From: Alphaproteobacteria bacterium
GTDB taxonomy: Bacteria; Pseudomonadota; Alphaproteobacteria; SPJN01
Direction of reading: 5' to 3'
NCBI GenBank assembly: GCA_965227065.1
Contig: CBDDFN010000009.1
Coordinates: 151,337 to 215,336, forward strand
DNA: 64,000 nt
In this document: positions 1 through 64,000 of the stretch, piece after piece
How the letters are laid out: every line of letters starts with the position of its first letter
Position numbering within the stretch: the first letter of the stretch is position 1
Made by a program: the position numbers and the translations under genes
The notes under the pieces: generated by a model
Database searches by the model: none
Seen by the model: only the letters and a program-made list of their open reading frames with translations
What the model was told of the DNA's origin: nothing

Positions 1-62
1 TCCCGCCGCTCACGCGCCGTCATATTGAACAGGCGCTGACCCCGGCGCAGCACTCCACCCAT

Positions 63-671
63 TTGATGGAACAGATCGCCGAGGCGCGCTTGCGCTCCGA
101 TGCCGATCTGGCGCCTGAATTGCGCGATCTGCTGCCGCCGCCTGAAAAACTCCGTCACGCAGCGGTTCTGGTGCCGATTGTGGAGCGGGCGGACGGGTTG
201 AAACTCCTGCTCACCGAGCGCTCGGCTGATCTGCCCAGCCATGCCGGTCAGGTTGCCTTTCCCGGCGGCCGCGTCGATGATGAGGATGACGGGCCGGTGG
301 CCGCAGCCCTGCGCGAAGCCGAAGAAGAGGTGGGGCTCAACCCCGGCTGGGTGGATGTGATCGGATTGCTGACCCCCTATCTGACCTCATCGGGTTTCAA
401 GATTTTGCCCGTGGTCGGCTTTGTTGAGCCCAAATTTACCCTTGATGAGCTTGTCTTGTCCCAAGCCGAAGTTGCCAAAGTGTTTGAAGTGCCGCTTGAG
501 TTTGTGATGAACCCCGCCAATCATGATCGCCATGAAGTCGAATTTCGCGGCCGGATGCGCCATTATTATGCCATGCCCTATGAGGGGCATTATATCTGGG
601 GAGCGACGGCGGGCATGCTGGTGAGTTTTTATGATGTGCTGATGGGCGAAGCTGCGCCCAAGCGGGCGTAA
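63..671 (+). CDS. Nudix hydrolase, CoA pyrophosphatase family
   Basis: Nudix box GGRVDDEDDGPVAAALREAEEEVGL (G-x5-E-x7-REUxEExGU). Length and context (upstream of cca) are typical of alphaproteobacterial CoA pyrophosphatases. Confidence 0.8.
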   Translation: MMEQIAEARLRSDADLAPELRDLLPPPEKLRHAAVLVPIVERADGLKLLLTERSADLPSHAGQVAFPGGRVDDEDDGPVAAALREAEEEVGLNPGWVDVIGLLTPYLTSSGFKILPVVGFVEPKFTLDELVLSQAEVAKVFEVPLEFVMNPANHDRHEVEFRGRMRHYYAMPYEGHYIWGATAGMLVSFYDVLMGEAAPKRA

Positions 672-673
672 TC

Positions 674-922
674 ATGCGCGGTGTTTTGCTTCATCTGGCG
701 CTGTTCTTTCTGCCCTTTGCAGCTTACGCGCTTTATCTGCTGTTGGCGCGCACCGGCACGCGGTTTGTTGATGGCCCGATGGCGCGGCTTACGCTGATCG
801 GGCTTGGGCTGGTCATTGTCTCGCTGATCGCGTTGGCGGCCTTTACCGGCGCGGACCCTGACAAGACCTATATCCCGCCAAGCTATGAGGACGGCGAAAT
901 CGTTCCCGGCCGGTTTGAGTGA
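674..922 (+). CDS. small hydrophobic membrane protein, hypothetical
   Basis: 82 aa ORF with two predicted TM helices, wedged between the nudix gene and cca with 2 to 4 nt overlaps. No recognisable domain. Confidence 0.4.
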   Translation: MRGVLLHLALFFLPFAAYALYLLLARTGTRFVDGPMARLTLIGLGLVIVSLIALAAFTGADPDKTYIPPSYEDGEIVPGRFE

Positions 923-2172
923 TGATGACCGTGTCTGAACCCGATGCGGTTCTGGCGCGGGCCTGGATCGAACAGCCCGGATGCCGGGCGGTGCTCAAGG
1001 CGCTTGATGCTGATGAGGGCAAGACCCGGATCGTCGGCGGGGCGGTGCGCGATGCGCTGCTGGGCCGGACGGTCAATGACATTGATCTTGCCACGCAATA
1101 TTTGCCCGAACAGGTGATCGCCAAGGTTGAGGCGGCGGGCCTGAAAGCCGTCCCCACCGGGCTTGATCATGGCACGATCACGGTCGTGTCCGATCACCAG
1201 CCTTATGAGGTGACGACGCTCAGGAAAGATGTCGAAACCGACGGGCGGCGGGCGACCATCGCCTATACCGACAATTGGTCGGATGATGCGCTGCGCCGCG
1301 ACTTCACCATGAATGCGCTTTATGCCGACCGCGACGGCCGGATTTATGACGCGGTTGGCGGGCGGGCTGATCTGGACCATCGCCGCTTGCGCTTTATCGG
1401 CGATGCCGAAACCCGCATCCGTGAAGATTATTTGCGCATCCTGCGGTTTTTCCGGTTTGCCAGCCAGATCGAGCCGCTGGCACTGGACCGCGCGGGGCTG
1501 ATGGCATGCGCGGACCTTGCCGGCGGCATGCGCGATTTGTCAGCTGAACGGGTTCAGGCGGAGCTTCTCAAATTGCTCGGCGGTCACGGGCCGGTTGATG
1601 CGCTGAGGCAAATGGCGGCCGCCAATATTTTGGGGCATGTCTTGCCCGAAGCGCGCTCCATGGCACGGCTCGAGGCGCTGGTGCGGGTCGAACGGGAGCG
1701 CTTGTTTGAAAGCGATCCCTTGCGCCGGTTTTACGTTTTGGCGGGCGCGCGGCATGCAGCGGATGTCGGGGCGCGCTTGCGCTTTTCCAACAAGATGCAG
1801 GATCGGCTCAAAGCAATGGCCATCGCTGAAGAGGTGCAGCGCGCGCACAAGCTGATCGCGCCGGTGATGGAAGTGGCGGCCATGCAGCGCGCCTTGCACA
1901 AGCTTGGCGCCCCGGCCTTCCGTGATCTGGTGATTTTTCTGTGGGCTGAAGATCAGGGCGATGGCCGGGAAAATCTGTGGCGGGCCTTGCTTGCCCATGC
2001 CGATGTCTGGCAGCCGCGCAATTTGCCGGTGAGCGGCGAGGATATTATGGCGGCCGGTGTGAAACCGGGCCCCCAGGTCGGCCAGCTTTTGTCGCTGCTT
2101 GATGACTGGTGGTGCGAAAACGGATTTCCTGACCGCGAGGCCGTTCTCGCCCGGCTTTTTGAGCTTGTTTAA
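919..2172 (+). CDS. cca: CCA tRNA nucleotidyltransferase / poly(A) polymerase family
   Basis: N-terminal pol-beta nucleotidyltransferase motif [20 protein letters not shown]. 417 aa. Confidence 0.8.
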
Positions 2173-3008
2173 TCCCACTCGGCCATGGGCGGCAGGCTCA
2201 TCAAAATGGCGTCGGAATTGCCGCCGGTCATGATGCCGAAGCGGGTTCCCCGATCATGCAGCAGGTTGAATTCGACATAGCGGCCCCGCTTGAACGCCTG
2301 GCGCTTCTTGTCGGCCTCCGACACGTCCGATTGCCACCGCCTGCGCACAAGCTTGGGGTAGATGTCCCAGAAGGCTTCGCCGACGGCCTGGGTGAACGCA
2401 AAGTCGGTGTCCCAATCGCCTGTGTTGTGCCGGTCATAAAAAATGCCGCCGACACCGCGCGGCTCATTGCGGTGGGGGATGAAGAAATATTCTTCCGCCC
2501 ATTGTTTGAAGCGCGGATAATAGTCCGAATCAAAGCGGTCGCAGGCCGCCTTGAGGGCGGCGTGAAAGGCTTGTGTGTCTTCATCATATTCAATGATCGA
2601 ATTGAGATCGGCCCCGCCGCCGAACCACCAATCGGTGGTGACGATCATGCGGGTGTTCATGTGAACCGGCGGCACATGCGGATTGGCCATATGGGCGACC
2701 AGCGAGATACCGCTGGCCCAGAAGCGCGGGTCTTTGTCTGCGCCGGGGATTTCCTTGGCGAAGGCGTCGGAAAATGCGCCATGCACGGTTGAGACATTGA
2801 CACCGACTTTTTCAAACACCCGGCCTTTCATCTGGCCCATGGTGCCGCCACCACCACCCTCGCGCGCCCAGTCGGTATAGACAAATTTTCCCGGCTCGCC
2901 GGGGCCGTCAAAATCGATTTCGATTTGTTCAAAGGCGGCGCAAATCCGGTCGCGCAATGTGCGGAACCAAAGGGCTGCGGTTTCCTTGCGGGTTTCAATG
3001 TCGGTCAT
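2169..3008 (-). CDS. hemF: oxygen-dependent coproporphyrinogen III oxidase
   Basis: Full-length HemF-like sequence ([12 protein letters not shown]...WWFGGGADL...[13 protein letters not shown]). 279 aa. Confidence 0.9.
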
Positions 3009-3478
3009 TTAGGAAATCCATCAAGTTGGCGCAGCGCTTCGCCGGCCACCATGGCCGCTGTCACCGCCACGTTCAAGGAGCGGGTGCCGGCCGCCATGGG
3101 AACCGTCAGCCGCGCAGCAGCGGCGTCATGCACATGGTCGGGAACGCCCGCACTTTCCCGGCCCAGAAGGATCGCATCATCGGCTGCGAATCGGTGCGCG
3201 GTGTAGGGCTCAGCCGCCTTCGTTGTGAGCAGCACAAGCCGCCGCGCCCCTAATTTTTCAACAAAGCCATCCCAGCTTGCGTGCCGGATGAGGGCGGCGC
3301 GGTCGAGATAATCCATGCCCGAACGCTTCAATCCGTGGTCCGACAGCACAAAGCCGCACGGCTCAATCACCTCCACAGCCATCCCCAGACAAGCGCCCAA
3401 ACGCAAAATAGTCCCGGTATTCTGCGGAATATCGGGTTCAAACAGGCACAAGGAGGGACGGGGCGTCGCAGTCATCAT
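3005..3478 (-). CDS. trmL: tRNA (cytidine/uridine-2'-O)-methyltransferase TrmL (SpoU family)
   Basis: The C-terminal about 156 aa of the track ORF carry SpoU/TrmL motifs ([18 protein letters not shown]...[10 protein letters not shown]...[10 protein letters not shown]). The true start is taken at MMTATPRPS (ATG at 3476-3478); the longer 364 aa ORF is a high-GC artefact. The stop overlaps the hemF start. Confidence 0.8.
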
Positions 3479-3649
3479 CGCCGCATATCCTTCCGGCGTA
3501 TGAAGGTCAAGAGCGTCGCGGAATTGCGGATTTGCAGTTTTGCGACACAGTGTCCCGCGATCTGGCCTGCGCTCTTGCCGCATCTGGACTTTCTTGTGTC
3601 CTAATGCCACAAACTGCGCCGGTTTGAGGAAAAAGCTGAGGGGAGCCGC

Positions 3650-4189
3650 ATGTCCGCCAATCACTCTGGCAACGCGACCCATGAGGGTGAAGAGCCGACC
3701 CGCCGCGACATTCTTTATGTCGGCACGGGCGCATTTGCAGCCGTCGGTGGCGCCGCCGCCGTATGGCCGTTGATTGATCAGATGAGCCCGGATGCCGGCG
3801 CGCTTGCGCTTGGTGCCACCGAGGTCAATCTGGGAAGCATGGAGCCGGGCCAGACCATCAAGGTCGAATGGCGCCGCAAGCCCGTGTTCATCACCCGCCG
3901 CACCAAAGAGGTGCAGGAAGAAATGGCGGCTGTCTCGCTTGGTGATCTGCCTGATCCCGAGGCTGACGATGCCCGTGTCGAAAATCCCGAATATCTCGTC
4001 GTCGTGGGCGTGTGCACCCATCTTGGCTGCATCCCGACGTCCGAGGACGGAGATTTCGGTGGCTGGTTCTGCCCCTGCCACGGTTCGCACTACGACCAAT
4101 CGGGCCGGATCCGTAAAGGTCCCGCACCGAAGAACCTCGAAGTGCCGCCTTATTCATTTACCTCCGATACCACCATCCGCATCGGGTAA
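3650..4189 (+). CDS. petA: ubiquinol-cytochrome c reductase Rieske iron-sulfur subunit
   Basis: Rieske motifs CTHLGC and CPCHGS, with an N-terminal TM anchor. First gene of petABC. Confidence 0.9.
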
Positions 4190-4201
4190 GGAGCAGAACC
4201 A

Positions 4202-5533
4202 ATGAGCACCGGAAACGGACCCAAGCGCGACTTTATCGAGCCCGGCCATCTGGCTGAGCCCTTCAAGTCCGATGTGAAAGCCGTCAACTGGCTCGAAAGC
4301 CGCCTGCCCATCATCTCGCTGATGTATGATGCCGGCGTGAGCTTCCCGAGCCCGCGTAACCTCAACTATTTCTGGACGTTTGGCGCGATCTTGAGCTTCA
4401 TGCTCGTCTTCCAGATCGTCACCGGCATTGTGCTTGTCATGCACTACACGCCGCATGTCGATTACGCCTTTGGTTCGATCGAGCATATCATGCGCGATGT
4501 GAACTATGGCTGGCTGATCCGCTATGCCCACGCCAATGGCGCGTCCTTCTTCTTTATCGCCGTTTATGTCCACATTTTCCGCGGCCTTTATTACGGCTCC
4601 TACAAGGCGCCCCGCGAAATTCTGTGGCTGATCGGCGTTGCGATCTATCTCGTCATGATGGCAACCGGCTTTATGGGCTATGTGCTGCCCTGGGGTCAGA
4701 TGAGCTTCTGGGGCGTGACCGTGATCACCAACTTCTTCTCGGCCATTCCGCTGGTGGGTGAAGACATTGTGATCTGGCTGCGCGGTGACTACACCGTCTA
4801 TAACGCCGCGCTGAACCGCTTCTTCAGCCTGCACTATCTGCTGCCCTTCGTGCTTGCCGGTCTGGTTGGCCTGCATATCTGGGCACTGCATGTGCCGGGG
4901 AACAACAACCCGCTTGGCATCGATATCAAAGGCAAACAGGACACGCTGCCCTTCTGGCCGTATTACACGATCAAGGATGCGTTCGGCCTGGTGGTCTTCC
5001 TGGTGATCTTCTTCGGTTTCATCTTCTATGCGCCGAACTATCTGGGTCACCCCGATAACTATATCGAGGCGGACAATCTCCAGACCCCGGCCCACATTGT
5101 GCCGGAATGGTATTACCTGCCTTTCTACGCCATGCTGCGGGCGGTGCCTGATATCTGGTTCATCCCCTCCAAGCTTGGCGGTGTGATTGCCATGTTCGGT
5201 TCGATCGCCATTCTGGCGTTCATTCCCTGGCTTGATACCAGCCGGGTGCGGTCAACAACCTTCCGTCCGGTCTATCGCTGGTTCTTCCTGATCCTGGTGG
5301 TGGATGTGCTGATGCTGGGTTGGCTGGGTGCGCAAGTGCCGAACGACACGCTTAACCTGATCGGCCTTGTGGGAACGATCTACTACTTCGCCCACTTCCT
5401 GGTCGTGATGCCGGTTGTCGGTATTCTTGAAAAGCCCAAGCCGTTGCCGACCTCGATTTCCGAGGAAGTGCTCGGCTCCGGTGGCGGGGGCGCACCAGCA
5501 GGTGCTGCCGCTTCGCCCGAGAAACGCGGTTAA
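4202..5533 (+). CDS. petB: cytochrome b
   Basis: 443 aa polytopic membrane protein with conserved cytochrome b heme-ligand histidines and the PEWY motif ([12 protein letters not shown]). Confidence 0.95.
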
Positions 5534-5544
5534 GGAGAGAGACG

Positions 5545-6348
5545 ATGAAACACACCATCGCCAAAACGCTTGCCGCGCTTTCGCTGACGCTGGGTTTGGC
5601 GGCCCCCTTGCAGGCCGCCGACGCACCGCCGGTGCCCGCCCAGGACTGGTCGTTCAACGGTGTCTTCGGCACTTTTGACCGGGCTTCCCTGCAACGCGGT
5701 TTTCAGGTCTATCAACAGGTTTGCGGCGCGTGCCACAGCCTTGATTATGTCGCTTTCCGCACGCTGGGCGGTCCGTCGGGTTCGGCCAAAGGCGGTCCGG
5801 GCTTCTCGGAAGCCCAGATGAAGGCGATTGCCGCGAGCTATTCGATTGCCGATCTGGATGATGACGGTGAAGTGATTGACCGGCCGGGTAAGCCTTCAGA
5901 CAAGTTCCCCAGCCCGTTCCCCAACAAGAAGGCCGCTGCTGCCGCCAATAATGGCAAGGCGCCGCCGGATCTGTCGTTGATGGCCAAGGCCCGCATGGGC
6001 GGCCCGGACTATATCTTTGCGCTTTTGACGGGCTACAAGGATGAAGCGCCGCATAGCGAAGACGGACACGGCATCACGGTTCCCGATGGGGCGTATTACA
6101 ATGAGTATTTCCCCGGCCATGTGATTGCGATGGCACCGCCTTTGTTCGACGATATGGTCGAATATCAGGACGGCACGCCGGCAACTGTTGAGCAGATGTC
6201 CCGCGATGTCAGCCACTTCCTGATGTGGACGGCTGAACCGAAGCTGGAACAACGCAAAGGACTGGGCGTGCGCGTGCTCGGCTTCCTGATCATTCTGTCG
6301 GTTCTGATGTTCCTGGTGAAAAAGAAAGTGTGGCGCGACGCGCACTAA
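5545..6348 (+). CDS. petC: cytochrome c1
   Basis: Signal peptide, CGACH heme-binding motif, and a C-terminal TM anchor. Confidence 0.9.
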   Translation: MKHTIAKTLAALSLTLGLAAPLQAADAPPVPAQDWSFNGVFGTFDRASLQRGFQVYQQVCGACHSLDYVAFRTLGGPSGSAKGGPGFSEAQMKAIAASYSIADLDDDGEVIDRPGKPSDKFPSPFPNKKAAAAANNGKAPPDLSLMAKARMGGPDYIFALLTGYKDEAPHSEDGHGITVPDGAYYNEYFPGHVIAMAPPLFDDMVEYQDGTPATVEQMSRDVSHFLMWTAEPKLEQRKGLGVRVLGFLIILSVLMFLVKKKVWRDAH

Positions 6349-6378
6349 GCGGCCGTGCCTTGACGACGATTCAAAGGG

Positions 6379-6416
6379 GCTGTCCGATGGGATGGCCCCT
6401 TTTTGCGATAAGGATC
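6379..6416 (+). terminator. rho-independent terminator after petC
   Basis: GC stem AAAGGGGC...GCCCCTTTTT followed by a T-run immediately after the petC stop. Confidence 0.5.
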
Positions 6417-6421
6417 GGGTG

Positions 6422-7294
6422 ATGAAACCAGTGATCGGAATTCTGGGCGGCTCTGGCGTCTATGACATGGATGGTCTTGAAGGGGCGGAATGGCGCGCGG
6501 TTGAAACACCGTGGGGCATGCCCTCTGATGAGTTGTTGTTTGGCAGCTTTGCCGGGGTTGATCTGATCTTTCTGCCCCGTCATGGCCGCGGCCATCGTTT
6601 GAGCCCCAGCGGGATCAATTACCGGGCCAATATTGATGCGCTCAAGCGCTGCGGCGTGACCGACATTCTGTCGGTGTCGGCGTGCGGCTCGTTCCGCGAA
6701 GAGCTGTCACCGGGCACCTTTGTGATTGTTGATCAGTTTGTTGACCGCACCTTTGCGCGCGACAAAAGCTTTTTCGGTGACGGGCTTGTCGCCCATGTGT
6801 CGATGGCGCATCCGGTGTGCGCCCGGTTGGGCGATGCACTGCATGAGGCCGCGATTGAGGCGGGCATTCCGGTGCATCGCGGCGGGTGCTATCTCGCCAT
6901 GGAAGGCCCGCAATTTTCCAGCGGCGGGGAAAGCGCGCTTTACCGTTCCTGGGGCATGGACGTCATCGGCATGACCAACATGCCTGAGGCCAAGCTCGCA
7001 CGGGAAGCCGAAATTGATTATGCAACGGTCGCCATGGTGACAGACTATGATTGCTGGCATCCCGATCATGACAATGTTGATGTTGCTTCCGTCATCGCCA
7101 TTCTGGGCCAGAACGCGGCCAATGCGCAGGCGCTGGTAAAGGCTGTGGTTCCCAGGCTTGCGGATCGTCCCGAAACCTGCCCGCATGGCTGCGACACGGC
7201 CCTCGACAATGCCTTGATCACGGCACCCGAGGCGCGCGATCCTGTTCTGATCCAGAAGTTAAGCGCCGTTGCCGGCCGAGTATTGGGAGCGTAA
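6422..7294 (+). CDS. mtnP: S-methyl-5'-thioadenosine phosphorylase
   Basis: PNP/MTAP family signature VIGILGGSG...GVDLIFLPRHGRGH. Start set at MKPVIG (ATG 6422), because the longer track ORF begins inside the terminator hairpin. Confidence 0.85.
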   Translation: MKPVIGILGGSGVYDMDGLEGAEWRAVETPWGMPSDELLFGSFAGVDLIFLPRHGRGHRLSPSGINYRANIDALKRCGVTDILSVSACGSFREELSPGTFVIVDQFVDRTFARDKSFFGDGLVAHVSMAHPVCARLGDALHEAAIEAGIPVHRGGCYLAMEGPQFSSGGESALYRSWGMDVIGMTNMPEAKLAREAEIDYATVAMVTDYDCWHPDHDNVDVASVIAILGQNAANAQALVKAVVPRLADRPETCPHGCDTALDNALITAPEARDPVLIQKLSAVAGRVLGA

Positions 7295-7299
7295 GTGCC

Positions 7300-7830
7300 A
7301 TGGACATCAAATCTTTGATCCGAACCATTCCTGATTTCCCCAAGCCCGGCATCCAGTTCCGCGACATCACCACCCTGTTCGGGGACGCCGAAGGCTTCCG
7401 CTATACGGTTCTTGAGATGGCGGCACAGGCACAAAATTTCGGCCGCTTTGATCTGGTGGCGGGCATTGAGGCGCGCGGCTTCATTTTGGGCGGTTCCATC
7501 GCGGCGGAGCTCAACACAGGCTTCATCCCGGTGCGCAAGAAAGGCAAACTGCCCGGCGACACGATCGCGCAAGATTATGATCTGGAATATGGCACCGACA
7601 CGATCGAGATCCACACCGGCGCGATCAAACCGGGCCAGCGCGTGCTGCTGATTGATGATCTGATCGCCACCGGCGGGACGGCCGCAGCTGCATTTCAGCT
7701 GTTGACCGAGGCGGGGGCCGAAGTGCCGCTCGCCAGCTTTGTGATTGATCTGCCCGCGCTTGGGGGCACGAAAAAGCTTGAGGCGCTGGGTCTTGCGGTC
7801 CAGACCCTGATGGAGTTTGAAGGCGATTGA
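7300..7830 (+). CDS. apt: adenine phosphoribosyltransferase
   Basis: PRTase motif VLLIDDLIATGGT and N-terminal IPDFPKPGIQFRDIT. Confidence 0.9.
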   Translation: MDIKSLIRTIPDFPKPGIQFRDITTLFGDAEGFRYTVLEMAAQAQNFGRFDLVAGIEARGFILGGSIAAELNTGFIPVRKKGKLPGDTIAQDYDLEYGTDTIEIHTGAIKPGQRVLLIDDLIATGGTAAAAFQLLTEAGAEVPLASFVIDLPALGGTKKLEALGLAVQTLMEFEGD

Positions 7831-8579
7831 TGAACCGCATACCTGAGAACAGACTGCCACCTATTCCGAGCTCCCGGACGCTGCTGGATTTCCAGATGCG
7901 AATAATCTGGGATAAAGAATTCAGAGAATATGTTTGTACCGAGGAATGGATAGAAAAAACTTCGAAGATCGCTGATGAGAATATTAGGAGGTACAAAAGA
8001 AATGTATTATGGATTGTTATTGTTGCGAGTGTAAATTTTTATGTATCATATGTTTCGCCACAAGAATTAAAAACAACTTTTGGCAATGTGATATTGTTCG
8101 AAAATATTGAAATATTATTATCATTCACTTTTTCTGTCATTTTGTATAATGCGCTGAATTTGCATTTTTCGTCAAAAACGCAATATGCCTGTGTTATGGC
8201 AGCCGCAAGTCAAATGGCAGACGATGCTGACCTAAAATACATTAATTTGGTTGGAATTTTAGGAGAGCCGAGAGCATTTCGATTGCATTCAAAGCTTGCG
8301 AATCCAAGTAAAATAGAAGAAATTTCTCGCTTATGGTCTGGTATAGTAGATTATTATTTTATTTTATTATCAATAAACTTAAGCGCTTTATTGGTCGTTA
8401 TTTCGTTTGTAAATAATATACATTTTGGTGAGTGGTGGTCCGAGAACTTTTTTTGGTCGGCGCTATACTGTTTCGTCGTTCTTTTAATAGGGTCTGTTCT
8501 TTTGGTTTACAATTTGGGCTCATGGACTCGTATTTCCGCAAATGAGAAAAACGCTGAAAATTACAAAGACACAGTATGA
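7827..8579 (+). CDS. hypothetical multi-pass membrane protein encoded on a low-GC islet
   Basis: ORF whose body (about 7900-8545) is strikingly AT-rich, roughly 30% GC against a >60% GC background. About 4 predicted TM helices and no recognisable domain. Alternative in-frame ATG at 7896. The 3' end overlaps the yraN start by 38 nt. Confidence 0.5.
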   Translation: MMNRIPENRLPPIPSSRTLLDFQMRIIWDKEFREYVCTEEWIEKTSKIADENIRRYKRNVLWIVIVASVNFYVSYVSPQELKTTFGNVILFENIEILLSFTFSVILYNALNLHFSSKTQYACVMAAASQMADDADLKYINLVGILGEPRAFRLHSKLANPSKIEEISRLWSGIVDYYFILLSINLSALLVVISFVNNIHFGEWWSENFFWSALYCFVVLLIGSVLLVYNLGSWTRISANEKNAENYKDTV

Positions 8580-8916
8580 AACAGGTCTGGACGCCGAAGA
8601 CGAAGCCGCCCGCTTTCTGAACGCTCAGGGCTTTGCCGTTCTGGACCGGCGCTGGAAATGCAAGGATGGTGAGCTTGATCTTGTCGTCGCTTCAAAGGGC
8701 CTGATTGTCTTTGTCGAGGTGAAAGCCCGGGCCGATCAATCGGCCGGTCAAGCCGCGCTCGAACGGCTGGGCGCCGATCATGCCCGCCTGTTGGCCGCAG
8801 CCGAGCAATGGATTGCCGCCCATCCTGAAGCCTGTGAGGGCCGCGACATGCGCTTTGACGTGGTGTTGATCGTGCCGGGCGAACCCGTCACCCATGTCGA
8901 GAATGCGTTTGTTTAG
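8542..8916 (+). CDS. yraN: YraN family (UPF0102) predicted endonuclease
   Basis: Conserved core GFAVLDRRWKCKDGELDLVV...VFVEVKAR...FDVVLI. The first about 15 codons lie inside the AT-rich islet. Confidence 0.75.
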   Translation: MRKTLKITKTQYETGLDAEDEAARFLNAQGFAVLDRRWKCKDGELDLVVASKGLIVFVEVKARADQSAGQAALERLGADHARLLAAAEQWIAAHPEACEGRDMRFDVVLIVPGEPVTHVENAFV

Positions 8917-9572
8917 CTGTTCGCCGCAAAAAATTCTTTCGTTCGGCCCCACGCCAGTGTGGCAGCCGCCTCGTCATAGTGATCGGGCCGGTCGGACTGG
9001 AAGCCGTGATCGGCCCCCTCATAGATATGGATGGTAATTTCGGGATGCTTGACCCGCAGCCGCTCGACATCCTCAAGCGGGATGGTGGGATCTTTTTCGC
9101 CGAAATGGCACATCACGGGGCACTGCGGTGTCTCATTCATCAGATTGATGATTAAACGGCCATAATAGGGGGCTGAGGCGGCTACGCCTGAACAGCGGCA
9201 GGCGGCAAGCCATGATACCGCGCCACCAAAGCAAAAGCCGGTGACGAAGACCGGACCCTCAAGCGCATCGATGCAGGCCTGCATGTCCAAGGCTGTCTTG
9301 TCGAAACGGCCCGCGCAGGCGGTGGCGCGGGCAATCGCGTCCTGCAATTCATCCTGCGAATAGCCGGTTTGATAGTCGCGCACCTCGCGGTCATACAGTT
9401 GCGGGGCGATGACGTCATAGCCCTCAGCGGCCCAGCGGTCGGAAATTTCTTTGATATGGTCTGTGACGCCGAAAATCTCCATCACAAGGACAATACCGCC
9501 TTTGCGCGCGCCTTCAGCCGGGGCGCGATAGGCGCCAAGCTCAAATCCGTCGCTGGTTTGAAGGGTGATCAT
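8913..9572 (-). CDS. dienelactone hydrolase family protein
   Basis: DLH-fold motifs (VLVMEIFGV...GFCFGGA...). Start set at MITLQ (ATG 9572) because it forms an ATGA overlap with the stop of the upstream hotdog gene. The track ORF extends 23 aa further. Confidence 0.75.
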   Translation of the reverse strand: MITLQTSDGFELGAYRAPAEGARKGGIVLVMEIFGVTDHIKEISDRWAAEGYDVIAPQLYDREVRDYQTGYSQDELQDAIARATACAGRFDKTALDMQACIDALEGPVFVTGFCFGGAVSWLAACRCSGVAASAPYYGRLIINLMNETPQCPVMCHFGEKDPTIPLEDVERLRVKHPEITIHIYEGADHGFQSDRPDHYDEAAATLAWGRTKEFFAANS

Positions 9573-10054
9573 TTCGCCCATGATACTGTTTCTCCATCTT
9601 TGGGTTTGCGCAAAACCAGTCCCTGGCCGGTAAAGTGCCACACACGCTGCCCCTTTTCATTAAAGGCTTCATTGAGGCTGCGTGACAGGCCCATGGTGGG
9701 GCGGGATTTAAGCTCAATCCAGGGTTCCAGTGTGGAACGGTACGAGATCGTTTCCCCGGCATAGACCGGCGCGTCGGCCACCCAGTCGAAAAAGCCCGGC
9801 GAGGGGCCGTACGCCTCATTGATGCCCTCACGCGCATCGAGCAGCAGCCGCATCCACAGATTGGCGACATGAAGCGGCGAAGCGGTCAGCGCGCCGAACG
9901 GCCCCGACTTGGCCGCCTCGTCGTCGAGATAAAGCGGGCAGGGATCATAGGCCGCCGCATAGGCCTTGATCGCCTCGGCGGTGAAAGTGTAGCTGCCGAT
10001 TTCAGCGACGTCGCCGACCGGCATGTCTTCAAGATATTGCGTGAAGCGCTTCAT
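9569..10054 (-). CDS. MaoC-like (hotdog fold) dehydratase
   Basis: Hotdog/MaoC N-terminal-type sequence. Start at MKRFTQYL (ATG 10054), coupled by ATGA to the upstream hotdog gene stop. Confidence 0.7.
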   Translation of the reverse strand: MKRFTQYLEDMPVGDVAEIGSYTFTAEAIKAYAAAYDPCPLYLDDEAAKSGPFGALTASPLHVANLWMRLLLDAREGINEAYGPSPGFFDWVADAPVYAGETISYRSTLEPWIELKSRPTMGLSRSLNEAFNEKGQRVWHFTGQGLVLRKPKDGETVSWAK

Positions 10055-10494
10055 GCCGCGCCTCCCATGCGTACTTTCAAGGTCGCCTTGGTCAGCACCG
10101 TGCCGGTTTTCTGATCGCTCATCGAACACTCCAGCGTCAGCAGGCCAAAGCCGGGCAGGTCGGACGCCTTTTCACGCGCAATGATCTCGGCTTCAATCGA
10201 AAAAGGCGTGTCGGGATAGACCGGCTTTTGCCAGCGCAGTTCGGGAATTCCGGTCAGCCCGCCAAAGGCACTATCCTTGAAAATTTGCGACACCAGCGTG
10301 CTTTGAATGACGCTGATCGAGTGCCAGCCCGACGCGGCAAGCCCGCCCAGAATGGATTGCTTGCCCGCCTCTTCATCAAGATGCATGGGCTGGGGGTCAA
10401 ACTGGCTGGCATAGGCGATGATATCGGCCTTGCTCAAACCCGGTGCGGGGAGCGCAAAGCGCGCGCCCACCTCAAAATCAGCGATTGTTTTCAT
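10051..10494 (-). CDS. MaoC-like (hotdog fold) dehydratase
   Basis: 147 aa hotdog domain. First gene of a coupled three-gene operon. Confidence 0.7.
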   Translation of the reverse strand: MKTIADFEVGARFALPAPGLSKADIIAYASQFDPQPMHLDEEAGKQSILGGLAASGWHSISVIQSTLVSQIFKDSAFGGLTGIPELRWQKPVYPDTPFSIEAEIIAREKASDLPGFGLLTLECSMSDQKTGTVLTKATLKVRMGGAA

Positions 10495-10499
10495 CAGAC

Positions 10500-11597
10500 C
10501 TAATTGGCAAAGCGGAAATGCATGATGTCGCCGTCTTGCACGACATAGTCCTTGCCTTCAAGCCTGAGTTTGCCGGCATCTTTCGCCGCCTGCTCCCCGC
10601 CCAAGCCGACAAAATCGTCATAAGCGGTTGTTTCAGCGCGGATAAAGCCTTTTTCAAAGTCGGTATGGATAACCCCGGCGGCCTGCGGCGCCTTGGTGCC
10701 GGTGGGGATCGTCCAGGCGCGCGCCTCTTTGGGGCCTGCGGTGAAATAGGTGATCAGGTCCAACAGCCCGTATCCGGCGCGGATGACGCGGGTGAGGCCG
10801 GTTTCTTCAAGCCCGATGCCTTCGAGGAACTCGTCCTGTTCTTCGGGCGGCAGGCTGGCAATTTCGGCCTCAATCGCGGCTGAGATCACCACGGCAACCG
10901 CACCTTGTCTGGCGGCCATCTCTTCGACCTGTTTGGAAAATTCATTGCCCTGTGCGGCGGAGCCTTCTTCGACATTGCAGATATAAAGCACCGGCTTGCC
11001 CGACAAGAGCTGCAGGTTTTTAAACAAATCCCGCTCGTCATCATCAAGCTCAACTGTGCGGGCGGCCTTGCCGTCTTCGAGCACCGCCTTGATCTTCTGC
11101 ATCAGCGGCACGACCGCCTTGGCATCCTTGTCGCCGGTCTTGGCCTGCTTTTCGAGTTTGACGAGGCGCTTGTCGAGGCTTTCAAGGTCCGACAGCATCA
11201 GTTCGGTTTCAACGGTTTCAGCATCTTCGACCGGGTTCACCCGGCCATCGACATGGGTGATGTCGTCATCTTCAAAACAGCGCAGCACATGGCAGATCGC
11301 GTCGGTTTCGCGAATATTGGCCAGGAACTGGTTGCCCAGCCCTTCGCCTTTGGACGCACCGCGCACCAGGCCCGCAATATCCACAAAGGTCAGCTGGGTC
11401 GGCACAATCTTGGCTGACGTTGCGATTGCGGCGATCTGGTCCAGCCGCTCATCGGGAACCGCAACCTGACCGACATTGGGCTCGATCGTGCAGAAGGGGA
11501 AATTGGCGGCTTGGGCCGCCGCCGTCTGCGTCAGCGCGTTAAACAAAGTCGATTTGCCGACATTGGGCAGCCCGACAATCCCGCAACGAAATCCCAT
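10500..11597 (-). CDS. ychF: redox-regulated ribosome-binding ATPase YchF
   Basis: Walker A GIVGLPNVGKSTLFNALT and a C-terminal TGS domain. 365 aa. Confidence 0.95.
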   Translation of the reverse strand: MGFRCGIVGLPNVGKSTLFNALTQTAAAQAANFPFCTIEPNVGQVAVPDERLDQIAAIATSAKIVPTQLTFVDIAGLVRGASKGEGLGNQFLANIRETDAICHVLRCFEDDDITHVDGRVNPVEDAETVETELMLSDLESLDKRLVKLEKQAKTGDKDAKAVVPLMQKIKAVLEDGKAARTVELDDDERDLFKNLQLLSGKPVLYICNVEEGSAAQGNEFSKQVEEMAARQGAVAVVISAAIEAEIASLPPEEQDEFLEGIGLEETGLTRVIRAGYGLLDLITYFTAGPKEARAWTIPTGTKAPQAAGVIHTDFEKGFIRAETTAYDDFVGLGGEQAAKDAGKLRLEGKDYVVQDGDIMHFRFAN

Positions 11598-11601
11598 GTC
11601 T

Positions 11602-12204
11602 TCAGTCCTTTGATGTGGCTTTGGGCTGGGGCAGATGATCCTGCACCGCCAAACTCACCTGGTTCATAAATCCGCTGTGGTCACCGCCGGCCAAAGCTTC
11701 AGCCGAGCGCGCCATCTGATCAAGCATGGGCTCAAGCCAGACCTGATCGGCCTTGGCGAAGTCACCCAGCACATAAGGGCTCACCCGGTCCTTGTGGCCG
11801 GGATGGCCAATTCCGATGCGCACGCGGACAAAATCGGGGCCGATATGCTTGGCGATGGAGCGGATGCCGTTATGGCCCGCCGCACCGCCGCCGGTCTTCA
11901 CCCGCACCTTGCCGGGCGCGAGATCAAGCTCGTCATAAAAGACAATGACGTCTTGCGGCGTGATCTTGAAAAAGCGCATGGCTTCGCCGACGGCGCGCCC
12001 GCTTTCATTCATATAAGTGGCGGGTTTGAGGGCGAGCACCTTGTCGCCATCGAGCACGCCGTCGCGGACGGCGGCCTGGAACTTGGCGCGCTCAGGGCCG
12101 AAACGGTTGTGTTCGGCAATCGCATCGACGGCCATAAAGCCAACATTGTGCCTGTGGCCGGAATACCGCGCACCGGGATTGCCGAGACCGACAAACAGTT
12201 GCAT
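11602..12204 (-). CDS. pth: peptidyl-tRNA hydrolase
   Basis: MQLFVGLGNPGARYSGHRHNVGF signature. The ychF-pth-rplY synteny is canonical. Confidence 0.95.
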   Translation of the reverse strand: MQLFVGLGNPGARYSGHRHNVGFMAVDAIAEHNRFGPERAKFQAAVRDGVLDGDKVLALKPATYMNESGRAVGEAMRFFKITPQDVIVFYDELDLAPGKVRVKTGGGAAGHNGIRSIAKHIGPDFVRVRIGIGHPGHKDRVSPYVLGDFAKADQVWLEPMLDQMARSAEALAGGDHSGFMNQVSLAVQDHLPQPKATSKD

Positions 12205-12243
12205 CGCTCAGCGTCCCCCGTGCGCGTTTCGTGGTCCAAGGGC

Positions 12244-12900
12244 TTAGTCTTCGCCCTTATCCTCTTCTTCGCCTTCCTCGGCCTCAGCCTCGGCTTCCGC
12301 GTCTTCTTCCTCTTCGGTCTTGGCAACCGTCGGTGCGGCAATCGTGGCGATGGTGAAGTCGCGGTCGGTAATGGTCGGCGTCACGCCTTCGGGCAGCTCG
12401 ACTTCCGAAATGTGGATCGAGTCGCCGATCTCATATTTCGACACGTCGATGACGATCTCATCGGGGATCGCAGTGGCGGGCGCGTTGATTTCGACTTCGT
12501 GGCGCACAACGTTGAGAACGCCGCCTTGCTTGAGGCCCGGGCTCTTGTCTTCATTGATGAAGTGCACGGTAACCTCAACAGCGACGGTCGCGCCTTTAGC
12601 GATGCGCAGAAAGTCGACATGTTCGGGGCGGTCGGTGACCGGGTGGAACTGAACCTCACGGGGCAGGGCCTGTTCGGTAACCGAGCCTGCTTCAACCTGA
12701 TAGACGGTCGAGAAGAAGGTGCCGGTGTGCAGTTCTTTGACCAGATCCTTTTCCAGGATCGTGACGGTCACGGGGTCTTTCTTACCACCATAGATCACAG
12801 CGGGAATGCGTCCTTCCCGGCGTGCGGCCCGCGCGGCCCCCTTACCGGCGCGATCCCTGATCTCGGCGGCGAGCGTTGATTGTTCGCTCATCGCTGTCAT
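12244..12900 (-). CDS. rplY: 50S ribosomal protein L25 / general stress protein Ctc
   Basis: N-terminal L25 domain ([16 protein letters not shown]) with a C-terminal acidic tail. Confidence 0.9.
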
Positions 12901-13000
12901 CCTTTATGTAAAATGCCGGTTCCCTCCAAGGGTGCGAACCAGCGGAGAGCGGTGTTTAGCCGATCTTGGCAGGGAGATCAAATGAAACGCTTTGCCGCAG

Positions 13001-13573
13001 TCAGGATGTGAGCTTGCCGGTGGTGGTGATCAACGCATCCACCGCCAGGGTCAGTCCCAGCTTGGCATTGTCGTCGATCAGGACGCCGTCTTCATCAAAG
13101 GCGGTCATGGCGGCAGGCACTGTTACCTGGCTGGGCAGCACATGCATGCCGATATTGCCCAACAGCATGCGCAGCATCACCAGACCGCGCATCCCGCCCA
13201 GCCCGCCGGGAGACGTCGCCCCTAGCACGACGACCTTGCCAGCAAAGGCCGACAACATGGGGTCATCAAGCCCTTCTGAGCGCGAGCACCAGTCAATCAC
13301 GTTCTTCAACAAGGGGGAGAAGCCGGAATTATATTCCGGCGAGGCGATAAAGAAGCCATCGGCGCTTTTGAAAATGGATTTGAGCGCCTGGGCGTTTTCC
13401 GGCACGCCGCTTTGTTCTTCCAGATCACCGTCATAAAGCGGCATGGAATAGGCGGCGAGGTCCACAAAGGTAGCATCCGCCCCCTTGTTTTGCGCTTCAG
13501 CGTAAGCTGCGCGCGCCAGTTTCTTGTTGAAGGAGTTGTCGCGGGCCGATCCTGCGAAAAAGACGAGGCTCAT
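13001..13573 (-). CDS. NAD(P)H-dependent FMN reductase family protein
   Basis: Flavodoxin-like fold sequence (FFAGSARDNSFNKKLA...IASPEYNSGFSPLLKNVIDW). Confidence 0.75.
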   Translation of the reverse strand: MSLVFFAGSARDNSFNKKLARAAYAEAQNKGADATFVDLAAYSMPLYDGDLEEQSGVPENAQALKSIFKSADGFFIASPEYNSGFSPLLKNVIDWCSRSEGLDDPMLSAFAGKVVVLGATSPGGLGGMRGLVMLRMLLGNIGMHVLPSQVTVPAAMTAFDEDGVLIDDNAKLGLTLAVDALITTTGKLTS

Positions 13574-13593
13574 GGATGGTCCCCCAATCCGAA

Positions 13594-14526
13594 TTAGTCA
13601 AACAGGCTGGAAACCGAATGTTCTTCGGCAATCCGCTTGATCGCCTCGGCCATCAGCGGCGCGATCGAGATGGTGCGGATATTGGGGGCGGCTTTCACCG
13701 CCTCGGTCGCCTCAATGGAATCGGTGATCACAAGGCTTCCCAAGGCCGAAGACGACACACGCGCCACCGCCCCGCCCGACAAGACGCCGTGGGTGATATA
13801 GGCGTGGACGCTTTCAGCACCGGCTTCGAGCAGCGCGGCGGCGGCATTGCACAGCGTGCCGCCCGAATCGACAATATCGTCCACCAGAATGCAGGTCCGG
13901 CCTTTGACGTCGCCGATAATGTTCATCACTTCGCTTTCGCCGGCGCGTTCACGGCGCTTGTCGACAATGGCAAGATCGCCGGTGAAGCGCTTGGCAAGCG
14001 CGCGGGTGCGCACCACACCGCCCACGTCGGGCGACACGAACAGAAGATCGGCACCGTCGAAACGTTCAGCGATGTCATCGGTCATCACCGGGGCGGCGAA
14101 CAGATTATCGGTCGGGATGTCAAAAAAGCCCTGGATCTGACCGGCATGCAGATCAAGCGTCAGAACGCGGTCGGCACCGGCCTTGGTGATCAGATTGGCG
14201 ACTAGCTTGGCCGAAATCGGTGTGCGCGGGCCAGGCTTCCGGTCCTGACGGGCATAGCCGAAATAGGGGATCACGGCGGTGACCCGGCGGGCCGAGGCGC
14301 GGCGCAGCGCATCGATACAGACCAGCAATTCCATCAAATGGTCATTGGCAGGGAAGCTTGTCGGCTGGATGACAAAGGCATCCTCGCCGCGGACATTTTC
14401 CAGAACCTCGACCCACACTTCCATGTCGGCGAAGCGCCGGACATTGGCCTTGGTGAGATCAACCGATAGATAGTTTGCCATCGCCTCATTCAAAGGCCGA
14501 TTGGCGTTGCCACCCAAAAGCTTCAT
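13594..14526 (-). CDS. prs: ribose-phosphate pyrophosphokinase
   Basis: PRPP synthetase sequence throughout. Start taken at MKLLGGN; the track ORF carries 15 extra N-terminal codons. Confidence 0.9.
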
Positions 14527-14683
14527 GAAAAGCGTCCCTCGCTCGCAATTTTCTCTCCCGCGATCGTTCAAAAATCTCGGTCGAGAAAGCCCCTTGCCAC
14601 GGCCTGCTTTGTATCAGCGAGGCTGGGATGTGTAAACAAACGGTCATCAATTTTGCGCCGCGCCAGACAACCCGTCGCAGGGT

Positions 14684-15460
14684 TTAGCCTTGCAGAACAA
14701 TGGCGGAGATCAGACGTCCGTAATCGGGCTCGTTGCGATGGGTGGCCCGGCGGAAACTGAAGTAAAGCTCTTCATGGGCGTAGGTGCACGATGGCGCGAT
14801 GGTGCCGATTTGTGTCACGCCCTGTTCGCCAAGCCGGTGATGCACATAAGCAGGCAGATTGAAATGGGGTTTGGGCCAGTCTGCGCGCTCTTCCACAAAG
14901 GTGGTCGCGCCCGGTTCGGTCTCGTTCAGCGCATAGATGAAATCGGGTCCGATTTCGTAATTGTCCAGGCTGATCGTGGGGCCGATGGCGGCGCGCAGGC
15001 GCGCCCGATCAGCGCCGCACCCGACCATGGCGCTGACAACCGAGCCAATCACCCCTTGGGCCGCGCCGCGCCATCCGGCATGGGCCGCCCCGATCACCCC
15101 CGCTTCGGCGTCGGCCAGCAGGACCGGGCAGCAATCAGCGGTCAGAATACCAAGCGCCAGCCCCGGCACGGTCGTCACCAGCGCATCGGCATGGGCGGGC
15201 TCGGCTTGCGGGCCATCAAGCACCACGCAGTCGGGGGAGTGGATTTGATAGACGGTGCACAGCCGCTCGGCAGAAACGCCCATAGCCCCGGCGACCAGGC
15301 CGCGATTGGTGCGCACCACCTGTTCAGCATCGTCGGAGCCCAGGCCGCAATTCAGCGTCTGATAGATGCCCTCAGACGCCCCACCCTGACGGGTGAAGAA
15401 GCCATGGCCGATGCCGTCCAAGCCCGACAGAAGATTAGCGGTAAGATAGTGGGCAGCCAT
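14684..15460 (-). CDS. pgeF: peptidoglycan editing factor PgeF / YfiH (DUF152) family
   Basis: Conserved YfiH motifs (QIHSPDCVV...LTADCCPVLLAD...HAGWRGAAQGV). Confidence 0.8.
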   Translation of the reverse strand: MAAHYLTANLLSGLDGIGHGFFTRQGGASEGIYQTLNCGLGSDDAEQVVRTNRGLVAGAMGVSAERLCTVYQIHSPDCVVLDGPQAEPAHADALVTTVPGLALGILTADCCPVLLADAEAGVIGAAHAGWRGAAQGVIGSVVSAMVGCGADRARLRAAIGPTISLDNYEIGPDFIYALNETEPGATTFVEERADWPKPHFNLPAYVHHRLGEQGVTQIGTIAPSCTYAHEELYFSFRRATHRNEPDYGRLISAIVLQG

Positions 15461-15484
15461 GACGAAGCTCCTCTTTCGGCCGAC

Positions 15485-16610
15485 TTAATCCGGCATGGGC
15501 AGACCAGCCAGCGAATCCAGTGATTTGTGGGCAAAGCCGAAGGCCTTGAACAGCTCCCCCATCTGCCCGGGATCAACCAGGCGATGACGCGCCGCGGCAA
15601 TCGCTTCGGTCTGTTTGCCGTCGGCATCACGCATCAGACGGTTTGCCCGGGCATCAATACCCAGCATCGTCAGAAACTTGCCCTGAGTGGTTGACGGATA
15701 GGCGAATACCCCGGCGGCGTTGGCAATGTGGAATAGGCGCTCAAAATCGACATGCACGGTCAGATCGGCGGTGCCGGGCTCGTCCAGAACATCATGGCGC
15801 TTGTGCTTGCGCACCGCTTGCAGCGTGTCGCCGAGGCCTGACTTTTCCGACCCATAGTCGACAAACAGCGCCGCGCCGCCCTGGTTTGCGATCTGAGTGG
15901 CGAGGGTTTGAACAATCGCCTCGGCAGGCCGCGCCAGTTCGGCGACGGCACCAAGCGGCGCGTGCCGCACCCGTTCGCCCAGCGTTTCGATGGGATTGTC
16001 GAGCGCTTGGGGCGCGAGCACAAAGCGGAAGCGGCGCAACGGCTGGGGCAGGCCAAGCGATCCAATCGCGCGGTCGAGATCAACCATCCGTTCAACCCAG
16101 CCTTTGGGCGTGTGTTGGAACTGGCGGACCGGCAGCGCATCGAAAAATTCATTGCCCAGAACAATCAGCGGCGCATCCGTCGGCAGGCTGGTGATTGTCT
16201 CGTGATGGGTGATGGAGACGGGCAGCGCCTCAATCTGCCGGTCGCGCAGCGTCGGGCTTGCCTCCACCATATGAAGGGTGAGCGCCTCGGCAAACGCCGG
16301 CATGACCTGCGCGGCGCGCAGCGCATCGGCCATCAGCGTGCCATGGCCGGGGCCAAGCTCAACCAGATGAAACCGAGCGGGAGCGCCCAGCCGCTGCCAG
16401 CTGTCGACGGCCCACAGGCCCAGCAGTTCACCGAACATCTGGCTGACTTCAGGTGCGGTGATGAAATCGCCGCGCGCCCCGATCGGATCAGACTGGGTGT
16501 AATAGCCATCCTCAGGATCGGTCAGCACCATCATCATAAACTGGTCAATGGGGATCGGCCCGCTCTCCGAAATGAGGGCGGCCAACCGGTCGGGCATCAA
16601 GACGGTCATG
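15485..16610 (-). CDS. class I SAM-dependent methyltransferase, MidA/NDUFAF7-like (DUF185)
   Basis: DUF185 signature (YYTQSDPIGARGDFITAPEVSQMFGELLG). Start at MTVLMP (ATG 16610), overlapping the lgt stop in ATGA. Confidence 0.75.
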
Positions 16611-17466
16611 ACTTTTTCGCCTGCCCCGCAGTAACCGGCGCGGTGTTGAGCGCGCGCATGATGAACCACAGTCCCACCGCAATCATCGGCAATGACAGCC
16701 ACATGCCATGGGTCAGGAAGCCGAAAACGAGCGGCAAGTCAGTGTCATATTGCCGGACGCTTTCAACTGCCGTGCGCGCCATGCCGTAACCGGTGAAGAA
16801 GACGCCGACCAGCAGGCCGGGCCGGTCGAGCGCACGGAAGCGGAAGGCGAGTAAGGCGATAATGACAAACAGCACAACGCCTTCCAAAGCGGCTTCATAA
16901 AGTTGGCTGGGATGGCGCGGCACGCCACCGGCGCGCGGATCAGGAAAGATCATCCCCCATGACAGATCGGTCGGCCGGCCCCACAATTCGCCATTGATGA
17001 AATTGGCGATGCGGCCAAAGAACAGGCCGATAGGGGCGACCACCGCCAACAGGTCGCCCAGGGTGAACATGGAAATTCCCCGGCGCAGTGAAAAGATGAT
17101 GGTGACGGCCACCACCCCGATCAGCGCACCATGAAATGCCATACCGCCTTGCCAGACGGTCAGGATTTCGGCCGGATTGGCGAAATAATAGTCGGGCTTG
17201 TAGAACAAGACGAAGCCGAGCCGCCCGCCGATCACAATGGCCAGTGTGGCCCACAGCAGGAAATCATCAAGATGATCCGCCGTCAGCGGGGCTTTGCCCT
17301 TGGGCCACAGCCGTTCGGTTTTCAGCATGCGCAGGATCAGCCGCCAGCCGACCAGAATGCCCGCCAGATAGGCGAGCGCGTACCAGCGAATGGCGAAAAA
17401 GCCCAGATCGATGGCGACCGGGTCGAATTGGGGAAACTGAAGCGCGGTGTGCGGAACAGGCAACAT
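16606..17466 (-). CDS. lgt: prolipoprotein diacylglyceryl transferase
   Basis: Polytopic Lgt sequence with the conserved GRxxN region (GGRLGFVLFY...FGRIANFINGELWG). Confidence 0.9.
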   Translation of the reverse strand: MLPVPHTALQFPQFDPVAIDLGFFAIRWYALAYLAGILVGWRLILRMLKTERLWPKGKAPLTADHLDDFLLWATLAIVIGGRLGFVLFYKPDYYFANPAEILTVWQGGMAFHGALIGVVAVTIIFSLRRGISMFTLGDLLAVVAPIGLFFGRIANFINGELWGRPTDLSWGMIFPDPRAGGVPRHPSQLYEAALEGVVLFVIIALLAFRFRALDRPGLLVGVFFTGYGMARTAVESVRQYDTDLPLVFGFLTHGMWLSLPMIAVGLWFIMRALNTAPVTAGQAKKS

Positions 17467-17602
17467 GGGGCGGGCTCTTCACTGTCAGGGGCGATGCGTG
17501 CAAGGTTTTGTACCTGATCGCACCGCCTGCGTCACTGCTGCGCTCTTGCGAAGCTGTGACGCGCTTCCTAGATTGCAGCCATACTCCGAAAGGGAGGCTG
17601 TC

Positions 17603-17875
17603 ATGCAAAATGAATCGCGTTTCTTTGATGATGTTGCCAAGCTTGCAACCAATGCCGCCGGTGCGCTGTCAGGCGTGCGGGATGAGCTTGATACGCTGTT
17701 GCGCCAGCAGGCTGAACGCCTGATTGCCCAGATGGATCTGGTGTCGCGGGAGGAGTTTGACGCCGTTAAAGCGATGGCACAGAAGGCGCGCGAGGAAAAT
17801 GAGGCGCTGAAAGCCCGGATCGAGGCGCTGGAAGGCCAGACGCCTGGCCCCCAATCCCCTGTGGAAAACTCGTAA
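17603..17875 (+). CDS. ubiK: ubiquinone biosynthesis accessory factor UbiK / YqiC (BMFP) family
   Basis: About 90 aa coiled-coil protein (FDDVAKLATNAAG...SREEFDAVKAM...ENEALKARIEALE) with a good RBS AGGGAGG. Start at ATG 17603. Confidence 0.7.
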   Translation: MQNESRFFDDVAKLATNAAGALSGVRDELDTLLRQQAERLIAQMDLVSREEFDAVKAMAQKAREENEALKARIEALEGQTPGPQSPVENS

Positions 17876-18135
17876 AATTGCGGCAATAAGCCAGTGATTC
17901 GTGACGGCGGCGTGACAGATGATTCGTCATCGGTGACGCGGCGCCATCGGTTTTTCCGTAAGCCACCCCAAATACTCAGCTTTTTGCCTCGCTTGAAGAT
18001 AGCGCTTGCGGGACCACAAAATATTGCGGCAACCTACATGGGCTTGTAGTCGCGGGCGTCAGGTGCCACCAGATGTGGCCGGGTGAGCCGGACATGGTTG
18101 GCGGTAACGAGGCGCCCTAAGAAGGGGAGGCCCCC

Positions 18136-18636
18136 TTGCAAACAATTCGTCTGGAACCTGAGTTCATCTCCTCCAATCCGTTGGACCTCGTCGAAACGAT
18201 CGTGGAAGCGCATGAGTGGCCTTTTGACCGCTCAGACGGTGAATTGATCGTCTCGGTGTCCGGCAATTGGTGCGATTATCATTTGTGCTTTTCCCTGTTG
18301 GGGGATGGCGGTGCGTTGCACATCACTTGTGCACCCGATCTTCGAGTTCCCAAGCAGCGTTACACCGAGATTTATTCGCTGATCGGGCAGATCAATGAGC
18401 GGATGGTGCTCGGCCATTTTGATCTGTGGTCCGATGATGGCGTGCCGATGTTCCGCATCGCGCAGTTGATGCCGGAGCGGGAAGAGACCGCGCTGACGCT
18501 GACCGAGAATCTCATCGAGATTGCCTTGACCGAGGCGGAGCGCTTTTACCCCGCGCTGCAATTTTTGTTGTGGGGTGGCCGGACGCCTGAAGAGGCGCTG
18601 GCAGCCGCCCTGCTCGATCCGGTTGGAACGGCCTGA
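18136..18636 (+). CDS. YbjN domain-containing protein
   Basis: 166 aa acidic protein with YbjN-like bipartite architecture. The start codon is TTG. Confidence 0.65.
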   Translation: MQTIRLEPEFISSNPLDLVETIVEAHEWPFDRSDGELIVSVSGNWCDYHLCFSLLGDGGALHITCAPDLRVPKQRYTEIYSLIGQINERMVLGHFDLWSDDGVPMFRIAQLMPEREETALTLTENLIEIALTEAERFYPALQFLLWGGRTPEEALAAALLDPVGTA

Positions 18637-18683
18637 CAAACCTGTTAATGAGGCCTGCTTAAATTTTGTGCGGAGCAGGCCTC

Positions 18684-19538
18684 ATGCCTCAATCGTCGAA
18701 CGCTGGTTCGAAAAAGATTTCTCTCGCCTTGCTGGGGGCTGGCCGCATGGGCGGCGCCATGCTCAAAGGCTGGGTCGCTTCGGGACTCAAAAAGCGTGAT
18801 ATGGCAGTGTTTGAGCCAAGCCCGTCCGATGATCTCGTCAAGATCAAGGGCCGCAGCAGCCTGGCCATCAATCCTGACCTTGCCGCGTTTGAGGGCCGTC
18901 CCTTCGATGTTGTGGTGTTGGCGGTCAAACCGCAATTGGCGGTTGAGGTGCTGCGCAGCCATGCCGCGCTGATCGGACCCAAGACCTTGCTGGTTTCAAT
19001 CGTCGCGGGCCTGACCCTTGAAACGCTAGCCTCTCCTTTTGAAGCCCCGCGCGCTATTGTGCGGGCCATGCCCAATACGCCCGCAGCGATTGGCGCGGGC
19101 ATTACGGCCTTTGTCGTCAATGCCAATGTCAGCAGAGCCCAGGCGAAACTTGCCGAAGAACTGTTGGCGGCGACCGGCAAGGTCGTGGCGCTCACGGACG
19201 AGGCGCAGATGGATGCGGTGACTGCTGTGTCGGGATCAGGTCCGGCTTATGTGTTTCACCTGACCGAATGTCTGGCCGCTGCCGCCCAGCGCGCGGGCCT
19301 GCCCGAGGCGTTGGCCCATGAATTGGCGCGGGAAACCGTCATCGGGTCGGGCGCGCTGCTGCGCGAAGCATCCGAAACCCCCGAACAGCTGCGCCAGAAT
19401 GTGACCAGCCCCGGCGGAACGACGGCCGCCGCGCTGGATGTTCTGATGGGCGACATCGGCTTGCGCGATTTGATGAGCCGCGCGGTTGAAGCGGCCACCC
19501 AGCGGTCTAAACATTTGTCCCGGCCCAAGGAGGATTGA
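18684..19538 (+). CDS. proC: pyrroline-5-carboxylate reductase
   Basis: Rossmann motif LLGAGRMGGAM and a C-terminal P5CR dimerisation region (TSPGGTTAAAL). Confidence 0.85.
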   Translation: MPQSSNAGSKKISLALLGAGRMGGAMLKGWVASGLKKRDMAVFEPSPSDDLVKIKGRSSLAINPDLAAFEGRPFDVVVLAVKPQLAVEVLRSHAALIGPKTLLVSIVAGLTLETLASPFEAPRAIVRAMPNTPAAIGAGITAFVVNANVSRAQAKLAEELLAATGKVVALTDEAQMDAVTAVSGSGPAYVFHLTECLAAAAQRAGLPEALAHELARETVIGSGALLREASETPEQLRQNVTSPGGTTAAALDVLMGDIGLRDLMSRAVEAATQRSKHLSRPKED

Positions 19539-19541
19539 GCC

Positions 19542-20183
19542 ATGGCGAAAGCATCAAAGAAAGAATTGAAGGATGAGGCGATCAAGGCGGAGCTGATTGA
19601 TACCGCGCTTGAAATGATTGCCGAAAAAGGCTGGGTTCGGACCACCATGTTCGATGTGGCCCGCCGCTCCGGCACGCCGATTTCTAAAACCATGCGGCTG
19701 GTGCCGACCAAGCTTGCGGTCATGGATGCGCTGGAAGAGCGGGTGGACCGCACCATGCTGGAAGCGCTCGACAAGGAGTTGGAGCTTGAAGGCCCGCGTG
19801 AGCGCCTGTTTGAGGTTGTCATGGCACGCTTTGAAGCGATGCAGCAAAACCGCACCGTCATCATCGCCATGCTCAAAGGCCTGCTTTTGGACCCGGTGGC
19901 GGCGGCGGCCCTTGCCCGGCGTCACGAAAAATCCTTGCAAATCATGCTGGAAGCCGCGGGGCTTGAAAGCCCCGATCTCGACAATATCGCCCGGCGCCGC
20001 GCCCTTGATCTGGTGTTTGCCGATACGCTGAGAGGCTGGATGTCTGATGACAGCGAAGATCTATCGCAGACCATGGCCGCCCTTGACCGCCGCCTGACCC
20101 AGCTTGAAGGGGCTGTGTTCTCGGCCGGCGCGATTGTCGCTTCGGTTCTTGAGCGGTTTTCCGGCGATAAGAGCGAGGCGTGA
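19542..20183 (+). CDS. TetR/AcrR-like transcriptional regulator
   Basis: N-terminal HTH resembling TetR (LIDTALEMIAEKGWVRTTMFDVARRSG), then an all-helical C-terminal domain. Confidence 0.6.
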   Translation: MAKASKKELKDEAIKAELIDTALEMIAEKGWVRTTMFDVARRSGTPISKTMRLVPTKLAVMDALEERVDRTMLEALDKELELEGPRERLFEVVMARFEAMQQNRTVIIAMLKGLLLDPVAAAALARRHEKSLQIMLEAAGLESPDLDNIARRRALDLVFADTLRGWMSDDSEDLSQTMAALDRRLTQLEGAVFSAGAIVASVLERFSGDKSEA

Positions 20184-20184
20184 G

Positions 20185-20655
20185 ATGGCCAAGGTCAAGG
20201 TTCAGGAATTTCCCTTTGCCAGCCTGAGCATCACCCGGCTTCTGGAAGAGATGCGCCAGGAACTTGTTATCCCCGAAATGGATGATCTGGTCGCTGAACA
20301 CAAAAAAACCGTCAAGGCGTTGCGCGAGGCCGGCAAGGTAACCGAGCAGGGCCTCAAAGACATGCACGCCACCGAGGTCGAGACGCTTTATGCCACCGGC
20401 GATGAGTTGATCTCTGCATTGCGCAAGGCGGCCAAAGCGGTGGGGGAAGGCGACCGCAAAGTCGCGCGTGATCACCGCAAGCAGGCCGAGGCGGCGTTTG
20501 ACCAGGGGCTTGCCGTCCTGAAAGATCTGACGCGCCACGCCAACGGAACCTCAGAGGCGGCTTTGTCGATCCTGCTCGCGCGCGCCAAGACCGGAATTGC
20601 GGATCTGAATGCATTACGAGACAAGCAAAAGAAAAAGCGTAGCGGCGGGGACTAA
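20185..20655 (+). CDS. hypothetical helical protein (possibly phasin-like)
   Basis: 156 aa Ala/Lys/Glu-rich protein immediately after the TetR gene. No confident family assignment. Confidence 0.4.
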   Translation: MAKVKVQEFPFASLSITRLLEEMRQELVIPEMDDLVAEHKKTVKALREAGKVTEQGLKDMHATEVETLYATGDELISALRKAAKAVGEGDRKVARDHRKQAEAAFDQGLAVLKDLTRHANGTSEAALSILLARAKTGIADLNALRDKQKKKRSGGD

Positions 20656-21005
20656 CGCGCGCATTTGATGCATAGCGCGACGGCGGGATCATTTTCCAGC
20701 CGGGGCAAGGCAATTTCTTCCCCGCACTGAACGCAATAGCCGTAATCCCCATCGTTGAGCCGGACGAGGGCGGCCTCGATCGACTTGATTTCCGCAGCAC
20801 GCCGCTGGGCGGTGGCGGCCTCCATCTCCCTGGACTGAATGGCGTCCATTCGCGACAGCCGGCCGATCCGGGTCTGGTCGAGTTCGATGGACGAGCCATT
20901 GGCCGACGCCGCCTGGGCCAGGTCAGCCAGGCTGGCGCGCCTGGCTTCCAGGGCCTTACGAGCCGATGTTTCATCCAGTTTCTGCGGCTTGCTCATACCG
21001 CTCAT
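20652..21005 (-). CDS. DksA/TraR family C4-type zinc finger protein
   Basis: C-terminal CVQCGEEIALPRLENDPAVALCIKC zinc finger with an upstream coiled coil. Confidence 0.8.
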   Translation of the reverse strand: MSGMSKPQKLDETSARKALEARRASLADLAQAASANGSSIELDQTRIGRLSRMDAIQSREMEAATAQRRAAEIKSIEAALVRLNDGDYGYCVQCGEEIALPRLENDPAVALCIKCAR

Positions 21006-21112
21006 ATTAGCTGCGGCGGCCGGTCGCGGGCAAAGACGAAATTTTTCCGTGTTTTTCTAGAACATGTTCCAATTATATTGGTTGCAGTGCAACATGCCCC
21101 GCAGCCGGGGCT

Positions 21113-21427
21113 TTGGTAAGGAGTTGTCGCGCAATGGTACGGATGTTTATCAATGTCACCGGTCTGATTACCGTTCTGGCGATTGCCGCGGGCATGGCGA
21201 CCGGCGAAGTCGCGGCCCACAATGCGTTCTTTCTGGCGGTTGCAACCGTGATGATCATTGGCGGGCAGGAATTTGCCAGCCGCGCCAATCAGCATTTCCT
21301 GCGTGCCACCCGCGCCATCTTTGTCGAGCCGAAAAGCTATGGCAGCTCGGCCCGTTACGGCCTGTTCGTGGCGACCATCCTGGCAGGTGTGCTGTTGTCG
21401 GCCAGCGCCGCGATCGCTGCGGGCTAA
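21113..21427 (+). CDS. hypothetical small membrane protein
   Basis: 104 aa with two or three hydrophobic segments. No domain recognised. The start is uncertain. Confidence 0.35.
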   Translation: MVRSCRAMVRMFINVTGLITVLAIAAGMATGEVAAHNAFFLAVATVMIIGGQEFASRANQHFLRATRAIFVEPKSYGSSARYGLFVATILAGVLLSASAAIAAG

Positions 21428-21443
21428 TCAGCCTTCCCGCGTA

Positions 21444-22913
21444 TCAGCGCGCATGCGGTGCGCGCTGGGAATGTTCCAACGGAAGCCGGATGGTGGCTTT
21501 AAGGCCGCCATACCGGCTTTTGTCTAACAATACATCCCCGCCATGGCCGCGCGCCGCATCACGCGCAACGGCCAATCCCAGACCAACCCCCCCACCTGAA
21601 TCGAGATTGCGCCCTTCATCGAGGCGCGAGAAGGGCCGGAAGGCATCCTCGATACGATCGGCGGGAATGCCGGGCCCATCATCCTCGATGGAAATTTCAA
21701 CAAACTTTGCGCCCACTTTGAGTTCCACATGGGCGCGGGTGCCGTAGTTGACCGCATTGTTGATCAGATTGGTCAGGCAGCGCCGCATGGTCGTCTGACG
21801 GATCGGCACAATCAGCGTGTCGGCGCCATCGGCGTCGAAATCGACCTGTTTGTCCTCCCGGTGGGCGTCGCGCACGGTGGCTTCGACAAAGCTTTTGAGT
21901 TCGGTCTCTTCGGGCTCATCGGCGGCCAGGCCACGGGCAAAGGCAAGATACTCATCAAGCATGCGCTCCATCAGATTGAGATCTCCGCGCATATCGTTAA
22001 AGCGCTCAGGCTTTTCCATCATCGCCAATTCAAGCTTGATGCGCGCAATGGGGGTTCTCAGATCATGGCTGATACCCGCCAGCATGGCGGTGCGCTGATT
22101 GATCTGGCGTTCGATGCGCTGCTTCATGGTGATGAAGGCACGCGCGGTCCGGCGCACTTCATGCGCGCCATGGGGTTTGAAGCCCGGCGCATCAAGCCCC
22201 CGGCCAAACCGGTCGGCTGCAATCGCCAGTTCGCGGATCGGACGGACTTGATTGCGCAAAAACAAAAAGGCGATGATCAGCAAGGCCAGCGATAGCCCCA
22301 CCATCCACAGCATGAAGATATAGGCGGTGTTGGAGGTGAGACGGGTGTGTGGAACCTCGGCGCGCAACACGCTGCCATCGTGCAACGCGATGAGGAACAT
22401 GGCCGCGCGTTCGCTGGCATAGATTTCGATCCTGTTGTCGCGGCCGGTATGTTCGGTCAGCTGATCCTTGCTGATGGCATACAGCGTGTCGAAGCGGAAC
22501 CAGGCGGGCGGGGCGGCGGGCGGCAAAATCTCATTGGGAGCAAAGGTGAGTTTGAGATCAAAATTGCGCGCTGCGAGATCGCGCAAAAATTCAGGGTCGG
22601 TGCCTTGATTATGCAGCTCGATGATCGCGCCGAGATCGTTCGCCACCGCCATGGCGAGCCTTTTGGTCACCCGGTCCAGATGCCGGTCATAAAAGATCAC
22701 CGCCAGAAGCGCCTGCAGCAGGATGATGGGGGTGACGATGATCAGAATGGCACGCGGCAGCAATCCACGCGGCGTCACCGCCTTGGCAAGCTGGCCGACA
22801 TTGTATGGCCAACGTAACGGATTGTTCCATTCGAGCGGCGGCGCATCGCCGCCCAGCCCGCGCTGGGTGTCGGTGTGAAGCGGGGATTCGGGGGGCAGGT
22901 CAGGGCCGGTCAT
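21444..22913 (-). CDS. sensor histidine kinase (EnvZ/ChvG-like)
   Basis: Two TM helices and a HAMP domain, H-box LAGISHDLRTPIARI, and HATPase_c motifs (N, G1 DDGPGIP, G2 GGVGLGLA). Confidence 0.85.
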   Translation of the reverse strand: MTGPDLPPESPLHTDTQRGLGGDAPPLEWNNPLRWPYNVGQLAKAVTPRGLLPRAILIIVTPIILLQALLAVIFYDRHLDRVTKRLAMAVANDLGAIIELHNQGTDPEFLRDLAARNFDLKLTFAPNEILPPAAPPAWFRFDTLYAISKDQLTEHTGRDNRIEIYASERAAMFLIALHDGSVLRAEVPHTRLTSNTAYIFMLWMVGLSLALLIIAFLFLRNQVRPIRELAIAADRFGRGLDAPGFKPHGAHEVRRTARAFITMKQRIERQINQRTAMLAGISHDLRTPIARIKLELAMMEKPERFNDMRGDLNLMERMLDEYLAFARGLAADEPEETELKSFVEATVRDAHREDKQVDFDADGADTLIVPIRQTTMRRCLTNLINNAVNYGTRAHVELKVGAKFVEISIEDDGPGIPADRIEDAFRPFSRLDEGRNLDSGGGVGLGLAVARDAARGHGGDVLLDKSRYGGLKATIRLPLEHSQRAPHAR

Positions 22914-23632
22914 GAGGGCTTCTCAGTATCGATCATCAGCGCATAGCCAAGCCCGCGCACGGTTTTCAGATAGGCGGGATCGCGGGAATCCTCTTCAATC
23001 TTGCGTCTGAGCCGGGTGATCTGAACATCGATGGAGCGTTCCTGAACAATGCCCAGCCGGGCGGCCAGCTCGCTGCGTGAGACCGGCATGGGCGCGCGCG
23101 CCGCCAGCAAGGTCAGAATGTCGGCTTCGGTTTCGGTCAGTTTGAGACGGCGATCATTCCGCGTCAGCGCGCCGCGATCAAGGTCATAGCTGTGCGGACC
23201 GAACCGAACCACGCCGCCGGGCTCCGCCTCGGCCCGCACGGCAGCAGGACCGCTGCGCTTCAAAATGGCCTGGATACGGAGCACCAGTTCTTCAGGCTCG
23301 AAGGGTTTGGCCAGATAATCATCAACACCGCTTTTCAGCCCCTCAATCCGGTGCTCTGTTTCGCCCATCGCGGTCAGCATGAGGATCGGCACTTGCGATG
23401 TCACGCGAAGCTTCTGGGCAAACTCAAGGCCCGACCGGCCCGGCATCATGACGTCAAGCACAATCAAATCGAACTCAAGCCCCTCAAGATAGCGGTCGGC
23501 TTCGTCGGCATGTTCGGCGGCTGACACACGGTAGCCCTGGCCCGACAAGAAGCGCTTGAGCAGATCGCGCAACCGCCGGTCATCATCGACAACCAGAATA
23601 TGGGCCGGCCCTTCGGGTTCGGCCTCCGTCAT
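22910..23632 (-). CDS. OmpR-family DNA-binding response regulator
   Basis: Receiver domain (ILVVDDD...LDVMMPG...) followed by a winged-helix trans_reg_C domain. Overlaps the kinase start by 4 nt. Confidence 0.9.
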   Translation of the reverse strand: MTEAEPEGPAHILVVDDDRRLRDLLKRFLSGQGYRVSAAEHADEADRYLEGLEFDLIVLDVMMPGRSGLEFAQKLRVTSQVPILMLTAMGETEHRIEGLKSGVDDYLAKPFEPEELVLRIQAILKRSGPAAVRAEAEPGGVVRFGPHSYDLDRGALTRNDRRLKLTETEADILTLLAARAPMPVSRSELAARLGIVQERSIDVQITRLRRKIEEDSRDPAYLKTVRGLGYALMIDTEKPS

Positions 23633-24162
23633 GCCTTTTCGCCTTCAAAGCTTTTCAAGATGCGGTCGCGATCGCTGGCATTGATCAGACCCAGCAGCAC
23701 CGCGCGGAAACCCGCAACCGCTTCAGGCCCCGCTTCGCGATAGGCACGGGCGACACGGGCGCGTTGGGGTTCAGACAAGCGTTTCTCAAGCTCGGCGCCC
23801 TTGTCTGTCAGCGACAAAAGCCGCTGGCGGCGGTCGCGCGTGCCGGTCTTCTGGGTGACATAGCCTTCCTCAACCAGCTGTTTCAAAACCCGCGACAGGC
23901 TTTGCTTGGTAATCCGCAAGATCGCCAAGAGGTCCGATACAGTCATGCCCGGATTGCGGCCGACAAAATGGATCACCCGGTGATGGGCGCGGCCATAGCC
24001 GATCTCGGCCAGAATTTCATCGGGATCGGCGGTGAAATCGCGATAGGCGTAAAACAGCAGTTCAATGCCCTGACGCAGCTCTTCATCGCGCAGATAAAGC
24101 AGCGGGTTCGCAGGGGCGACCCGGGGCGTTGGCGTCAGGCCTGGTGTTTTTACGTCAGTCAT
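23629..24162 (-). CDS. MarR family transcriptional regulator
   Basis: MarR winged HTH (MTVSDLLAILRITKQSLSRVLKQLVEEGYV...DRRQRLLSLTDKG). The stop overlaps the response-regulator start by 4 nt. Confidence 0.8.
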   Translation of the reverse strand: MTDVKTPGLTPTPRVAPANPLLYLRDEELRQGIELLFYAYRDFTADPDEILAEIGYGRAHHRVIHFVGRNPGMTVSDLLAILRITKQSLSRVLKQLVEEGYVTQKTGTRDRRQRLLSLTDKGAELEKRLSEPQRARVARAYREAGPEAVAGFRAVLLGLINASDRDRILKSFEGEKA

Positions 24163-24284
24163 GTTGACATATTAGCGGGAGAATGTTACCCAGCGCAACC
24201 TTTTCGCGACACAATCGAACCCAAAGACGCGAAAATCAATGCAAACCCTGCAAAAAATGGACTGCAGGCCCCGTGGGAGTAACG

Positions 24285-25172
24285 ATGATGGATTTGGTGC
24301 CTTTTGATGATCGTGATGGCTCGATCTGGATGAATGGCGAACTTGTGCCCTGGCGCGAGGCGAAAATCCACGTATTGACCCATGGCTTGCATTACGGCTC
24401 CTGCGTGTTTGAGGGCGAGCGCGCCTATGAGGGCGAAATCTTCAAATTGCGCGAGCATACGGAGCGGCTTTTTAAATCCGCCGAGCTTCTGGGCTTTGAG
24501 ATTCCTTATTCCATGGACGCGATTGACGCGGCCTGTGTTGAAGCCATGCAAGTCAATGGCCTGGTTGATGCCTATATCCGTCCCGTTGCCTGGCGCGGCA
24601 GCGAGATGATGGGCGTCTCGGCACAGCACAATAAGATCAATGTGGCGGTCGCGGCCTGGGCGTGGCCAAGCTATTTCAAGCCTGAAGAACGCCTGCAAGG
24701 CATCCGGCTTGATATCTCGAAATGGAAACGGCCTTCACCGGAAACCATTCCATGCGAGTCCAAGGCTGCGGGGCTGTACATGATCTGCACCCTGTCCAAG
24801 CATGAGGCGGAACGCAAAGGCTATGCCGATGCGCTGATGTTTGATTATCGCGGCTATGTGGCCGAGGCGACCGGCGCGAATATCTTTCTCGAGCGCGACG
24901 GTGCATTGCATACGCCCAAGCCCGATTGTTTCCTTGACGGGATTACCCGGCGCACGGTGATTGATCTGGCGCGCGCGCGCGGCATCGAGGTGATTGAGCG
25001 CCATATTGAGGCTGACGAGCTTGGCAGCTTCAATCAATGCTTCATCACCGGCACGGCAGCGGAAGTCACGCCGGTGTCCGAGATTGGCCCGCACCGCTTT
25101 ACGGTTGGTCCTATCGTTGAAACATTGATGGGCGACTATGATGCGGTGGTGCGCCGTCAAAAGGCAGCGTAA
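24285..25172 (+). CDS. ilvE: branched-chain amino acid aminotransferase
   Basis: PLP fold type IV signature (WMNGELVPW...HYGSCVFEGERAY...). Start at MMDLV (ATG 24285). Confidence 0.9.
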   Translation: MMDLVPFDDRDGSIWMNGELVPWREAKIHVLTHGLHYGSCVFEGERAYEGEIFKLREHTERLFKSAELLGFEIPYSMDAIDAACVEAMQVNGLVDAYIRPVAWRGSEMMGVSAQHNKINVAVAAWAWPSYFKPEERLQGIRLDISKWKRPSPETIPCESKAAGLYMICTLSKHEAERKGYADALMFDYRGYVAEATGANIFLERDGALHTPKPDCFLDGITRRTVIDLARARGIEVIERHIEADELGSFNQCFITGTAAEVTPVSEIGPHRFTVGPIVETLMGDYDAVVRRQKAA

Positions 25173-25193
25173 ACGTAATCGAATGGAGTAGGT

Positions 25194-26420
25194 GTGATGG
25201 CCCGGCCCCAAACGGTCGTGATCATTTCCGATCACGCCTTTATCAATGGCGGGCAGGCCAAGGTCGCACTCGACTCGGCGCTGGGTCTCAAGGCGCGGGG
25301 ATTTGACGTTCGGCTGTTTGCCAGTGTCGGCCCTGCCGATCCCCGGCTTGAGGCTGCCGGTATTCCCGTCACGCTGCTGGATGGTCATGACATTCTGGGC
25401 GATCCCAATCGGGCCCGCGCCATCCTCAATGGTGTGTGGAACCGTGCGGCTGGACAAGCGCTGACCGACATGCTGCGCGGGCTTGATCCCGCCTGCACGC
25501 TTGTCCACACCCATGGCTGGGCGAAAGCCTTGTCAGGCGCGGTGGCGCCCGCGATCCGGGGATCGGCTTTGCCCCATGTCTACACCATGCATGAATATGC
25601 GTTGGCCTGTCCCAATTCAGCCTTTCTCGATCACAAGCGGGTCGAGATTTGTACGCGTAAGCCGCTGGGCTTTGACTGTCTGACCACTCAGTGTGACAGC
25701 CGGTCGTACGCCCACAAGGGCTGGCGGGTGATGCGCCAGCTTGGACTGCGCGCGGGCGGCTGGCCCAAACATCTCACCCATCTGATTTATTTGAGTGAGA
25801 CCGAGCTTGAAGCCATGCGGCCCAATCTGCCCGAAAGCGCGCAATTGTGGCATGTCACCAATCCGGTTGATGCGGTGGCCGATGCGCAAGTCGGGGTCGC
25901 GGACAATGATGTGTTCTTGTTTGTCGGCCGCCTGTCGCCCGAAAAAGGCCCCGTCCTGTTTGCCGAAGCCGCCAAAGAGGCGGGCGTGCGCGCCGTCTTT
26001 GTCGGTTCAGGCGATGAGGAAGAGGCGGTCCGCGCCGCCAATCCGGCCGCCGAGTTGACCGGCTGGGTGACACCCGATCAGGTCCAGGACTGGATCGGCA
26101 AGGCGCGTGCGCTGGTCTTCCCGTCGGTCTGGTATGAGACCCATGGCCTGGTTGCTTATGAGGCGCAAGCCCGCGGTGTTCCGGTGATTGTCGGGGACCG
26201 CTGCGCCGCACGCGAGGCAATTGCGGATGGTGAAACCGGACTGTGGTTTCCCATGGCGTCCAAGGACGGGCTTGTGGCGGCGCTGCAACAGATGGAGGAC
26301 GGCGCGGTGGCCGCGCAGATGGGCCAGACCGGATTTGACCGGTATTGGAAAAATCCGCTGACTATGGACAGTCATCTTGACCAGCTTGAAGCGGTCTATG
26401 ATGCGGTGATGGCGGGTTAG
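25194..26420 (+). CDS. glycosyltransferase family 4 (GT1-type) protein
   Basis: GT-B fold with a C-terminal Glycos_transf_1 region (FVGRLSPEKG...E(x7)E motif YETHGLVAYEAQARGVPVI). Confidence 0.75.
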   Translation: MMARPQTVVIISDHAFINGGQAKVALDSALGLKARGFDVRLFASVGPADPRLEAAGIPVTLLDGHDILGDPNRARAILNGVWNRAAGQALTDMLRGLDPACTLVHTHGWAKALSGAVAPAIRGSALPHVYTMHEYALACPNSAFLDHKRVEICTRKPLGFDCLTTQCDSRSYAHKGWRVMRQLGLRAGGWPKHLTHLIYLSETELEAMRPNLPESAQLWHVTNPVDAVADAQVGVADNDVFLFVGRLSPEKGPVLFAEAAKEAGVRAVFVGSGDEEEAVRAANPAAELTGWVTPDQVQDWIGKARALVFPSVWYETHGLVAYEAQARGVPVIVGDRCAAREAIADGETGLWFPMASKDGLVAALQQMEDGAVAAQMGQTGFDRYWKNPLTMDSHLDQLEAVYDAVMAG

Positions 26421-27121
26421 CCGTCCCAGCCCTTGCGGGCATCTGCATCCGAGCCGCGCGCCTCGACCCATTTTTCGCCGCCCGAACCGGTTTCCTTTTT
26501 CCAGAACGGGGCGTCGGTCTTCAGCACATCCATGACAAAGCGGGCGGCCTCAAACGCGGCATCCCGGTGCGCTGAAGAAGCGATCACCAGCACAATGGTT
26601 TCGGTGGGCCTCATCGGGCCGACACGGTGGGCAATGCGCAAGCCGGTGAGCGGCCAGCGCGCTTGCGCCTTGGAGGCAATGTCGGCCAGGGCCTTCTCCG
26701 TCATGCCGGGATAGTGCTCAAGCGTCAGCGTCTCCAGCGGGGCTTCAGCGGAGGAGCGGACGGTGCCTGTAAAGCTGACCACTGCGCCGGTCTCGGCATC
26801 ACGCGGAAACGCTTTGAGTTCGGCAGCCTCATCAATAGGTTCAGACCCCACGGTGACGGTGACATCCGATCCCCCGGTCATGGGCGGAAAAAAGGCAACC
26901 TCATCGCCGTCCTTGATGGGGTGATCAAGCGGGACGGCCTTCATATTGACCGCAGCCCGTATGACGCTGCGATCTTCAAAGGCGCGCGCATAGGCAGGCG
27001 ACAGGGTTTCAAGATGGGTGATCAGCGCCTCGACCGTCTCTGTTGCGGGCGGCAGGTCTTTTTGTTCTTCATCACACCCGATCTGCTCGCGCACCCAGGC
27101 AAAATAGACAAGGCTGATCAC
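26417..27121 (-). CDS. moaDE: molybdopterin synthase MoaD-MoaE translational fusion
   Basis: The N-terminal 84 aa is MoaD-like and ends in the Gly-Gly motif (...FFPPMTGG). It continues in-frame into a 150 aa MoaE-like domain with no intervening stop; the DNA is read directly. Confidence 0.75.
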   Translation of the reverse strand: MISLVYFAWVREQIGCDEEQKDLPPATETVEALITHLETLSPAYARAFEDRSVIRAAVNMKAVPLDHPIKDGDEVAFFPPMTGGSDVTVTVGSEPIDEAAELKAFPRDAETGAVVSFTGTVRSSAEAPLETLTLEHYPGMTEKALADIASKAQARWPLTGLRIAHRVGPMRPTETIVLVIASSAHRDAAFEAARFVMDVLKTDAPFWKKETGSGGEKWVEARGSDADARKGWDG

Positions 27122-27705
27122 GATTGTTCAGCCTCATCGAGTGTCTCATCAGCGGCCTGAATATGGGGCAGGCCACCTTTGAGATAGTCCCATCCGGTGA
27201 CCGCGGTCAGCAGCGCGGCAAGCCACAGCGTGGCGATGCCCAAGGCGGGCAAGCCTGTCCAGAGTTTTGCACCCGCCGACCCGGTCAGCAGGATGGCGAG
27301 GGCCACAAGCTGCACGGTTGTTTTCCATTTGGCGAGTTGGGTAACGGGAACCGAAATCTGGCTGGCGGCGAGAAATTCACGCAAGCCCGAAACGAGAAAT
27401 TCACGCGCCAGAATGATGAAGGCGGCCAGCACGCTGATCCCGCCAATGACGCCGTCCCACACCAGCACCAGCAAGGCCGCGGCCACCAGCAGCTTGTCGG
27501 CTATGGGGTCCATCAACTTGCCAAGCTCGGACGTGGCATTGAGTTTGCGCGCCAGCCAGCCATCGAAAAAGTCGGTGACGGCCGCGCCAACAAACAGAGT
27601 GAAGGCAATCCAGTATTTGCTTTCGCCGGGCAGGTAGAAGGCCAGCACAATTGCAGGCACCGCCAGTATACGGCCAAAGGTCAGAAAATTGGGAAGGCTG
27701 TGCAC
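27118..27705 (-). CDS. pgsA: CDP-diacylglycerol--glycerol-3-phosphate 3-phosphatidyltransferase
   Basis: CDP-alcohol phosphatidyltransferase motif D-G-x2-AR...D-x3-D (TDFFDGWLARKLN...DPIADKLL). Confidence 0.85.
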   Translation of the reverse strand: MHSLPNFLTFGRILAVPAIVLAFYLPGESKYWIAFTLFVGAAVTDFFDGWLARKLNATSELGKLMDPIADKLLVAAALLVLVWDGVIGGISVLAAFIILAREFLVSGLREFLAASQISVPVTQLAKWKTTVQLVALAILLTGSAGAKLWTGLPALGIATLWLAALLTAVTGWDYLKGGLPHIQAADETLDEAEQS

Positions 27706-27732
27706 GGTCGCTCCGTCGTGATTTGGACGATC

Positions 27733-29676
27733 CTACCGTTCCCGGAAATGATCGTAAATGCGTAGCGCGACGGTTTTGGAAATTCCTTCTACCGCTTCAA
27801 GGTCGGTGAGGCTTGCGCGCTCAACCGCTTTGGCTGATCCGAAATGATGCAGCAGCGCGCGTTTGCGCGCCGGGCCGATGCCGCCGATCTCATCAAGCGG
27901 GTTTTTAAGCCGGGCCTTGCCGCGCCGCGCGCGGTGGGTGCCGATGGCAAAGCGGTGCGCCTCATCCCGCAGCCTTTGCAGATAATGCAAAACGGGATCA
28001 TGCGCCTCGATCATCTGGGGCGGCTGGCCTTTCTTGTGGAATTGTTCGCGGCCTGCATTGCGGTCAGGGCCTTTGGAAATGCCGACAACGTCCACGCCTT
28101 CAACGCCCAGCTCATCCAGCACTTCCAACACGCTCGACAATTGCCCTTTGCCGCCATCAATAAGCAGTAGGTCGGGGCGGGGCGGGGTCTCGCCCGCCTG
28201 TTCGGCCTTGAGCATGCGGGAAAAGCGCCGCGTCAGCACCTCGCGCATCATGCCGAAATCATCGCCGGGTGTGGTTTCCGGATTTTTGATGTTGAAGGTG
28301 CGATATTCCCGTTTTTCGAAGCCCTCAGCGCCCGCCACGATCATGCCGCCGACCGCATCAGTGCCCTGAATGTGGGAATTGTCATAGACCTCAATCCGCT
28401 CGGGTGGACCATCTAGCCCGAACAGCTCGGCCACGCCGTCAAGCAGCGCGGCCTGGGCTGCGCTTTCAGACAGCCTCCGGGCCAATGCCTCGCGGGCATT
28501 TTGCTCGGCATGTTCCACCAGAGTGCGCTTCTCGCCGCGCTGGGGTTTGGTGACACTGACCTTGCGGTCGGCCCGCAGGCTCAACGCTTCGGCCAGCAGG
28601 GCCTCGCTTGGCAATGTGTGATTGGTCAGAACAAGTTTGGGGACCGGCTTGTTGTCGTAGAACTGGCCGACAAAAGCCTCCAGCACCTCTTCGATCGTGT
28701 CGGACTTGTCATGGCGCGGGAAATAGGCCCGGTTGCCCCAGTTCTGGCCCGAACGGTAGAAAAACACCTGAATGGAGACCTGCCCGCCATCTTCGATGGC
28801 TGCGATGACATCGGCCTCATCCAGCGTTTCGGGATTGATGCGCTGATCGAGCTGGACATGGCTGAGGGCTCGGATGCGGTCACGCAGGCCTGCGGCACGC
28901 TCAAACTCCATGGCCTCGGCGGCCTGTTCCATCTCGGCGCCGAGTTCTTGTTTGATGCGCTGGGATTTGCCGCTGAGAAAACCGCGCGCCTCATCCACCA
29001 GTTCGGCATAGCCCGGCTCGTCAATATAGGCGACGCATGGCGCGCTGCACCGTTTGATCTGAAACAGCAGGCAGGGACGGGAGCGGGTTTCGAGCACATG
29101 ATCGGAGCATGAGCGCAGCAAAAACGCTTTCTGGAGCGTGTTGAGCGTCCGGTTGACCGATTTGGCCGATGCGAAGGGGCCGAAATATTCGCCTTGCCGG
29201 TTGCGCGCGCCGCGATGTTTGACGATCTGGGGAAAGGCGTGGTCGGTGGCGATCAGAATATAGGGAAAGCTTTTATCGTCGCGCAGGATCACATTATAGC
29301 GCGGCTTGAGGCGCTTGATCAGATTGGCTTCCAGCAGCAGCGCTTCGGTTTCCGACGCGGTTTCGATGATCTCAAGCGCGCGGGTCTCATGCACCATGCG
29401 GCCGATCCGGTTGGTGTGGAACCTTCCTTGCGCATAAGCCGAGACGCGCTTTTTCAGATCACGCGCCTTGCCGACATAAAGCACCTCCGCGCCTTCGCCG
29501 AGCATGCGGTAAACACCGGGCCGGCCGGGCAGGGTTTTCAGCGCGGCTTCAAGAACCGCCGGGCCGCTCAGATCGGGGCTGTGGGCGGGCCGGTTCCACG
29601 CATCGGCGCCACCTTCGGGAATAGCCTCGGGCGTGTAGAATTTTTCCATGTCGGAGCGGGATGTCGGCTTGGCCAT
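27733..29676 (-). CDS. uvrC: excinuclease ABC subunit C
   Basis: GIY-YIG N-terminus ([24 protein letters not shown]), UvrBC domain, RNase H-like and C-terminal HhH. Start taken at MAKPTS (ATG 29676); the 47 aa N-terminal extension in the track ORF has no UvrC-like sequence. Confidence 0.9.
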
Positions 29677-30174
29677 GACGCTAGTTTTGAAGGGGAAGCG
29701 GTGATGGTGCAAGCCTTTCGGCGCAGCGGCTGAGGGCGTGACAAAATTTGTCTCCCGGGGGCAATTTTTTGCTTGACCCAACCTGTCCACGATTCCTGTG
29801 GATAAGTTTGTGGTCAAATCTGGGGGCAGGGGCCACAGCCCGCAGAAACCCTAGCCTTGGACATACTTGCCTAAATATTAATCAAAAAAATAGAGCATTG
29901 ATATTGTTGAATAATTCGCCGTCAAGACGTAAATTTCGGAAAATCCACGTTTTTGACCTCATGTCCGCCGGTGGTTTCAGTGCCGCCTTTTTCGCTGTGC
30001 ACAAACATCACCGAGCGCTGCGACAGAAGGGCTCAATCTGTCAAGGGGCGATTGAAATTTGTGCATTTTTGAAAGGAATCGCAGAAAACCGCGCCCATTC
30101 GCTGGACAGCTTGTTTAAAGCATAAACATTTCAGGCAAAATTCTGCGCTGCACTGGCGATTTCGCGCTGCAATA

Positions 30175-30579
30175 TCAGCGGCGCCGTTCGAGCGTGACGC
30201 CAACCGTTCTGGCTTCGTCAATGGCGTCTGGTTTTTCGACAGTGATGGCGGCATCCAGCACACGGGGGTCTTCAAAGCATCGCTCGGCGATCAGATCGGC
30301 CAGTGTTTCGACAAGTCCGATATGGCCGCGCGCGACGATCGCCTTCACCGCATTGACGAGGCCTTCATAGCAGACCACCGATTCAATCGTGTCGGCGATG
30401 GCGGGGGCATGGGCGTCGACGGTCAACTCAATCGAAATGCGGACCGGCTGGGCCTGGCCCTGTTCATGGGCGTGGATACCGATATGGGCCGGCAGTTCAA
30501 GCCCGCGCACAAAGACGCGGCGCGCCACGGTTTCACCGTCGCGGGCGTTCAAGGGCTGAACATTGGTCGGCTGGCTCAT
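30175..30579 (-). CDS. folB: dihydroneopterin aldolase
   Basis: FolB fold sequence (VFVRGLELPAHIGIHAHEQGQAQPVRISIELTVD). Start at MSQPTNV (ATG 30579). Confidence 0.8.
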   Translation of the reverse strand: MSQPTNVQPLNARDGETVARRVFVRGLELPAHIGIHAHEQGQAQPVRISIELTVDAHAPAIADTIESVVCYEGLVNAVKAIVARGHIGLVETLADLIAERCFEDPRVLDAAITVEKPDAIDEARTVGVTLERRR

Positions 30580-30625
30580 CAAGTGATCCTTTTCGTTGAA
30601 AGCGCGGGTCTTAGCGGATTTGCGC

Positions 30626-31384
30626 CTATTCGTCGATGCCCTGAATGTCGGGCGTCTCCCAGCCCAGATGCTGGCCGCCATCAAGGGCGATCATCTGGCC
30701 GGTCATGGAGCGTGCGGTCCACATAAACCGCACCGCATCGACAAATTCCGACAGCTCAGCGCCGCGCTGCAAGATGACACCCTGTTGCTGGCGGGCGAAA
30801 TGCTCGTCGGATTGCCGGATGTTTTTGAGCGTTGGCCCCGGCCCGATGGCGTTCACCCGGATGTGCGGCGCGAAGGCCTGGGCCAGCGTTTGTGTCAGGG
30901 TCCACAGGCCCGTCTTCGACAGGGTGTAGCTGGTGAAATGAGGTGTCAGCGCCCAGACCCGCTGGTCGAGCAGATTGACGATCAACCCGTCGGTGCCGTG
31001 AGGCAGTTGCGCGGCAAAATGCTGACTGAGCACAAAGGGTGCGCGCAGATTGGCGGTCATATGCGCGTCCCAGCTCGCCTTGGTGGCACTGGCTGCGCTG
31101 TCATACTCAAACAGGCTGGCATTGTTGATCAAAAGATCAAGCGGGCCGAGCGCGTCGGTCGCGCGTGCCGTGAGCGTTTCAAACTGGCTTTCATCTTTCA
31201 GGTCGGCCTGCAGGGCGACGGCTTGTCCGCCTTTGGCCTTGATCTCGTCGGCCAGAGCGCGGGCCGCGTCTTGAGAGCTGTTATAGTGGATGGCGACAGC
31301 GGTTCCCTCGTCGGCCAGTCCAAGCGCCAGACTGCGGCCGATGCGGTGGGCGGCCCCGGTGATCAGCGCTGCGCTAGCCGGCAT
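30626..31384 (-). CDS. SDR family oxidoreductase (possible pteridine reductase, FolM/PTR1-like)
   Basis: Cofactor-binding TGAAHRIGRSLA and catalytic YTLSK. Lies immediately upstream of folB on the same strand. Confidence 0.7.
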   Translation of the reverse strand: MPASAALITGAAHRIGRSLALGLADEGTAVAIHYNSSQDAARALADEIKAKGGQAVALQADLKDESQFETLTARATDALGPLDLLINNASLFEYDSAASATKASWDAHMTANLRAPFVLSQHFAAQLPHGTDGLIVNLLDQRVWALTPHFTSYTLSKTGLWTLTQTLAQAFAPHIRVNAIGPGPTLKNIRQSDEHFARQQQGVILQRGAELSEFVDAVRFMWTARSMTGQMIALDGGQHLGWETPDIQGIDE

Positions 31385-32378
31385 GGATCACATCCGGGGC
31401 GGGGATATTCGCCTGCGGCGCGGCGGGTGTATCCTGCGGGCCGCTGACAATCACCGCAGCGATATAGATGACATAGCCCAGCACGAAGGTGACGCCCCAC
31501 AAGCGGCTGAGCGACAGATGGAACATGGCAAAGGGCACCAGCAGCAGTGAGATGCCAAACAAGATCCACAAATCAAACTCAATAAAGTGCGGCGCGACAT
31601 GCAGCGGCTTGATGATCGCGGTGATGCCGATAATGGCGAGAATGTTGAACAGGTTTGAGCCGATGACATTGCCGATCGCCACGTCGGAGCGTTTGCGCAG
31701 CGCGGCGACCACGGTGGTGGCAAGCTCCGGCAGGCTGGTGCCCAGCGCCACAACCGTCAGCCCGATCACAGCGTCGGAAACATGGAAGGCGCGGGCAATA
31801 TCGGTGGCGCCGGTGACCAGCAGATGCGCGCCCAGCGGCAGGCCGATCAGCCCGGCACCGATAAAGCCCGCAGTGGTGATGGGCTTGGAGGGGATGCCTT
31901 CAACATCGTCGAGCCCGGCTTCCTCGCCATCATTCTGGGTCATGGCACGCCAGCCTGAATAGATCAGAAAGGCGGCCAGCAAGATGACCATGATGATTCC
32001 GTTGCCGCGGCTGAATTCGCCCGACTGGGCAAAGGCGATGAACAGCAAGGTTGCGCCGATCATCATGAAAGTGTTGCGGCGGATGCCGACCTGATTGCAC
32101 GCAATCGCGTAGATCAGGGCAGGGACGCCCAGCACCAGAAGCACATTGGCGATGTTGGAGCCAACCACATTGCCGACCGCAATCCCCGGCGATCCGGCAA
32201 GGGCCGCATTGACCGAAATCATCAGTTCAGGCGCTGAGGTTCCGAAGGCAACCACGGTGAGCCCAATGATCAGCGGCGGCGCGCCCAGCTTGCACGCCAG
32301 CCCCACAGAGCCGCGCACCAGCAAATCGCCCGAAAAAAGCAGCAGGATCAGCCCGCCCAACACCAAGGCGTACATCAT
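31374..32378 (-). CDS. calcium/sodium:cation antiporter (CaCA family, YrbG-like)
   Basis: Two alpha-repeat regions with GTSAPEL and GTSLPEL motifs. Ten TM helices. Confidence 0.85.
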   Translation of the reverse strand: MMYALVLGGLILLLFSGDLLVRGSVGLACKLGAPPLIIGLTVVAFGTSAPELMISVNAALAGSPGIAVGNVVGSNIANVLLVLGVPALIYAIACNQVGIRRNTFMMIGATLLFIAFAQSGEFSRGNGIIMVILLAAFLIYSGWRAMTQNDGEEAGLDDVEGIPSKPITTAGFIGAGLIGLPLGAHLLVTGATDIARAFHVSDAVIGLTVVALGTSLPELATTVVAALRKRSDVAIGNVIGSNLFNILAIIGITAIIKPLHVAPHFIEFDLWILFGISLLLVPFAMFHLSLSRLWGVTFVLGYVIYIAAVIVSGPQDTPAAPQANIPAPDVIHAG

Positions 32379-32582
32379 GATCGCGGCTCTCCCGGCAGGG
32401 TTAAAACCCTTCTATATGCCCCGACTGTCACTTCGGTGCGCCTCACCCTTGGTTTAGATTTCTATAAAGGCGTGTCAAAACAGGTTCTGCAAGGCTTGTA
32501 AACATGGGGCGTTCCGGTACGCGGCAAAAGGCCTGGGGTCTGTCCAGCGGCCCGGAAAGTCGCGCGCCAATATCATCCGCTG

Positions 32583-34757
32583 TTACATCCTTTTGGTGGT
32601 CCGGCCCTTCTTCTTGTGCGTGCGGGTGCCCGCCTGGCCCCCGGCGGAGCGGGGCCGGCTTTGTTTTTCCCGGTCCGCCCACTGGGCTTTGGCCAGCGGG
32701 TCGTTCGCCAAAGTCAGCTCCAGATCCTGTAACCGCTTGATTTCATCGCGTAATCGGGCGGCTTCCTCAAATTCGAGATCGGCGGCGGCGTCCTTCATTC
32801 GCTTTTCCAGATCCTTCATATGGCTTTCAAAATTATGGCCGATGCGGTGGACGGTGTCGGCATCGCCGGTTTCAACCCGGACATGATCGCCCTCATAAAC
32901 CGATTGCAGAATATCACCGATCTGTTTTTTGACGCTTTCAGGCGTGATGCCGTGTTCGGCATTGTAGGCCATCTGTTTTTCGCGCCGCCGCGTTGTTTCA
33001 GCCATGGCGCGTTCCATCGAGCCGGTCACCCGGTCGGCATAGAGGATGACTTTGCCATCGACGTTTCGGGCGGCCCGCCCAATCGTCTGGACCAGCGAGG
33101 TTTCAGAGCGCAAAAACCCTTCCTTGTCGGCGTCCAGAATGGCGACCAGCGCACATTCGGGAATATCAAGCCCCTCGCGCAACAGATTGATACCGATCAA
33201 CACGTCAAAGGCGCCAAGCCGCAAGTCACGAATGATCTCGATCCGCTCGATCGTATCGATGTCGGAATGCATGTAGCGCACGCGGATGCCTTGCTCATGC
33301 ATATATTCAGTCAAATCTTCGGCCATGCGCTTGGTCAGCGTGGTGACAAGCACCCGGAAGCCCTGTTTGGCGACCAGTTGGCATTCGGCAACCAGATCAT
33401 CAACCTGTTTGGAGACCGGCCTGATTTCAACCGGCGGATCAATCAGCCCGGTGGGGCGGATGACCTGTTCGGTGAAAGCGCCGCCGGTCTTTTCAAGCTC
33501 CCAATCGCCTGGCGTCGCCGACACATAGACCGAATCGGGCCGCATTGCTTCCCACTCTTCAAACTTAAGCGGGCGGTTGTCGATGCAGGACGGCAGGCGG
33601 AAGCCATATTCGGCCAAAGTGGTCTTGCGCCGGAAATCGCCGCGATACATGCCGCCAATCTGGGGCACCGAAACGTGGCTTTCATCGCAAAACAGGATGG
33701 CATTGTCTGGCAGATATTCAAACAAAGTGGGGGGTGGCTCGCCGGGTTTGCGGCCCGTCAGATAGCGCGAATAATTTTCGATCCCTGCGCAAGACCCCGT
33801 CGCCTCCATCATTTCGATATCAAACCGGGTGCGCTGTTCAAGCCGCTCGGCCTCCAGCGGCATTTCGTTTTCCTTGTACCAGGCAAGCCGCTCAGCCAAC
33901 TCCGCCTTGATATGCTTGATCGCCTGGGTCAGCGTCGGGCGCGGGGTGACATAGTGGGAATTGGCGTAAACCTTGATTTGTTCGAGAGTACCGGTTTTCT
34001 CACCGGTCAGCGGATCAAATTCGGTGATCGCCTCAAGCTCATCCCCCCAGAAGGAGAACCGCCAGGCGCGGTCTTCAAGGTGAACGGGAAACAATTCCAG
34101 CGTGTCGCCACGCGCACGGAACGCCCCACGCTGAAAGGCCTGATCATTGCGCTTATATTGAAGCGCGACCAACCGCTTGATGAGGTCCTGCCGGTCCATC
34201 GCCTGGCCCGCCTTCACCAGTTCGGTCATCTCCGAATAGGTTTCGACTGAGCCGATACCGTAAATGCACGACACGGACGCAACGATGATCACATCGTCGC
34301 GTTCAAGCAGCGCCCGGGTGGCCGAGTGGCGCATCCGGTCGATCTGCTCATTGATGGTGCTTTCCTTCTCAATATAGGTGTCGGTGCGCGGCACATAGGC
34401 TTCGGGCTGGTAATAGTCGTAATAGGACACAAAATATTCGACCGCATTGTCAGGGAAGAAGTTTTTGAACTCGCCATAAAGCTGGGCGGCCAGCGTCTTG
34501 TTGGGCGCCAGGATGAGTGCGGGCCGGCCCGTCCGGGCGATGATCTGCGCCATGGTGAAGGTCTTGCCCGAGCCGGTGACGCCCAGCAGAACCTGGTCGT
34601 GCTCCTGGGTGTTGAGCCCCTCAACAAGCTCCTCAATCGCCTGGGGCTGGTCCCCGCGCGGCTCAAAGTCCGAGGCCAGTTTGAAAGCAATCCCGCCTTC
34701 GGTTTTTTCGGGCCGGGCGGGACGATGGGGTTCGAATGTGTAGGTATCGACGGTCAT
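32583..34757 (-). CDS. uvrB: excinuclease ABC subunit B
   Basis: Helicase motifs ([12 protein letters not shown]), beta-hairpin region and a C-terminal UvrB/UvrC interaction domain. Start at [10 protein letters not shown] (ATG 34757); the 130 aa upstream extension in the track ORF is an artefact. Confidence 0.95.
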
Positions 34758-34827
34758 GGCGCCAACCATAACGTCTGGGCGCAAAAATGGGAGGCGGAAT
34801 TGACGCATCCGGCGTACAGACGGTTGA

Positions 34828-36108
<1,281 letters not shown>

Positions 36109-36115
36109 ACGTCAT

Positions 36116-36271
36116 CGTCATGCCGGGCGACCCAAATAAAGTTTGGGGAGGCCCGGAATCTGTCGGCACCGAATTGCGTTCTGCACCGTATGGACGGGTT
36201 TGATTGCATCACGACCAGATTCCGGTCTTCCGCCCCCTGAAAGGTTCAGGGTGCGCAAACCGGAATGACGC
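36116..36271 (+). repeat. approximately 150 nt repeat element with terminal inverted repeats, copy A
   Basis: Begins CGTCATGCCGGG and ends CCGGAATGACG. Internal inverted pair CCGGAATCTG ... CAGATTCCGG. Shares long identical blocks with the reverse complement of 62020-62163. Confidence 0.55.
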
Positions 36272-36360
36272 CCCAAAGGACAATAGCGCGCCTCACAAGC
36301 GCTTGATTGGCACGTCATCGCGATCTCGGCTTAAGGTATGGGCCGAGATGGAGGTCTGTC

Positions 36361-37320
36361 ATGCTGATCAAGAACAAGCGCGCGTGGGAAATTCCCGAAT
36401 GCGAAGCCACCCCGGAACATATTTACTGGTCGCGCCGCGACTGGATTAAGGCTGCCGGGGTTGCGGTTGCAGGTTCCATCCTGCCGCCGGGCATTGCGCT
36501 GGCGAGCGAAGACACCAGCGCCGGGCTTTATCCCGCCCCGCGCAATGAGGCCTACACGCTGGACCGTGACCTCACCCGCGAAGAAATCGCGACCAGCTAC
36601 AATAATTTCTACGAATTCGGCTCGCACAAGCAGATTGCAGAACGTGCGCAAGACCTCAAAACCCGGCCCTGGACGGTCAAGATTGACGGCATGGTCGACA
36701 ATGCGATGGAACTCGACATTGATGATCTGTTGAAAAAGGTCACGCTGGAAGAACGGCTCTACCGCTTCCGCTGTGTCGAAGCCTGGGCAATGGCGGTGCC
36801 GTGGACGGGCTTTCCGATGGCTGATCTCGTCAAAATGGCGGGTCCGCAATCGGGCGCAAAATATGTCCGCATGGAAACGTTCCTGGACCCCAAAGTGGCG
36901 CGTGGTCAGAAACAGCGTTGGTACCCCTGGCCCTATGTGGAGGCGCTGACGCTGGAAGAGGCAACCAATGAGATGGCTTTCATGGTGACGGGGCTCTACG
37001 GCAAGCCCTTGCCCAAGCAGAACGGCGCCCCCTTGCGGCTGGCTGTGCCGTGGAAGTTTGGCTTCAAAAATATCAAATCGATCGTTCGGTTCACCTTTAC
37101 CGATGAGAAGCCAACAAGTTTCTGGGAAGACATTCAGCCCAGCGAATATGGCTTCTGGGCGAATGTGAACCCCGAAGTCCCCCATCCTCGCTGGAGCCAG
37201 GCGTCAGAGCAACTGATCGGCACGATCAAGCGGCGCAAGACCTTGTTGTTCAACGGCTATGAAGAGCAGGTCGCCCATCTCTACAAGGATATGAAGCAAG
37301 GCGATTATCTCTACCGCTAG
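36361..37320 (+). CDS. msrP: protein-methionine-sulfoxide reductase catalytic subunit MsrP (YedY family)
   Basis: Tat signal (SRRDWIKAAGVAVAGSILPPG) and Mo-cofactor oxidoreductase domain. No msrQ-like gene follows. Confidence 0.85.
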   Translation: MLIKNKRAWEIPECEATPEHIYWSRRDWIKAAGVAVAGSILPPGIALASEDTSAGLYPAPRNEAYTLDRDLTREEIATSYNNFYEFGSHKQIAERAQDLKTRPWTVKIDGMVDNAMELDIDDLLKKVTLEERLYRFRCVEAWAMAVPWTGFPMADLVKMAGPQSGAKYVRMETFLDPKVARGQKQRWYPWPYVEALTLEEATNEMAFMVTGLYGKPLPKQNGAPLRLAVPWKFGFKNIKSIVRFTFTDEKPTSFWEDIQPSEYGFWANVNPEVPHPRWSQASEQLIGTIKRRKTLLFNGYEEQVAHLYKDMKQGDYLYR

Positions 37321-37377
37321 GCCACCGGGTTCGGTAGGCTCCCTCCCGACAGTCCTGTTTTTTCGGGGGAGGCTCTC

Positions 37378-38553
37378 ATGTGGAAATGGATCGCCATTGG
37401 TCTGGGCGTGCTGATCGTTGTGGTCGGCATTGGTCTGGTTGTGCTGCAAGAAGTGGGCATGGCCATGCTTTATAAGCCTGATACCGAATTTGCCGAGCAT
37501 GAGCCCTGGCCTGCGCCGGACTATTCAGACCCCAAAAGCTGGTCGGCGCTGCCTGGCCGCGATGACGCTGCCGATGCGCTGCCCGAAGGGGTGGATGCGG
37601 TTCCCGAAGCCCAGCGGCTGGCAGATGTGTTTTATGTACATCCCACGGTGAATTTCAGCACCGACCGCTGGAACGGCAAGGTGGGTGACCCCGAGCTTGA
37701 TATGCTGGTGGATCAGTTGCCGGTCAAATCGCAAGCCAGCGCGTTCAATGGTTGTTGCCGGGTGTCGGCGCCGCGCTACCGTCAGGCAACCTTTTACACA
37801 TTTATGGAAGACAAGCCCTCCAACATCGCCGCGATTGATCTGGCCTATCAGGATGTGGCGCGCGCCTTTGATTATTTTGTCGGCACGCTGGAGCCGGGCC
37901 GCCCGATCATTCTGGCGAGCCACAGCCAGGGCAGCCATCATCTGGCGCGTCTGTTGGCCGAACGTGTGTCGGGAACCGCGATCGCGGAACGTGTTGTGGC
38001 CGTCTATATGATCGGTATCGGCTTTCCAGTTGAGGCCGTTGCAAAGAATGCCCCTGATTTCCCGGTCTGCCAAAGCGCTGATGACACAGGCTGCATCATC
38101 CATTGGGACACCTATTGGGAGAACGGCAATCCAGACATCAATTATCGCGGATTGCCCAAATGGATCGATGGAAAATATCAGCACCCCGAAGATGCCACCG
38201 GCGTGTGTGTCAATCCGCTGACCTGGACCAGCGAGAAGGGCGAGAAGTCCGATCATGCCGGGGCCGGCCGGGTTGATCCGGGCGCGTTTGCCGATGTGTT
38301 CACGGGCGGATCGGCCCCGGAGGCGGGGTCTGAAAGCCATTTGGGGCCCATCATTCCCAATCTGACCGAGGCATGGTGTGCGCGCGGCTTTTTGTGGGTG
38401 CCCGACAATGATCATGAGGCGTTTCAGACGCTGCGTATCCCCGGCGGCAGTTTGCACCTGCTTGATTACGCCTTGTTCTGGAAAGACATTCACGACAATG
38501 CCAGCGTAAGGGTGAATGCCTTCATCGCTGCGCAGGCGAACGCATTGAGGTAA
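37378..38553 (+). CDS. DUF3089-like alpha/beta hydrolase, membrane-anchored (paralog 1)
   Basis: N-terminal TM anchor, VFYVHPT motif, CC pair in NGCCRVSAPRYRQ, and GxSxG nucleophile elbow ILASHSQGS. Six conserved Cys shared with the two downstream paralogs. Confidence 0.7.
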   Translation: MWKWIAIGLGVLIVVVGIGLVVLQEVGMAMLYKPDTEFAEHEPWPAPDYSDPKSWSALPGRDDAADALPEGVDAVPEAQRLADVFYVHPTVNFSTDRWNGKVGDPELDMLVDQLPVKSQASAFNGCCRVSAPRYRQATFYTFMEDKPSNIAAIDLAYQDVARAFDYFVGTLEPGRPIILASHSQGSHHLARLLAERVSGTAIAERVVAVYMIGIGFPVEAVAKNAPDFPVCQSADDTGCIIHWDTYWENGNPDINYRGLPKWIDGKYQHPEDATGVCVNPLTWTSEKGEKSDHAGAGRVDPGAFADVFTGGSAPEAGSESHLGPIIPNLTEAWCARGFLWVPDNDHEAFQTLRIPGGSLHLLDYALFWKDIHDNASVRVNAFIAAQANALR

Positions 38554-38560
38554 GTGTGTC

Positions 38561-39715
38561 ATGGCCCGATGGCTGGTTGCGGGGTTCATTCTCCTGCTTG
38601 TTCTGTTTGGTGTTGCCATCGCCTATCAGGATGTCCTGATTTATTATTTCGGCACGAAACCGCCGCAAGCGTTTAACGACACCGACCAGCCCTTGCCGCC
38701 CGATTATCGGCAGACGGGAAGCTGGGCGGCGCGGCCGGGCATGGACGGCTTGAACTACGCTGAAATGCTGCCGGCGGGGGTTGATCACGTTCCAATGCGG
38801 GACCGGGCGGCCGATGTGTTTTATGTGCATGGCACTTCGGTTTTCCTGCCTGTGTGGAACGCCACGCTGGATCACACCGACACCAATTGGCGAACCGACA
38901 GTTTCGGTCTGGTTCAGCAAGCCAACGTGTTCAACGCCTGTTGCCGGGTGTTTGCGCCGCGCTACCGGCAGTCGGGCCTGTTCAGCTTTGTTGACGGCGG
39001 TGAAGATGGCCGCCGGGCCGTCTCTCTCGCCTATGACGATGTGCGCGACGCTTTCCTGCATTACCTGTCGGTGGTCGATGAGGACCGGCCATTTATTTTG
39101 GCGGGACACAGCCAGGGCGCGGCTCATATTCTGCGCCTGCTTTCGGAGCTGGTGGAAGGCACGCCGCTCGAAAAACGGCTGGTGGCCGTTTATGCCATTG
39201 GCTATTGGCTGCCCGACGATTTTTATCCCCGCCTGTCCAGGACACCGGTGTGTGAAAGCCCTGCCGATACGGGCTGTGTGGTGAGCTGGGATACGTTCAT
39301 GGAAGGGGGCGAGCGAAGCATCGCCACACCGCGAATGGGGGTGTTCGCAGACGGGGCATACGGGCCGAAGGCTGAAGGCAGGGGGCTGTGCATCAATCCT
39401 GTCAGCTGGATGCGCAATGGCGAGACATCAAAGGAGGAGCATCAGGGCGGCTTGCCAATGGGCTTTATGACCGCAGATGCCAATCCTGATCCGGCCCCGT
39501 ACCGGGCGTTTGAGCTGGTGCCGGTTTTGCCTGCCCATACTTATGCAAGGTGCGCCGACGACGGGGGGCTGATTGTCTCACCCGATATTGACCCGCATTT
39601 CCGGGTTGCCGAGATGCCCGGCAAGTCGCTGCACCCGATGGATTTCAGCCTGTTCTGGGCCGATATCCGGGCCAATGCGGTGCTGCGCAGCCGCACCTTT
39701 GTGCAAGGAGAGTAG
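38561..39715 (+). CDS. DUF3089-like alpha/beta hydrolase, membrane-anchored (paralog 2)
   Basis: Same architecture (VFYVHGT, NACCRVFAPRYRQ, ILAGHSQGA, CESPADTGC). About 40% identity to its neighbours. 7 nt gap from paralog 1. Confidence 0.7.
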   Translation: MARWLVAGFILLLVLFGVAIAYQDVLIYYFGTKPPQAFNDTDQPLPPDYRQTGSWAARPGMDGLNYAEMLPAGVDHVPMRDRAADVFYVHGTSVFLPVWNATLDHTDTNWRTDSFGLVQQANVFNACCRVFAPRYRQSGLFSFVDGGEDGRRAVSLAYDDVRDAFLHYLSVVDEDRPFILAGHSQGAAHILRLLSELVEGTPLEKRLVAVYAIGYWLPDDFYPRLSRTPVCESPADTGCVVSWDTFMEGGERSIATPRMGVFADGAYGPKAEGRGLCINPVSWMRNGETSKEEHQGGLPMGFMTADANPDPAPYRAFELVPVLPAHTYARCADDGGLIVSPDIDPHFRVAEMPGKSLHPMDFSLFWADIRANAVLRSRTFVQGE

Positions 39716-39720
39716 CCTTC

Positions 39721-40875
39721 ATGTTTCGCGTGTCCGCCCGTACTTTGCTGCGTTTGTTTGGCCTTGCTGTTGTGCTGGGTCTTGTCGCGCTTTATGCGGC
39801 CTGGACGTTCCGCTTTGAGCTGCTTGAGCAACGTGTGGCGGTGACCAAGCCATTTCGTGCCGAAGAAGCACCTGCCGCGCCTGATTATGATGATCCACGC
39901 TATTGGTCGGCCTGGCCGGGCAAGCCTGGTTTTGCAGCGCTTGTGCCGCGTGACTTGACCCCGCTGCCTGAAGCGGCGCGCAAGGCTGATGTGTTTTATG
40001 TTCATGCCACAACGCTGGACCGGGCGAGCGCATGGAATGCAAGCCTTGATGATGCAGTAATCAATGAGGTGACCGATCAGCTTTACACCGCGCGCCATGC
40101 CAGCGTGTTCAATTCCTGCTGCCGTATCTTTGTGCCGCGCTGGCGTCAGGCAACCTTGTTTGCCTCGCGCCGTCATACCGCCGACACGGCGGCGGCGATG
40201 GCGCTGGCTTATCGGGATGTCGAAGCGGCCTTTGAGCGGTTCTTGGAAGAGATTGGCGACCGGCCGTTCATTCTGGCAAGCCACAGCCAGGGCAGCCTTC
40301 ACATGGAACGGCTGCTTGCCACCAAGGTTGCGGGTAGCCCGCTCGAACAAAGGCTGATCGTGGCTTACATGATCGGCTATTGGACGCCCGAACGCATCGC
40401 CGCAAAAGCGTTCCCCAGCCTGCCGGTCTGTGAAAGCGCGGCGCAAACCATGTGCGTGGTCAGTTGGGACAGCTATGGCGAGGGCCGAACGCCTTTTGAG
40501 AAGGTTGATGTGTTCGGCCATTGGGATGGCGAACGCTACGCGCCCGGAGGCGAGGGCAAATCCATTTGCGTCAATCCGCTGAGTTGGGAAAAAGATGGCG
40601 GCCCGGCGGATGCCGCCTCCAACAAGGGTGCGCTTGCGGTGGATTATGATCTTGCCCGTACCATTGGGCCGGGCGTGACGTCACTTCCCCCGCTGCAAAA
40701 GGGTCTGGTTTCAGCGCAATGCCGCGCGGGCCGCCTTTACGTGCCGGTACAGGATGGCCTGTTCGCCTACAAGGTGACGATGCCGAGCTATCACCGCTTC
40801 GACTGGGGCTTTTTCTATGGTGACCTGTGGGCCAATGCAGCACTGCGCACCGATGCGTGGCTGGCAGCCCGCTAG
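39721..40875 (+). CDS. DUF3089-like alpha/beta hydrolase, membrane-anchored (paralog 3)
   Basis: Same architecture (VFYVHAT, NSCCRIFVPRWRQ, ILASHSQGS, CESAAQTMC). 5 nt gap from paralog 2. The stop overlaps the convergent TBDR stop. Confidence 0.7.
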   Translation: MFRVSARTLLRLFGLAVVLGLVALYAAWTFRFELLEQRVAVTKPFRAEEAPAAPDYDDPRYWSAWPGKPGFAALVPRDLTPLPEAARKADVFYVHATTLDRASAWNASLDDAVINEVTDQLYTARHASVFNSCCRIFVPRWRQATLFASRRHTADTAAAMALAYRDVEAAFERFLEEIGDRPFILASHSQGSLHMERLLATKVAGSPLEQRLIVAYMIGYWTPERIAAKAFPSLPVCESAAQTMCVVSWDSYGEGRTPFEKVDVFGHWDGERYAPGGEGKSICVNPLSWEKDGGPADAASNKGALAVDYDLARTIGPGVTSLPPLQKGLVSAQCRAGRLYVPVQDGLFAYKVTMPSYHRFDWGFFYGDLWANAALRTDAWLAAR

Positions 40876-43292
40876 AAGGTCACATTCGCCTGAACGATAA
40901 GTGTGCGGGGATCGCCGGCACGCGCCCAGTGGCTGCCATTGAACAATGGCACATCAAAGCCGCGGATTTTGATGGTTTTGTCGAAAGCGTTTTTGAGAAA
41001 GACGCTGGCGCTCCACCAGCCGTCCAGAGATTTGAGAGAGGCCCGGAAGTTGACCCGGTAATAGGCATCCTGGCTGTCAAACTCGTCGAGATCGGCTTGC
41101 AGATATTGCTTGCCCTGGAAATACAGATCGCCGCCGACAATTAACTCAATGGGCCAATCAAACAGCAGGGTGGTGTAGTCGACAATGACGGTCAGCTGAT
41201 AGCGCGGTGCGCCCAGCCGCTCGCCGGTCAGATCACAAAAACCGCTTTGCCCGGCCTGACAGGGGCCGTTTTCATATTCGGTATAGTAAGCATCAAGGAA
41301 GGAGGCCGAGCCGCCCAAGAAGAAGCCCCACGGCAGGACGGCGCCGCCTTCGATCTCAACCCCCTGGCTCACGCTGGCGGCGGCATTTTCAACAATCGGG
41401 GCAAGCCCGTTGAAAATGAAAGTTTGCAGATCGGTGAATTCGGTACGGAACAGCCCGACATTGACCCGGCCCACGCCGTCTAGAAAATCAGCCTTGAACC
41501 CCAGTTCATATGTGTCCGATTGCTCGGGCTCAAACTCGATCTCTTCGGCCGTGAGCGCCTGCGTGTTAAAGCCGCCCGATTTGAAACCGCGCGCATAGGT
41601 GGCGTAGACATTGATATTGTCCGTGGCGCGCCAGATGACCGACAGCTTGGGTGAAAATTCAGACTCGCGCCGGAACAGGTCGTCTTCATTGATATTTTCA
41701 GCCCCCAGAATGGGCTGGATCAGCAAGCCTTCGCTAGGAATAGTGCCCAGTTCAAAGTTTTGCGCAAACTGGCTGCCTTCCTTGCGCTCCACCGAAATGC
41801 GCATTCCGGCGACGACCGAAATCCATGGCCGGATATGCCAGGTGAACTGGCCGAAGGCAGCGACGCTTTGCGTGTCCTGGACGAGCGTGCCGTCGCGCTT
41901 CTCAACCGGCGCGCCGATATTGGGCGTATCAAGAATGCCGAGCAGAAGCGGACCAACAAGCGGGATGGGGTTGAGTATGTCATCCAGAACAAGGCCCAAA
42001 GTGCCGCCCAGATTGTCGATCTTGCCGACACTGATATTGGTGTCGGCATCAAGGTGCGACCGGAACAGATAGACCCCGCCGATAAATTCGCCATCGCCCC
42101 AGCTTCCGAAATTGGTATCTCCCGCGACGCGCAGCTCCAGCGAGCTTTGGTCATAGAGCTGGAGCTCCTCAAGAAAGATCACCGGAACGGGAGAGAAATC
42201 GCCATCGACGAAATTGTCCCGGTCGAACTGTGAATGGTGGCCGATCAAATCAAAGCTGAGGTCAAACAGCTCAAACTTTGCCTTGGCAGTGAAGTCTTTG
42301 TTGATTTGAAGGCTTTTGGACTGTTGATCCTGGGAGCCTTGCCGGTCAAGCCGCGTTTCAAACTCAGGATCAAAAATCTCGGACAAGACACCCAGGCCGC
42401 TTCCCACCCGATCAATCTCAAAGCCCGCACCTTGCGGTGTGTCGTAACGGTTATAAACAGCCGTCAGCACCAGTTCAGCGGTGTCTGAAAATGTGAACTT
42501 GACCTTGCCGCGCACCAGATCCTGGGTGAACCGGCCATCATTCATGTCCAGAAACGAATTGTAGAAAAAACCTTCGCGTTCAGAATGGGTGGCAGCGATC
42601 CGCACTGAAACGAAATCCTCGATGATCGGGATATTGCCGACAATGGTGCCGGCAAGTTTTTGATAGGTGCCGATCTCGCCAGTCAGGCTGGCTTCATACT
42701 CTTCATGAGGGTCTTCGGTGCGAACGGTCAGCGCACCGGCAATCGTGTTCTTGCCAAACAAAGTGCCTTGAGGGCCGCGCAGAACCTCGATCTGTTTCAC
42801 GTCGAGAAAGGCCATAGAGAGATAGTGCAGCCGACCATAATAGACATCATCAATAATCAGTCCGACGGACTGTTCAAAGCCTTCCAGCTGGCCAGAGCCG
42901 AGCCCGCGAATGGCGACCTCGTTAAACACGCCGCCTGAGACCACGGTGAGATTGGGGGTGTATTTCGACAGATCGGAAAAGTCTTGAATGTTCTGGTCTT
43001 TGAGCGCTTCACCCGAAACGGCGGACACCGAAATCGGCACCTCGCGAATGTCTTGCTCTTTCTTCTGGGCGGTGACGATGATTTCGTCGAGGCCCCGGCG
43101 CCTGGCCCGGTCATCGCCTTCAGCAAGGGTTTGGACGGACTTCGATTCGGGGTCGAGTGTGCTGCCAAAAGTTGAGCCTTGCGCGTCCTGAGCCCTGACA
43201 GGCAAGGCTGTGGCGGTGACGGTGAGGGCCGCTGCGGTCAGCACCAACGCTGCGCGGCGGTGAGAGGACAATGGAGGAAGTCTGAGACGCAT
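40872..43292 (-). CDS. TonB-dependent receptor (paralog 1)
   Basis: Signal peptide, plug-domain motif DEIIVTAQKKEQDIREVPISVSAVSGE, and a beta-barrel ending in aromatic F (ANVTF). Confidence 0.9.
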   Translation of the reverse strand: MRLRLPPLSSHRRAALVLTAAALTVTATALPVRAQDAQGSTFGSTLDPESKSVQTLAEGDDRARRRGLDEIIVTAQKKEQDIREVPISVSAVSGEALKDQNIQDFSDLSKYTPNLTVVSGGVFNEVAIRGLGSGQLEGFEQSVGLIIDDVYYGRLHYLSMAFLDVKQIEVLRGPQGTLFGKNTIAGALTVRTEDPHEEYEASLTGEIGTYQKLAGTIVGNIPIIEDFVSVRIAATHSEREGFFYNSFLDMNDGRFTQDLVRGKVKFTFSDTAELVLTAVYNRYDTPQGAGFEIDRVGSGLGVLSEIFDPEFETRLDRQGSQDQQSKSLQINKDFTAKAKFELFDLSFDLIGHHSQFDRDNFVDGDFSPVPVIFLEELQLYDQSSLELRVAGDTNFGSWGDGEFIGGVYLFRSHLDADTNISVGKIDNLGGTLGLVLDDILNPIPLVGPLLLGILDTPNIGAPVEKRDGTLVQDTQSVAAFGQFTWHIRPWISVVAGMRISVERKEGSQFAQNFELGTIPSEGLLIQPILGAENINEDDLFRRESEFSPKLSVIWRATDNINVYATYARGFKSGGFNTQALTAEEIEFEPEQSDTYELGFKADFLDGVGRVNVGLFRTEFTDLQTFIFNGLAPIVENAAASVSQGVEIEGGAVLPWGFFLGGSASFLDAYYTEYENGPCQAGQSGFCDLTGERLGAPRYQLTVIVDYTTLLFDWPIELIVGGDLYFQGKQYLQADLDEFDSQDAYYRVNFRASLKSLDGWWSASVFLKNAFDKTIKIRGFDVPLFNGSHWARAGDPRTLIVQANVTF

Positions 43293-43327
43293 ACCGAATT
43301 TCCTCGCTCAACGAAGGGCTCACCCTG

Positions 43328-45760
43328 CTAGAAGCTGGCTGTGAGTTGAATGGAGTATGTTCGCGGATCATTGGTCCGCGCCCAATGCGACCCAGTGAAC
43401 AGGGCAATGTCAAATGAGCGCGTGATTGTGGTCTTGTCGGTGAGGTTGCGCACGAACAGATTGGCACTCCACCGCCCGTCAATATCCTTCAAAGCCGCCC
43501 GCAGATTGAAAATCATATAGGCGTCCTGCTTGTCGGCGTCGTCGAGATCTGATTGCAGGAACTGCGTGCTCTGATAGTAAAGGTCACCGCCCACCACCAG
43601 CTCGACCGGCCAGTTAAACAGCTGGGTCGTGTAATCGGTGATCACCGTCAGCTGATAGCGCGGTGCGCCCAGCCGTTCATCGGACAAATCGCAAAACCCG
43701 TTCTGGCCCGCTTTGCAGGGGCCGTTCACATATTCGGTGTAAAACGCATCGAGAACCGAAAAGGACCCGCCCAGGAAAAATCCAAGCGGCAAGACCGCAC
43801 CGCCTTCAAGTTCGATCCCCTGGCTGACGCTGGCCGCGGCATTGTCGACGACGGGAGCAAGGCCGTTAAAAATGAACGTCTGGAGATTTTTGAATTCGGT
43901 GCGGAACAGACCCAGATTGACCCGGCCGACGCCATCGAGAAACTCGGCCTTGAGGCCAAGCTCATAGGTGTCGGATTCCTCGGGCTCAAACTCAATTTCC
44001 CCGGGATTAAGGGCCTGGGTGTTAAAGCCGCCGGCTTTGAAGCCGCGAGCATAGGTGGCGTAAATATTGATGTCGTCGGTCGCGCGCCAGATGACGGAAA
44101 CTTTTGGCGACAACTCGCTTTCTTCGCGCTTGAGGCCCTGCACATTGTAGTTGCCCGCACTCAGCACCGGAAACAACACAAGCCCGGGGCTGGGGATCTG
44201 GCCCAGTTCAAAATTCTGTGCTGTGAGTGAACCTTCCTTGCGCTCAAATGAGATGCGCAAGCCCGCAACCAGCGAAATCCAGGGCCGGATATGCCAGGTA
44301 AATTGCCCGAACGCGGCAATGCTTTGCGTGTCTTGCAGCAATTGGGTGTCACGGGTTTCAAGCGTTGCACCAAGGCCCGGCGTATTGAGCGAGGCCTGCA
44401 GCAGGGCGCCGACAACCGGTGTATTGACCAGAAGGTTGGGCAGCAAGTCGGTGAGCGTCACGCCCAGATTGTCGATTTTGGCGAGCTGGATGTGCTGAAA
44501 CGCGTCGAGGTGAGAATCAAAAAGATAAAGCCCGCCGATAAACTCGCCGTCGCCCCAATCGCCGAAACTGGTGTCACCGGCAACGCGCAGCTCAATCGTG
44601 GTTTGGTCATATTCATCAAATTGATCAAGCTGGATGATCGGAACGGGCGAGAAATCCGCATCAAGAATATTGTCGCGCTCATAAATCGAATGATTGGCAA
44701 CCAGTGTGAAATCGAGCCCGAACAGTTCGGTGCGCAGGCGGGCAGAGAAATCGGTGTTGACCTGTTCGGTAAAGCCGCGCTGATCGAACGAGCCTTGCCG
44801 GTCGACCTGAAACTCGACATCGGGGTCAAACAGTTCCGACAGCACGCCCAGGCCGGTCCCGACCGCGCTGAGCTCAATGCCCGCGCCTTGCGGAACCACA
44901 TGTTTGTTGTGGGTGGCGGACACAACAAGATCGGTCGTGTCGGTCATCTCAAATGCGATTTTGCCGCGCACCAAATCCTGTTTGACCTGGCCGTCATCCT
45001 CGTCGAGATAGGTGTTGTAGACGAAGCCCGCGCGTTCGGTGTGCATCCCCGCAAAGCGGACAGCAATGCGGTCATCAATAATCGGAATGTTGACCGCGCC
45101 CTGGATGGCGCGCTTTTCATGGCTGCCCAACTCGCCGGTTGCGGTGACTTCCCAATCATAGACCGGGTCCTTGGTGCGCACCGTCAGCGCACCGGCAATA
45201 GTGTTCTTGCCAAACAGCGTGCCTTGCGGGCCGCGCAGAACCTCGACTTGCTGCACATCAAGAAAGGCCATGGTGAGGTAATGCACCCGGCCATAATAAA
45301 CATCGTCAATGATCAACCCGACCGATTGTTCAAACCCTTCCATCAGCCCCGAACCCAGGCCGCGAATGGCGACTTCATTGAACGGGCCCGATGACAAAAC
45401 GCTCAGATTGGGTGTGTATTTCGACAGGTCCGAAAAGTCCTGAATGTTCTGGTCTTTGAGCGCTTCGCCCGATATGGCCGAAACCGAGATCGGCACTTCG
45501 CGGATGTCCTGCTCTTTCTTCTGGGCGGTGACGATGATTTCATCAAGTCCGCGGCGCTTGGCCCGGCCGGCTTCCTGGGCCAGGGCCTGATTGGCAGGGG
45601 TGTCTTCTTCAATGGCAGAGGCGCCGAACATGGAGGTTGAGGGAGGCGTTGTCTCGTCCCCAGCCCCCTGCGCCGCAGCAGAGCCGTGAGACAGCGATGC
45701 AGCCACAATGAAGATGCCGGCTGATTGGCGCAGACGATCTCTTGATGGGCAATAGCGCAT
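43328..45760 (-). CDS. TonB-dependent receptor (paralog 2)
   Basis: Plug motif identical to paralog 1, with a C-terminal LTASF. 35 nt gap from paralog 1. Confidence 0.9.
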   Translation of the reverse strand: MRYCPSRDRLRQSAGIFIVAASLSHGSAAAQGAGDETTPPSTSMFGASAIEEDTPANQALAQEAGRAKRRGLDEIIVTAQKKEQDIREVPISVSAISGEALKDQNIQDFSDLSKYTPNLSVLSSGPFNEVAIRGLGSGLMEGFEQSVGLIIDDVYYGRVHYLTMAFLDVQQVEVLRGPQGTLFGKNTIAGALTVRTKDPVYDWEVTATGELGSHEKRAIQGAVNIPIIDDRIAVRFAGMHTERAGFVYNTYLDEDDGQVKQDLVRGKIAFEMTDTTDLVVSATHNKHVVPQGAGIELSAVGTGLGVLSELFDPDVEFQVDRQGSFDQRGFTEQVNTDFSARLRTELFGLDFTLVANHSIYERDNILDADFSPVPIIQLDQFDEYDQTTIELRVAGDTSFGDWGDGEFIGGLYLFDSHLDAFQHIQLAKIDNLGVTLTDLLPNLLVNTPVVGALLQASLNTPGLGATLETRDTQLLQDTQSIAAFGQFTWHIRPWISLVAGLRISFERKEGSLTAQNFELGQIPSPGLVLFPVLSAGNYNVQGLKREESELSPKVSVIWRATDDINIYATYARGFKAGGFNTQALNPGEIEFEPEESDTYELGLKAEFLDGVGRVNLGLFRTEFKNLQTFIFNGLAPVVDNAAASVSQGIELEGGAVLPLGFFLGGSFSVLDAFYTEYVNGPCKAGQNGFCDLSDERLGAPRYQLTVITDYTTQLFNWPVELVVGGDLYYQSTQFLQSDLDDADKQDAYMIFNLRAALKDIDGRWSANLFVRNLTDKTTITRSFDIALFTGSHWARTNDPRTYSIQLTASF

Positions 45761-45810
45761 TTAAACCACTCCGTTATTGCCGGGTTGATCCGTATGCCGG
45801 TCTGGAAAGG

Positions 45811-48303
45811 CTAGAATGTGGCCCGAAGCTGAACGGCGAAGGTTCTGGGATCGTTGGTTGTCACCCAGTGAGACCCGGTGAAGAAGGCGACGTCGGAGGA
45901 CCGTGTCTTGATGGTGCGGTCCATGACGTTGCGGACAAACAGCGAGACGTTCCACCAGCCATCAATACTGCGCAGTGACGCGCGCAGATTGACAAGATAA
46001 TAAGCATCTTGCGCATCGAACGGATCGCGGTCGGATTCAAAAATCTGCCGGGTCTGGAAATAAAGGTCTCCGCCAATCACCATTTCGATCGGCCAGTTAA
46101 ACAGGCCCGTCGTGTAGTCGGTGATGAAGGTGAACTGATTGCGCGGGTTGCCGCGCTTCTTGCCGGTCAGGTCGCAAAACCCGTCCTGTCCTGCAATACA
46201 CGGACCGTTTTCATAGCTCGTATAGAAGGCATCAAGGAAGGAGTAATTGCCGCCAATGAAGAAGCCCCAGGGCAGCACCGCGCCGCCTTCGATTTCAAGT
46301 CCCTGGCTGACAGATTCAGCAGCGTTGCGCACAATCGGTGCCAGGCCATTAAACACGAAGGTCTGAAGGTTCTTGAACTTGGTACGGAACAGGCCGAAAT
46401 TCACCCGGCCGACACCGTCAAGAAACTCGGCCTTCAAACCCAGCTCAATGGTTTTGGATTCTTCGGGCTCAAAGGCAATATCGGTTAGCGCAGCAGATGT
46501 GGATTGGGTGTTGTATCCACCGCCTTTAAAGCCGATCGCGTAGGTTGCATAGACATTGATCTCGTCAGTGGCGCGCCAGATGACCGAGAATTTGGGCGAG
46601 AAATCACTTTCCCGGCGGAACAGCTGATTGTCGCCCGTATAGTCGAAATTGTCGGCGTTCAGAACCGGCGCAAGGATGAGGCCAGGGCTTGGCACTGCGC
46701 CGAATTCATAGTTCTGGGCGAACAGATCACCGGTTTTGGTTTCAACCGCATAGCGCATGCCGACCAGCAGCGAAATCCACGGCTTGATATGCCAGGTGAC
46801 CTGGCCAAAGGCCGCGACGCTTTTGGTTTCTTGAAGCAGGCTTGTTTCGCGGGTCTCGAACACAAATCCGGCATTGGGCGTGTTGAGCAGCGTATTGAAG
46901 ATCAAGCCCAGAAGCGGATTTTGGCCGGTAATATTGTCGAGCGGTGTGCCGATCAGGCGGCCCAGATTGTCGACCTGGAATATTTGAATGTTCTGGAAGG
47001 CGTCCAGTTCGCTGCGGAACAGATAGGCGCCGCCGACATATTCAATCTCGCCCCAATCGCCAAGGAATGCATCGCCATTGACCCGGATTTCCAGTGTGGT
47101 CTGCTCATATTCATCAAGCTGGTCGAGCTGGACGAGGGGCAGTGGCGAGAAGTCGGCATCAATGCGGTTGTCGCGATCATAAATCGAATGCGCGGCAATG
47201 ACGGCAAAGGTCTGGTTGAACAACTCAAAATTGGCGCGGCCCGAAAAATCGGTCGTCGTCAGGTCGGTCATCGCCATTTCGTTCATCGAACCCTGGCGAT
47301 TGATGTCGGCTTCAAACTCATCGTCATAAAGCGGAGCGGCGACCTGCATGCCACCATCGGCCCGGCTGAGTTCGACACCGACCCCGTTGGGAACATCATA
47401 CTGGTTGTGAACCACCGTCAAAATCACGTCGGCGGTATCGGTAATGTCGAATTTCAGCTTGGCGCGGATCAGCTTTTGTTCGTTGGCACCGTCTTCGGCG
47501 TCAAAGAATGTGTTGGTGGCAAATCCGCCGCGTTCCGCCCAGCGGCCTGACACGCGCAGGGCCAGCCGGTCGTCAATGATGGGGACATTGATGGCGGCAT
47601 TGACGGAGCGGCGCTCAAAATCGCCAATCTCGCCGGTGACATCGACTTCCCATTCATAGCTGGGATTGGTGGTGTTGATGATCAGCGCCCCGGCAATCGT
47701 GTTCTTGCCAAACAGCGTGCCTTGCGGTCCGCGCAGAATTTCAACCTGTTTGACGTCCAAAAAGGCCTGGGTGAGGTAATGGACGCGGCCAGCATAAACA
47801 TCGTCGATGATCAGACCAACAGCCTGTTCAAAGCCTTCCATCTGGCCTGATCCCAGGCCGCGGATCGACACGCCATTGAACACGCCTGAGGCGTTGACCG
47901 ACAGGTTGGGGGTGTATTTGGACAGTTCGGTGAAATCCTGGATGTTCTGATCTTTCAGCGACTCGCCGGAAATGGCGGAGACGGAGATCGGGACTTCACG
48001 AATGTCCTGCTCGGTTTTCTGGGCGGTGACGATGATCTCATCAAGGCCACGCCGCTGCGCGCGCGGGGCGCCCTTGCTCATGGAGGCGGCAACATCGCCT
48101 TCAACATCGGCTGACCCGAATGTTGATTTTTGAGCCTCTTTGGTTTCACCAGTCTCGGCTGCGGGCTGGGAGGGGTCGATGGCGTCTTGCGCGGCGCTGG
48201 GCAGGGCGGTGCCTGATATCAGTAGTGACAGAGCCAGTCCGGCAACAGCGCTTTTTCGGATGCTGCCATTTTGCAGTGCAGCATTCGCTTCGTGATGCAT
48301 CAT
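45811..48303 (-). CDS. TonB-dependent receptor (paralog 3)
   Basis: Same plug motif (DEIIVTAQKTEQDIREVPISVSAISGE), with a C-terminal LRATF. 50 nt gap to paralog 2. An AT-rich promoter-like region lies upstream (48304-48510). Confidence 0.9.
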   Translation of the reverse strand: MMHHEANAALQNGSIRKSAVAGLALSLLISGTALPSAAQDAIDPSQPAAETGETKEAQKSTFGSADVEGDVAASMSKGAPRAQRRGLDEIIVTAQKTEQDIREVPISVSAISGESLKDQNIQDFTELSKYTPNLSVNASGVFNGVSIRGLGSGQMEGFEQAVGLIIDDVYAGRVHYLTQAFLDVKQVEILRGPQGTLFGKNTIAGALIINTTNPSYEWEVDVTGEIGDFERRSVNAAINVPIIDDRLALRVSGRWAERGGFATNTFFDAEDGANEQKLIRAKLKFDITDTADVILTVVHNQYDVPNGVGVELSRADGGMQVAAPLYDDEFEADINRQGSMNEMAMTDLTTTDFSGRANFELFNQTFAVIAAHSIYDRDNRIDADFSPLPLVQLDQLDEYEQTTLEIRVNGDAFLGDWGEIEYVGGAYLFRSELDAFQNIQIFQVDNLGRLIGTPLDNITGQNPLLGLIFNTLLNTPNAGFVFETRETSLLQETKSVAAFGQVTWHIKPWISLLVGMRYAVETKTGDLFAQNYEFGAVPSPGLILAPVLNADNFDYTGDNQLFRRESDFSPKFSVIWRATDEINVYATYAIGFKGGGYNTQSTSAALTDIAFEPEESKTIELGLKAEFLDGVGRVNFGLFRTKFKNLQTFVFNGLAPIVRNAAESVSQGLEIEGGAVLPWGFFIGGNYSFLDAFYTSYENGPCIAGQDGFCDLTGKKRGNPRNQFTFITDYTTGLFNWPIEMVIGGDLYFQTRQIFESDRDPFDAQDAYYLVNLRASLRSIDGWWNVSLFVRNVMDRTIKTRSSDVAFFTGSHWVTTNDPRTFAVQLRATF

Positions 48304-48512
48304 CGTGTCAGCCCCTCAACCAGCATCGATACAGTCATGTCTATCTGAAAACGGACAGTACAGAGCCGGTTTTGGATGACGCAAGTGCACAATCAGCGCA
48401 GTTGGAGTAATCACTCCAAACTTGTCCCGTATTGGTCACACCCTTGTAAAATAAAAGATAATTAAAAAAATAAACTGACAAAAATATTGGTCAATCGTTA
48501 TAAAACCATGGC

Positions 48513-48544
48513 ACAAAAAAAAGCCGGATCCCGAAGGATCCGGC
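48513..48544 (-). terminator. rho-independent terminator (minus strand)
   Basis: On the minus strand a perfect 9 bp stem GCCGGATCC-TTCG-GGATCCGGC is followed by TTTTTTTT. Confidence 0.65.
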
Positions 48545-48916
48545 GAGTTCAACAGGGAGGCTTCACGTCTGGAGAGACGTGAAAGGTCGGGTCCTAAATG
48601 GGGGGCAAGGACCCAACCAGCGTCGACCGGAGCCGACGCGGTACCATGGATCGCGTGGTGCGATGCAACATGGCACACTCTCTATCTACGCCTTATACAA
48701 AGGGGATGCAAGGGCTATTGTGCACTGCACACTTAATGGTCTCTTGAAGGAAAAGCCTGAAAAATCAGCTAATTGTTTGATTTTTCAGAACAAGTGTGGG
48801 GTCTTCCCTACAGGACTGTTCGCAAGTGCGACATTGGGGCACGTCGTTAGACATATTAAAGATAATTGTCTAATCGTCTCTCTATCGCCTTGAAAATAAA
48901 AGAGAATATTTTCAGA

Positions 48917-49893
48917 TTATTCCGCGGCCGCGCTAGACAGTTTGTCCAGCGGGTGCTCTGCAATAAATTTTTCCGCCTCAAGCGCCGCCATGCAGCCCAT
49001 GCCCGCGGCGGTCACCGCTTGGCGATAGACCTTGTCGGTCACGTCGCCGGCGGCAAAAACACCGGCAATATCGGTCGCGGTCGAATCAGGGGCCTTCTTG
49101 ATATAGCCGCTGTCATCCATGGAAACCGCACCTTTGAAGACCTCGGTCGCGGGCGCGTGGCCAATGGCGATGAACACGCCATCGGTTTTGATTTCGCTCG
49201 TCTCGCCGCTCTTGACATTTTTCAGGCGCACGCCGGTGACGCCAAGGGGATCTTCATCCCCCAAAATCTCGTCAAGCACCGAATCCCAGACAATTTCGAC
49301 CTTGTCATGGTTGAACAGCCGCTCTTGCAGGATGCGTTCGGCGCGGAATTCATCGCGCCGGTGAACCACCGTGACCTTGGAGGCAAAATTGGTCAGAAAC
49401 AGCGCTTCTTCAACCGCGGTGTTGCCGCCACCGACCACCACAACCTCTTTGCCGCGATAGAAAAAGCCGTCGCAGGTGGCGCAGGCCGACACGCCGAAGC
49501 CCTGGAACTTGTCTTCCGAGGGCAGCCCCAGCCAGCGGGCTTGAGCGCCGGTGGCGATGACAACGGTTTCGCCCCCAGTAAATATCGCCCGAATCACCCA
49601 CCGCCTTGAAGGGGCGCGAGGAGAAATCGACACTCATAATTGTGTCCTGGATAAGGGTGGTGCCGACATGCTCGGCCTGGGCCTGCATCTGTTCCATCAG
49701 CCAGGGGCCCTGGATCACATCGGCGAAGCCCGGATAGTTCTCAACATCGGTGGTGATGGTCAGTTGGCCGCCGGGTTGAATGCCGGCCACCATGATCGGA
49801 TTAAGCATGGCCCGCGCCGCATAGATCGCCGCTGTATAGCCGGCGGGGCCTGAACCAATGATCAAGACCTTGGTGCGGTGTTCGTTTGCCATG
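48917..49893 (-). pseudogene. trxB: thioredoxin-disulfide reductase with an apparent +1/-2 frameshift
   Basis: The N-terminal half ([27 protein letters not shown]...[11 protein letters not shown]) and the C-terminal half ([20 protein letters not shown]...CATCDGFFY...GHAPATEVF) are both TrxB-like but lie in different frames. They switch around 49585-49600 at ATATTTACTGGGGGCG. This is a real frameshift or a homopolymer sequencing error. Confidence 0.7.
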
Positions 49894-49952
49894 CGTCCCT
49901 CCAATTGCTGTTGCACCTATCTAAGGGGCAGGCGGGGGGGATGCAATGGCCA

Positions 49953-50960
49953 TCACGGATCGGTGAGAAATTCGGTGATGCGCGGCATGACGGATGCTGA
50001 CCAATCAAGCGTCTTGCTCTCAAAAGTCTCAAGCCGGCCCGCAAAGGGGCGGGTGTGTCCGGCAGCTTCAAGATCGGCATGGAAACGGTCAAACTTGCTG
50101 ACGCGGCTGAACCGGCGGTGCTTGCGCGGCAGGTCAATTCGGTAGACCGGTTTTCCGGTCGCGGCCGCTTCGCTGGCCATATTGACCGAATCTGAGGTGA
50201 CGACAATCAGCTCGGCAAGGGCCAGCATGCCAAACAGCGGATTGTCGCCCGCCCCGTCCCACAACCAGCCGTGCCGCGACCCGGCAAACCGGTCCTGAAG
50301 GGCCTTGAGGGCCGCCCCTTCGGTCCGGCGGGAAGCGGTGGCGAGCACCGACAGACCCGCCCGGTCGGCTGCTGTCAGCACCTGATCAGCCATCTGACGG
50401 GCAAAGGCGGTATCGAGTTTGAGCCGGGAGTTCGGCCCGCCAATCAGCAGGGCGGCAAACGGCGCGGGCCGTGGCAGCCGATCCTGCCAATCGGCTGCGG
50501 CCTCATCCAGGGTCTGGTCGGTGATGCGGTGCACCGCCCCCAGAATGGAGATGACATTGGGGCCGCTCAGCCGGTCATGGCTGGGGGCCACCACCAGATC
50601 AAACAGGCCCGGCGCGACGCGCGGGTCTTGAATATAGACCGTGCGCACGCCCTGCTTGCGCGCCAAAATAAGATAGGGGATTGCGCGGCGCCCGCAACCG
50701 ATCATCAGCGGGGGCCAGGGAGGTTTGAAATCTTGCGGGTTTTTAAGCGCCGCCATGGGGTCTGGCCAGCGGTCGGGCGGAAAATGCACTTGCCGTCCGG
50801 TCGGCTCAAGCCGGACAATGCGGAATGGCTCTCCAAGCCGTTCGGCCAGTCCCAAAGCCTGATTTTCCATCCCCGCGCGGCCATCAGAGACCACCCAGAT
50901 GCGCGGCGGTGCGGGCTGCGACGAACGATCCTTACCAAACTCGGTCATTTTATTGCGCAA
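49953..50960 (-). CDS. ELM1/DUF1022 family protein (mitochondrial-fission ELM1 homolog)
   Basis: GT-B-like fold sequence (RIWVVSDGRAGMENQALGLAERLG...), as commonly annotated for alphaproteobacterial ELM1-like proteins. Confidence 0.55.
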   Translation of the reverse strand: MRNKMTEFGKDRSSQPAPPRIWVVSDGRAGMENQALGLAERLGEPFRIVRLEPTGRQVHFPPDRWPDPMAALKNPQDFKPPWPPLMIGCGRRAIPYLILARKQGVRTVYIQDPRVAPGLFDLVVAPSHDRLSGPNVISILGAVHRITDQTLDEAAADWQDRLPRPAPFAALLIGGPNSRLKLDTAFARQMADQVLTAADRAGLSVLATASRRTEGAALKALQDRFAGSRHGWLWDGAGDNPLFGMLALAELIVVTSDSVNMASEAAATGKPVYRIDLPRKHRRFSRVSKFDRFHADLEAAGHTRPFAGRLETFESKTLDWSASVMPRITEFLTDP

Positions 50961-51065
50961 ACGCCCTCAAAGGGTTTATAGAAACGCCAGGTGCAAAGAT
51001 GCGGTGGCGGCGGGAAAACCCTGTCAAAGCTGCACACAAAAGGCAATGAGGGGTAGGGCCAGGCC

Positions 51066-51545
51066 ATGCCGGACAAAGGCCATAAACTGGATGCGACCGA
51101 CGTCAAAATCCTGACCGAACTGCAGGCCGACGGGCGGATCACCAATGTTGAACTGGCCCGCCGGGTCGGCATCTCCGCGCCGCCCTGCCTGCGCCGCGTG
51201 CGTGCGCTGGAAGAAGCCGGGCTCATTCGCGGCTATCATGCTGATCTCAATGGCCGGGCGCTCGGCTTTTCAGTCACCGTTTTTGCCATGGTCGGACTGG
51301 ATAGCCAGAATGAATCAGACCTCGAAGCCTTTGAAGCCCATGTCAAAGCCCATCCCATTGTGCGCGATTGCTACATGCTCAATGGCGAGGTGGATTTCAT
51401 GCTGAAATGTGTGGCGCCCGACCTTGATGCGTTTCAGGCCTTTTTGACCAGCCATCTGACACCTGCGCCCCATGTGGCGAGCGTGAAGACAAGCTTTGTC
51501 ATCCGTCAGGCCAAAGGCGAACCCGGCGTGCCGCTTGGGAAATGA
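51066..51545 (+). CDS. lrp: Lrp/AsnC family transcriptional regulator
   Basis: N-terminal HTH (DVKILTELQADGRITNVELARRVGISAPPCLRRVRALEEAGLI) with a C-terminal RAM domain. Confidence 0.85.
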   Translation: MPDKGHKLDATDVKILTELQADGRITNVELARRVGISAPPCLRRVRALEEAGLIRGYHADLNGRALGFSVTVFAMVGLDSQNESDLEAFEAHVKAHPIVRDCYMLNGEVDFMLKCVAPDLDAFQAFLTSHLTPAPHVASVKTSFVIRQAKGEPGVPLGK

Positions 51546-51548
51546 CAA

Positions 51549-51592
51549 AAGCCGGAGCGTATGCCCCGGCTTTAAATTACACACGCAAATGC
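51549..51592. terminator. bidirectional terminator between convergent lrp and greA
   Basis: Two adjacent GC-rich hairpins (AAGCCGGAGCGTATGCCCCGGCTTT, then ACACGCAAATGCGTGT), each flanked by A/T runs. Confidence 0.4.
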
Positions 51593-51595
51593 GTG

Positions 51596-52075
51596 TCAGC
51601 CGATGAATTTCACCGACAGAATTTCGTAGGAGCGGCCACCACCGGGCGTGTTGACCTCAACCGCGTCGCCTTCTTCCTTGCCGATCAGCGCGCGCGCAAT
51701 CGGGGACGACACCGAGATCTTGCCGTTTTTGGGCTCGGCTTCATCATCGCCGACAATCTGGAAGGTCTGCTCTTCTTCCGTGTCTTCATCGACCACGGTG
51801 ATTGTCGCGCCGAACTTCACCACCGAGCCATTGAGCGCTTTCACGTCAATGACCTGGGCGCGGGAAAGCTTGCTCTCAAGCTCATTGATGCGCGCCTCAA
51901 TATGGCCCTGCTGTTCCTTGGCGGCGTGATACTCGGCATTCTCTGACAAATCGCCATGCTCACGCGCCTCGGCGATCGCCTGAATGACGTTCGGCCGGTC
52001 GACATGCTTGAGCCGCTTGAATTCTTCTTCGAGCGCTTCATAGCCCGAAGCGGTCATAGGTACACGTTCCATCAT
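51596..52075 (-). CDS. greA: transcription elongation factor GreA
   Basis: GreA N-terminal coiled coil and C-terminal FKBP-like domain. 159 aa. Lies downstream of carAB, which is conserved synteny. Confidence 0.9.
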
Positions 52076-52231
52076 GGGTCCTCGGCTTATGATGCCGGTT
52101 GATCAAAGGTTTCAACAAAGACCAAAGCCGAACGGGTCAATAACTCTCAGCCCGGGCGGGGTGCCCGGCCTTCAAGGTCACACTCGTAAGAAATATCGAC
52201 ACGGGCGCAGACGCTACCCGTCAGACTTCGA

Positions 52232-55200
52232 TCAGCCAAAAGTGTAAGACTGGAGCGGCGCGACTTCAAGAGACCCTGTTTTCACAGCGCAAATCCCGTC
52301 CGCCGCCGCCAAAGCGCCGGCCACCGTGGTGTAGTAGGGGATCTTGTTCAGCAAGGCCGTGCGGCGCAAACCCTTTGAATCTTCAATGGCTTGGCTTCCT
52401 TCGGTCGTGTTGAAAACAAGCTGAACGTCACCATTTTTCATCGCGTCCACAATATGGGGCCTTCCCTCCAGCACCTTGTTGACGGTACTGACAGGCAGGC
52501 CTTGTGCGGCAATAAAGCGCGCAGTTCCGCGCGTGGCGATAATCGAAAAGCCTGCCTCGACGAGTTTTTGAACCGCTGGCAGGATCGCATCCTTGTCGGC
52601 ATCGCGGACCGACACAAAGGCGGTGCCTTGGGTCGGGACCTTGGTGCCACCGCCCAGTTGCGACTTGGCGAAGGCGCGCTCAAACGTCGTATCAAGGCCC
52701 ATGACCTCGCCGGTTGACCGCATTTCGGGGCCAAGCAGAATGTCGACGCCGGGGAAGCGGGCGAAGGGGAAGACCGCTTCCTTGACCGCCACATGGGTCA
52801 GGTCAGCCGAGGGCAGATCAAAGCTGGCGAGCTTTTCGCCGGCCATGACACGGGCGGCGATCTTGGCAATCGGCGCACCGATTGCCTTGGCCACAAATGG
52901 TACGGTCCGGCTGGCGCGCGGGTTGACCTCGATCAGATAGATCACGTCATCCTTGACCGCGAATTGAACATTCATCAGCCCGACGACATTGAGCTCAAGC
53001 GCCAGCATGCGGGCCTGGCGCTTCAATTCGGCAATGATCTCTTTGCTGAGCGAATAGGGCGGCAGCGAGCACGCCGAGTCGCCCGAATGCACACCCGCTT
53101 CTTCAATATGTTCCATGATGCCGGCGACATAGACGTCGGAGCCGTCGCACAGCGCGTCGACATCAACTTCGGTCGCGCCATCAAGATAGCCGTCGATCAG
53201 CACCGGTGAGCTGCCCGAAACCACCACGGCGTTTTTGATATAGCGCTTGAGACCCGCTTCATCGCGGACAATTTCCATCGCCCGGCCGCCCAAAACGTAA
53301 GAGGGGCGGATGACGACGGGATAGCCGACGGTGCGGGCGATTTCGATCGCCTGCTCTTCGGTTGAGGCAATGCCGTTATTGGGCTGTTTGAGATCAAGTT
53401 TCTCCAGCATCTGCTGGAAGCGTTCGCGGTCTTCGGCCAAATCAATCGCATCGGGCGTGGTCCCCAGGATCGGGATCCCCGCTTCTTCCAGACCATTGGC
53501 AAGCTTGAGCGGGGTTTGCCCGCCAAACTGCACGATCACGCCATGCAAGCCACCGGCGTCCTGTTCAAGCTTCAAAAGCTCCAGCACGTCTTCCAGCGTC
53601 AGGGGCTCAAAATAAAGCCGGTCGGACGTGTCATAGTCGGTTGAAACCGTCTCAGGGTTACAGTTGACCATGATGGTTTCATAGCCCGCTTCTTCCAACG
53701 CAAAGGCGGCATGACAGCAGCAATAGTCAAACTCAATGCCCTGGCCGATCCGGTTGGGGCCACCGCCGAGAATAACGACTTTCTTGCGGTCGCTTGCGCC
53801 CGCTTCGCATTCGGCCTGATCAGAGCCGGGCACTGCGGTTTCGTAAGCCGAATACATATAAGGGGTGCGTGCCTCAAACTCAGCGGCAACCGTATCAATG
53901 CGTTTATAGACCGGCTTCACATGGGCGGCGCGGCGCTGGGCGGAAACCTCGGCCTCATTCTTGCCGAGCAGTTCAGCCAGCCGCGCATCTGAAAAGCCTT
54001 GGGCTTTGATGTGCTGCCAGTCGCGCGCGTCGGTCGGCAATCCCTTTTGCTTGATGTCTTCTTCCAGATCGATGATCGCCTTGATCTGGCTGAGGAACCA
54101 GGGGTCGATCTTACAGGCGGCAAAGACATCATCAATGGTCAGGCCAAGCCGGAAGGCCTGGGCCACCGCCAACAGCCGTTCGGGCGTCGGTGTGCCAAGC
54201 GCCTTGCGGATGGCGTTCAAATCATCGCCTTCATTGAGGCCCGGCACAGCATAATCGTTGAGCCCGGTAAGCCCGGTTTCAAGTGACCGCAATGCCTTTT
54301 GCAGGCTTTCAGGGAAGCTCCGCCCAATCGCCATGGCTTCGCCCACCGACTTCATCGCGGTTGACAGAACCGGCGAGGCACCGGCGAATTTTTCAAACGC
54401 AAAGCGCGGAATTTTGGTCACGACATAATCGATGGTTGGCTCAAAGCTCGCCGGGGTTACGCCGGTAATGTCATTGTCGAGTTCATCAAGCGTGTAACCG
54501 ACCGCCAGCTTGGCAGCGATCTTGGCAATCGGGAACCCGGTGGCCTTGGAGGCCAGCGCCGAGCTGCGCGACACGCGCGGGTTCATCTCGATGACGACCA
54601 GACGGCCATCGGCGGGGTTAACTGCAAATTGCACGTTCGAGCCGCCGGTTTCGACGCCGATCTCGCGCAGCACCGCCAATGAGGCGTTGCGCATGATCTG
54701 ATATTCCTTGTCGGTCAGGGTCAGCGCGGGCGCAACCGTGATCGAGTCTCCGGTATGCACGCCCATCGGGTCGATATTTTCAATCGAGCAGATGATGATG
54801 CAATTGTCGGCCTTGTCACGGACGACTTCCATCTCGAACTCTTTCCAGCCCAGCACACTTTCCTCGACCAGCACTTCGGTGGTGGGGGAGGCATCAAGGC
54901 CGGTTTCGACGATGTGGAGATATTCTTCCTTGTTGTAGGCAATGCCGCCGCCTGTGCCACCCAGGGTGAATGAGGGGCGGATGATCGCGGGCAGGCCGAT
55001 AATGTCGAGCGCTTTATAGGCATCGGCCATGGAATGGACGATTTCCGAGCGCGGGCTTTCCAGACCAATCCGGGTCATCGCCTCGCGGAACTTGTCGCGG
55101 TCTTCGGCCTTTTCAATCGCATCGCGATTGGCGCCGATCAGCTCGACGCCATATTTGGCAAGCACGCCCTGATCAGCCAGCGCCAAGGCGGTGTTGAGCG

Positions 55201-55483
55201 CGGTCTGTCCACCCATGGTCGGCAGCAGCGCATCGGGCTTTTCGCGCGCAATGACCTTTTCAACGATCTCAGGCGTGATCGGCTCGATATAGGTGGCATC
55301 GGCCAGATCGGGATCGGTCATGATCGTGGCGGGGTTCGAATTCACCAGCACGATCCGGTAGCCTTCGGCTTTCAGCGCCTTGATGGCCTGCGTGCCGGAA
55401 TAGTCGAACTCACAGGCCTGGCCGATAATGATCGGACCCGCCCCAATGATCAGGATCGAGTTAATGTCTGTACGCTTGGGCAT
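52232..55483 (-). CDS. carB: carbamoyl-phosphate synthase large subunit
   Basis: 1083 aa with two ATP-grasp modules, an oligomerisation domain and a C-terminal MGS-like domain. Confidence 0.95.
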
Positions 55484-55486
55484 GGG

Positions 55487-56713
55487 TTAGGCGGCCCCGG
55501 TTTTATGGGTTTCGATCATCCGCACGAAGCGGTTGAAGAGATAGAAGCTGTCTTGCGGGCCCGGGCTTGCCTCAGGGTGATATTGCACCGAAAAGACCGG
55601 CCGGTCTTTCAACCTGATGCCGCAATTGGTGCCGTCAAACAGCGAGACATGAGTTTCCACAACGCCATCAGGCAGGCTGTCGCGATCCACCGTAAAGCCA
55701 TGGTTCATTGAGGTGATTTCTACCTTGCCGGTTTCGAGGTCTTTGACCGGATGGTTCGCCCCGCGATGGCCCTGATGCATTTTGGTGGTCTTGCCGCCAA
55801 GCGCCAGGGCGAGCATCTGATGGCCCAGGCAAATGCCGAATAAGGGCTTGTTGCTGTCCACCAATTCTTTGATCACCGGCACCGCATACTCACCCGTCGC
55901 CGCCGGATCACCCGGCCCGTTGGCGAGGAAGATGCCGTCCGGGTCAAGCTCCAGAACCTCCTGGGCGCTGGCGGTTGCGGGCAGCACGGTCACCCGCGCA
56001 CCTTCCGATGCCAGACAGCGCAGAATGTTGCGCTTGCAGCCATAATCGATGGCGACGACATGGTGCTTGGCTTTTTCAAGCCCGCCAAAGCCCGCGCCGA
56101 GTTCCCACCGTGTTTGGGTCCATTCGCTGCGCTGGGCGCAAGTCACATCCTTGGCAAGGTCCATGCCTTTAAGGCCGGGAAAGCCATGCGCCATGGCTTG
56201 CAATGCTTTGAGGTCAAACTCCCCGTCGGGATGGTGGGCCACCACGCCATTGGGTGCACCGCCCAAACGAATGCGGCGAGTGAGCGCGCGAGTATCGACC
56301 CCGGCAATCCCGACAAGGCCCTGATGGGCCATCCAGTCCGAGAAATGCTTGGCCGAGCGGAAGTTGGACGGTTCGGTCACCGGCGCGCGCAGCACACAGC
56401 CCCGCGCGGCGGGCGTGGTCGTCTCGTGATCTTCGAGATTGGTGCCGATATTGCCTATATGGGGAAAGGTGAAGGTGATGATCTGGCCCGCAAAGCTGGG
56501 GTCGGTCAGGGTTTCCTGATACCCGGTGAGCGATGTGGTGAAACAGACCTCGCCGACCACCTCGCCGGTGGCTCCAACGCCTGTGCCTTCAAACACAGTG
56601 CCATCGGCCAACACCAAAACGGCGGTGATTTTCGGGGCATAAAGCCCGGCGGCGCGCGAAAAGGGGACGGGCGCCGTTGTGGCGTCCGGGTTCTGACTGT
56701 CAGGCTCGGCCAT
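55487..56713 (-). CDS. carA: carbamoyl-phosphate synthase small subunit (glutamine amidotransferase)
   Basis: CPSase small-chain N-domain with a class I GATase (catalytic Cys in GICLGHQ). Start at MAEPDSQ (ATG 56713). Confidence 0.9.
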   Translation of the reverse strand: MAEPDSQNPDATTAPVPFSRAAGLYAPKITAVLVLADGTVFEGTGVGATGEVVGEVCFTTSLTGYQETLTDPSFAGQIITFTFPHIGNIGTNLEDHETTTPAARGCVLRAPVTEPSNFRSAKHFSDWMAHQGLVGIAGVDTRALTRRIRLGGAPNGVVAHHPDGEFDLKALQAMAHGFPGLKGMDLAKDVTCAQRSEWTQTRWELGAGFGGLEKAKHHVVAIDYGCKRNILRCLASEGARVTVLPATASAQEVLELDPDGIFLANGPGDPAATGEYAVPVIKELVDSNKPLFGICLGHQMLALALGGKTTKMHQGHRGANHPVKDLETGKVEITSMNHGFTVDRDSLPDGVVETHVSLFDGTNCGIRLKDRPVFSVQYHPEASPGPQDSFYLFNRFVRMIETHKTGAA

Positions 56714-56925
56714 GAAAATCCTTACTCGGCTTGGGATCGCCCGTTTAGGGGCGATTCTGCGCGTGGGTTTTCGGTTTATAGGAAAGATATCGGGTCTGGT
56801 CAAGAAACCGACATATTTTGAAAATACAATAAAAACAATAACTTAGAGTTTTCAAAGGGTGGTTGCGTCTGGCCGTCGCATGTCTTATGGTCCCGCGCCT
56901 TTAAGGTGTGACCCAAGGATTTGTG

Positions 56926-57381
56926 ATGCGAGACAAGTTTACTGCAGCTTTGAAAGACGCCGTGCGCGCGAAAGACCAGCGCCGCGTGTCGACTGTGCGG
57001 CTCATTCTTGCCGCCATCAAGGATCGGGACATTGCCGTGCGGACCGAAGGCCGGTCCGAAGGGGTTGATGACAGCGAGATCCTACAGATCCTGCAAAAAA
57101 TGGTGAAGCAGCGCACCGAAAGCGCCAAGACCTACGAAGATGCCGGCCGCATCGAACTGGCCGAAGCCGAACGTGAAGAGGTCGCCATCATCGAAGAATT
57201 TCTGCCCAAGCAAATGTCCGATGATGAGATTAATGCTGCGGTGGCTGAGACCGTCGGTGCCATCGGGGCCGAGAACTTGAAAGATATGGGCCGCACCATG
57301 GCTGCGCTGAAAGAAAAATATGCCGGCGCCATGGATTTCAAAAAAGCCTCCGCCGCCGTTAAATCTGCCCTCGGTGCCTAA
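56926..57381 (+). CDS. yqeY: GatB/YqeY domain-containing protein
   Basis: YqeY fold sequence. First gene of the yqeY-dnaG-rpoD macromolecular synthesis operon. Confidence 0.75.
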   Translation: MRDKFTAALKDAVRAKDQRRVSTVRLILAAIKDRDIAVRTEGRSEGVDDSEILQILQKMVKQRTESAKTYEDAGRIELAEAEREEVAIIEEFLPKQMSDDEINAAVAETVGAIGAENLKDMGRTMAALKEKYAGAMDFKKASAAVKSALGA

Positions 57382-57470
57382 CCGGCCAGCTGGCCGGGGA
57401 GATCATCCCTCCGCGAAGGGATGCGCAACGCGTTGCGGGTAGTCGCGGTGGAGCGTAATGTCCGCAGACC

Positions 57471-59405
57471 ATGGCCATTTCGGAAAGCTTTCTCGATGAA
57501 CTGCGCGCCCGCGTCGCTTTGAGCGATGTGGTGGGCCGCCGTGTGACCTGGGACAAGCGCAAGACCAATCTGTCGCGCCGGGACTATTGGGCGTGCTGCC
57601 CGTTCCACAATGAAAAATCACCCAGCTTTCATGTCGACGATCAGAAAGGCTTTTACCATTGCTTTGGTTGCGGCGCGTCGGGCGATGTGGTGCGCTTTCT
57701 GATTGACCATGACGGGATGGGCTTTCGTGAAGCGGTGGCCGAACTTGCCCAGATGGCGGGCCTTGAGGTGCCCGATGCCGCGCCTGAAGACCCCCGCCAG
57801 AAAGAAAAGAAAAAGACGCTGCACGACGTGCTTGAGGCCACGGCAGAGTGGTTTCACGCGGCGCTCAAGTCGGACGCGGGTAAGCAGGCGCGTCACTATG
57901 CGATGGAACGGCGCAAGCTCGATGCCTCCATCCTCACCCGATTCCGGGTGGGCTTTGCGCCGTCTGACCGCCAAGCGCTGCGCAAGGCCCTTCTTAAACA
58001 GGGGTTTGTCGATGCCATGCTGGTCGAGGCAGGCTTGTGCATTGCGCCTGAGGATGGCGGTGAGCCCTTTGTGCGCTTCCGCGACCGGCTGATGTTTCCC
58101 ATTGAAGATGCGCGCGGCGCGGTTGTCGGCTTTGGCGGGCGTGATTTGTCAGGCCGGGCGCAGGCTAAATACCTCAACTCGCCCGAAACGCCGGTCTTTC
58201 ACAAATCCAACCTGCTCTACAATTTCAAACGTGCGCGGGAAGCCTCGCGCAAGGCCGGGACGCTGCTGGTCACGGAAGGCTATATGGATGTGATCGCTTG
58301 TGCGCGGGCGGGGCTTGATCACGCAGTTGCGCCCAACGGCACGGCATTGACTGAGGAGCAGCTGCGCCTGATGTGGCGGACCGTGTCCGAACCCGTTCTG
58401 TGCTTTGATGGCGATCAGGCGGGCCGCAAGGCTGCGTTCCGTGCCGTCGACCTGGCACTTCAGCATATTGCACCGGGCCATTCGCTGCGTTTTGTGCTGC
58501 TGCCCGACGGCAAGGACCCCGATGATCTGTTGAATGAAGGGGGCCGTGCGGCGCTCGAAAAGAAATTTTCTGAAAACGTGTCCTTTGCCGACATGCTGTT
58601 TTTGAGCCTGAAGGAGCAGCAGCCGCTGGAGACGCCCGAACAGAAGGCGGCGTTTAAAAAAGCGGTGCGGGCAAGTCTGGGGCGGATCGGCGATAAAGAC
58701 GTGCGCGAATTTTATGCCCAGGATTTTGAAGCCCGGCTTTCAGCCCTGTTTGGCACGGCCGAAAAAGGCTTGTCGGGACCGGGCCGGGGCGACCGGACCG
58801 TGCCGCACCAGCCCTGGGAAGCCGGAGGCCTGCGCGAACGCTGGGTGCGGGATCCCCGTTCGGGCCGGTCTCACAAACAAAAGGTCGGCCTGTCGAGCGC
58901 GGGCGTCAAAAACACCCTGATCCGCCGATTGAAGAGCGATGGCGGTCAGATGGCGGCCGCCAGCCTGCGCGAAGCCCGGCTTGTGGCGCTGCTGATCCGC
59001 TTCCCCGGTCTGATTGAACCCCATCTGGAAGAAATTGCTGATTTGCCCTTGTCCGACGTGCAGCTTGACAGACTGATGGCTGGCCTATTAGAAGTCGCGT
59101 CCGAGCATCCGGGCCTTGAAATGGCCGGACTCAAACGCCACCTGACGGATCAGGGTATGACAGAAGGGTTGGAGCGCCTTGAGAGAGATGATCTCTTAAG
59201 CGGGCGCTTGTCGTCGTTTGAGGAAGCAGAGCGGCGGTTTCACGGGCTGTTGGCACAATTCAGGGTCAGCGTGGCGGAAACCGAAGTCCGGGATGCGGAG
59301 GATGCGCTCAGAAGCGACTTCACCGAAGACAATTCCAACCGGTTGAGCAGGGCTCATCACGCACTCGAACTGGCTCGTGCACAGGCGCGGTCCTTCGACG
59401 ATTAG
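57471..59405 (+). CDS. dnaG: DNA primase
   Basis: Zinc ribbon [13 protein letters not shown]...[15 protein letters not shown] domain (EGYMDVIA...[11 protein letters not shown]) and a C-terminal helicase-binding domain. Confidence 0.95.
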
Positions 59406-59428
59406 GATGCGAAAGGCGTAATACGCAT

Positions 59429-61468
<2,040 letters not shown>

Positions 61469-61485
61469 GCGGCAGCGGGGGACCT

Positions 61486-61956
61486 ATGCAGCAGGTAGAA
61501 ATCCGGCCCGCCGGACCGGCCGACCAGTCGCAATTTCTGAGCATCGTCAAGCTCATCCGGGACGAGATGGGCCATGGCGAGGCCAAGCCCGGCGCGCTTG
61601 ATGAAATGGCGCATATGCTGTGCGCACCGCATTATGACGGCATCAAGCATCATTGGTTGCTGATCGCGGTCGCGGATGGCGAGATTGTCGGCTATTGCAC
61701 CATGCACCGGGTGCCGATGCCGATTGTCGGCGGCTCGGAAGCCTATATCTCGGACCTGTTTGTGCGGGCCGATATGCGCGGCCATGATCTGGGACACCGC
61801 TTCATCGACAAGCTCGACGAGATCGCCCAGGCCGAAGGGTTTGTCCGGATGCATGTCATCAATCGCAAGGACCGGGAAAGCCACAAGCGCGGCTTTTACC
61901 CCAAGCTTGGCTTCCGCGAACGCGAAGAAACCGCCAGCTTCGTGCTGGAATTCTAG
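61486..61956 (+). CDS. GNAT family N-acetyltransferase
   Basis: Acetyl-CoA binding motif A (DLFVRADMRGHDLGHRFI). 156 aa. Confidence 0.7.
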   Translation: MQQVEIRPAGPADQSQFLSIVKLIRDEMGHGEAKPGALDEMAHMLCAPHYDGIKHHWLLIAVADGEIVGYCTMHRVPMPIVGGSEAYISDLFVRADMRGHDLGHRFIDKLDEIAQAEGFVRMHVINRKDRESHKRGFYPKLGFREREETASFVLEF

Positions 61957-62019
61957 GCGGCGGCCGCGCGCCGACCATCTTGCCTCCGGCAGGGCGGGGA
62001 AGAGAAACACCCCAACGCA

Positions 62020-62163
62020 GCGTCATTCCGGTTTTCGCCCGCAAACCTGTTTGGGGGCGGAAGACCGGAATCTGGAGGTCCTGCGACTCCACGGATCGGT
62101 GCGGTGCAGAACGAAACGCCGTGCCGACAGATTCGGGGATGCGCAAACGCACCCGGAATGACG
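62020..62163 (-). repeat. approximately 150 nt repeat element with terminal inverted repeats, copy B (inverted relative to copy A)
   Basis: GCGTCATTCCGG ... CCGGAATGACG. Internal CCGGAATCTG...CAGATTCGG. Its reverse complement aligns block-for-block with 36116-36271. It ends about 70 nt upstream of the tRNA. Confidence 0.55.
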
Positions 62164-62231
62164 GTGGAATGATCCAAACCACCCCTTGCCGATTCAGCGC
62201 GAGAGTGAGAAGACTTGCCTTCCCAAAGCGC

Positions 62232-62305
62232 GGGGCCGTAGCTCAACTGGTTAGAGCCATCCGCTCATAACGGATTGGTTGCAGGTTCAAGTCCTGCCGG
62301 CCCTA
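62232..62305 (+). tRNA. tRNA-Met (anticodon CAU), elongator type, or possibly tRNA-Ile2 (lysidine)
   Basis: Manual cloverleaf: acceptor GGGGCCG/CGGCCCT, D-arm GCTC-AACTGGTTA-GAGC, anticodon arm ATCCG-CTCATAA-CGGAT, T-arm GCAGG-TTCAAGT-CCTGC, and discriminator A. CCA is not encoded. Confidence 0.8.
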
Positions 62306-63208
62306 CGCCTTCAAATGCTTCACCAGAAAATCCCGCGCCGCGGCGGAGCCCAACTCGAACTGGTTGGCATAGACTTCCATATGCCCGCCTTGCACCAACA
62401 ACAGCTCTTTGGGTTCAAGCGCGTGTTCGTAAGCCTCCAGCGCAATATCGGTGGGCGTGACAATGTCATGGCTGACCAAAATCATCAGCAGCGGCACCGG
62501 GCTGATCTGGTGGATATGCTGGGCGGGTTCATACTCGGCCATCATTTCCGAGGATTTGAGCGTCACCTGGTTGAGCCATTGCTCGGTCCCCAGCAGGCCC
62601 GATTCGCGAATGAAATCCCATTCCTCGGGTGAGGGCAGGGCGCATAGCGCACCGCGTTCGGCAAAGACATCGATCACGGCGGCTTCGCCACCCGCAAAGC
62701 GGGTTTCGCGGTCGCGGTCATACATATCCCGCAGCACTTCGATTTCTTCCTCGCGGAACACACGGTGCGTGTTTTTGTGGCCCGAAATGAACGGCACCTG
62801 GCTCACCACCGCCTTGATCCGTTTGTCGAGCCCGGCCACGGCGAGCACATGGCCGCCCGAATAGCTTGTCCCCCAAATGCCGATCCGCTCGCGGTCAATG
62901 TTGGGATGGGTGCGCGCAAAGGTGATCGCGTCGCGATAGCCCTGAACCTGCAACCAGGGATCGGATTCAAGGCGCGGGCTGCCGTCCGAGGCGCCGAAAT
63001 TGCGATGGTCATAAACCACGCAGGCCAGTCCCGCCGCGCAGAAAATCTCGGCATATTGATCGAGAAAGACCTCTTTCACGGCTGAAAAGCCGTGCGCCAT
63101 GACCACGGCGGGATGGGGGCCTTCACCCTCGGGCAGATAGAGCCAGCCGCGCAGCGTGACCCCGTCGGCGGTTTGAAATTCAATATCGGATCGCATGATC
63201 GCCCCCAT
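62303..63208 (-). CDS. alpha/beta hydrolase family protein
   Basis: Nucleophile elbow GIWGTSYSGG and HGFSAVKE region. 301 aa. The stop overlaps the tRNA 3' end by 3 nt. Confidence 0.75.
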   Translation of the reverse strand: MGAIMRSDIEFQTADGVTLRGWLYLPEGEGPHPAVVMAHGFSAVKEVFLDQYAEIFCAAGLACVVYDHRNFGASDGSPRLESDPWLQVQGYRDAITFARTHPNIDRERIGIWGTSYSGGHVLAVAGLDKRIKAVVSQVPFISGHKNTHRVFREEEIEVLRDMYDRDRETRFAGGEAAVIDVFAERGALCALPSPEEWDFIRESGLLGTEQWLNQVTLKSSEMMAEYEPAQHIHQISPVPLLMILVSHDIVTPTDIALEAYEHALEPKELLLVQGGHMEVYANQFELGSAAARDFLVKHLKA

Positions 63209-63278
63209 TTTTGGTGAGTGTTTTGACGATCATGCTAGTGGCTGTAGCCAGCCTGTCACCCCTTCGGCGGGAGGGGGA

Positions 63279-63788
63279 TCAATGTTGTTGTTTTTTCAAT
63301 TCCTGTTCAAGCGCATCCACCAGGCTGGTGCGAAACACGCTATAAGCCCGCACGATCAAGGCAAGGTCCTGATCGCTTTGGCTTTCAAGGTAAATTGACA
63401 GGCGCGTCGCCAGATCGGCCGGGATCGTCGAGGCCTCCAGAAGTTCATTGTAAAGCTCGATGATCTGCTCGGTCTTGTCGGCCATCTCCGCAGGGCTGTG
63501 GGTGGCTTTGAACAATTGGGCGGGGGCCAAGCCCGCAACCGTTTCAAACGGTGCGGCAAAGACGTGGGCGATGTAGCTCGCACTTGCAAAGCACATCACA
63601 CCACCTGCCAGAATGTCGGCATCGCCGGGCGGGGTGGCGGCATTGCCTTCGGCATCGATCACAAGGCGCGCGAAATGGGCGGCAAGCCGGATGCATTGAT
63701 GATCATGGCTGTCTGTGTCGTCGAGGATCAGCCCGGTGGCATTGGCCGTGGTGACAATCGCCTCGCTGGCGGAGCGAACCGTGTTCAT
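63279..63788 (-). CDS. hypothetical protein
   Basis: 169 aa acidic helical ORF with GC-typical codon usage. Start-coupled (ATGA) to the upstream partial ORF. No domain recognised. Confidence 0.4.
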   Translation of the reverse strand: MNTVRSASEAIVTTANATGLILDDTDSHDHQCIRLAAHFARLVIDAEGNAATPPGDADILAGGVMCFASASYIAHVFAAPFETVAGLAPAQLFKATHSPAEMADKTEQIIELYNELLEASTIPADLATRLSIYLESQSDQDLALIVRAYSVFRTSLVDALEQELKKQQH

Positions 63789-64000
63789 GGGGCGGCCGTC
63801 CCGGCATTGGGCTGGGGTGCTGTTTGCGGTGCGGCGCCTTCGGGTTTGAAGATCATGATAGCGCCTTCAAACTGCATATGGGCGGCGCACATGCGCTCCT
63901 CATCATCGTACCAGACATCGACGAGCCCTTTGGAGCTCACCACCCGGTATCCGGTGCAGCGGCGCTCCTCACCATCAATGGTGACGGTCTGGGGCGTGCC
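63785..64000 (-). CDS. hypothetical protein (partial; the 5' end lies outside the window)
   Basis: The open frame continues to the window edge and is translationally coupled to the downstream ORF. Confidence 0.3.
   Translation of the reverse strand, partial: GTPQTVTIDGEERRCTGYRVVSSKGLVDVWYDDEERMCAAHMQFEGAIMIFKPEGAAPQTAPQPNAGTAAP

Follow-up and report, generated by a model that had tools for sequence, protein, structure and literature searches.

A low-GC islet encoding an orphan predicted membrane protein between apt and yraN in an alphaproteobacterial contig

The apt/yraN locus and its low-GC islet

The window analysed in this work, a whole stretch of 64,000 nucleotides of an alphaproteobacterial contig, carries between apt and yraN a single low-GC islet with one open reading frame (ORF), in a neighbourhood where all other genes are housekeeping genes (bc1 complex, MTAP, apt, yraN, DLH, MaoC, ychF, pth and L25). 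The features of the locus are the following, in window coordinates:

7300–7830, + strand: apt, the native upstream gene, coding for adenine phosphoribosyltransferase (Pfam PF00156), with its TGA stop at 7828–7830
7827–7830, + strand: ancestral TTGA overlap, with the old yraN TTG start (7827–7829) lying over the apt TGA stop
7831–8578, + strand: inserted DNA, 748 bp, replacing 12 bp of the relatives' junction (GCAGCGGTCACC in relative L081)
7831–7887, + strand: leader of the insert, 57 bp, 59.6% GC, not present in the relatives' junction
7888–8578, + strand: AT-rich core of the insert, 33.9% GC, wholly coding in one frame
7830–8579, + strand: orphan ORF, 249 aa from an ATG start
7827 and 7896, + strand: alternative starts of the orphan ORF given by the ORF listing, TTG 7827 (250 aa) and ATG 7896 (227 aa)
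8484–8513, + strand: sigma-70-like hexamer pair (TTAATA-18 nt-TACAAT), 29 nt upstream of ATG 8542, a consensus match only
8542–8916, + strand: yraN (UPF0102) in its present form, 124 aa, with its native part at 8579–8915
8916–8917, unstranded: second junction beside yraN, with 2 bases where relatives L081–L086 have a 152-bp structured intergenic element and the last DLH codons

A two-change-point likelihood fit placed the low-GC segment at 7888–8581, with 33.7% GC vs 60.3% in the flanks, and in a 200-bp sliding profile the GC content falls from approximately 0.60 to 0.29–0.36 between about 7900 and 8580. The original prediction had described a plunge from above 60% to about 30% near 7900, which agrees with the fitted left edge at 7888; its right-hand recovery at about 8545 was set some 35 bp too early, as the AT-rich DNA reaches the ORF stop at 8579. 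Among 300-bp segments of the window, the lowest GC content (0.307) is found inside the islet, about 6.7 standard deviations below the window mean (0.589, sd 0.042), and the islet has the most extreme composition within the 64 kb. The AT-biased codon usage attributed to the orphan ORF is also apparent, since its GC3 is 0.32 vs 0.65–0.72 for the adjacent genes. The composition of the islet shows no amelioration toward the GC content of the host. The insert is composite, being formed by the 57-bp leader at host-like GC and the 691-bp AT-rich core, and no second copy of the leader was found, either within the window or among the fetched loci.

The only other GC dips in the window are located at 29.8–30.2 kb and 48.2–49.0 kb and go down to 0.43–0.44. 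Both are largely intergenic and overlap the 5' ends of flanking ORFs, being positioned upstream of a UvrC-like ORF and of a large TonB-dependent-receptor-like ORF, respectively (both named by eye from their translations). We considered these two regions as comparable islets and rejected them, because they are largely ordinary intergenic DNA.

Insertion junctions and the empty site in relatives

Relatives of the locus were obtained as metagenome contigs that contribute sequences to the clusters formed by the window's Apt and YraN at 90% identity, together with a third lineage (L087–L090). Apt is 98% identical in the first lineage (L081–L084, with approximately 93% nucleotide identity to the window), 93% identical in the second (L085–L086, approximately 82% nucleotide identity) and 80% identical in the third. 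In 11 contigs from these three lineages apt and yraN overlap by 4 nt (TTGA), with no DNA in between, and the relatives' yraN (L081–L090) codes for 117 aa from a TTG start that overlaps the apt TGA stop. At the level of 71% Apt identity the synteny is different (apt-NnrU-panB), so this junction is a trait of the clade; it was not seen among 80 more distant genomes (Apt identity of 66% or less). A test for an insertion hotspot, in which metagenome DNA was scanned with the apt 3' end, gave no matches.

Comparison with the empty sites (blastn and alignments) resolved the insertion at the level of single bases. Homology to the relatives stops at 7830, where the apt TGA ends, and restarts at 8579 (AAACAGG), the junction sequences being TTGA/TGAACC on the left and GTATG/AAACAG on the right, where the ambiguity is of at most 1–3 A residues. 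Twelve bp of target DNA were lost rather than duplicated, and the net gain of 736 nt corresponds to a +1 frame shift relative to yraN. The pentamer ATGAA is present at both ends of the insert (7830–7834 and 8576–8580) and is missing from the relatives' empty site. Outside the insert, the 18 kb shared with L085 are collinear.

Since the junction is empty in three related lineages, the alignments indicate that the islet is a recent, lineage-specific insertion, derived and not ancestral. Its description as a compact, horizontally acquired single-gene cargo is in line with this empty site, and the alignment of the junction in relatives, which had been proposed as a check, showed that the islet is absent from the 11 contigs rather than universal at this position. 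It is scarcely credible that the orphan gene was ancestral here and was precisely lost in the relatives, because the lineages at 98%, 93% and 80% Apt identity all have the same TTGA junction and the same N-terminus of the 117-aa yraN product, and because the islet is unameliorated; an empty site in three lineages of graded divergence effectively refutes such a history. We also regard as very improbable that the islet arose as an artefact of assembly or of chimeric reads, or from contaminant DNA within the contig. Its single occurrence across the databases searched and a composition wholly unlike that of the host would fit an artefact, but the contig rejoins the same locus 12 bp on with its orientation unchanged, the junctions share at most 5 nt, which is too little for a mis-join in a k-mer graph, and the ORF stands in a coherent frame relation to both apt and yraN.

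We searched the insert and its surroundings for hallmarks of mobile elements. No integrase or recombinase gene was found in the insert, which contains a single ORF, or in the flanking collinear 18 kb, and the only tRNA of the window lies far off, at 62232 (62.2 kb). Flanking direct repeats around the insert do not exceed chance-level short matches, no terminal inverted repeats pair the ends of 7831–8578, no transposase domain was detected in the insert with Pfam, and no further copies of the islet were found in the window or among 95 loci. The 3' end of the insert has no attC-like imperfect palindrome, the ORF extending to the right junction, and no GTTRRRY core is present at either insert boundary. 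The absence of integrase, tRNA and repeats had been noticed from the sequence, and these searches (no such gene in the collinear 18 kb, repeats at chance level) gave the same result. The islet therefore lacks these defining features of genomic islands, of IS elements/MITEs and of integron cassettes.

The orphan reading frame, its predicted protein and the neighbouring yraN

As had been anticipated, the islet contains a single ORF of 227–250 aa, with three possible starts and one stop. This stop (TGA, 8577–8579) straddles the right junction, with TG provided by the insert and A by the host. A run of 229 open codons, where approximately 7.8% of random codons would be stops, has a probability of about 9e-9; none of 20,000 shuffles matched the length of the ORF in any of the six frames, and the remaining five frames of the islet have 6–19 stops each. 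Since the shuffles never equalled its length and stops fill the other five frames, the orphan ORF is genuine coding DNA.

Hydropathy analysis (Kyte-Doolittle, 19-residue window) identified four putative transmembrane (TM) helices:

8004–8060, + strand: predicted TM helix 1, aa 59–77, score 1.66
8088–8162, + strand: predicted TM helix 2, aa 87–111, score 1.96
8355–8411, + strand: predicted TM helix 3, aa 176–194, score 2.38
8451–8507, + strand: predicted TM helix 4, aa 208–226, score 2.42

These four segments are preceded by a charged N-terminus of 58 aa, in agreement with the approximately four helices and hydrophilic N-terminus recognized before. Lysine and arginine residues are distributed as 12 in the 58-aa N-terminus, 7 in the 62-aa central loop and 3 in the C-terminal tail, with 1 and 0 in the two short inter-helix loops. 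By the positive-inside rule, the protein is predicted to have an N-in/C-in topology, with two helical hairpins in the inner membrane. An internal duplication of two halves, each with a soluble segment and a TM hairpin, was considered and rejected, as BLASTP between the halves gave an E-value of 16.

The orphan ORF retrieved itself alone among 5.8 bn protein clusters in a word-indexed search, it was again the only match in an exhaustive phmmer search over 1.84 bn representatives, and no relatives of the protein were found in approximately 15 billion proteins. The sequences of the window's Apt, YraN and orphan ORF are known from one 367-kb NCBI contig only. Searches of Pfam, NCBIfam, PHROGs and PADLOC profiles with the whole ORF and with its two halves gave chance-level matches only, on the TM segments, so that the absence of a recognisable domain, already remarked upon, is maintained. 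The sole Pfam match was CPP1-like, over a TM hairpin (12.6–14.8 bits vs a cutoff of 28.4), the best PHROGs match had an E-value of 0.1 and spanned 17 residues, and among the Pfam families of membrane effectors and holins (SLATT/DUF4231, holins and CAAX-type Abi) no match came near the gathering threshold. Nothing was retrieved with the orphan ORF by tblastn and blastn of phage and plasmid collections, by scanning IMG/VR and JGI metagenome contigs with back-translated peptides, by exact DNA scans of viral contigs for the leader and the core, or by a sequence search of the PDB, and no donor of the inserted DNA was found in these searches. AlphaFold2 single-sequence models of the 249-aa and 227-aa forms were all-helical and unreliable (mean pLDDT of 43–45). 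The remote-homology and structure-prediction check that had been suggested thus returned neither relatives nor a usable model. An RNA element in the leader or in the islet was also considered and rejected, as nothing in Rfam was below E=4.7.

The original prediction had compared the orphan protein to abortive-infection, phage-exclusion and toxin-like effectors. A stand-alone membrane effector of this kind (abortive infection, superinfection exclusion, immunity or toxin-like) that protects the host would be consistent, circumstantially, with a small protein predicted to be multi-pass, with a foreign AT-rich origin and strain specificity, and with boundaries trimmed to the coding sequence, which could reflect selection. 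Nevertheless, the resemblance did not gain positive evidence: PADLOC, PHROGs and Pfam gave no match even at permissive thresholds (0 families of PADLOC-DB v2 defence components at E≤10), the searched collections hold no phage, plasmid or viral-contig relative, and the housekeeping genes around the ORF include neither a partner gene nor a defence-island context. In addition, tightly regulated toxic effectors would not be expected to depend on a constitutive housekeeping operon, as is proposed for this ORF, and such wiring disfavours a strongly toxic product. Overall, we consider a dedicated protective effector improbable.

The insertion also affects the gene downstream. In the window, the yraN product matches PF02021 (E=1e-20, 74.3 bits) with residues 18–110 over the full profile (1–80/80), so its domain is intact, and only the N-terminus that precedes the domain is altered. 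Codons 1–12 and the first base of codon 13 (8542–8578; MRKTLKITKTQY plus the E codon) are islet DNA, and the ancestral start and first six codons (MSSGHQ) were replaced, which would give the new N-terminus MRKTLKITKTQYE. Compared with L081, the native part of yraN has 15 synonymous and 4 non-synonymous codon differences. The orphan ORF overlaps the first 13 yraN codons (8542–8579); both this overlap and the provision of the yraN 5' end by the insertion, ATG 8542 being located in the islet, had been correctly perceived. ATG 8542 is not preceded by a Shine-Dalgarno motif. The hexamer pair at 8484–8513 is a candidate for an islet-born yraN promoter, a possibility raised by its match to the consensus. 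No terminator-like site was identified on the + strand of the islet, so read-through from apt is possible.

At the other end of the insert, an AAGG Shine-Dalgarno-like motif (7820–7823) is present upstream of the retained TTG. This ancestral yraN start shares the reading frame of the inserted ORF (TTG ATG AAC ...) and is now its first in-frame codon. The internal ATG 7896 has no Shine-Dalgarno motif, merely GGA at -8 to -10.

Proposed origin of the insert and its relation to known acquired genes

We consider it moderately probable that foreign DNA was captured via illegitimate recombination at the 4-nt apt/yraN overlap, and that its product is a tolerated passenger or a minor accessory membrane protein. 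Illegitimate recombination or end-joining is suggested by the composite nature of the insert, the small target deletion, the apparent lack of a duplication and the lack of a recombinase; a site-specific or transposase-mediated mechanism is not indicated. A break at the overlap would have been mended with captured DNA composed of the 57-bp host-like leader, possibly a filler, and of 691 bp of low-GC foreign coding DNA, the AT-rich core presumably having its source in an unsampled low-GC donor. The orphan ORF would then be translated from the ancestral yraN initiation site (AAGG 7820–7823 with TTG 7827 or ATG 7830) and, as its start codons overlap the apt stop, it would be co-transcribed and translationally coupled with the housekeeping MTAP-apt operon. 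Because the 736-nt net gain shifts the frame by +1 relative to yraN, the ORF would end on the TGA made at the junction. Its product would enter the inner membrane as two hairpins, with the N-terminus, the central loop and the C-terminus in the cytoplasm, and YraN would be kept through the improvised start ATG 8542, possibly transcribed from 8484–8513. In our judgement, the proposed wiring into a constitutive operon and the purely housekeeping neighbourhood favour a passenger or accessory protein over a dedicated toxin or defence effector.

The AT-rich segment matches the start-to-stop frame to within approximately 10 nt at each end. Such a coincidence is unexpected for random breakpoints and counts against plain illegitimate capture; it hints that selection cut the insert down to a functional coding sequence, or that the mechanism was one precise for coding sequences. 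It fits equally a trimmed complete coding sequence and an in-frame internal fragment of a larger one, and given the composite insert, the fusion to the yraN start and the junction-made stop, three features that the original prediction did not include, a complete gene and a captured fragment would look the same. We regard as rather unlikely, but deserving of weight, that the orphan ORF comes, in frame, from the interior of a larger foreign coding sequence and was joined to 57 bp of filler, in other words that it is a chimeric by-product with no evolved function. The AT-rich core is open over its whole length and has no non-coding DNA on either side, its frame continues from the ancestral yraN TTG, its stop codon needs the A of the host and ATG 7896 has no Shine-Dalgarno motif of its own, all of which would be expected of a fragment. 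Pointing the other way are an ATG at approximately 8 nt from the GC change-point with the frame ending exactly at the other boundary, a self-contained architecture (charged N-terminal domain, two TM hairpins and hydrophilic tail), and the consideration that a fragment of 227 aa from a larger family should match relatives, none of which were found. We consider quite improbable a more far-reaching proposal, in which the match between insert and reading frame at a stop/start overlap is no coincidence and reflects an "ORF-only" gene transfer that targets overlapping stop/start junctions, with translational coupling giving immediate expression of the cargo, or the first member of a new family of stand-alone four-helix membrane effectors (phage exclusion/immunity), retained by selection as its flanks were lost.

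Capture by illegitimate recombination, the reading we favour, can be placed beside several described kinds of acquired DNA. Many ORFans reportedly come from phages or from other mobile DNA that has not been sampled, an idea that Daubin and Ochman are said to have put forward in 2004. In descriptive terms the islet is a horizontally acquired ORFan gene, having no homologue in the collections searched, a deviant composition and an orthologous site that is empty in relatives. In E. coli/Shigella, AT-rich, short and strain-specific ORFans are a described class (PMC3514957), and the islet is similar to them in having no homologue, in being AT-richer than its host and in consisting of a short single gene, found in one lineage and located between core genes. 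It is different in the extreme GC contrast (34% vs 60%), in having its junctions base-resolved against empty sites, and in that its ORF does not carry expression signals of its own but is fused to the start codon of a resident gene. Ectopic DNA has been described to integrate at microhomologies (bioRxiv 10.1101/2023.11.22.568220), and the islet resembles such events (SPDIR) in that it replaces few resident bases, with no evident target-site duplication and no terminal repeats or recombinase gene, and in that a short part of the composite insert differs in origin from the rest. SPDIR patches are typically of tens of bases, whereas the islet has 748 bp.

The islet also shares traits with phage and integron genes. 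Phage "morons", a term associated with Hendrix and colleagues, are said to be extra genes of deviant GC content inserted between genes that are adjacent in related genomes. Morons occur within prophages and usually carry their own promoter and terminator. The islet is likewise one extra gene of deviant composition between adjacent genes and absent in relatives, but it is located in an operon of chromosomal housekeeping genes, has no phage genes in its vicinity and lacks a terminator. Like integron cassettes, whose ORFs are frequently ORFans, it is one ORF that lacks a promoter of its own and carries hardly any non-coding DNA; unlike them, it has no attC-like 3' repeat and no GTTRRRY core, and the examined region of the window contains no integron integrase. 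Small multi-pass proteins are known to act in exclusion and immunity (lambda RexB, T4 Imm, P22 Sie and bacteriocin immunity proteins). The orphan protein would be like these in its size class and in its predicted helical multi-pass architecture, and it differs from them in the absence of sequence or profile similarity, of a RexA-type partner and of a prophage or bacteriocin locus nearby.

Descriptively, the islet belongs with horizontally acquired orphan genes, an ordinary kind of acquisition, and present evidence does not reveal a new biological system. What it offers is a base-resolved example of an operon gaining an orphan gene without mobile-element machinery, in which the newcomer would take over the resident ribosome-binding site and start codon, while the displaced yraN would improvise its N-terminus from foreign DNA. 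Cases of this kind are useful for the study of illegitimate recombination and of how AT-rich DNA is "domesticated" in alphaproteobacteria of high GC content, in which MucR-type silencers have been proposed to act (PMC7710501).

The junction between yraN and the dienelactone-hydrolase gene

In two of the related lineages that lack the islet, metagenome contigs L081–L084 and L085–L086, a 152-bp intergenic element separates yraN from the convergent dienelactone-hydrolase (DLH) gene:

L081:3307–3458 (also in L082–L084), 152-bp intergenic element between convergent yraN and DLH
L085/L086:10881–11032, the same element in the second lineage

This element is wholly missing from the window, where its site corresponds to position 8916–8917, so that yraN is flanked there by an indel on both sides. 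The two convergent genes now have overlapping stop codons at 8913–8916 (yraN TAG at 8914–8916, plus strand; DLH stop at 8913–8915, minus strand), and, because of the 152-bp deletion, the DLH C-terminus is altered, reading ...EFFAANS in the window versus ...EFFAANTQQ in L081.

The element is 95% identical between the two lineages, compared with only about 82% for the flanking genes, and it is predicted to fold into a series of hairpins (−66 kcal/mol, z = −4.5). A search of Rfam gave no match to it. Since its first hairpin (TCATCCCGGACTTGATCCGGGATC) was also found in Methyloligella and Sphingomonas loci, the sequence suggests a palindromic repeat or small-RNA-like element of wide distribution.

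Range of the apt–yraN arrangement

The next relatives, with Apt identity of about 71%, are loci L091–L095, from marine metagenome contigs and GCA_964342855.1. In these, what comes after apt is not yraN but NnrU-family, panB and penicillin-amidase genes, and thus the TTGA overlap, the four nucleotides shared by apt (TGA stop) and yraN (ancestral TTG start), is limited to a narrow clade, represented in the databases almost solely by metagenome contigs.

Promoter-like sites and other features of base composition

In 6300–9700, seven sigma-70-like hexamer pairs were detected, all consensus matches only. Six lie within the islet, and of these four run antisense to the main ORF, which encodes the predicted orphan membrane protein:

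8006–8175, minus strand, sigma-70-like hexamer pairs (consensus match)
8080–8108 and 8484–8513, plus strand, sigma-70-like hexamer pairs (consensus match)

AT-rich DNA of foreign origin typically shows such a "promoter island" pattern, and this one is likely a target for MucR- or H-NS-type silencing.

The main ORF also contains a perfect AGGAGG (7986–7991), read as Arg-Arg in its own frame. After a gap of 10 nt, an ATG in another frame (8002) starts a mini-ORF of 10 codons, MYYGLLLLRV. The combination, spanning 7986–8034, is probably fortuitous.

Two milder low-GC stretches of the window (29776–30175 and 48201–49025; GC 0.43–0.44) are mostly intergenic, reach into the 5′ ends of flanking ORFs and resemble regulatory intergenic DNA of an ordinary kind rather than insertions. 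One lies upstream of a putative UvrC-like ORF, the other upstream of a putative TonB-dependent receptor encoded by a large ORF, both named by eye from the translation.

Follow-up and report, generated by a model that had tools for sequence, protein, structure and literature searches.

In 2013, Di Nocera, De Gregorio and Rocco described a class of REPs in which an unpaired CGTC tetranucleotide marks one end of the hairpin, followed by an 8-9 bp stem starting with AT (its first two pairs being A-T and T-A) and a short tail (PMC3733652). These CGTC REPs occur predominantly in Alphaproteobacteria, where a genome carries them dispersed in tens to hundreds of copies, and mostly form head-to-head dimers with the tags outside. 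The dimer spacers measure 20-100 bp and are often conserved or have complementary ends, and the repeats sit near the 3' ends of upstream ORFs, between co-directional genes. The canonical loop has 4-5 nt and the consensus tail is CCA, with longer loops noted in Bradyrhizobium CGTC-1. The neisserial dRS3 repeat is listed as CGTC-1, and neither a transposase gene flanked by CGTC repeats nor a dedicated transposase is reported there (PMC3733652). Hahn et al. (2016) described, in Bradyrhizobium japonicum, a three-palindrome element of Bradyrhizobium and Rhodopseudomonas in which Br-REP1 is the central stem-loop (CCGGAATCTCGAGATTCCGG) and Br-REP2 the flanking palindrome (CGAGATTCCGGG...CCCCGGAATGA); B. 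japonicum dRNA-seq reads map to repeats of this type in 3' UTRs (PMC5082802). Finally, REPINs are mobilised by RAYTs (Bertels and Rainey 2011; cited in PMC3733652 and PMC6006769), and homologues of Y1 transposases are reported to be few or absent in Alphaproteobacteria (Quentin et al. 2018).

The stretch of alphaproteobacterial DNA analysed here (the window, 64,000 nt) holds one composite palindromic element twice, as copy A at 36116-36271 on the plus strand and copy B at 62020-62163 on the minus strand. With a probability that we put at about 0.8, each locus is a head-to-head dimer, tags outward, of CGTC-tagged REPs, a REPIN-like composite widespread in Alphaproteobacteria. The repeat is genuine but ordinary, as the class of CGTC-tagged REP inverted pairs has already been described (PMC3733652, PMC5082802).

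Anatomy of the two copies

The similarity of the two regions was determined by alignment and by counting. Copies A (156 nt) and B (144 nt), aligned end to end in opposite orientation, agree in 81% of the columns (alignment including flanks), and the longest identical block common to both is 23 nt. There are exactly two occurrences of the 21-mer CAGATTCCGGTCTTCCGCCCC in the window, at 36216-36236 (plus strand) and 62054-62074 (minus strand); its chance expectation is 0.01 matches, and none of 100 shuffles contained two. A repeat search of the 64 kb ranked the two inverted repeats formed by the A/B pair as the longest in the window. A reading made from the letters of the window before this work (the sequence-only reading) had placed two copies in opposite orientation at these positions and had left it possible that they fail to align significantly; the full-length alignment and the 21-mer count confirm the pair. 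Mismatch-tolerant patterns, BLAST and the covariance model with filters off revealed no further copy in the 64 kb.

Identical blocks common to A and B are GAATCTGTCGGCAC, CGTTCTGCACCG, CCAGATTCCGGTCTTCCGCCCCC and AAACCGGAATGACGC. Some details given earlier needed correction. Of the blocks then named as shared, CCGAATCTGTCGGCAC is present only in B, where A reads CCGGAATCTG; the block common to both copies is GAATCTGTCGGCAC. The inner inverted pair CCGGAATCTG/CAGATTCCGG had been assigned to both copies; it is perfect in A only and has one mismatch in B. Copy A starts with CGTCATGCCGGG and not, as had been written, with CGTCATTCCGGG.

We scanned the window with a rule for single units, consisting of GTC, an 8-nt stem starting with AT and the complement of that stem within 45 nt. 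The scan gave four units of CGTC, 8-bp stem and CTG, which form two inverted pairs; on mononucleotide shuffles of the window the same rule gave 1.3 matches of any kind. The parts of the two dimers are as follows.

36116..36162, plus strand: REP unit A1 (REP scan), with CGTC, stem ATGCCGGG, a 24-nt insert (CCCAAA..TTTGGG), stem CCCGGAAT and tail CTG
36163..36215, plus strand: spacer of copy A, 53 nt
36216..36270, minus strand: REP unit A2, with CGTC, stem ATTCCGGT, a 32-nt insert, stem ACCGGAAT (perfect) and tail CTG
62021..62074, plus strand: REP unit B2, with CGTC, stem ATTCCGGT, a 31-nt insert, stem ACCGGAAT (perfect) and tail CTG
62075..62127, minus strand: spacer of copy B, 53 nt
62128..62163, minus strand: REP unit B1, with CGTC, stem ATTCCGGG, a 13-nt insert (TGCG TTTG CGCA), stem CCCCGAAT and tail CTG

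All four units follow one grammar: CGTC, ATKCCGGN, a self-complementary insert, NCCSGAAT and CTG. Each unit starts with the CGTC tag, and within each pair the tags face outward. The 8-bp stems start with AT; they are perfect in two units, and the other two have a single mismatch, G/A in A1 (ATGCCGGG/CCCGGAAT) and C/C in B1 (ATTCCGGG/CCCCGAAT). The inserts of 13, 24, 31 and 32 nt are each a self-complementary hairpin, and their sequences are entirely different between the copies. Every unit ends in the 3-nt tail CTG, and the paired tails of a dimer are complementary (CTG/CAG); in copy A, the complementary ends CTG...CAG of spacer and tails lengthen the inner stem. The first 28 nt of the spacer (TCGGCAC..CGTTCTGCACCG) are identical between A and B at 23 of 28 positions, and the last 25 nt at 11 of 25.

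Given the core ATTCCGG/CCGGAAT common to all four stems, two alternative single-strand folds are predicted. The first is a row of local hairpins, and the second consists of an outer stem and an inner stem with two side hairpins; they differ by 1-5 kcal/mol with RNA or DNA parameters. Compared with shuffled controls, the folding z-scores were -3.1 to -5.4 on all four strands, and the strands fold about equally well. As RNA, the stem-loops reach -60 to -72 kcal/mol. Three other identities were considered and rejected: an integron attC site, whose core motifs are absent; an Xer/dif site, on sequence grounds; and a small ORF within the element (41 aa, 36143-36268), which meets indels and shows no conservation in copy B.

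The neighbours of the two copies are the following.

34903-36108, plus strand: aspartate aminotransferase gene aatA, 5' neighbour of copy A
36361-37320, plus strand: molybdopterin oxidoreductase (MsrP-like) gene, 3' neighbour of copy A
61486-61956, plus strand: GNAT gene, 5' neighbour of copy B
62232-62306, plus strand: tRNA-Met (CAT), 68 nt downstream of copy B; context, outside the element

The gene pairs aatA-msrP and GNAT-tRNA-Met had been named correctly in the sequence-only reading, and the distance of about 70 nt that it gave from copy B to the tRNA measures 68 nt. Both copies lie between co-directional genes, shortly before the conserved promoter region of the downstream gene; copy A begins 7 nt past a stop codon and copy B 64 nt past one. 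Relative to the transcription of their neighbours, A and B are oriented oppositely. No promoter-like site was found in or adjoining either copy, and no terminator-like T-run after the hairpins of copy A.

Relation to described repeats and to a metagenomic family

We compared the window copies with the described classes. Like the CGTC REPs, and CGTC-1 among them, the units have the CGTC tag, 8-bp stems that start with AT and a 3-nt tail; the likeness to CGTC-1 holds at the level of description, for the accessible part of the source, rather than of a letter-by-letter comparison of CGTC-1 with CGTC-2, -3 and -4. In addition, they form head-to-head dimers with a 53-nt, partly conserved spacer with complementary ends, in an alphaproteobacterial host, just downstream of ORFs and between co-directional genes, with no evident transposase. 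They differ from the class in that the loops are self-complementary and have 13-32 nt instead of 4-5 nt, that the tail is CTG instead of CCA, and that only two dimers were seen, in 64 kb.

The Br-REP composite resembles the window copies in part. The arms of the central stem in the window (CCGGAATCT/AGATTCCGG) agree with Br-REP1 at 9/9 positions in copy A and 8/9 in copy B, and the right-hand unit, like Br-REP2, starts with ..AGATTCCGG and ends with CCGGAATGA. The layout of three palindromes, in 3' UTRs, is likewise that of the composite, and both arms and both flanking palindromes are present. However, the arms are 55 nt apart in the window and about 2 nt apart in Br-REP1, the interiors of the flanking hairpins are unrelated, and the host lies outside Bradyrhizobiaceae. 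We are fairly confident that the two loci are best described as two head-to-head CGTC-tagged REP dimers, probably of Br-REP1/2 type.

The resemblance to the other classes is more general. As in REPINs, two inverted REP hairpins make up one unit, there is no target-site duplication (TSD), the hairpin is maintained and the element persists vertically at a locus (site B, common to the window and the related lineage L036). The tag is CGTC instead of GTAG, and whereas REPINs come with a cognate RAYT, a single-copy gene with REPs on its flanks, the CGTC class has no known RAYT. The dRS3 repeats and intergenic mosaic elements of Neisseria are mosaics in which invariant short blocks flank variable modules. 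By description, the window units share with dRS3 the CGTC tag, the ATTCC..GGAAT stem and the mosaic composition; dRS3 differs in its stem (ATTCCC/GGGAAT), the subdivision of its host and its clustered organisation. The MITEs Correia, ERIC and RUP are similar in size, inverted termini, intergenic position and potential RNA hairpins (PMC10969869), but the window termini have no flanking TSD, a parental IS is unreported, and the terminal motif is reused as internal hairpin arms.

To place the units in a wider family, we used a covariance model (R1) whose 25 distinct 41-nt source units come from soil and other metagenomes and include no window sequence. In the window, R1 picked out exactly the four units of the rule-based scan, with scores of 27-34 bits and E-values of 2e-12 to 5e-9, namely A1 (26.9 bits, E 4.9e-9), A2 (29.7 bits, E 2.5e-10), B2 (34.3 bits, E 2.1e-12) and B1 (27.2 bits, E 3.4e-9); the next best match scored 10 bits. 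In 105 kb from relatives it gave two weak candidates, the orthologous B-site unit of L036 (14.7 bits) and an intragenic match in L019 (16.7 bits). A pattern of the termini only, GTCATTCCGG-N95-125-CCGGAATGAC, matched 16 IMG/VR contigs with the same nested layout, whose interiors read GTCATTCCGGG-hairpin-CCCGGAATCC...GGATTCCGGG-hairpin-CCCGGAATGAC. The unit pattern had at least 123 matches in metagenomes; among the matches listed, 115 units have the 8-bp stem, with inserts of 13-27 nt, and 90 form dimers, which measure 80-229 nt and in most cases about 100 nt. One IMG/VR match to the unit pattern (L040) was rejected as a chance match in apparent coding sequence. The window copies, at 144 and 156 nt, stand at the long end of the dimer sizes among the matches listed.

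The 25 units also showed how the hairpin has changed. The inner extension stem, which the search pattern leaves unconstrained, is 99.1% paired, and six of its pairs are changed on both sides, in 53 such cells. The covariation score was 0.40, compared with 0.09 for shuffles and at most 0.035 when the partners were slid by 1-3 columns. Only 2 of 350 cells are G-U, and the covariation is nearly all Watson-Crick. This near-absence of G-U would be expected if both DNA strands must pair, and is unlike the usual RNA selection on one strand. Folding and covariation were checks proposed in the sequence-only reading; all four strands lie below shuffles, and the family covaries.

The flanks of the 90 dimers among the matches listed were examined. 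Direct repeats of 0, 1 and 2 nt adjoin 70, 13 and 7 of them, against 71, 12.6 and 5.1 expected; flanking repeats are no commoner than chance, and these dimers show none of the TSDs that the sequence-only reading had proposed to look for. The metagenomic dimers listed prefer Y before CGTC and R after GACG. Partial repeats of the terminus precede both window copies. Partial terminus duplications outside the element, present at both copies, were rejected as a signature of the family (6 of 180 flanks among the matches listed, compared with a background of 2.4%).

Searches for the exact subfamily gave little. The 19-mer CAGATTCCGGTCTTCCGCC had one match in IMG/VR and 14 in a species-representative collection of 185,579 genomes that does not contain the source genome; all are chance matches with dissimilar flanks. 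The exact subfamily was thus seen only as the two dimers in the 64 kb. Copy A had no blastn match among PLSDB plasmids, and the terminal 10-mers matched only primer sequences in literature text. In Rfam, the window had no match at the gathering threshold (the best at E<=10 was PK-repBA, with 18 bits against a gathering score of 45), and 11 related loci had no match.

Histories of the two sites

The two sites were compared with those of related lineages. The closest sampled lineage (L018/L036) shares 95% identity in the AatA protein, 85% at the nucleotide level and 63% at third codon positions, and is therefore a different species; the best-named AatA relatives are marine Hyphomicrobiales-like lineages. 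The extra DNA of the window relative to empty sites, and the stop codon that it contains, are as follows.

36099..36293, plus strand: extra DNA at site A compared with the empty site of L018, 195 nt at the junction of TGCGGCAGCCT and CACAAGCGCTTGA, including one GCCT
36106..36108, plus strand: TAA that the inserted DNA provides as the new stop of the aminotransferase gene
61985..62190, minus strand: extra DNA at site B compared with the empty site of L038/L039, 206 nt, bounded by CTTGCC

In L018, the end of aatA is uninterrupted (TGCGGCAGCCT continuing directly into CACAAGCGCTTGA), with only 54 nt to msrP. In the window, the direct repeat GCCT stands at 36095-36098 and 36290-36293, and the extra DNA is made up of the element and non-repeated filler, 17 nt to the left of the element and 18 nt to its right. 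The C-terminus of the aminotransferase is ..CGSLKS* in the window and ..CGSLTSA* in L018. Since the outgroup L021 keeps an uninterrupted C-terminus (..SLTN*), the empty site is ancestral and the difference is an insertion, not a loss. The neighbours of copy A are intact in the related lineage without it. This comparison shows that copy A entered the last codons of aatA later than the split from the nearest sampled lineage, and that it supplies the new stop codon.

At site B of a lineage of 90% identity (L038/L039), only about 47 nt separate tRNA-Met from the GNAT gene, and the element is absent. The direct repeat CTTGCC stands at 61979-61984 and 62185-62190 of the window. The window and L036 have about 200 nt of extra DNA in common at this site, with homologous outer flanks, and L036 holds there a different, shorter and restructured CGTC element: a unit of CGTC ATGCCGAA CTTGA TTCGGCAT CTT, together with a spacer whose ends are complementary and what is left of the second terminus. 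Its stem (ATGCCGAA/TTCGGCAT) differs from that of the window (ATTCCGGG/CCCCGAAT) by compensatory double substitutions. Because L036 shares the outer flanks, its stem has changed in a compensatory manner and L038/L039 are empty, the alignments point firmly to an insertion at site B that predates the split from the nearest lineage, was vertically inherited and was later remodelled, with the hairpin kept. Copy A is, on the same reconstruction, younger than the site B insertion. The description of the element as a short, non-coding, dispersed repeat of nested palindromes that belongs to a family has held up, and its presence varies among close relatives.

Movement of the dimers and rival readings

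How such dimers move can be proposed by analogy with REPIN/RAYT. The hairpins would be the functional units on single-stranded DNA, and the dimer would be copied as a pair by an enzyme acting in trans. Dimers would insert without TSD, and would land mainly just past stop codons, where they may do little harm. Once inserted they would be transcribed along with the upstream gene, and their stable stem-loops could act as a barrier to 3' exonucleases or reduce the read-through that reaches the next promoter, as the analogy with E. coli REPs suggests (PMC5082802). This specific account of mobilisation and RNA ends is tentative; we think it possible, but lean somewhat against it. No transposase was found among the annotated genes around either copy in the relatives.

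The insertion sites have features that would not be expected from precise cut-and-paste guided by the hairpins. Sites A and B each have 35-56 nt of extra DNA beyond the length of the palindrome (repeat copy not counted), and the bounding direct repeats differ in length (GCCT, 4 nt; CTTGCC, 6 nt), with 17-35 nt between them and the palindrome. Filler and unequal repeats therefore leave room for microhomology-mediated template switching. The dimers could then spread passively, without a dedicated enzyme: replication would stall at the palindromes, and template switching at microhomologies of 4-7 nt would copy the dimer together with donor flank. The excess length at both sites, the unequal repeats, the unrelated filler on each side and the fact that no transposase is known for the CGTC-REP class in the literature all fit such a process. 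However, the record consists of two events, one of them old and remodelled, and a 4-nt repeat easily arises by chance. In addition, passive spread leaves the strict conservation of the CGTC tags and the first stem positions across phyla unexplained. We consider it improbable.

A second proposal concerns methylation sites of the CcrM type (GANTC), which the elements contain at these positions.

36156..36160, no strand: GAATC, GANTC (CcrM-type) site at the stem/tail junction of copy A
36218-36222, no strand: GATTC, GANTC site in copy A
Starts at 62068, 62085 and 62130, no strand: GANTC sites in copy B (site count)

GANTC is avoided in the window (54 sites observed, 234 expected), yet 5 of the 54 fall in the 300 nt that the two elements make up, a density about 20 times the background. 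If the sites at the base of the inner stem were the functional core, the structure or protein binding would depend on hemimethylation after the passage of the replication fork. CIR repeats are Caulobacter repeats associated with CcrM. They are cited, in the accessible part of the source, as repeats confined to the DNA between genes and linked to CcrM sites (PMC10969869), a precedent for this proposal. On the other hand, the enrichment follows automatically from the stem, because the ..GGAAT stem and a tail starting with C together spell GAATC. Among the IMG/VR dimers that share the termini, half read GGAAC-C at this position and have no GANTC, so the site is not an invariant of the family. GANTC may possibly be an add-on rather than the core function, and a role as the core seems unlikely to us. 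The proposal is compatible with the identity of the element as a REP dimer.

The sequence-only reading had favoured a MITE or a structured RNA family. Membership of a family was upheld, the strict MITE (IS-derived, with terminal inverted repeats (TIRs) and TSD) was not, and the case for a structured RNA family proved weak. A classical MITE would be a deletion derivative of an IS, moved by a DDE transposase in trans, with 11-bp TIRs (CGTCATTCCGG/CCGGAATGACG) and a TSD of fixed length. The copies do have formal TIRs, are shorter than 200 bp, non-coding, intergenic and polymorphic among relatives, and short direct repeats bound the extra DNA (GCCT at site A, CTTGCC at site B). These repeats, however, measure 4 and 6 nt and stand 17-35 nt away from the inverted termini instead of adjoining them, and flanking repeats occur at the chance rate in the 90 family members among the matches listed. 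Moreover, two further occurrences of the supposed TIR serve as hairpin arms within the element, as is characteristic of a REP dimer, and the two supposed TIRs belong to different REP hairpins, of which they form the outer arms and each of which can fold alone. No transposase gene flanked by CGTC repeats is found in the literature (PMC3733652), and a classical MITE is very improbable.

Very improbable, too, is a structured RNA, whether encoded by a small RNA gene or acting in cis as part of a 3' UTR or leader, in which the conserved blocks would be RNA motifs and selection at the RNA level would keep the variable hairpins: folding energies significantly below shuffles on every strand, the strong covariation of the helices in the family and the dRNA-seq reads on such repeats in 3' UTRs of B. 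japonicum (PMC5082802) speak for it, but the covariation is almost purely Watson-Crick (2/350 G-U cells), Rfam has no family for it even at permissive E-values and with the related dimers included, the copies are inverted relative to the flanking units and sense transcripts would therefore carry opposite strands, neither copy has a promoter-like site in it or adjoining it, and copy A is absent from a close lineage whose neighbour genes are intact.

With the two loci described as CGTC-tagged REP dimers, the two intergenic stretches should be annotated as REP-type repeats, and not as sRNA genes, riboswitches or IS remnants. One of the insertions changed how an aspartate aminotransferase gene ends, in its final residues and its stop codon. 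The contribution to the class consists of two comparisons between filled and empty sites and one orthologous hairpin kept via compensatory changes. Such comparisons are needed to reconstruct the chemistry of insertion, and two sites are far too few for that. Given that copy A was gained after the nearest split and site B was remodelled, the lineage may harbour CGTC-type REP dimers that are still active, with the half of the spacer that is strictly conserved and not palindromic (TCGGCAC-N7-CGTTCTGCACCG) and the GANTC bases of the stem as the recognition site of a mobiliser, be it an enzyme or a host factor; we regard this as a long shot. If it is true, a comparison of complete genomes in the clade could reveal the mobilising factor and settle how CGTC REPs move without a RAYT, a question that dates from 2013.

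The two insertion sites

The sites occupied by the two copies, head-to-head dimers of CGTC-tagged REP hairpins, were compared with the corresponding loci of relatives. At the position of copy A, the 90% lineage (locus L019, 11189-11236) carries a different 48-nt segment, which includes a small GC-rich hairpin and gives aatA a stop codon of its own (..SLR*). Because this lineage has another segment where the window has copy A, rearrangements seem to recur at the end of aatA. Close to copy B, the cargo at the junction of tRNA-Met with the alpha/beta-hydrolase gene differs among relatives, and this junction looks like an integration hot spot. The features of the junction are as follows.

Window 62232-62306: tRNA-Met; its 3' end overlaps the stop codon of the alpha/beta hydrolase
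Window 62303-63208, minus strand: alpha/beta hydrolase, acetyl-xylan-esterase-like
L036 (closest sampled lineage, 95% AatA protein identity) 10859-11870: AT-rich cargo, about 1 kb long, that includes a 247-aa ORF and a tRNA-like fragment
L038 (90% lineage) 10895-12574: cargo with a 524-aa ORF

Beyond close relatives, the top homologues of the hydrolase were 74-76% identical. Those with a named source came from gammaproteobacterial Nevskiales or Salinisphaeraceae MAGs, an origin that suggests horizontal transfer.

Both copies show partial tandem repeats of their terminus, which lie immediately beyond the CGTC end of the mismatched-stem unit:

Window 36100-36120, copy A: GTCAT aaa CGTCAT | CGTCAT
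Window 62164-62176, copy B: ATCATTCC ac | CGTCATTCC

Among 90 related metagenomic dimers, such partial terminus repeats outside the dimer were not enriched.

Wider composition of the window

Two groups of tandem paralogues follow the MsrP-like gene.

Window 37378-40900: three DUF3089 paralogues in tandem, spaced about 1180 nt from start to start, directly 3' of the MsrP-like gene
Window 41000-48300: a tandem array of three paralogous genes, which repeat every 2456-2498 nt and are 64-83% identical in nucleotide sequence

The DUF3089 trio was also found in L018 and L019. In relatives, the genes syntenic with the second trio encode TonB-dependent receptors, which have Plug and beta-barrel domains. 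The CcrM target GANTC occurs 54 times across the whole window, whereas base composition predicts 234 sites, a roughly fourfold deficit.

CGTC units in other genomes

A search with model R1, a covariance model built from 25 distinct metagenomic CGTC units with no window sequence included, found one unit-like hairpin in the 90% relative.

L019 5858-5895, minus strand: CGTC ATTCTGAA ... TTCGGAAT TTG (16.7 bits, E 3e-4)

This hairpin lies inside a short-chain dehydrogenase gene; it may be a REP located within a gene, or it may match the model by chance. In the metagenome contig Ga0208179_1000002 (L056, 3300-4560), at least nine CGTC units are densely clustered around a small ORF, and their stems, ATTCCGGT/ACCGGAAT, are the stem of the perfect units of the window. 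The cluster lies in AT-rich DNA; therefore, the CGTC unit type is found across genomes of very different base composition.

Follow-up and report, generated by a model that had tools for sequence, protein, structure and literature searches.

The 64-kb window analyzed here (the whole stretch of DNA under study), from an uncultured alphaproteobacterium, carries three DUF3089 esterase genes, D1 to D3, tail-to-tail with three TonB-dependent receptor (TBDR) genes, T1 to T3. D3 and T1 share a palindromic CTAG (40872-40875) in which their stop codons overlap, and housekeeping genes (uvrB, an aminotransferase gene, trxB, lrp, greA, and carBA) lie on the flanks. We favor, with a probability of about 0.6, the explanation that msrP and trxB, in this conserved housekeeping region, bracket a variable slot holding two neighboring, separately transcribed envelope gene sets, msrP-D1-D2-D3 and T3-T2-T1. 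Their tail-to-tail adjacency would have come about through genes gained and duplicated locally, and would not mark a conserved functional module. The gene positions, paralogy, motifs, and conserved cysteines described in a first-pass annotation of this DNA were borne out by the open reading frames (ORFs) and their Pfam matches, while its functional claims fared differently, as described below.

The msrP-linked DUF3089 esterases

The msrP gene (36361-37320, + strand), for the catalytic subunit of the Mo-dependent periplasmic methionine sulfoxide reductase, scores 432 bits against the MsrP equivalog model NCBIfam NF003767 (cutoff, 207) and encodes a Tat signal (SRRDWIK), so that MsrP would be Tat exported. 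As had been noticed earlier, it lacks its usual msrQ partner: its neighbors are the aminotransferase gene and D1, and no Ferric_reduct domain, the Pfam domain of the heme b membrane protein MsrQ, was detected in the 58 ORFs of the 64-kb window scanned against Pfam. A terminator-free spacer of 57 nt separates msrP from D1 (37378-38553, + strand; 391 amino acids), which is followed after 7 nt by D2 (38561-39715, + strand; 384 amino acids) and after another 5 nt by D3 (39721-40875, + strand; 384 amino acids). Probably msrP heads an operon with D1 to D3.

The PF11288 (DUF3089) matches of D1, D2, and D3 span almost the entire profile, with scores of 210.3, 199.4, and 194.5 bits (gathering score, 23.4 bits). 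Pairwise identity is 36 to 39%, in line with the 40% estimated in the first-pass annotation, which had also recognized the shared N-terminal helix, the VFYVH motif, and six cysteines. All three proteins contain ADVFYVH and N-x-CCR motifs and six invariant Cys residues (C126, C127, C231, C239, C277, and C334 in D1 numbering), each of the six being kept in at least 95% of 123 DUF3089 family members; up to three disulfides would probably stabilize the proteins. The G-H-S-Q-G elbow ascribed to every paralog is present in D2, while D1 and D3 have S-H-S-Q-G, as in the family consensus. H182-S183-Q184-G185, H360, and D363 (D1 numbering) are invariant across 121 to 123 aligned homologs, all three paralogs included, as is D159 across 123 homologs. 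A candidate acid, D343/D345, lies 15 to 17 residues N-terminal to the His in D1 to D3; in 105 of the 123 homologs the preceding strand is followed by an acidic residue, at varying positions. Ser183 would serve as the nucleophile and His360 as the base, with either D343/D345 or D363 as the acidic partner. The proteins have the alpha/beta-hydrolase fold of the PF11288 family (AF2 model of D1 with a pLDDT of 94.5), and their structural likeness to acetyl-xylan esterases and cutinases is weak. Each esterase possesses a single strongly hydrophobic N-terminal segment and no second one (Kyte-Doolittle 19-residue mean of 2.2 to 3.1), and in D2 this segment is followed by an A-I-A motif that could be a signal-peptidase site. 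D1 to D3 are accordingly predicted to be extracytoplasmic, crossing the inner membrane by means of this segment, which may be an anchor or a cleaved signal.

DUF3089 had been described in the first-pass annotation as lacking an assigned function, which is outdated. Two members, Est10 and MGS0012, have been purified and characterized as carboxylesterases, several others are reported as characterized esterases, and MGS0012 hydrolyzes a broad range of esters through a Ser/Asp/His triad mapped by mutagenesis to S193, D360, and H375 (PMC4431682, PMC5341072). The esterases of this locus would most likely cleave short- to medium-chain esters in the periplasm. The publications consulted portray DUF3089 enzymes only as metagenome-derived or biotechnological esterases, and their physiological substrates are apparently not known.

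The receptor array and its upstream region

The receptor genes are ordered T3 (45811-48303; 830 amino acids), T2 (43328-45760; 810 amino acids), and T1 (40872-43292; 806 amino acids) on the - strand, from first to last in their putative operon, with spacers of 50 and 35 nt that agree with those given before. Each product has a Plug domain (PF07715; 61 to 65 bits) and a barrel domain (PF00593, TonB_dep_Rec_b-barrel; 138 to 149 bits), and no STN signaling domain was matched by Pfam in any of them. Each has an N-terminal hydrophobic leader that ends in A-x-A-Q and then, immediately before the plug, an invariant DEIIVTAQK; we take DEIIVTA to be the TonB box. Consistently with the earlier description of paralogs sharing a near-identical plug, T1 to T3 are about 59 to 66% identical to one another (T2 versus T1, 67%; T2 versus T3, 61%), and their plugs are almost the same. 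T1 and T3 are identical to database proteins P0125 and P0128, respectively. The three receptors differ most in the N-terminal half of the barrel, as would fit a diversification of ligand recognition.

T1 to T3 are ~40% identical to anything else and form one lineage-specific clade in the TBDR tree, suggesting that the tandem array arose by duplication within the lineage. The closest TBDRs outside it (41 to 42% identity) have an MFS transporter gene next to them and no DUF3089 gene; the closest relatives lie among MFS, P450, PhyH, and Rieske genes. The receptors would most likely import scarce organic substrates. A siderophore-receptor identity is not supported: TIGR01783 gives 125 to 138 bits against a cutoff of 223.5, and each equivalog model stays below 10% of its cutoff. 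The best partial NCBIfam and PDB matches of T1 to T3 are siderophore receptors, with PDB coverage limited to the plug or the C-terminal barrel.

The AT-rich region upstream of T3 (48304-48514, - strand), from which the first-pass annotation had the receptor operon driven, was examined by promoter scan and by alignment with L081 and L082, two related loci. It harbors a promoter-like site (48494-48467, - strand) immediately 3' of a strong terminator (48544-48515), and its leader contains a conserved block of ~30 nt, CCAACTGCGCTGATTGTGCACTTGCGTCAT (about 48376-48407). T3-T2-T1 thus probably has its own promoter region, as had been proposed. Between this region and trxB, 3' of the latter, lies a boundary element (48515-48589, - strand) composed of a SorX-like two-hairpin small RNA and an intrinsic terminator; its Rfam SorX (RF02784) score of 39.4 bits is below the gathering score of 46.6. 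A SorX-like element also follows trxB in L081 and in L084, which is without TBDRs. We infer that this RNA/terminator separates trxB from the receptor operon, which would be read from its own promoter downstream. The SorX-like RNA after trxB is a small lead of its own.

Relatives of the locus and competing explanations

Three close relatives of the locus were found. L082/L083 (77% identity) have three DUF3089 and three TBDR genes, while L081 (82% identity) has three DUF3089 and two TBDR genes. Outside this clade, the nearest DUF3089 relatives of D1, in L084 (49%) and L104 (48%), lie in an msrP-DUF3089-HAD arrangement that adjoins trxB and is free of TBDRs; none was found in L084 to L087 or in L104 to L107. 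The lrp gene is conserved in L084 as well, despite the lack of a TBDR there. In a neighbor-joining tree D1 groups with the msrP-adjacent DUF3089 copies of L084 and L104, to which it is 48 to 49% identical, and on this sequence evidence D1 appears to be the ancestral, msrP-linked copy. D2 is a deep branch with orthologs only in L081 and L082/L083, and a search of 5.8 billion proteins with D3 returned matches at 100%, 85%, and 79% identity, the next being at 45% or less. D1, D2, and D3 are as distant from one another as from the rest of the family, forming deep separate branches, so that D2 and D3 would be old, divergent paralogs confined, as far as known, to this narrow lineage, where they and the TBDRs are either all present or all absent. 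With the TBDRs in one lineage-specific clade and D1, D2, and D3 on deep branches, the duplication histories of esterases and receptors are decoupled, and L081 combines three esterases with two receptors. The proposal of matched receptor/hydrolase pairs is contradicted by these histories and by the 3:2 composition of L081.

The same annotation had suggested a fixed DUF3089-TBDR partnership, the recurrence of which we surveyed in 80 genome loci with the closest DUF3089 homologs and in 13 further metagenome loci. A TBDR lies within 10 kb in 8 of the 80 loci, within two genes in 4, and as the direct neighbor in 2; the 11 TBDR ORFs in the 1.36 Mb of flanking DNA amount to ~8 TBDRs per Mb. No TBDR was detected near DUF3089 in the 13 metagenome loci, and no neighbor family is common to all 80 genome loci. 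The detection HMM found 9 of 9 Pfam-confirmed TBDRs in control loci. Adjacency therefore did not recur, and it is likewise missing in L084 and L104 and around the closest outside TBDRs. By this comparison, which covers about 100 other genomes, the pairing belongs to one narrow lineage rather than to a conserved import-and-hydrolysis system. A duplicated block of Hyphococcus luteus comprises a DUF3089 gene, genes for two beta-lactamase-family hydrolases and two TBDRs, and an acyl-CoA ligase gene, and in L088 TBDRs adjoin other serine hydrolases; TBDR-plus-esterase neighborhoods thus seem to recur loosely in these bacteria.

Could the two gene sets nevertheless cooperate within this lineage? The receptors might take up related ester compounds (acylated or lactone-type organics, or polyester oligomers), which membrane-tethered periplasmic DUF3089 enzymes would cleave and generic transporters would import as products. 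We regard this as unlikely, although the three closest relatives keep the arrangement, L084 and L104 lack D2, D3, and the TBDRs, which otherwise co-occur, the junction stop codons overlap, D1 to D3 are predicted to be extracytoplasmic, a dedicated inner-membrane transporter is missing from the cluster, looser TBDR-plus-serine-hydrolase neighborhoods exist (L003/L004 and L088), and MGS0012 accepts a broad range of esters. Against this, the 93 other loci show no TBDR enrichment near DUF3089, the convergent orientation implies separate transcripts, one-to-one pairing is absent in L081, and the duplication ages are very different; shared ancestry alone would give the conservation seen at 77 to 98% protein identity, and the co-occurrence noted above counts as one evolutionary event. 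It is similarly doubtful that the receptor array originated or was acquired jointly with D2 and D3 as a dedicated ester route resembling CUT loci, with three diversified receptors and three membrane-tethered esterases but no transporter or regulator of its own; if true, this would be the first physiological role for DUF3089 enzymes. Piracy of ferric ester-backbone siderophores, hydrolyzed by the periplasmic esterases to release iron, is extremely improbable. Its appeal lies in a layout of TBDR and periplasmic serine esterase that resembles PfeA/PfeE and in the siderophore receptors among the best partial TBDR matches. The receptors, however, score far under all siderophore-receptor equivalog cutoffs, their PDB matches are confined to the plug or C-terminal barrel, and their closest relatives keep the MFS, P450, PhyH, and Rieske company noted above; the cluster lacks genes for siderophore biosynthesis, an ABC/periplasmic binding protein, a reductase, or a recognizable iron regulator, and DUF3089 is a different family from Fes/IroE/PfeE.

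A further explanation centers on msrP: D1 and MsrP, ancestrally with the HAD phosphatase, would repair or turn over oxidized or acylated envelope components, D2 and D3 being later additions and the TBDRs unrelated neighbors. In its favor, msrP lies directly 5' of a D1-type DUF3089 gene in L081, L082, L084, and L104 (the last two being further lineages with 48 to 49% protein identity), the DUF3089 stop overlaps the start of the HAD hydrolase gene in L084 and L104, the msrP-D1 spacer is free of terminators, and oxidative-stress genes (trxB and the SorX-like RNA) are nearby. The locus is without msrQ in every lineage examined, the DUF3089 gene occupying the position downstream of msrP. We nonetheless hold this explanation to be very unlikely, as msrP is near none of the 80 wider DUF3089 loci, so that simple local synteny may account for the msrP-D1 pair, no known biochemical connection of MsrP to an esterase emerged, and other D1-clade members adjoin creatininase and acetyl-CoA synthetase genes. 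The conserved msrP-DUF3089(-HAD) linkage without msrQ is a small lead in its own right. Against the favored reading, that of two separately transcribed sets, the co-presence of D2, D3, and the TBDRs is compatible with co-acquisition and cooperation, the stop codons overlap, both sets of products act at the envelope, TBDR-plus-esterase neighborhoods recur loosely elsewhere, as noted, and the receptor operon comes without its own inner-membrane transporter.

If true, a coupling to TonB-dependent import would point to a natural role of DUF3089 esterases and would extend the TBDR-based nutrient loci known from oligotrophic bacteria by an ester-scavenging variant. The comparison indicates that such coupling does not characterize the family, and the locus is thus mainly a case study of how envelope genes gather in a variable slot of a conserved housekeeping region, and of how a striking 3+3 symmetry can come from two unrelated duplication histories.

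Comparison with known systems

MsrPQ (YedYZ) repairs periplasmic methionine sulfoxide; msrP of this locus resembles it in its equivalog match and Tat signal and differs in having no msrQ adjacent or within the window. With PfeA-PfeE of Pseudomonas aeruginosa, in which PfeE hydrolyzes enterobactin in the periplasm (PMC8001512), the locus shares the concept that a serine esterase in the periplasm, possibly tethered to the membrane, hydrolyzes what TonB-dependent import brings in. It differs in its esterase family, in TBDRs that fall below siderophore cutoffs, and in having no iron-related context. These differences apply equally to IroN-IroE, which follows the same concept.

CUT loci of Xanthomonas and Caulobacter combine a TBDR, a degradative enzyme, an inner-membrane transporter, and a regulator (Blanvillain et al. 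2007; PMC1790865). The locus is like them in that hydrolase genes, with secreted or periplasmic products, adjoin TBDR genes in an aquatic proteobacterium rich in TBDRs, and the closest TBDR relatives, with an MFS transporter after the TBDR, are like sux-type CUT loci (PMC1790865). It departs from CUT loci in that the Pfam scan of window ORFs revealed no inner-membrane transporter and no sugar-related regulator between msrP and trxB, the hydrolases do not belong to known carbohydrate-active enzymes, the gene sets are convergent, and their association is not conserved.

A further comparison is with the DUF3089/lipolytic family XV carboxylesterases (Est10, EstD2, Est5S, EstGK1, EstZ3, EstWSD, MGS0012, and GEN0034), although the authors of Est10 reserved family XV itself for a rumen clade, considering the remaining DUF3089 proteins too diverse for inclusion. 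D1 to D3 differ from other loci in their three divergent tandem copies, a second copy within 10 kb being found only in L026 and L080 among the 80 genome loci, and D2 and D3 differ from other family members in having no relative above 45% identity outside their own lineage. Like these esterases, D1 to D3 match PF11288, contain the HSQG nucleophile elbow, and start with a segment for secretion or anchoring (a signal peptide is predicted in Est10); their Ser...His pair corresponds to the mutationally verified S193/H375 of MGS0012. The candidate acid D343/D345 precedes the His by 15 to 17 residues, a spacing like that of D360 in MGS0012.

Layout and probable transcription units of the msrP-trxB interval

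The window has a GC content of ~59% and consists nearly entirely of alphaproteobacterial-type housekeeping sequence (petABC, ychF, pth, rplY, prs, lgt, proC, dksA, a two-component pair, moaDE, pgsA, uvrC, folB, uvrB, an aminotransferase gene, trxB, lrp, greA, carBA, dnaG, and rpoD). Seven envelope genes occupy the interval between the aminotransferase gene and trxB. On the + strand lie msrP (36361-37320), which satisfies the NCBIfam MsrP equivalog model (432 bits versus 207) and encodes an SRRDWIK Tat motif, and three DUF3089 (Pfam PF11288) genes, D1 (37378-38553), D2 (38561-39715), and D3 (39721-40875), with Pfam scores of 194 to 210 bits. Convergent with these are three TonB-dependent receptor (TBDR) genes on the - strand, T1 (40872-43292), T2 (43328-45760), and T3 (45811-48303), all with Plug and TonB-barrel domains; a CTAG palindrome forms the overlapping stop codons of D3 and T1. 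The receptors are paralogs of 59 to 66% pairwise identity with near-identical plugs and spacers of 35 and 50 nt. The locus anatomy and receptor details of the first-pass annotation hold. GC3 was rejected as a sign of horizontal transfer, the seven genes (0.65 to 0.72) deviating at most weakly, and slightly downward, from the flanks (0.71 +/- 0.03).

The D1/D2 and D2/D3 spacers measure 7 and 5 nt and the msrP/D1 spacer 57 nt, with no terminator found in the last. A hairpin in this 57-nt spacer was dismissed as a terminator or structured element (z = 0.55 versus shuffled sequence, no T-run). Judged from the sequence, msrP, D1, D2, and D3 probably constitute one operon. On the receptor side, the placement of a promoter upstream of T3 in the first-pass annotation is reasonable, as the AT-rich 210 nt there contain a promoter-like site. 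This region is bounded by an element located 3' of trxB (48515-48589, - strand) and made up of two hairpins, a single-stranded CCUCCCUGUUG stretch, and a strong terminator. At 48517-48589, the element resembles SorX, a Rhodobacter small RNA, with 39.4 bits, below the gathering score of 46.6 (Rfam RF02784). It is likewise present 3' of trxB in two homologous loci from other genomes, L081 (18591-18663) and L084 (11850-11926), and because L084 has no TBDRs, it goes with trxB rather than with the receptors. A block of ~30 nt, CCAACTGCGCTGATTGTGCACTTGCGTCAT (~48376-48407, - strand), lies upstream of T3, is almost unchanged in L081 and L082, in contrast to a protein identity of only 77 to 82%, and may be an operator or leader element. 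An inverted copy of the block core, AGTGCACAAT, lies 323 nt away, at 48717-48726. As a window-wide operator motif, the conserved core ATTGTGCACTTGCG was discarded, its match counts equaling chance expectation.

Several other features of the window were recorded. trxB itself (48917-49893, - strand) is split over two reading frames, with residues 1 to 109 of L081 TrxB aligning in frame -2, residues 107 to 324 in frame -3, and the frameshift near 49573-49577. The sequence there, TACTGGGGGCGAAACC, has one G beyond the expected Y-W-G-E-T reading, so the frameshift probably reflects a sequencing error in the homopolymer and not a pseudogene. Amid GC3-rich housekeeping genes, an ORF of 250 amino acids (7827-8579, + strand) has four TM-like segments, a GC3 of 0.35, and no Pfam match, and lies in a low-GC stretch (8001-10000, GC 0.52). 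ThiS/MoaD and MoaE domains share one frame at 26417-27121 (- strand), with the molybdoenzyme gene msrP ~9 kb away; the product would be a fused molybdopterin synthase, unless the ORF call is over-extended. An alpha/beta hydrolase gene unrelated to DUF3089 (62303-63208, - strand; AXE1, Peptidase_S15, and Abhydrolase_1 matches) overlaps the 3' end of tRNA-Met (62232-62306) by 4 nt.

Separate histories of the esterases and receptors

The closest relatives of the locus have the same msrP-D1-D2-D3 order, followed by three TBDRs in L082/L083 (D1 identity, 77%) and by two in L081 (82%). The outgroups have no TBDR: L084, on a 3.07-Mb contig (49%), has msrP-DUF3089-HAD and then trxB, and DUF3089-HAD is found in 4/4 of the loci L104 to L107 (48%). 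Among these four, msrP precedes DUF3089 in L104 and L105, the contigs of L106 and L107 ending within the upstream gene, and trxB is seen in L104 only. In the nearest outgroups, L084 (8976-11841) and L104 (106-2949), one DUF3089 gene and a HAD-family hydrolase gene come after msrP, the three probably forming an operon; no msrQ was found at these two loci. In L084 and in L104 to L107, the stop codon of DUF3089 and the start codon of HAD overlap.

In neighbor-joining trees, D1 clusters with the msrP-linked L084 copy and with P0007, the protein encoded in L104 to L107, while D2 and D3 form separate deep branches with orthologs only in the three close relatives. Searched against 5.8 billion proteins, D3 has matches whose identity falls from 79% to at most 45%. 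The receptors T1 to T3 form a single clade, (T3,(T1,T2)), with ~40% identity to anything else. Their protein divergence is highest at alignment columns 241 to 480, the N-terminal half of the barrel. Recent gene conversion behind the near-identical plugs was rejected, since four-fold degenerate sites of T1 to T3 differ by 34 to 58% even in the plug region. From the trees and the divergence, it follows that tandem duplication inside the lineage gave rise to the receptors and that the esterase copies split much earlier. The numbers of receptors and of esterases vary independently, and the 3+3 symmetry is a coincidence. The specialized receptor/hydrolase pairs envisaged from it are contradicted by the differing duplication ages and by L081, with its three esterases and two TBDRs.

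Esterase-receptor neighborhoods in other genomes

The closest DUF3089 homologs were sampled in 80 genome loci (1.36 Mb, 79 assemblies), which were scanned with HMMs built from the window's own paralogs; in control loci, these recovered 9/9 Pfam-confirmed TBDRs. A TBDR was found within ~10 kb of DUF3089 in 8 of the 80 loci, as a direct, divergently oriented neighbor in two (L037 and L064) and one gene away in two more (L003 and L004, duplicate blocks of a single Hyphococcus genome). The 11 TBDR ORFs in 1.36 Mb correspond to ~8 per Mb, an ordinary density for TBDR-rich proteobacteria. A metagenome scan with the D2/D3 alignment, aimed at closer relatives, returned only 13 distant DUF3089 loci (25 to 34% identity), and none of the 13 had a TBDR. 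Lack of conserved linkage in related genomes had been named as refuting the fixed DUF3089-TBDR import and hydrolysis module proposed earlier, and by that measure the proposal fails. Clustering of neighbors across the 80 loci revealed no universal neighbor family, only lineage-specific ones (SDR, ABC-2 permease, and another alpha/beta hydrolase; none of them in more than 14/80). DUF3089 sits with creatininase and acetyl-CoA synthetase genes in L085 and L086 and, in L087, with glycerol kinase and a DAO-family oxidoreductase with DAO_C, probably glycerol-3-phosphate dehydrogenase.

Conversely, the nearest TBDRs outside the lineage (41 to 42% identical) are followed by an MFS transporter and surrounded by PhyH, P450, Rieske, and beta-lactamase-family genes, with no DUF3089 found in their neighborhoods. 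In L088, the closest TBDR homolog lies between a beta-lactamase-family gene and an MFS transporter (8599-13799), and a second, tandem TBDR pair precedes an Abhydrolase_3 esterase and a GH106 gene (16395-22312). The best outside example of a TBDR-plus-esterase neighborhood is that of Hyphococcus luteus, where one block occurs twice in the genome (L003 7152-19465 and L004 7130-19298) and comprises two beta-lactamase-family hydrolases, DUF3089, an MmgE/PrpD protein, two TBDRs, and an acyl-CoA ligase.

The most likely account (probability roughly 0.6) is that two independent envelope units lie side by side in the variable slot that separates msrP from trxB. One would be an esterase operon of a known family with msrP at its head and the other a lineage-specific receptor array, and the two would have come together in this slot. 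That the esterases and receptors cooperate within this lineage is possible but less probable; it would accord with the co-occurrence of D2, D3, and the receptors, with the action of both gene sets in the envelope, with the absence of a dedicated inner-membrane transporter, and with the looser TBDR-plus-serine-hydrolase neighborhoods elsewhere. A siderophore-esterase system of the PfeA/PfeE type would likewise join a receptor to an esterase, and is unlikely because the receptors reach none of the siderophore-receptor cutoffs and have nothing iron-related around them.

Comparison with characterized DUF3089 esterases

D1 to D3 are 36 to 39% identical to one another, and each has ADVFYVH, N-x-CCR, and six invariant cysteines, as originally noted; the GHSQG elbow ascribed to all three occurs in D2 only, with SHSQG in D1, in D3, and in the family consensus. 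In an alignment of 123 homologs, the invariant positions include S183, H360, D363, and D159 (D1 numbering), and conservation of the six cysteines is at least 95%, which makes these cysteines a trait of the subfamily and not of the locus. In each paralog, an N-terminal segment is the sole strongly hydrophobic one; in D2 it is followed by an A-I-A motif. From this segment, the positive N terminus, and the conserved cysteines, it is sensible to infer that the catalytic domain is extracytoplasmic, the segment serving as an anchor or a cleaved signal.

A sequence search of the PDB found no solved DUF3089 structure. The family had been described as having no assigned function, but Est10 has been purified and shown to have esterase activity; the study lists EstD2, Est5S, EstGK1, EstZ3, and EstWSD as members characterized earlier, which ESTHER groups under lipolytic family XV (PMC4431682). 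MGS0012 acts efficiently as a carboxylesterase on a broad range of C2-C10 esters, with its S193/D360/H375 triad confirmed by mutagenesis (PMC5341072). The spacing of D343/D345, candidates for the catalytic acid, matches that of MGS0012 D360, but this position varies across the DUF3089 family.
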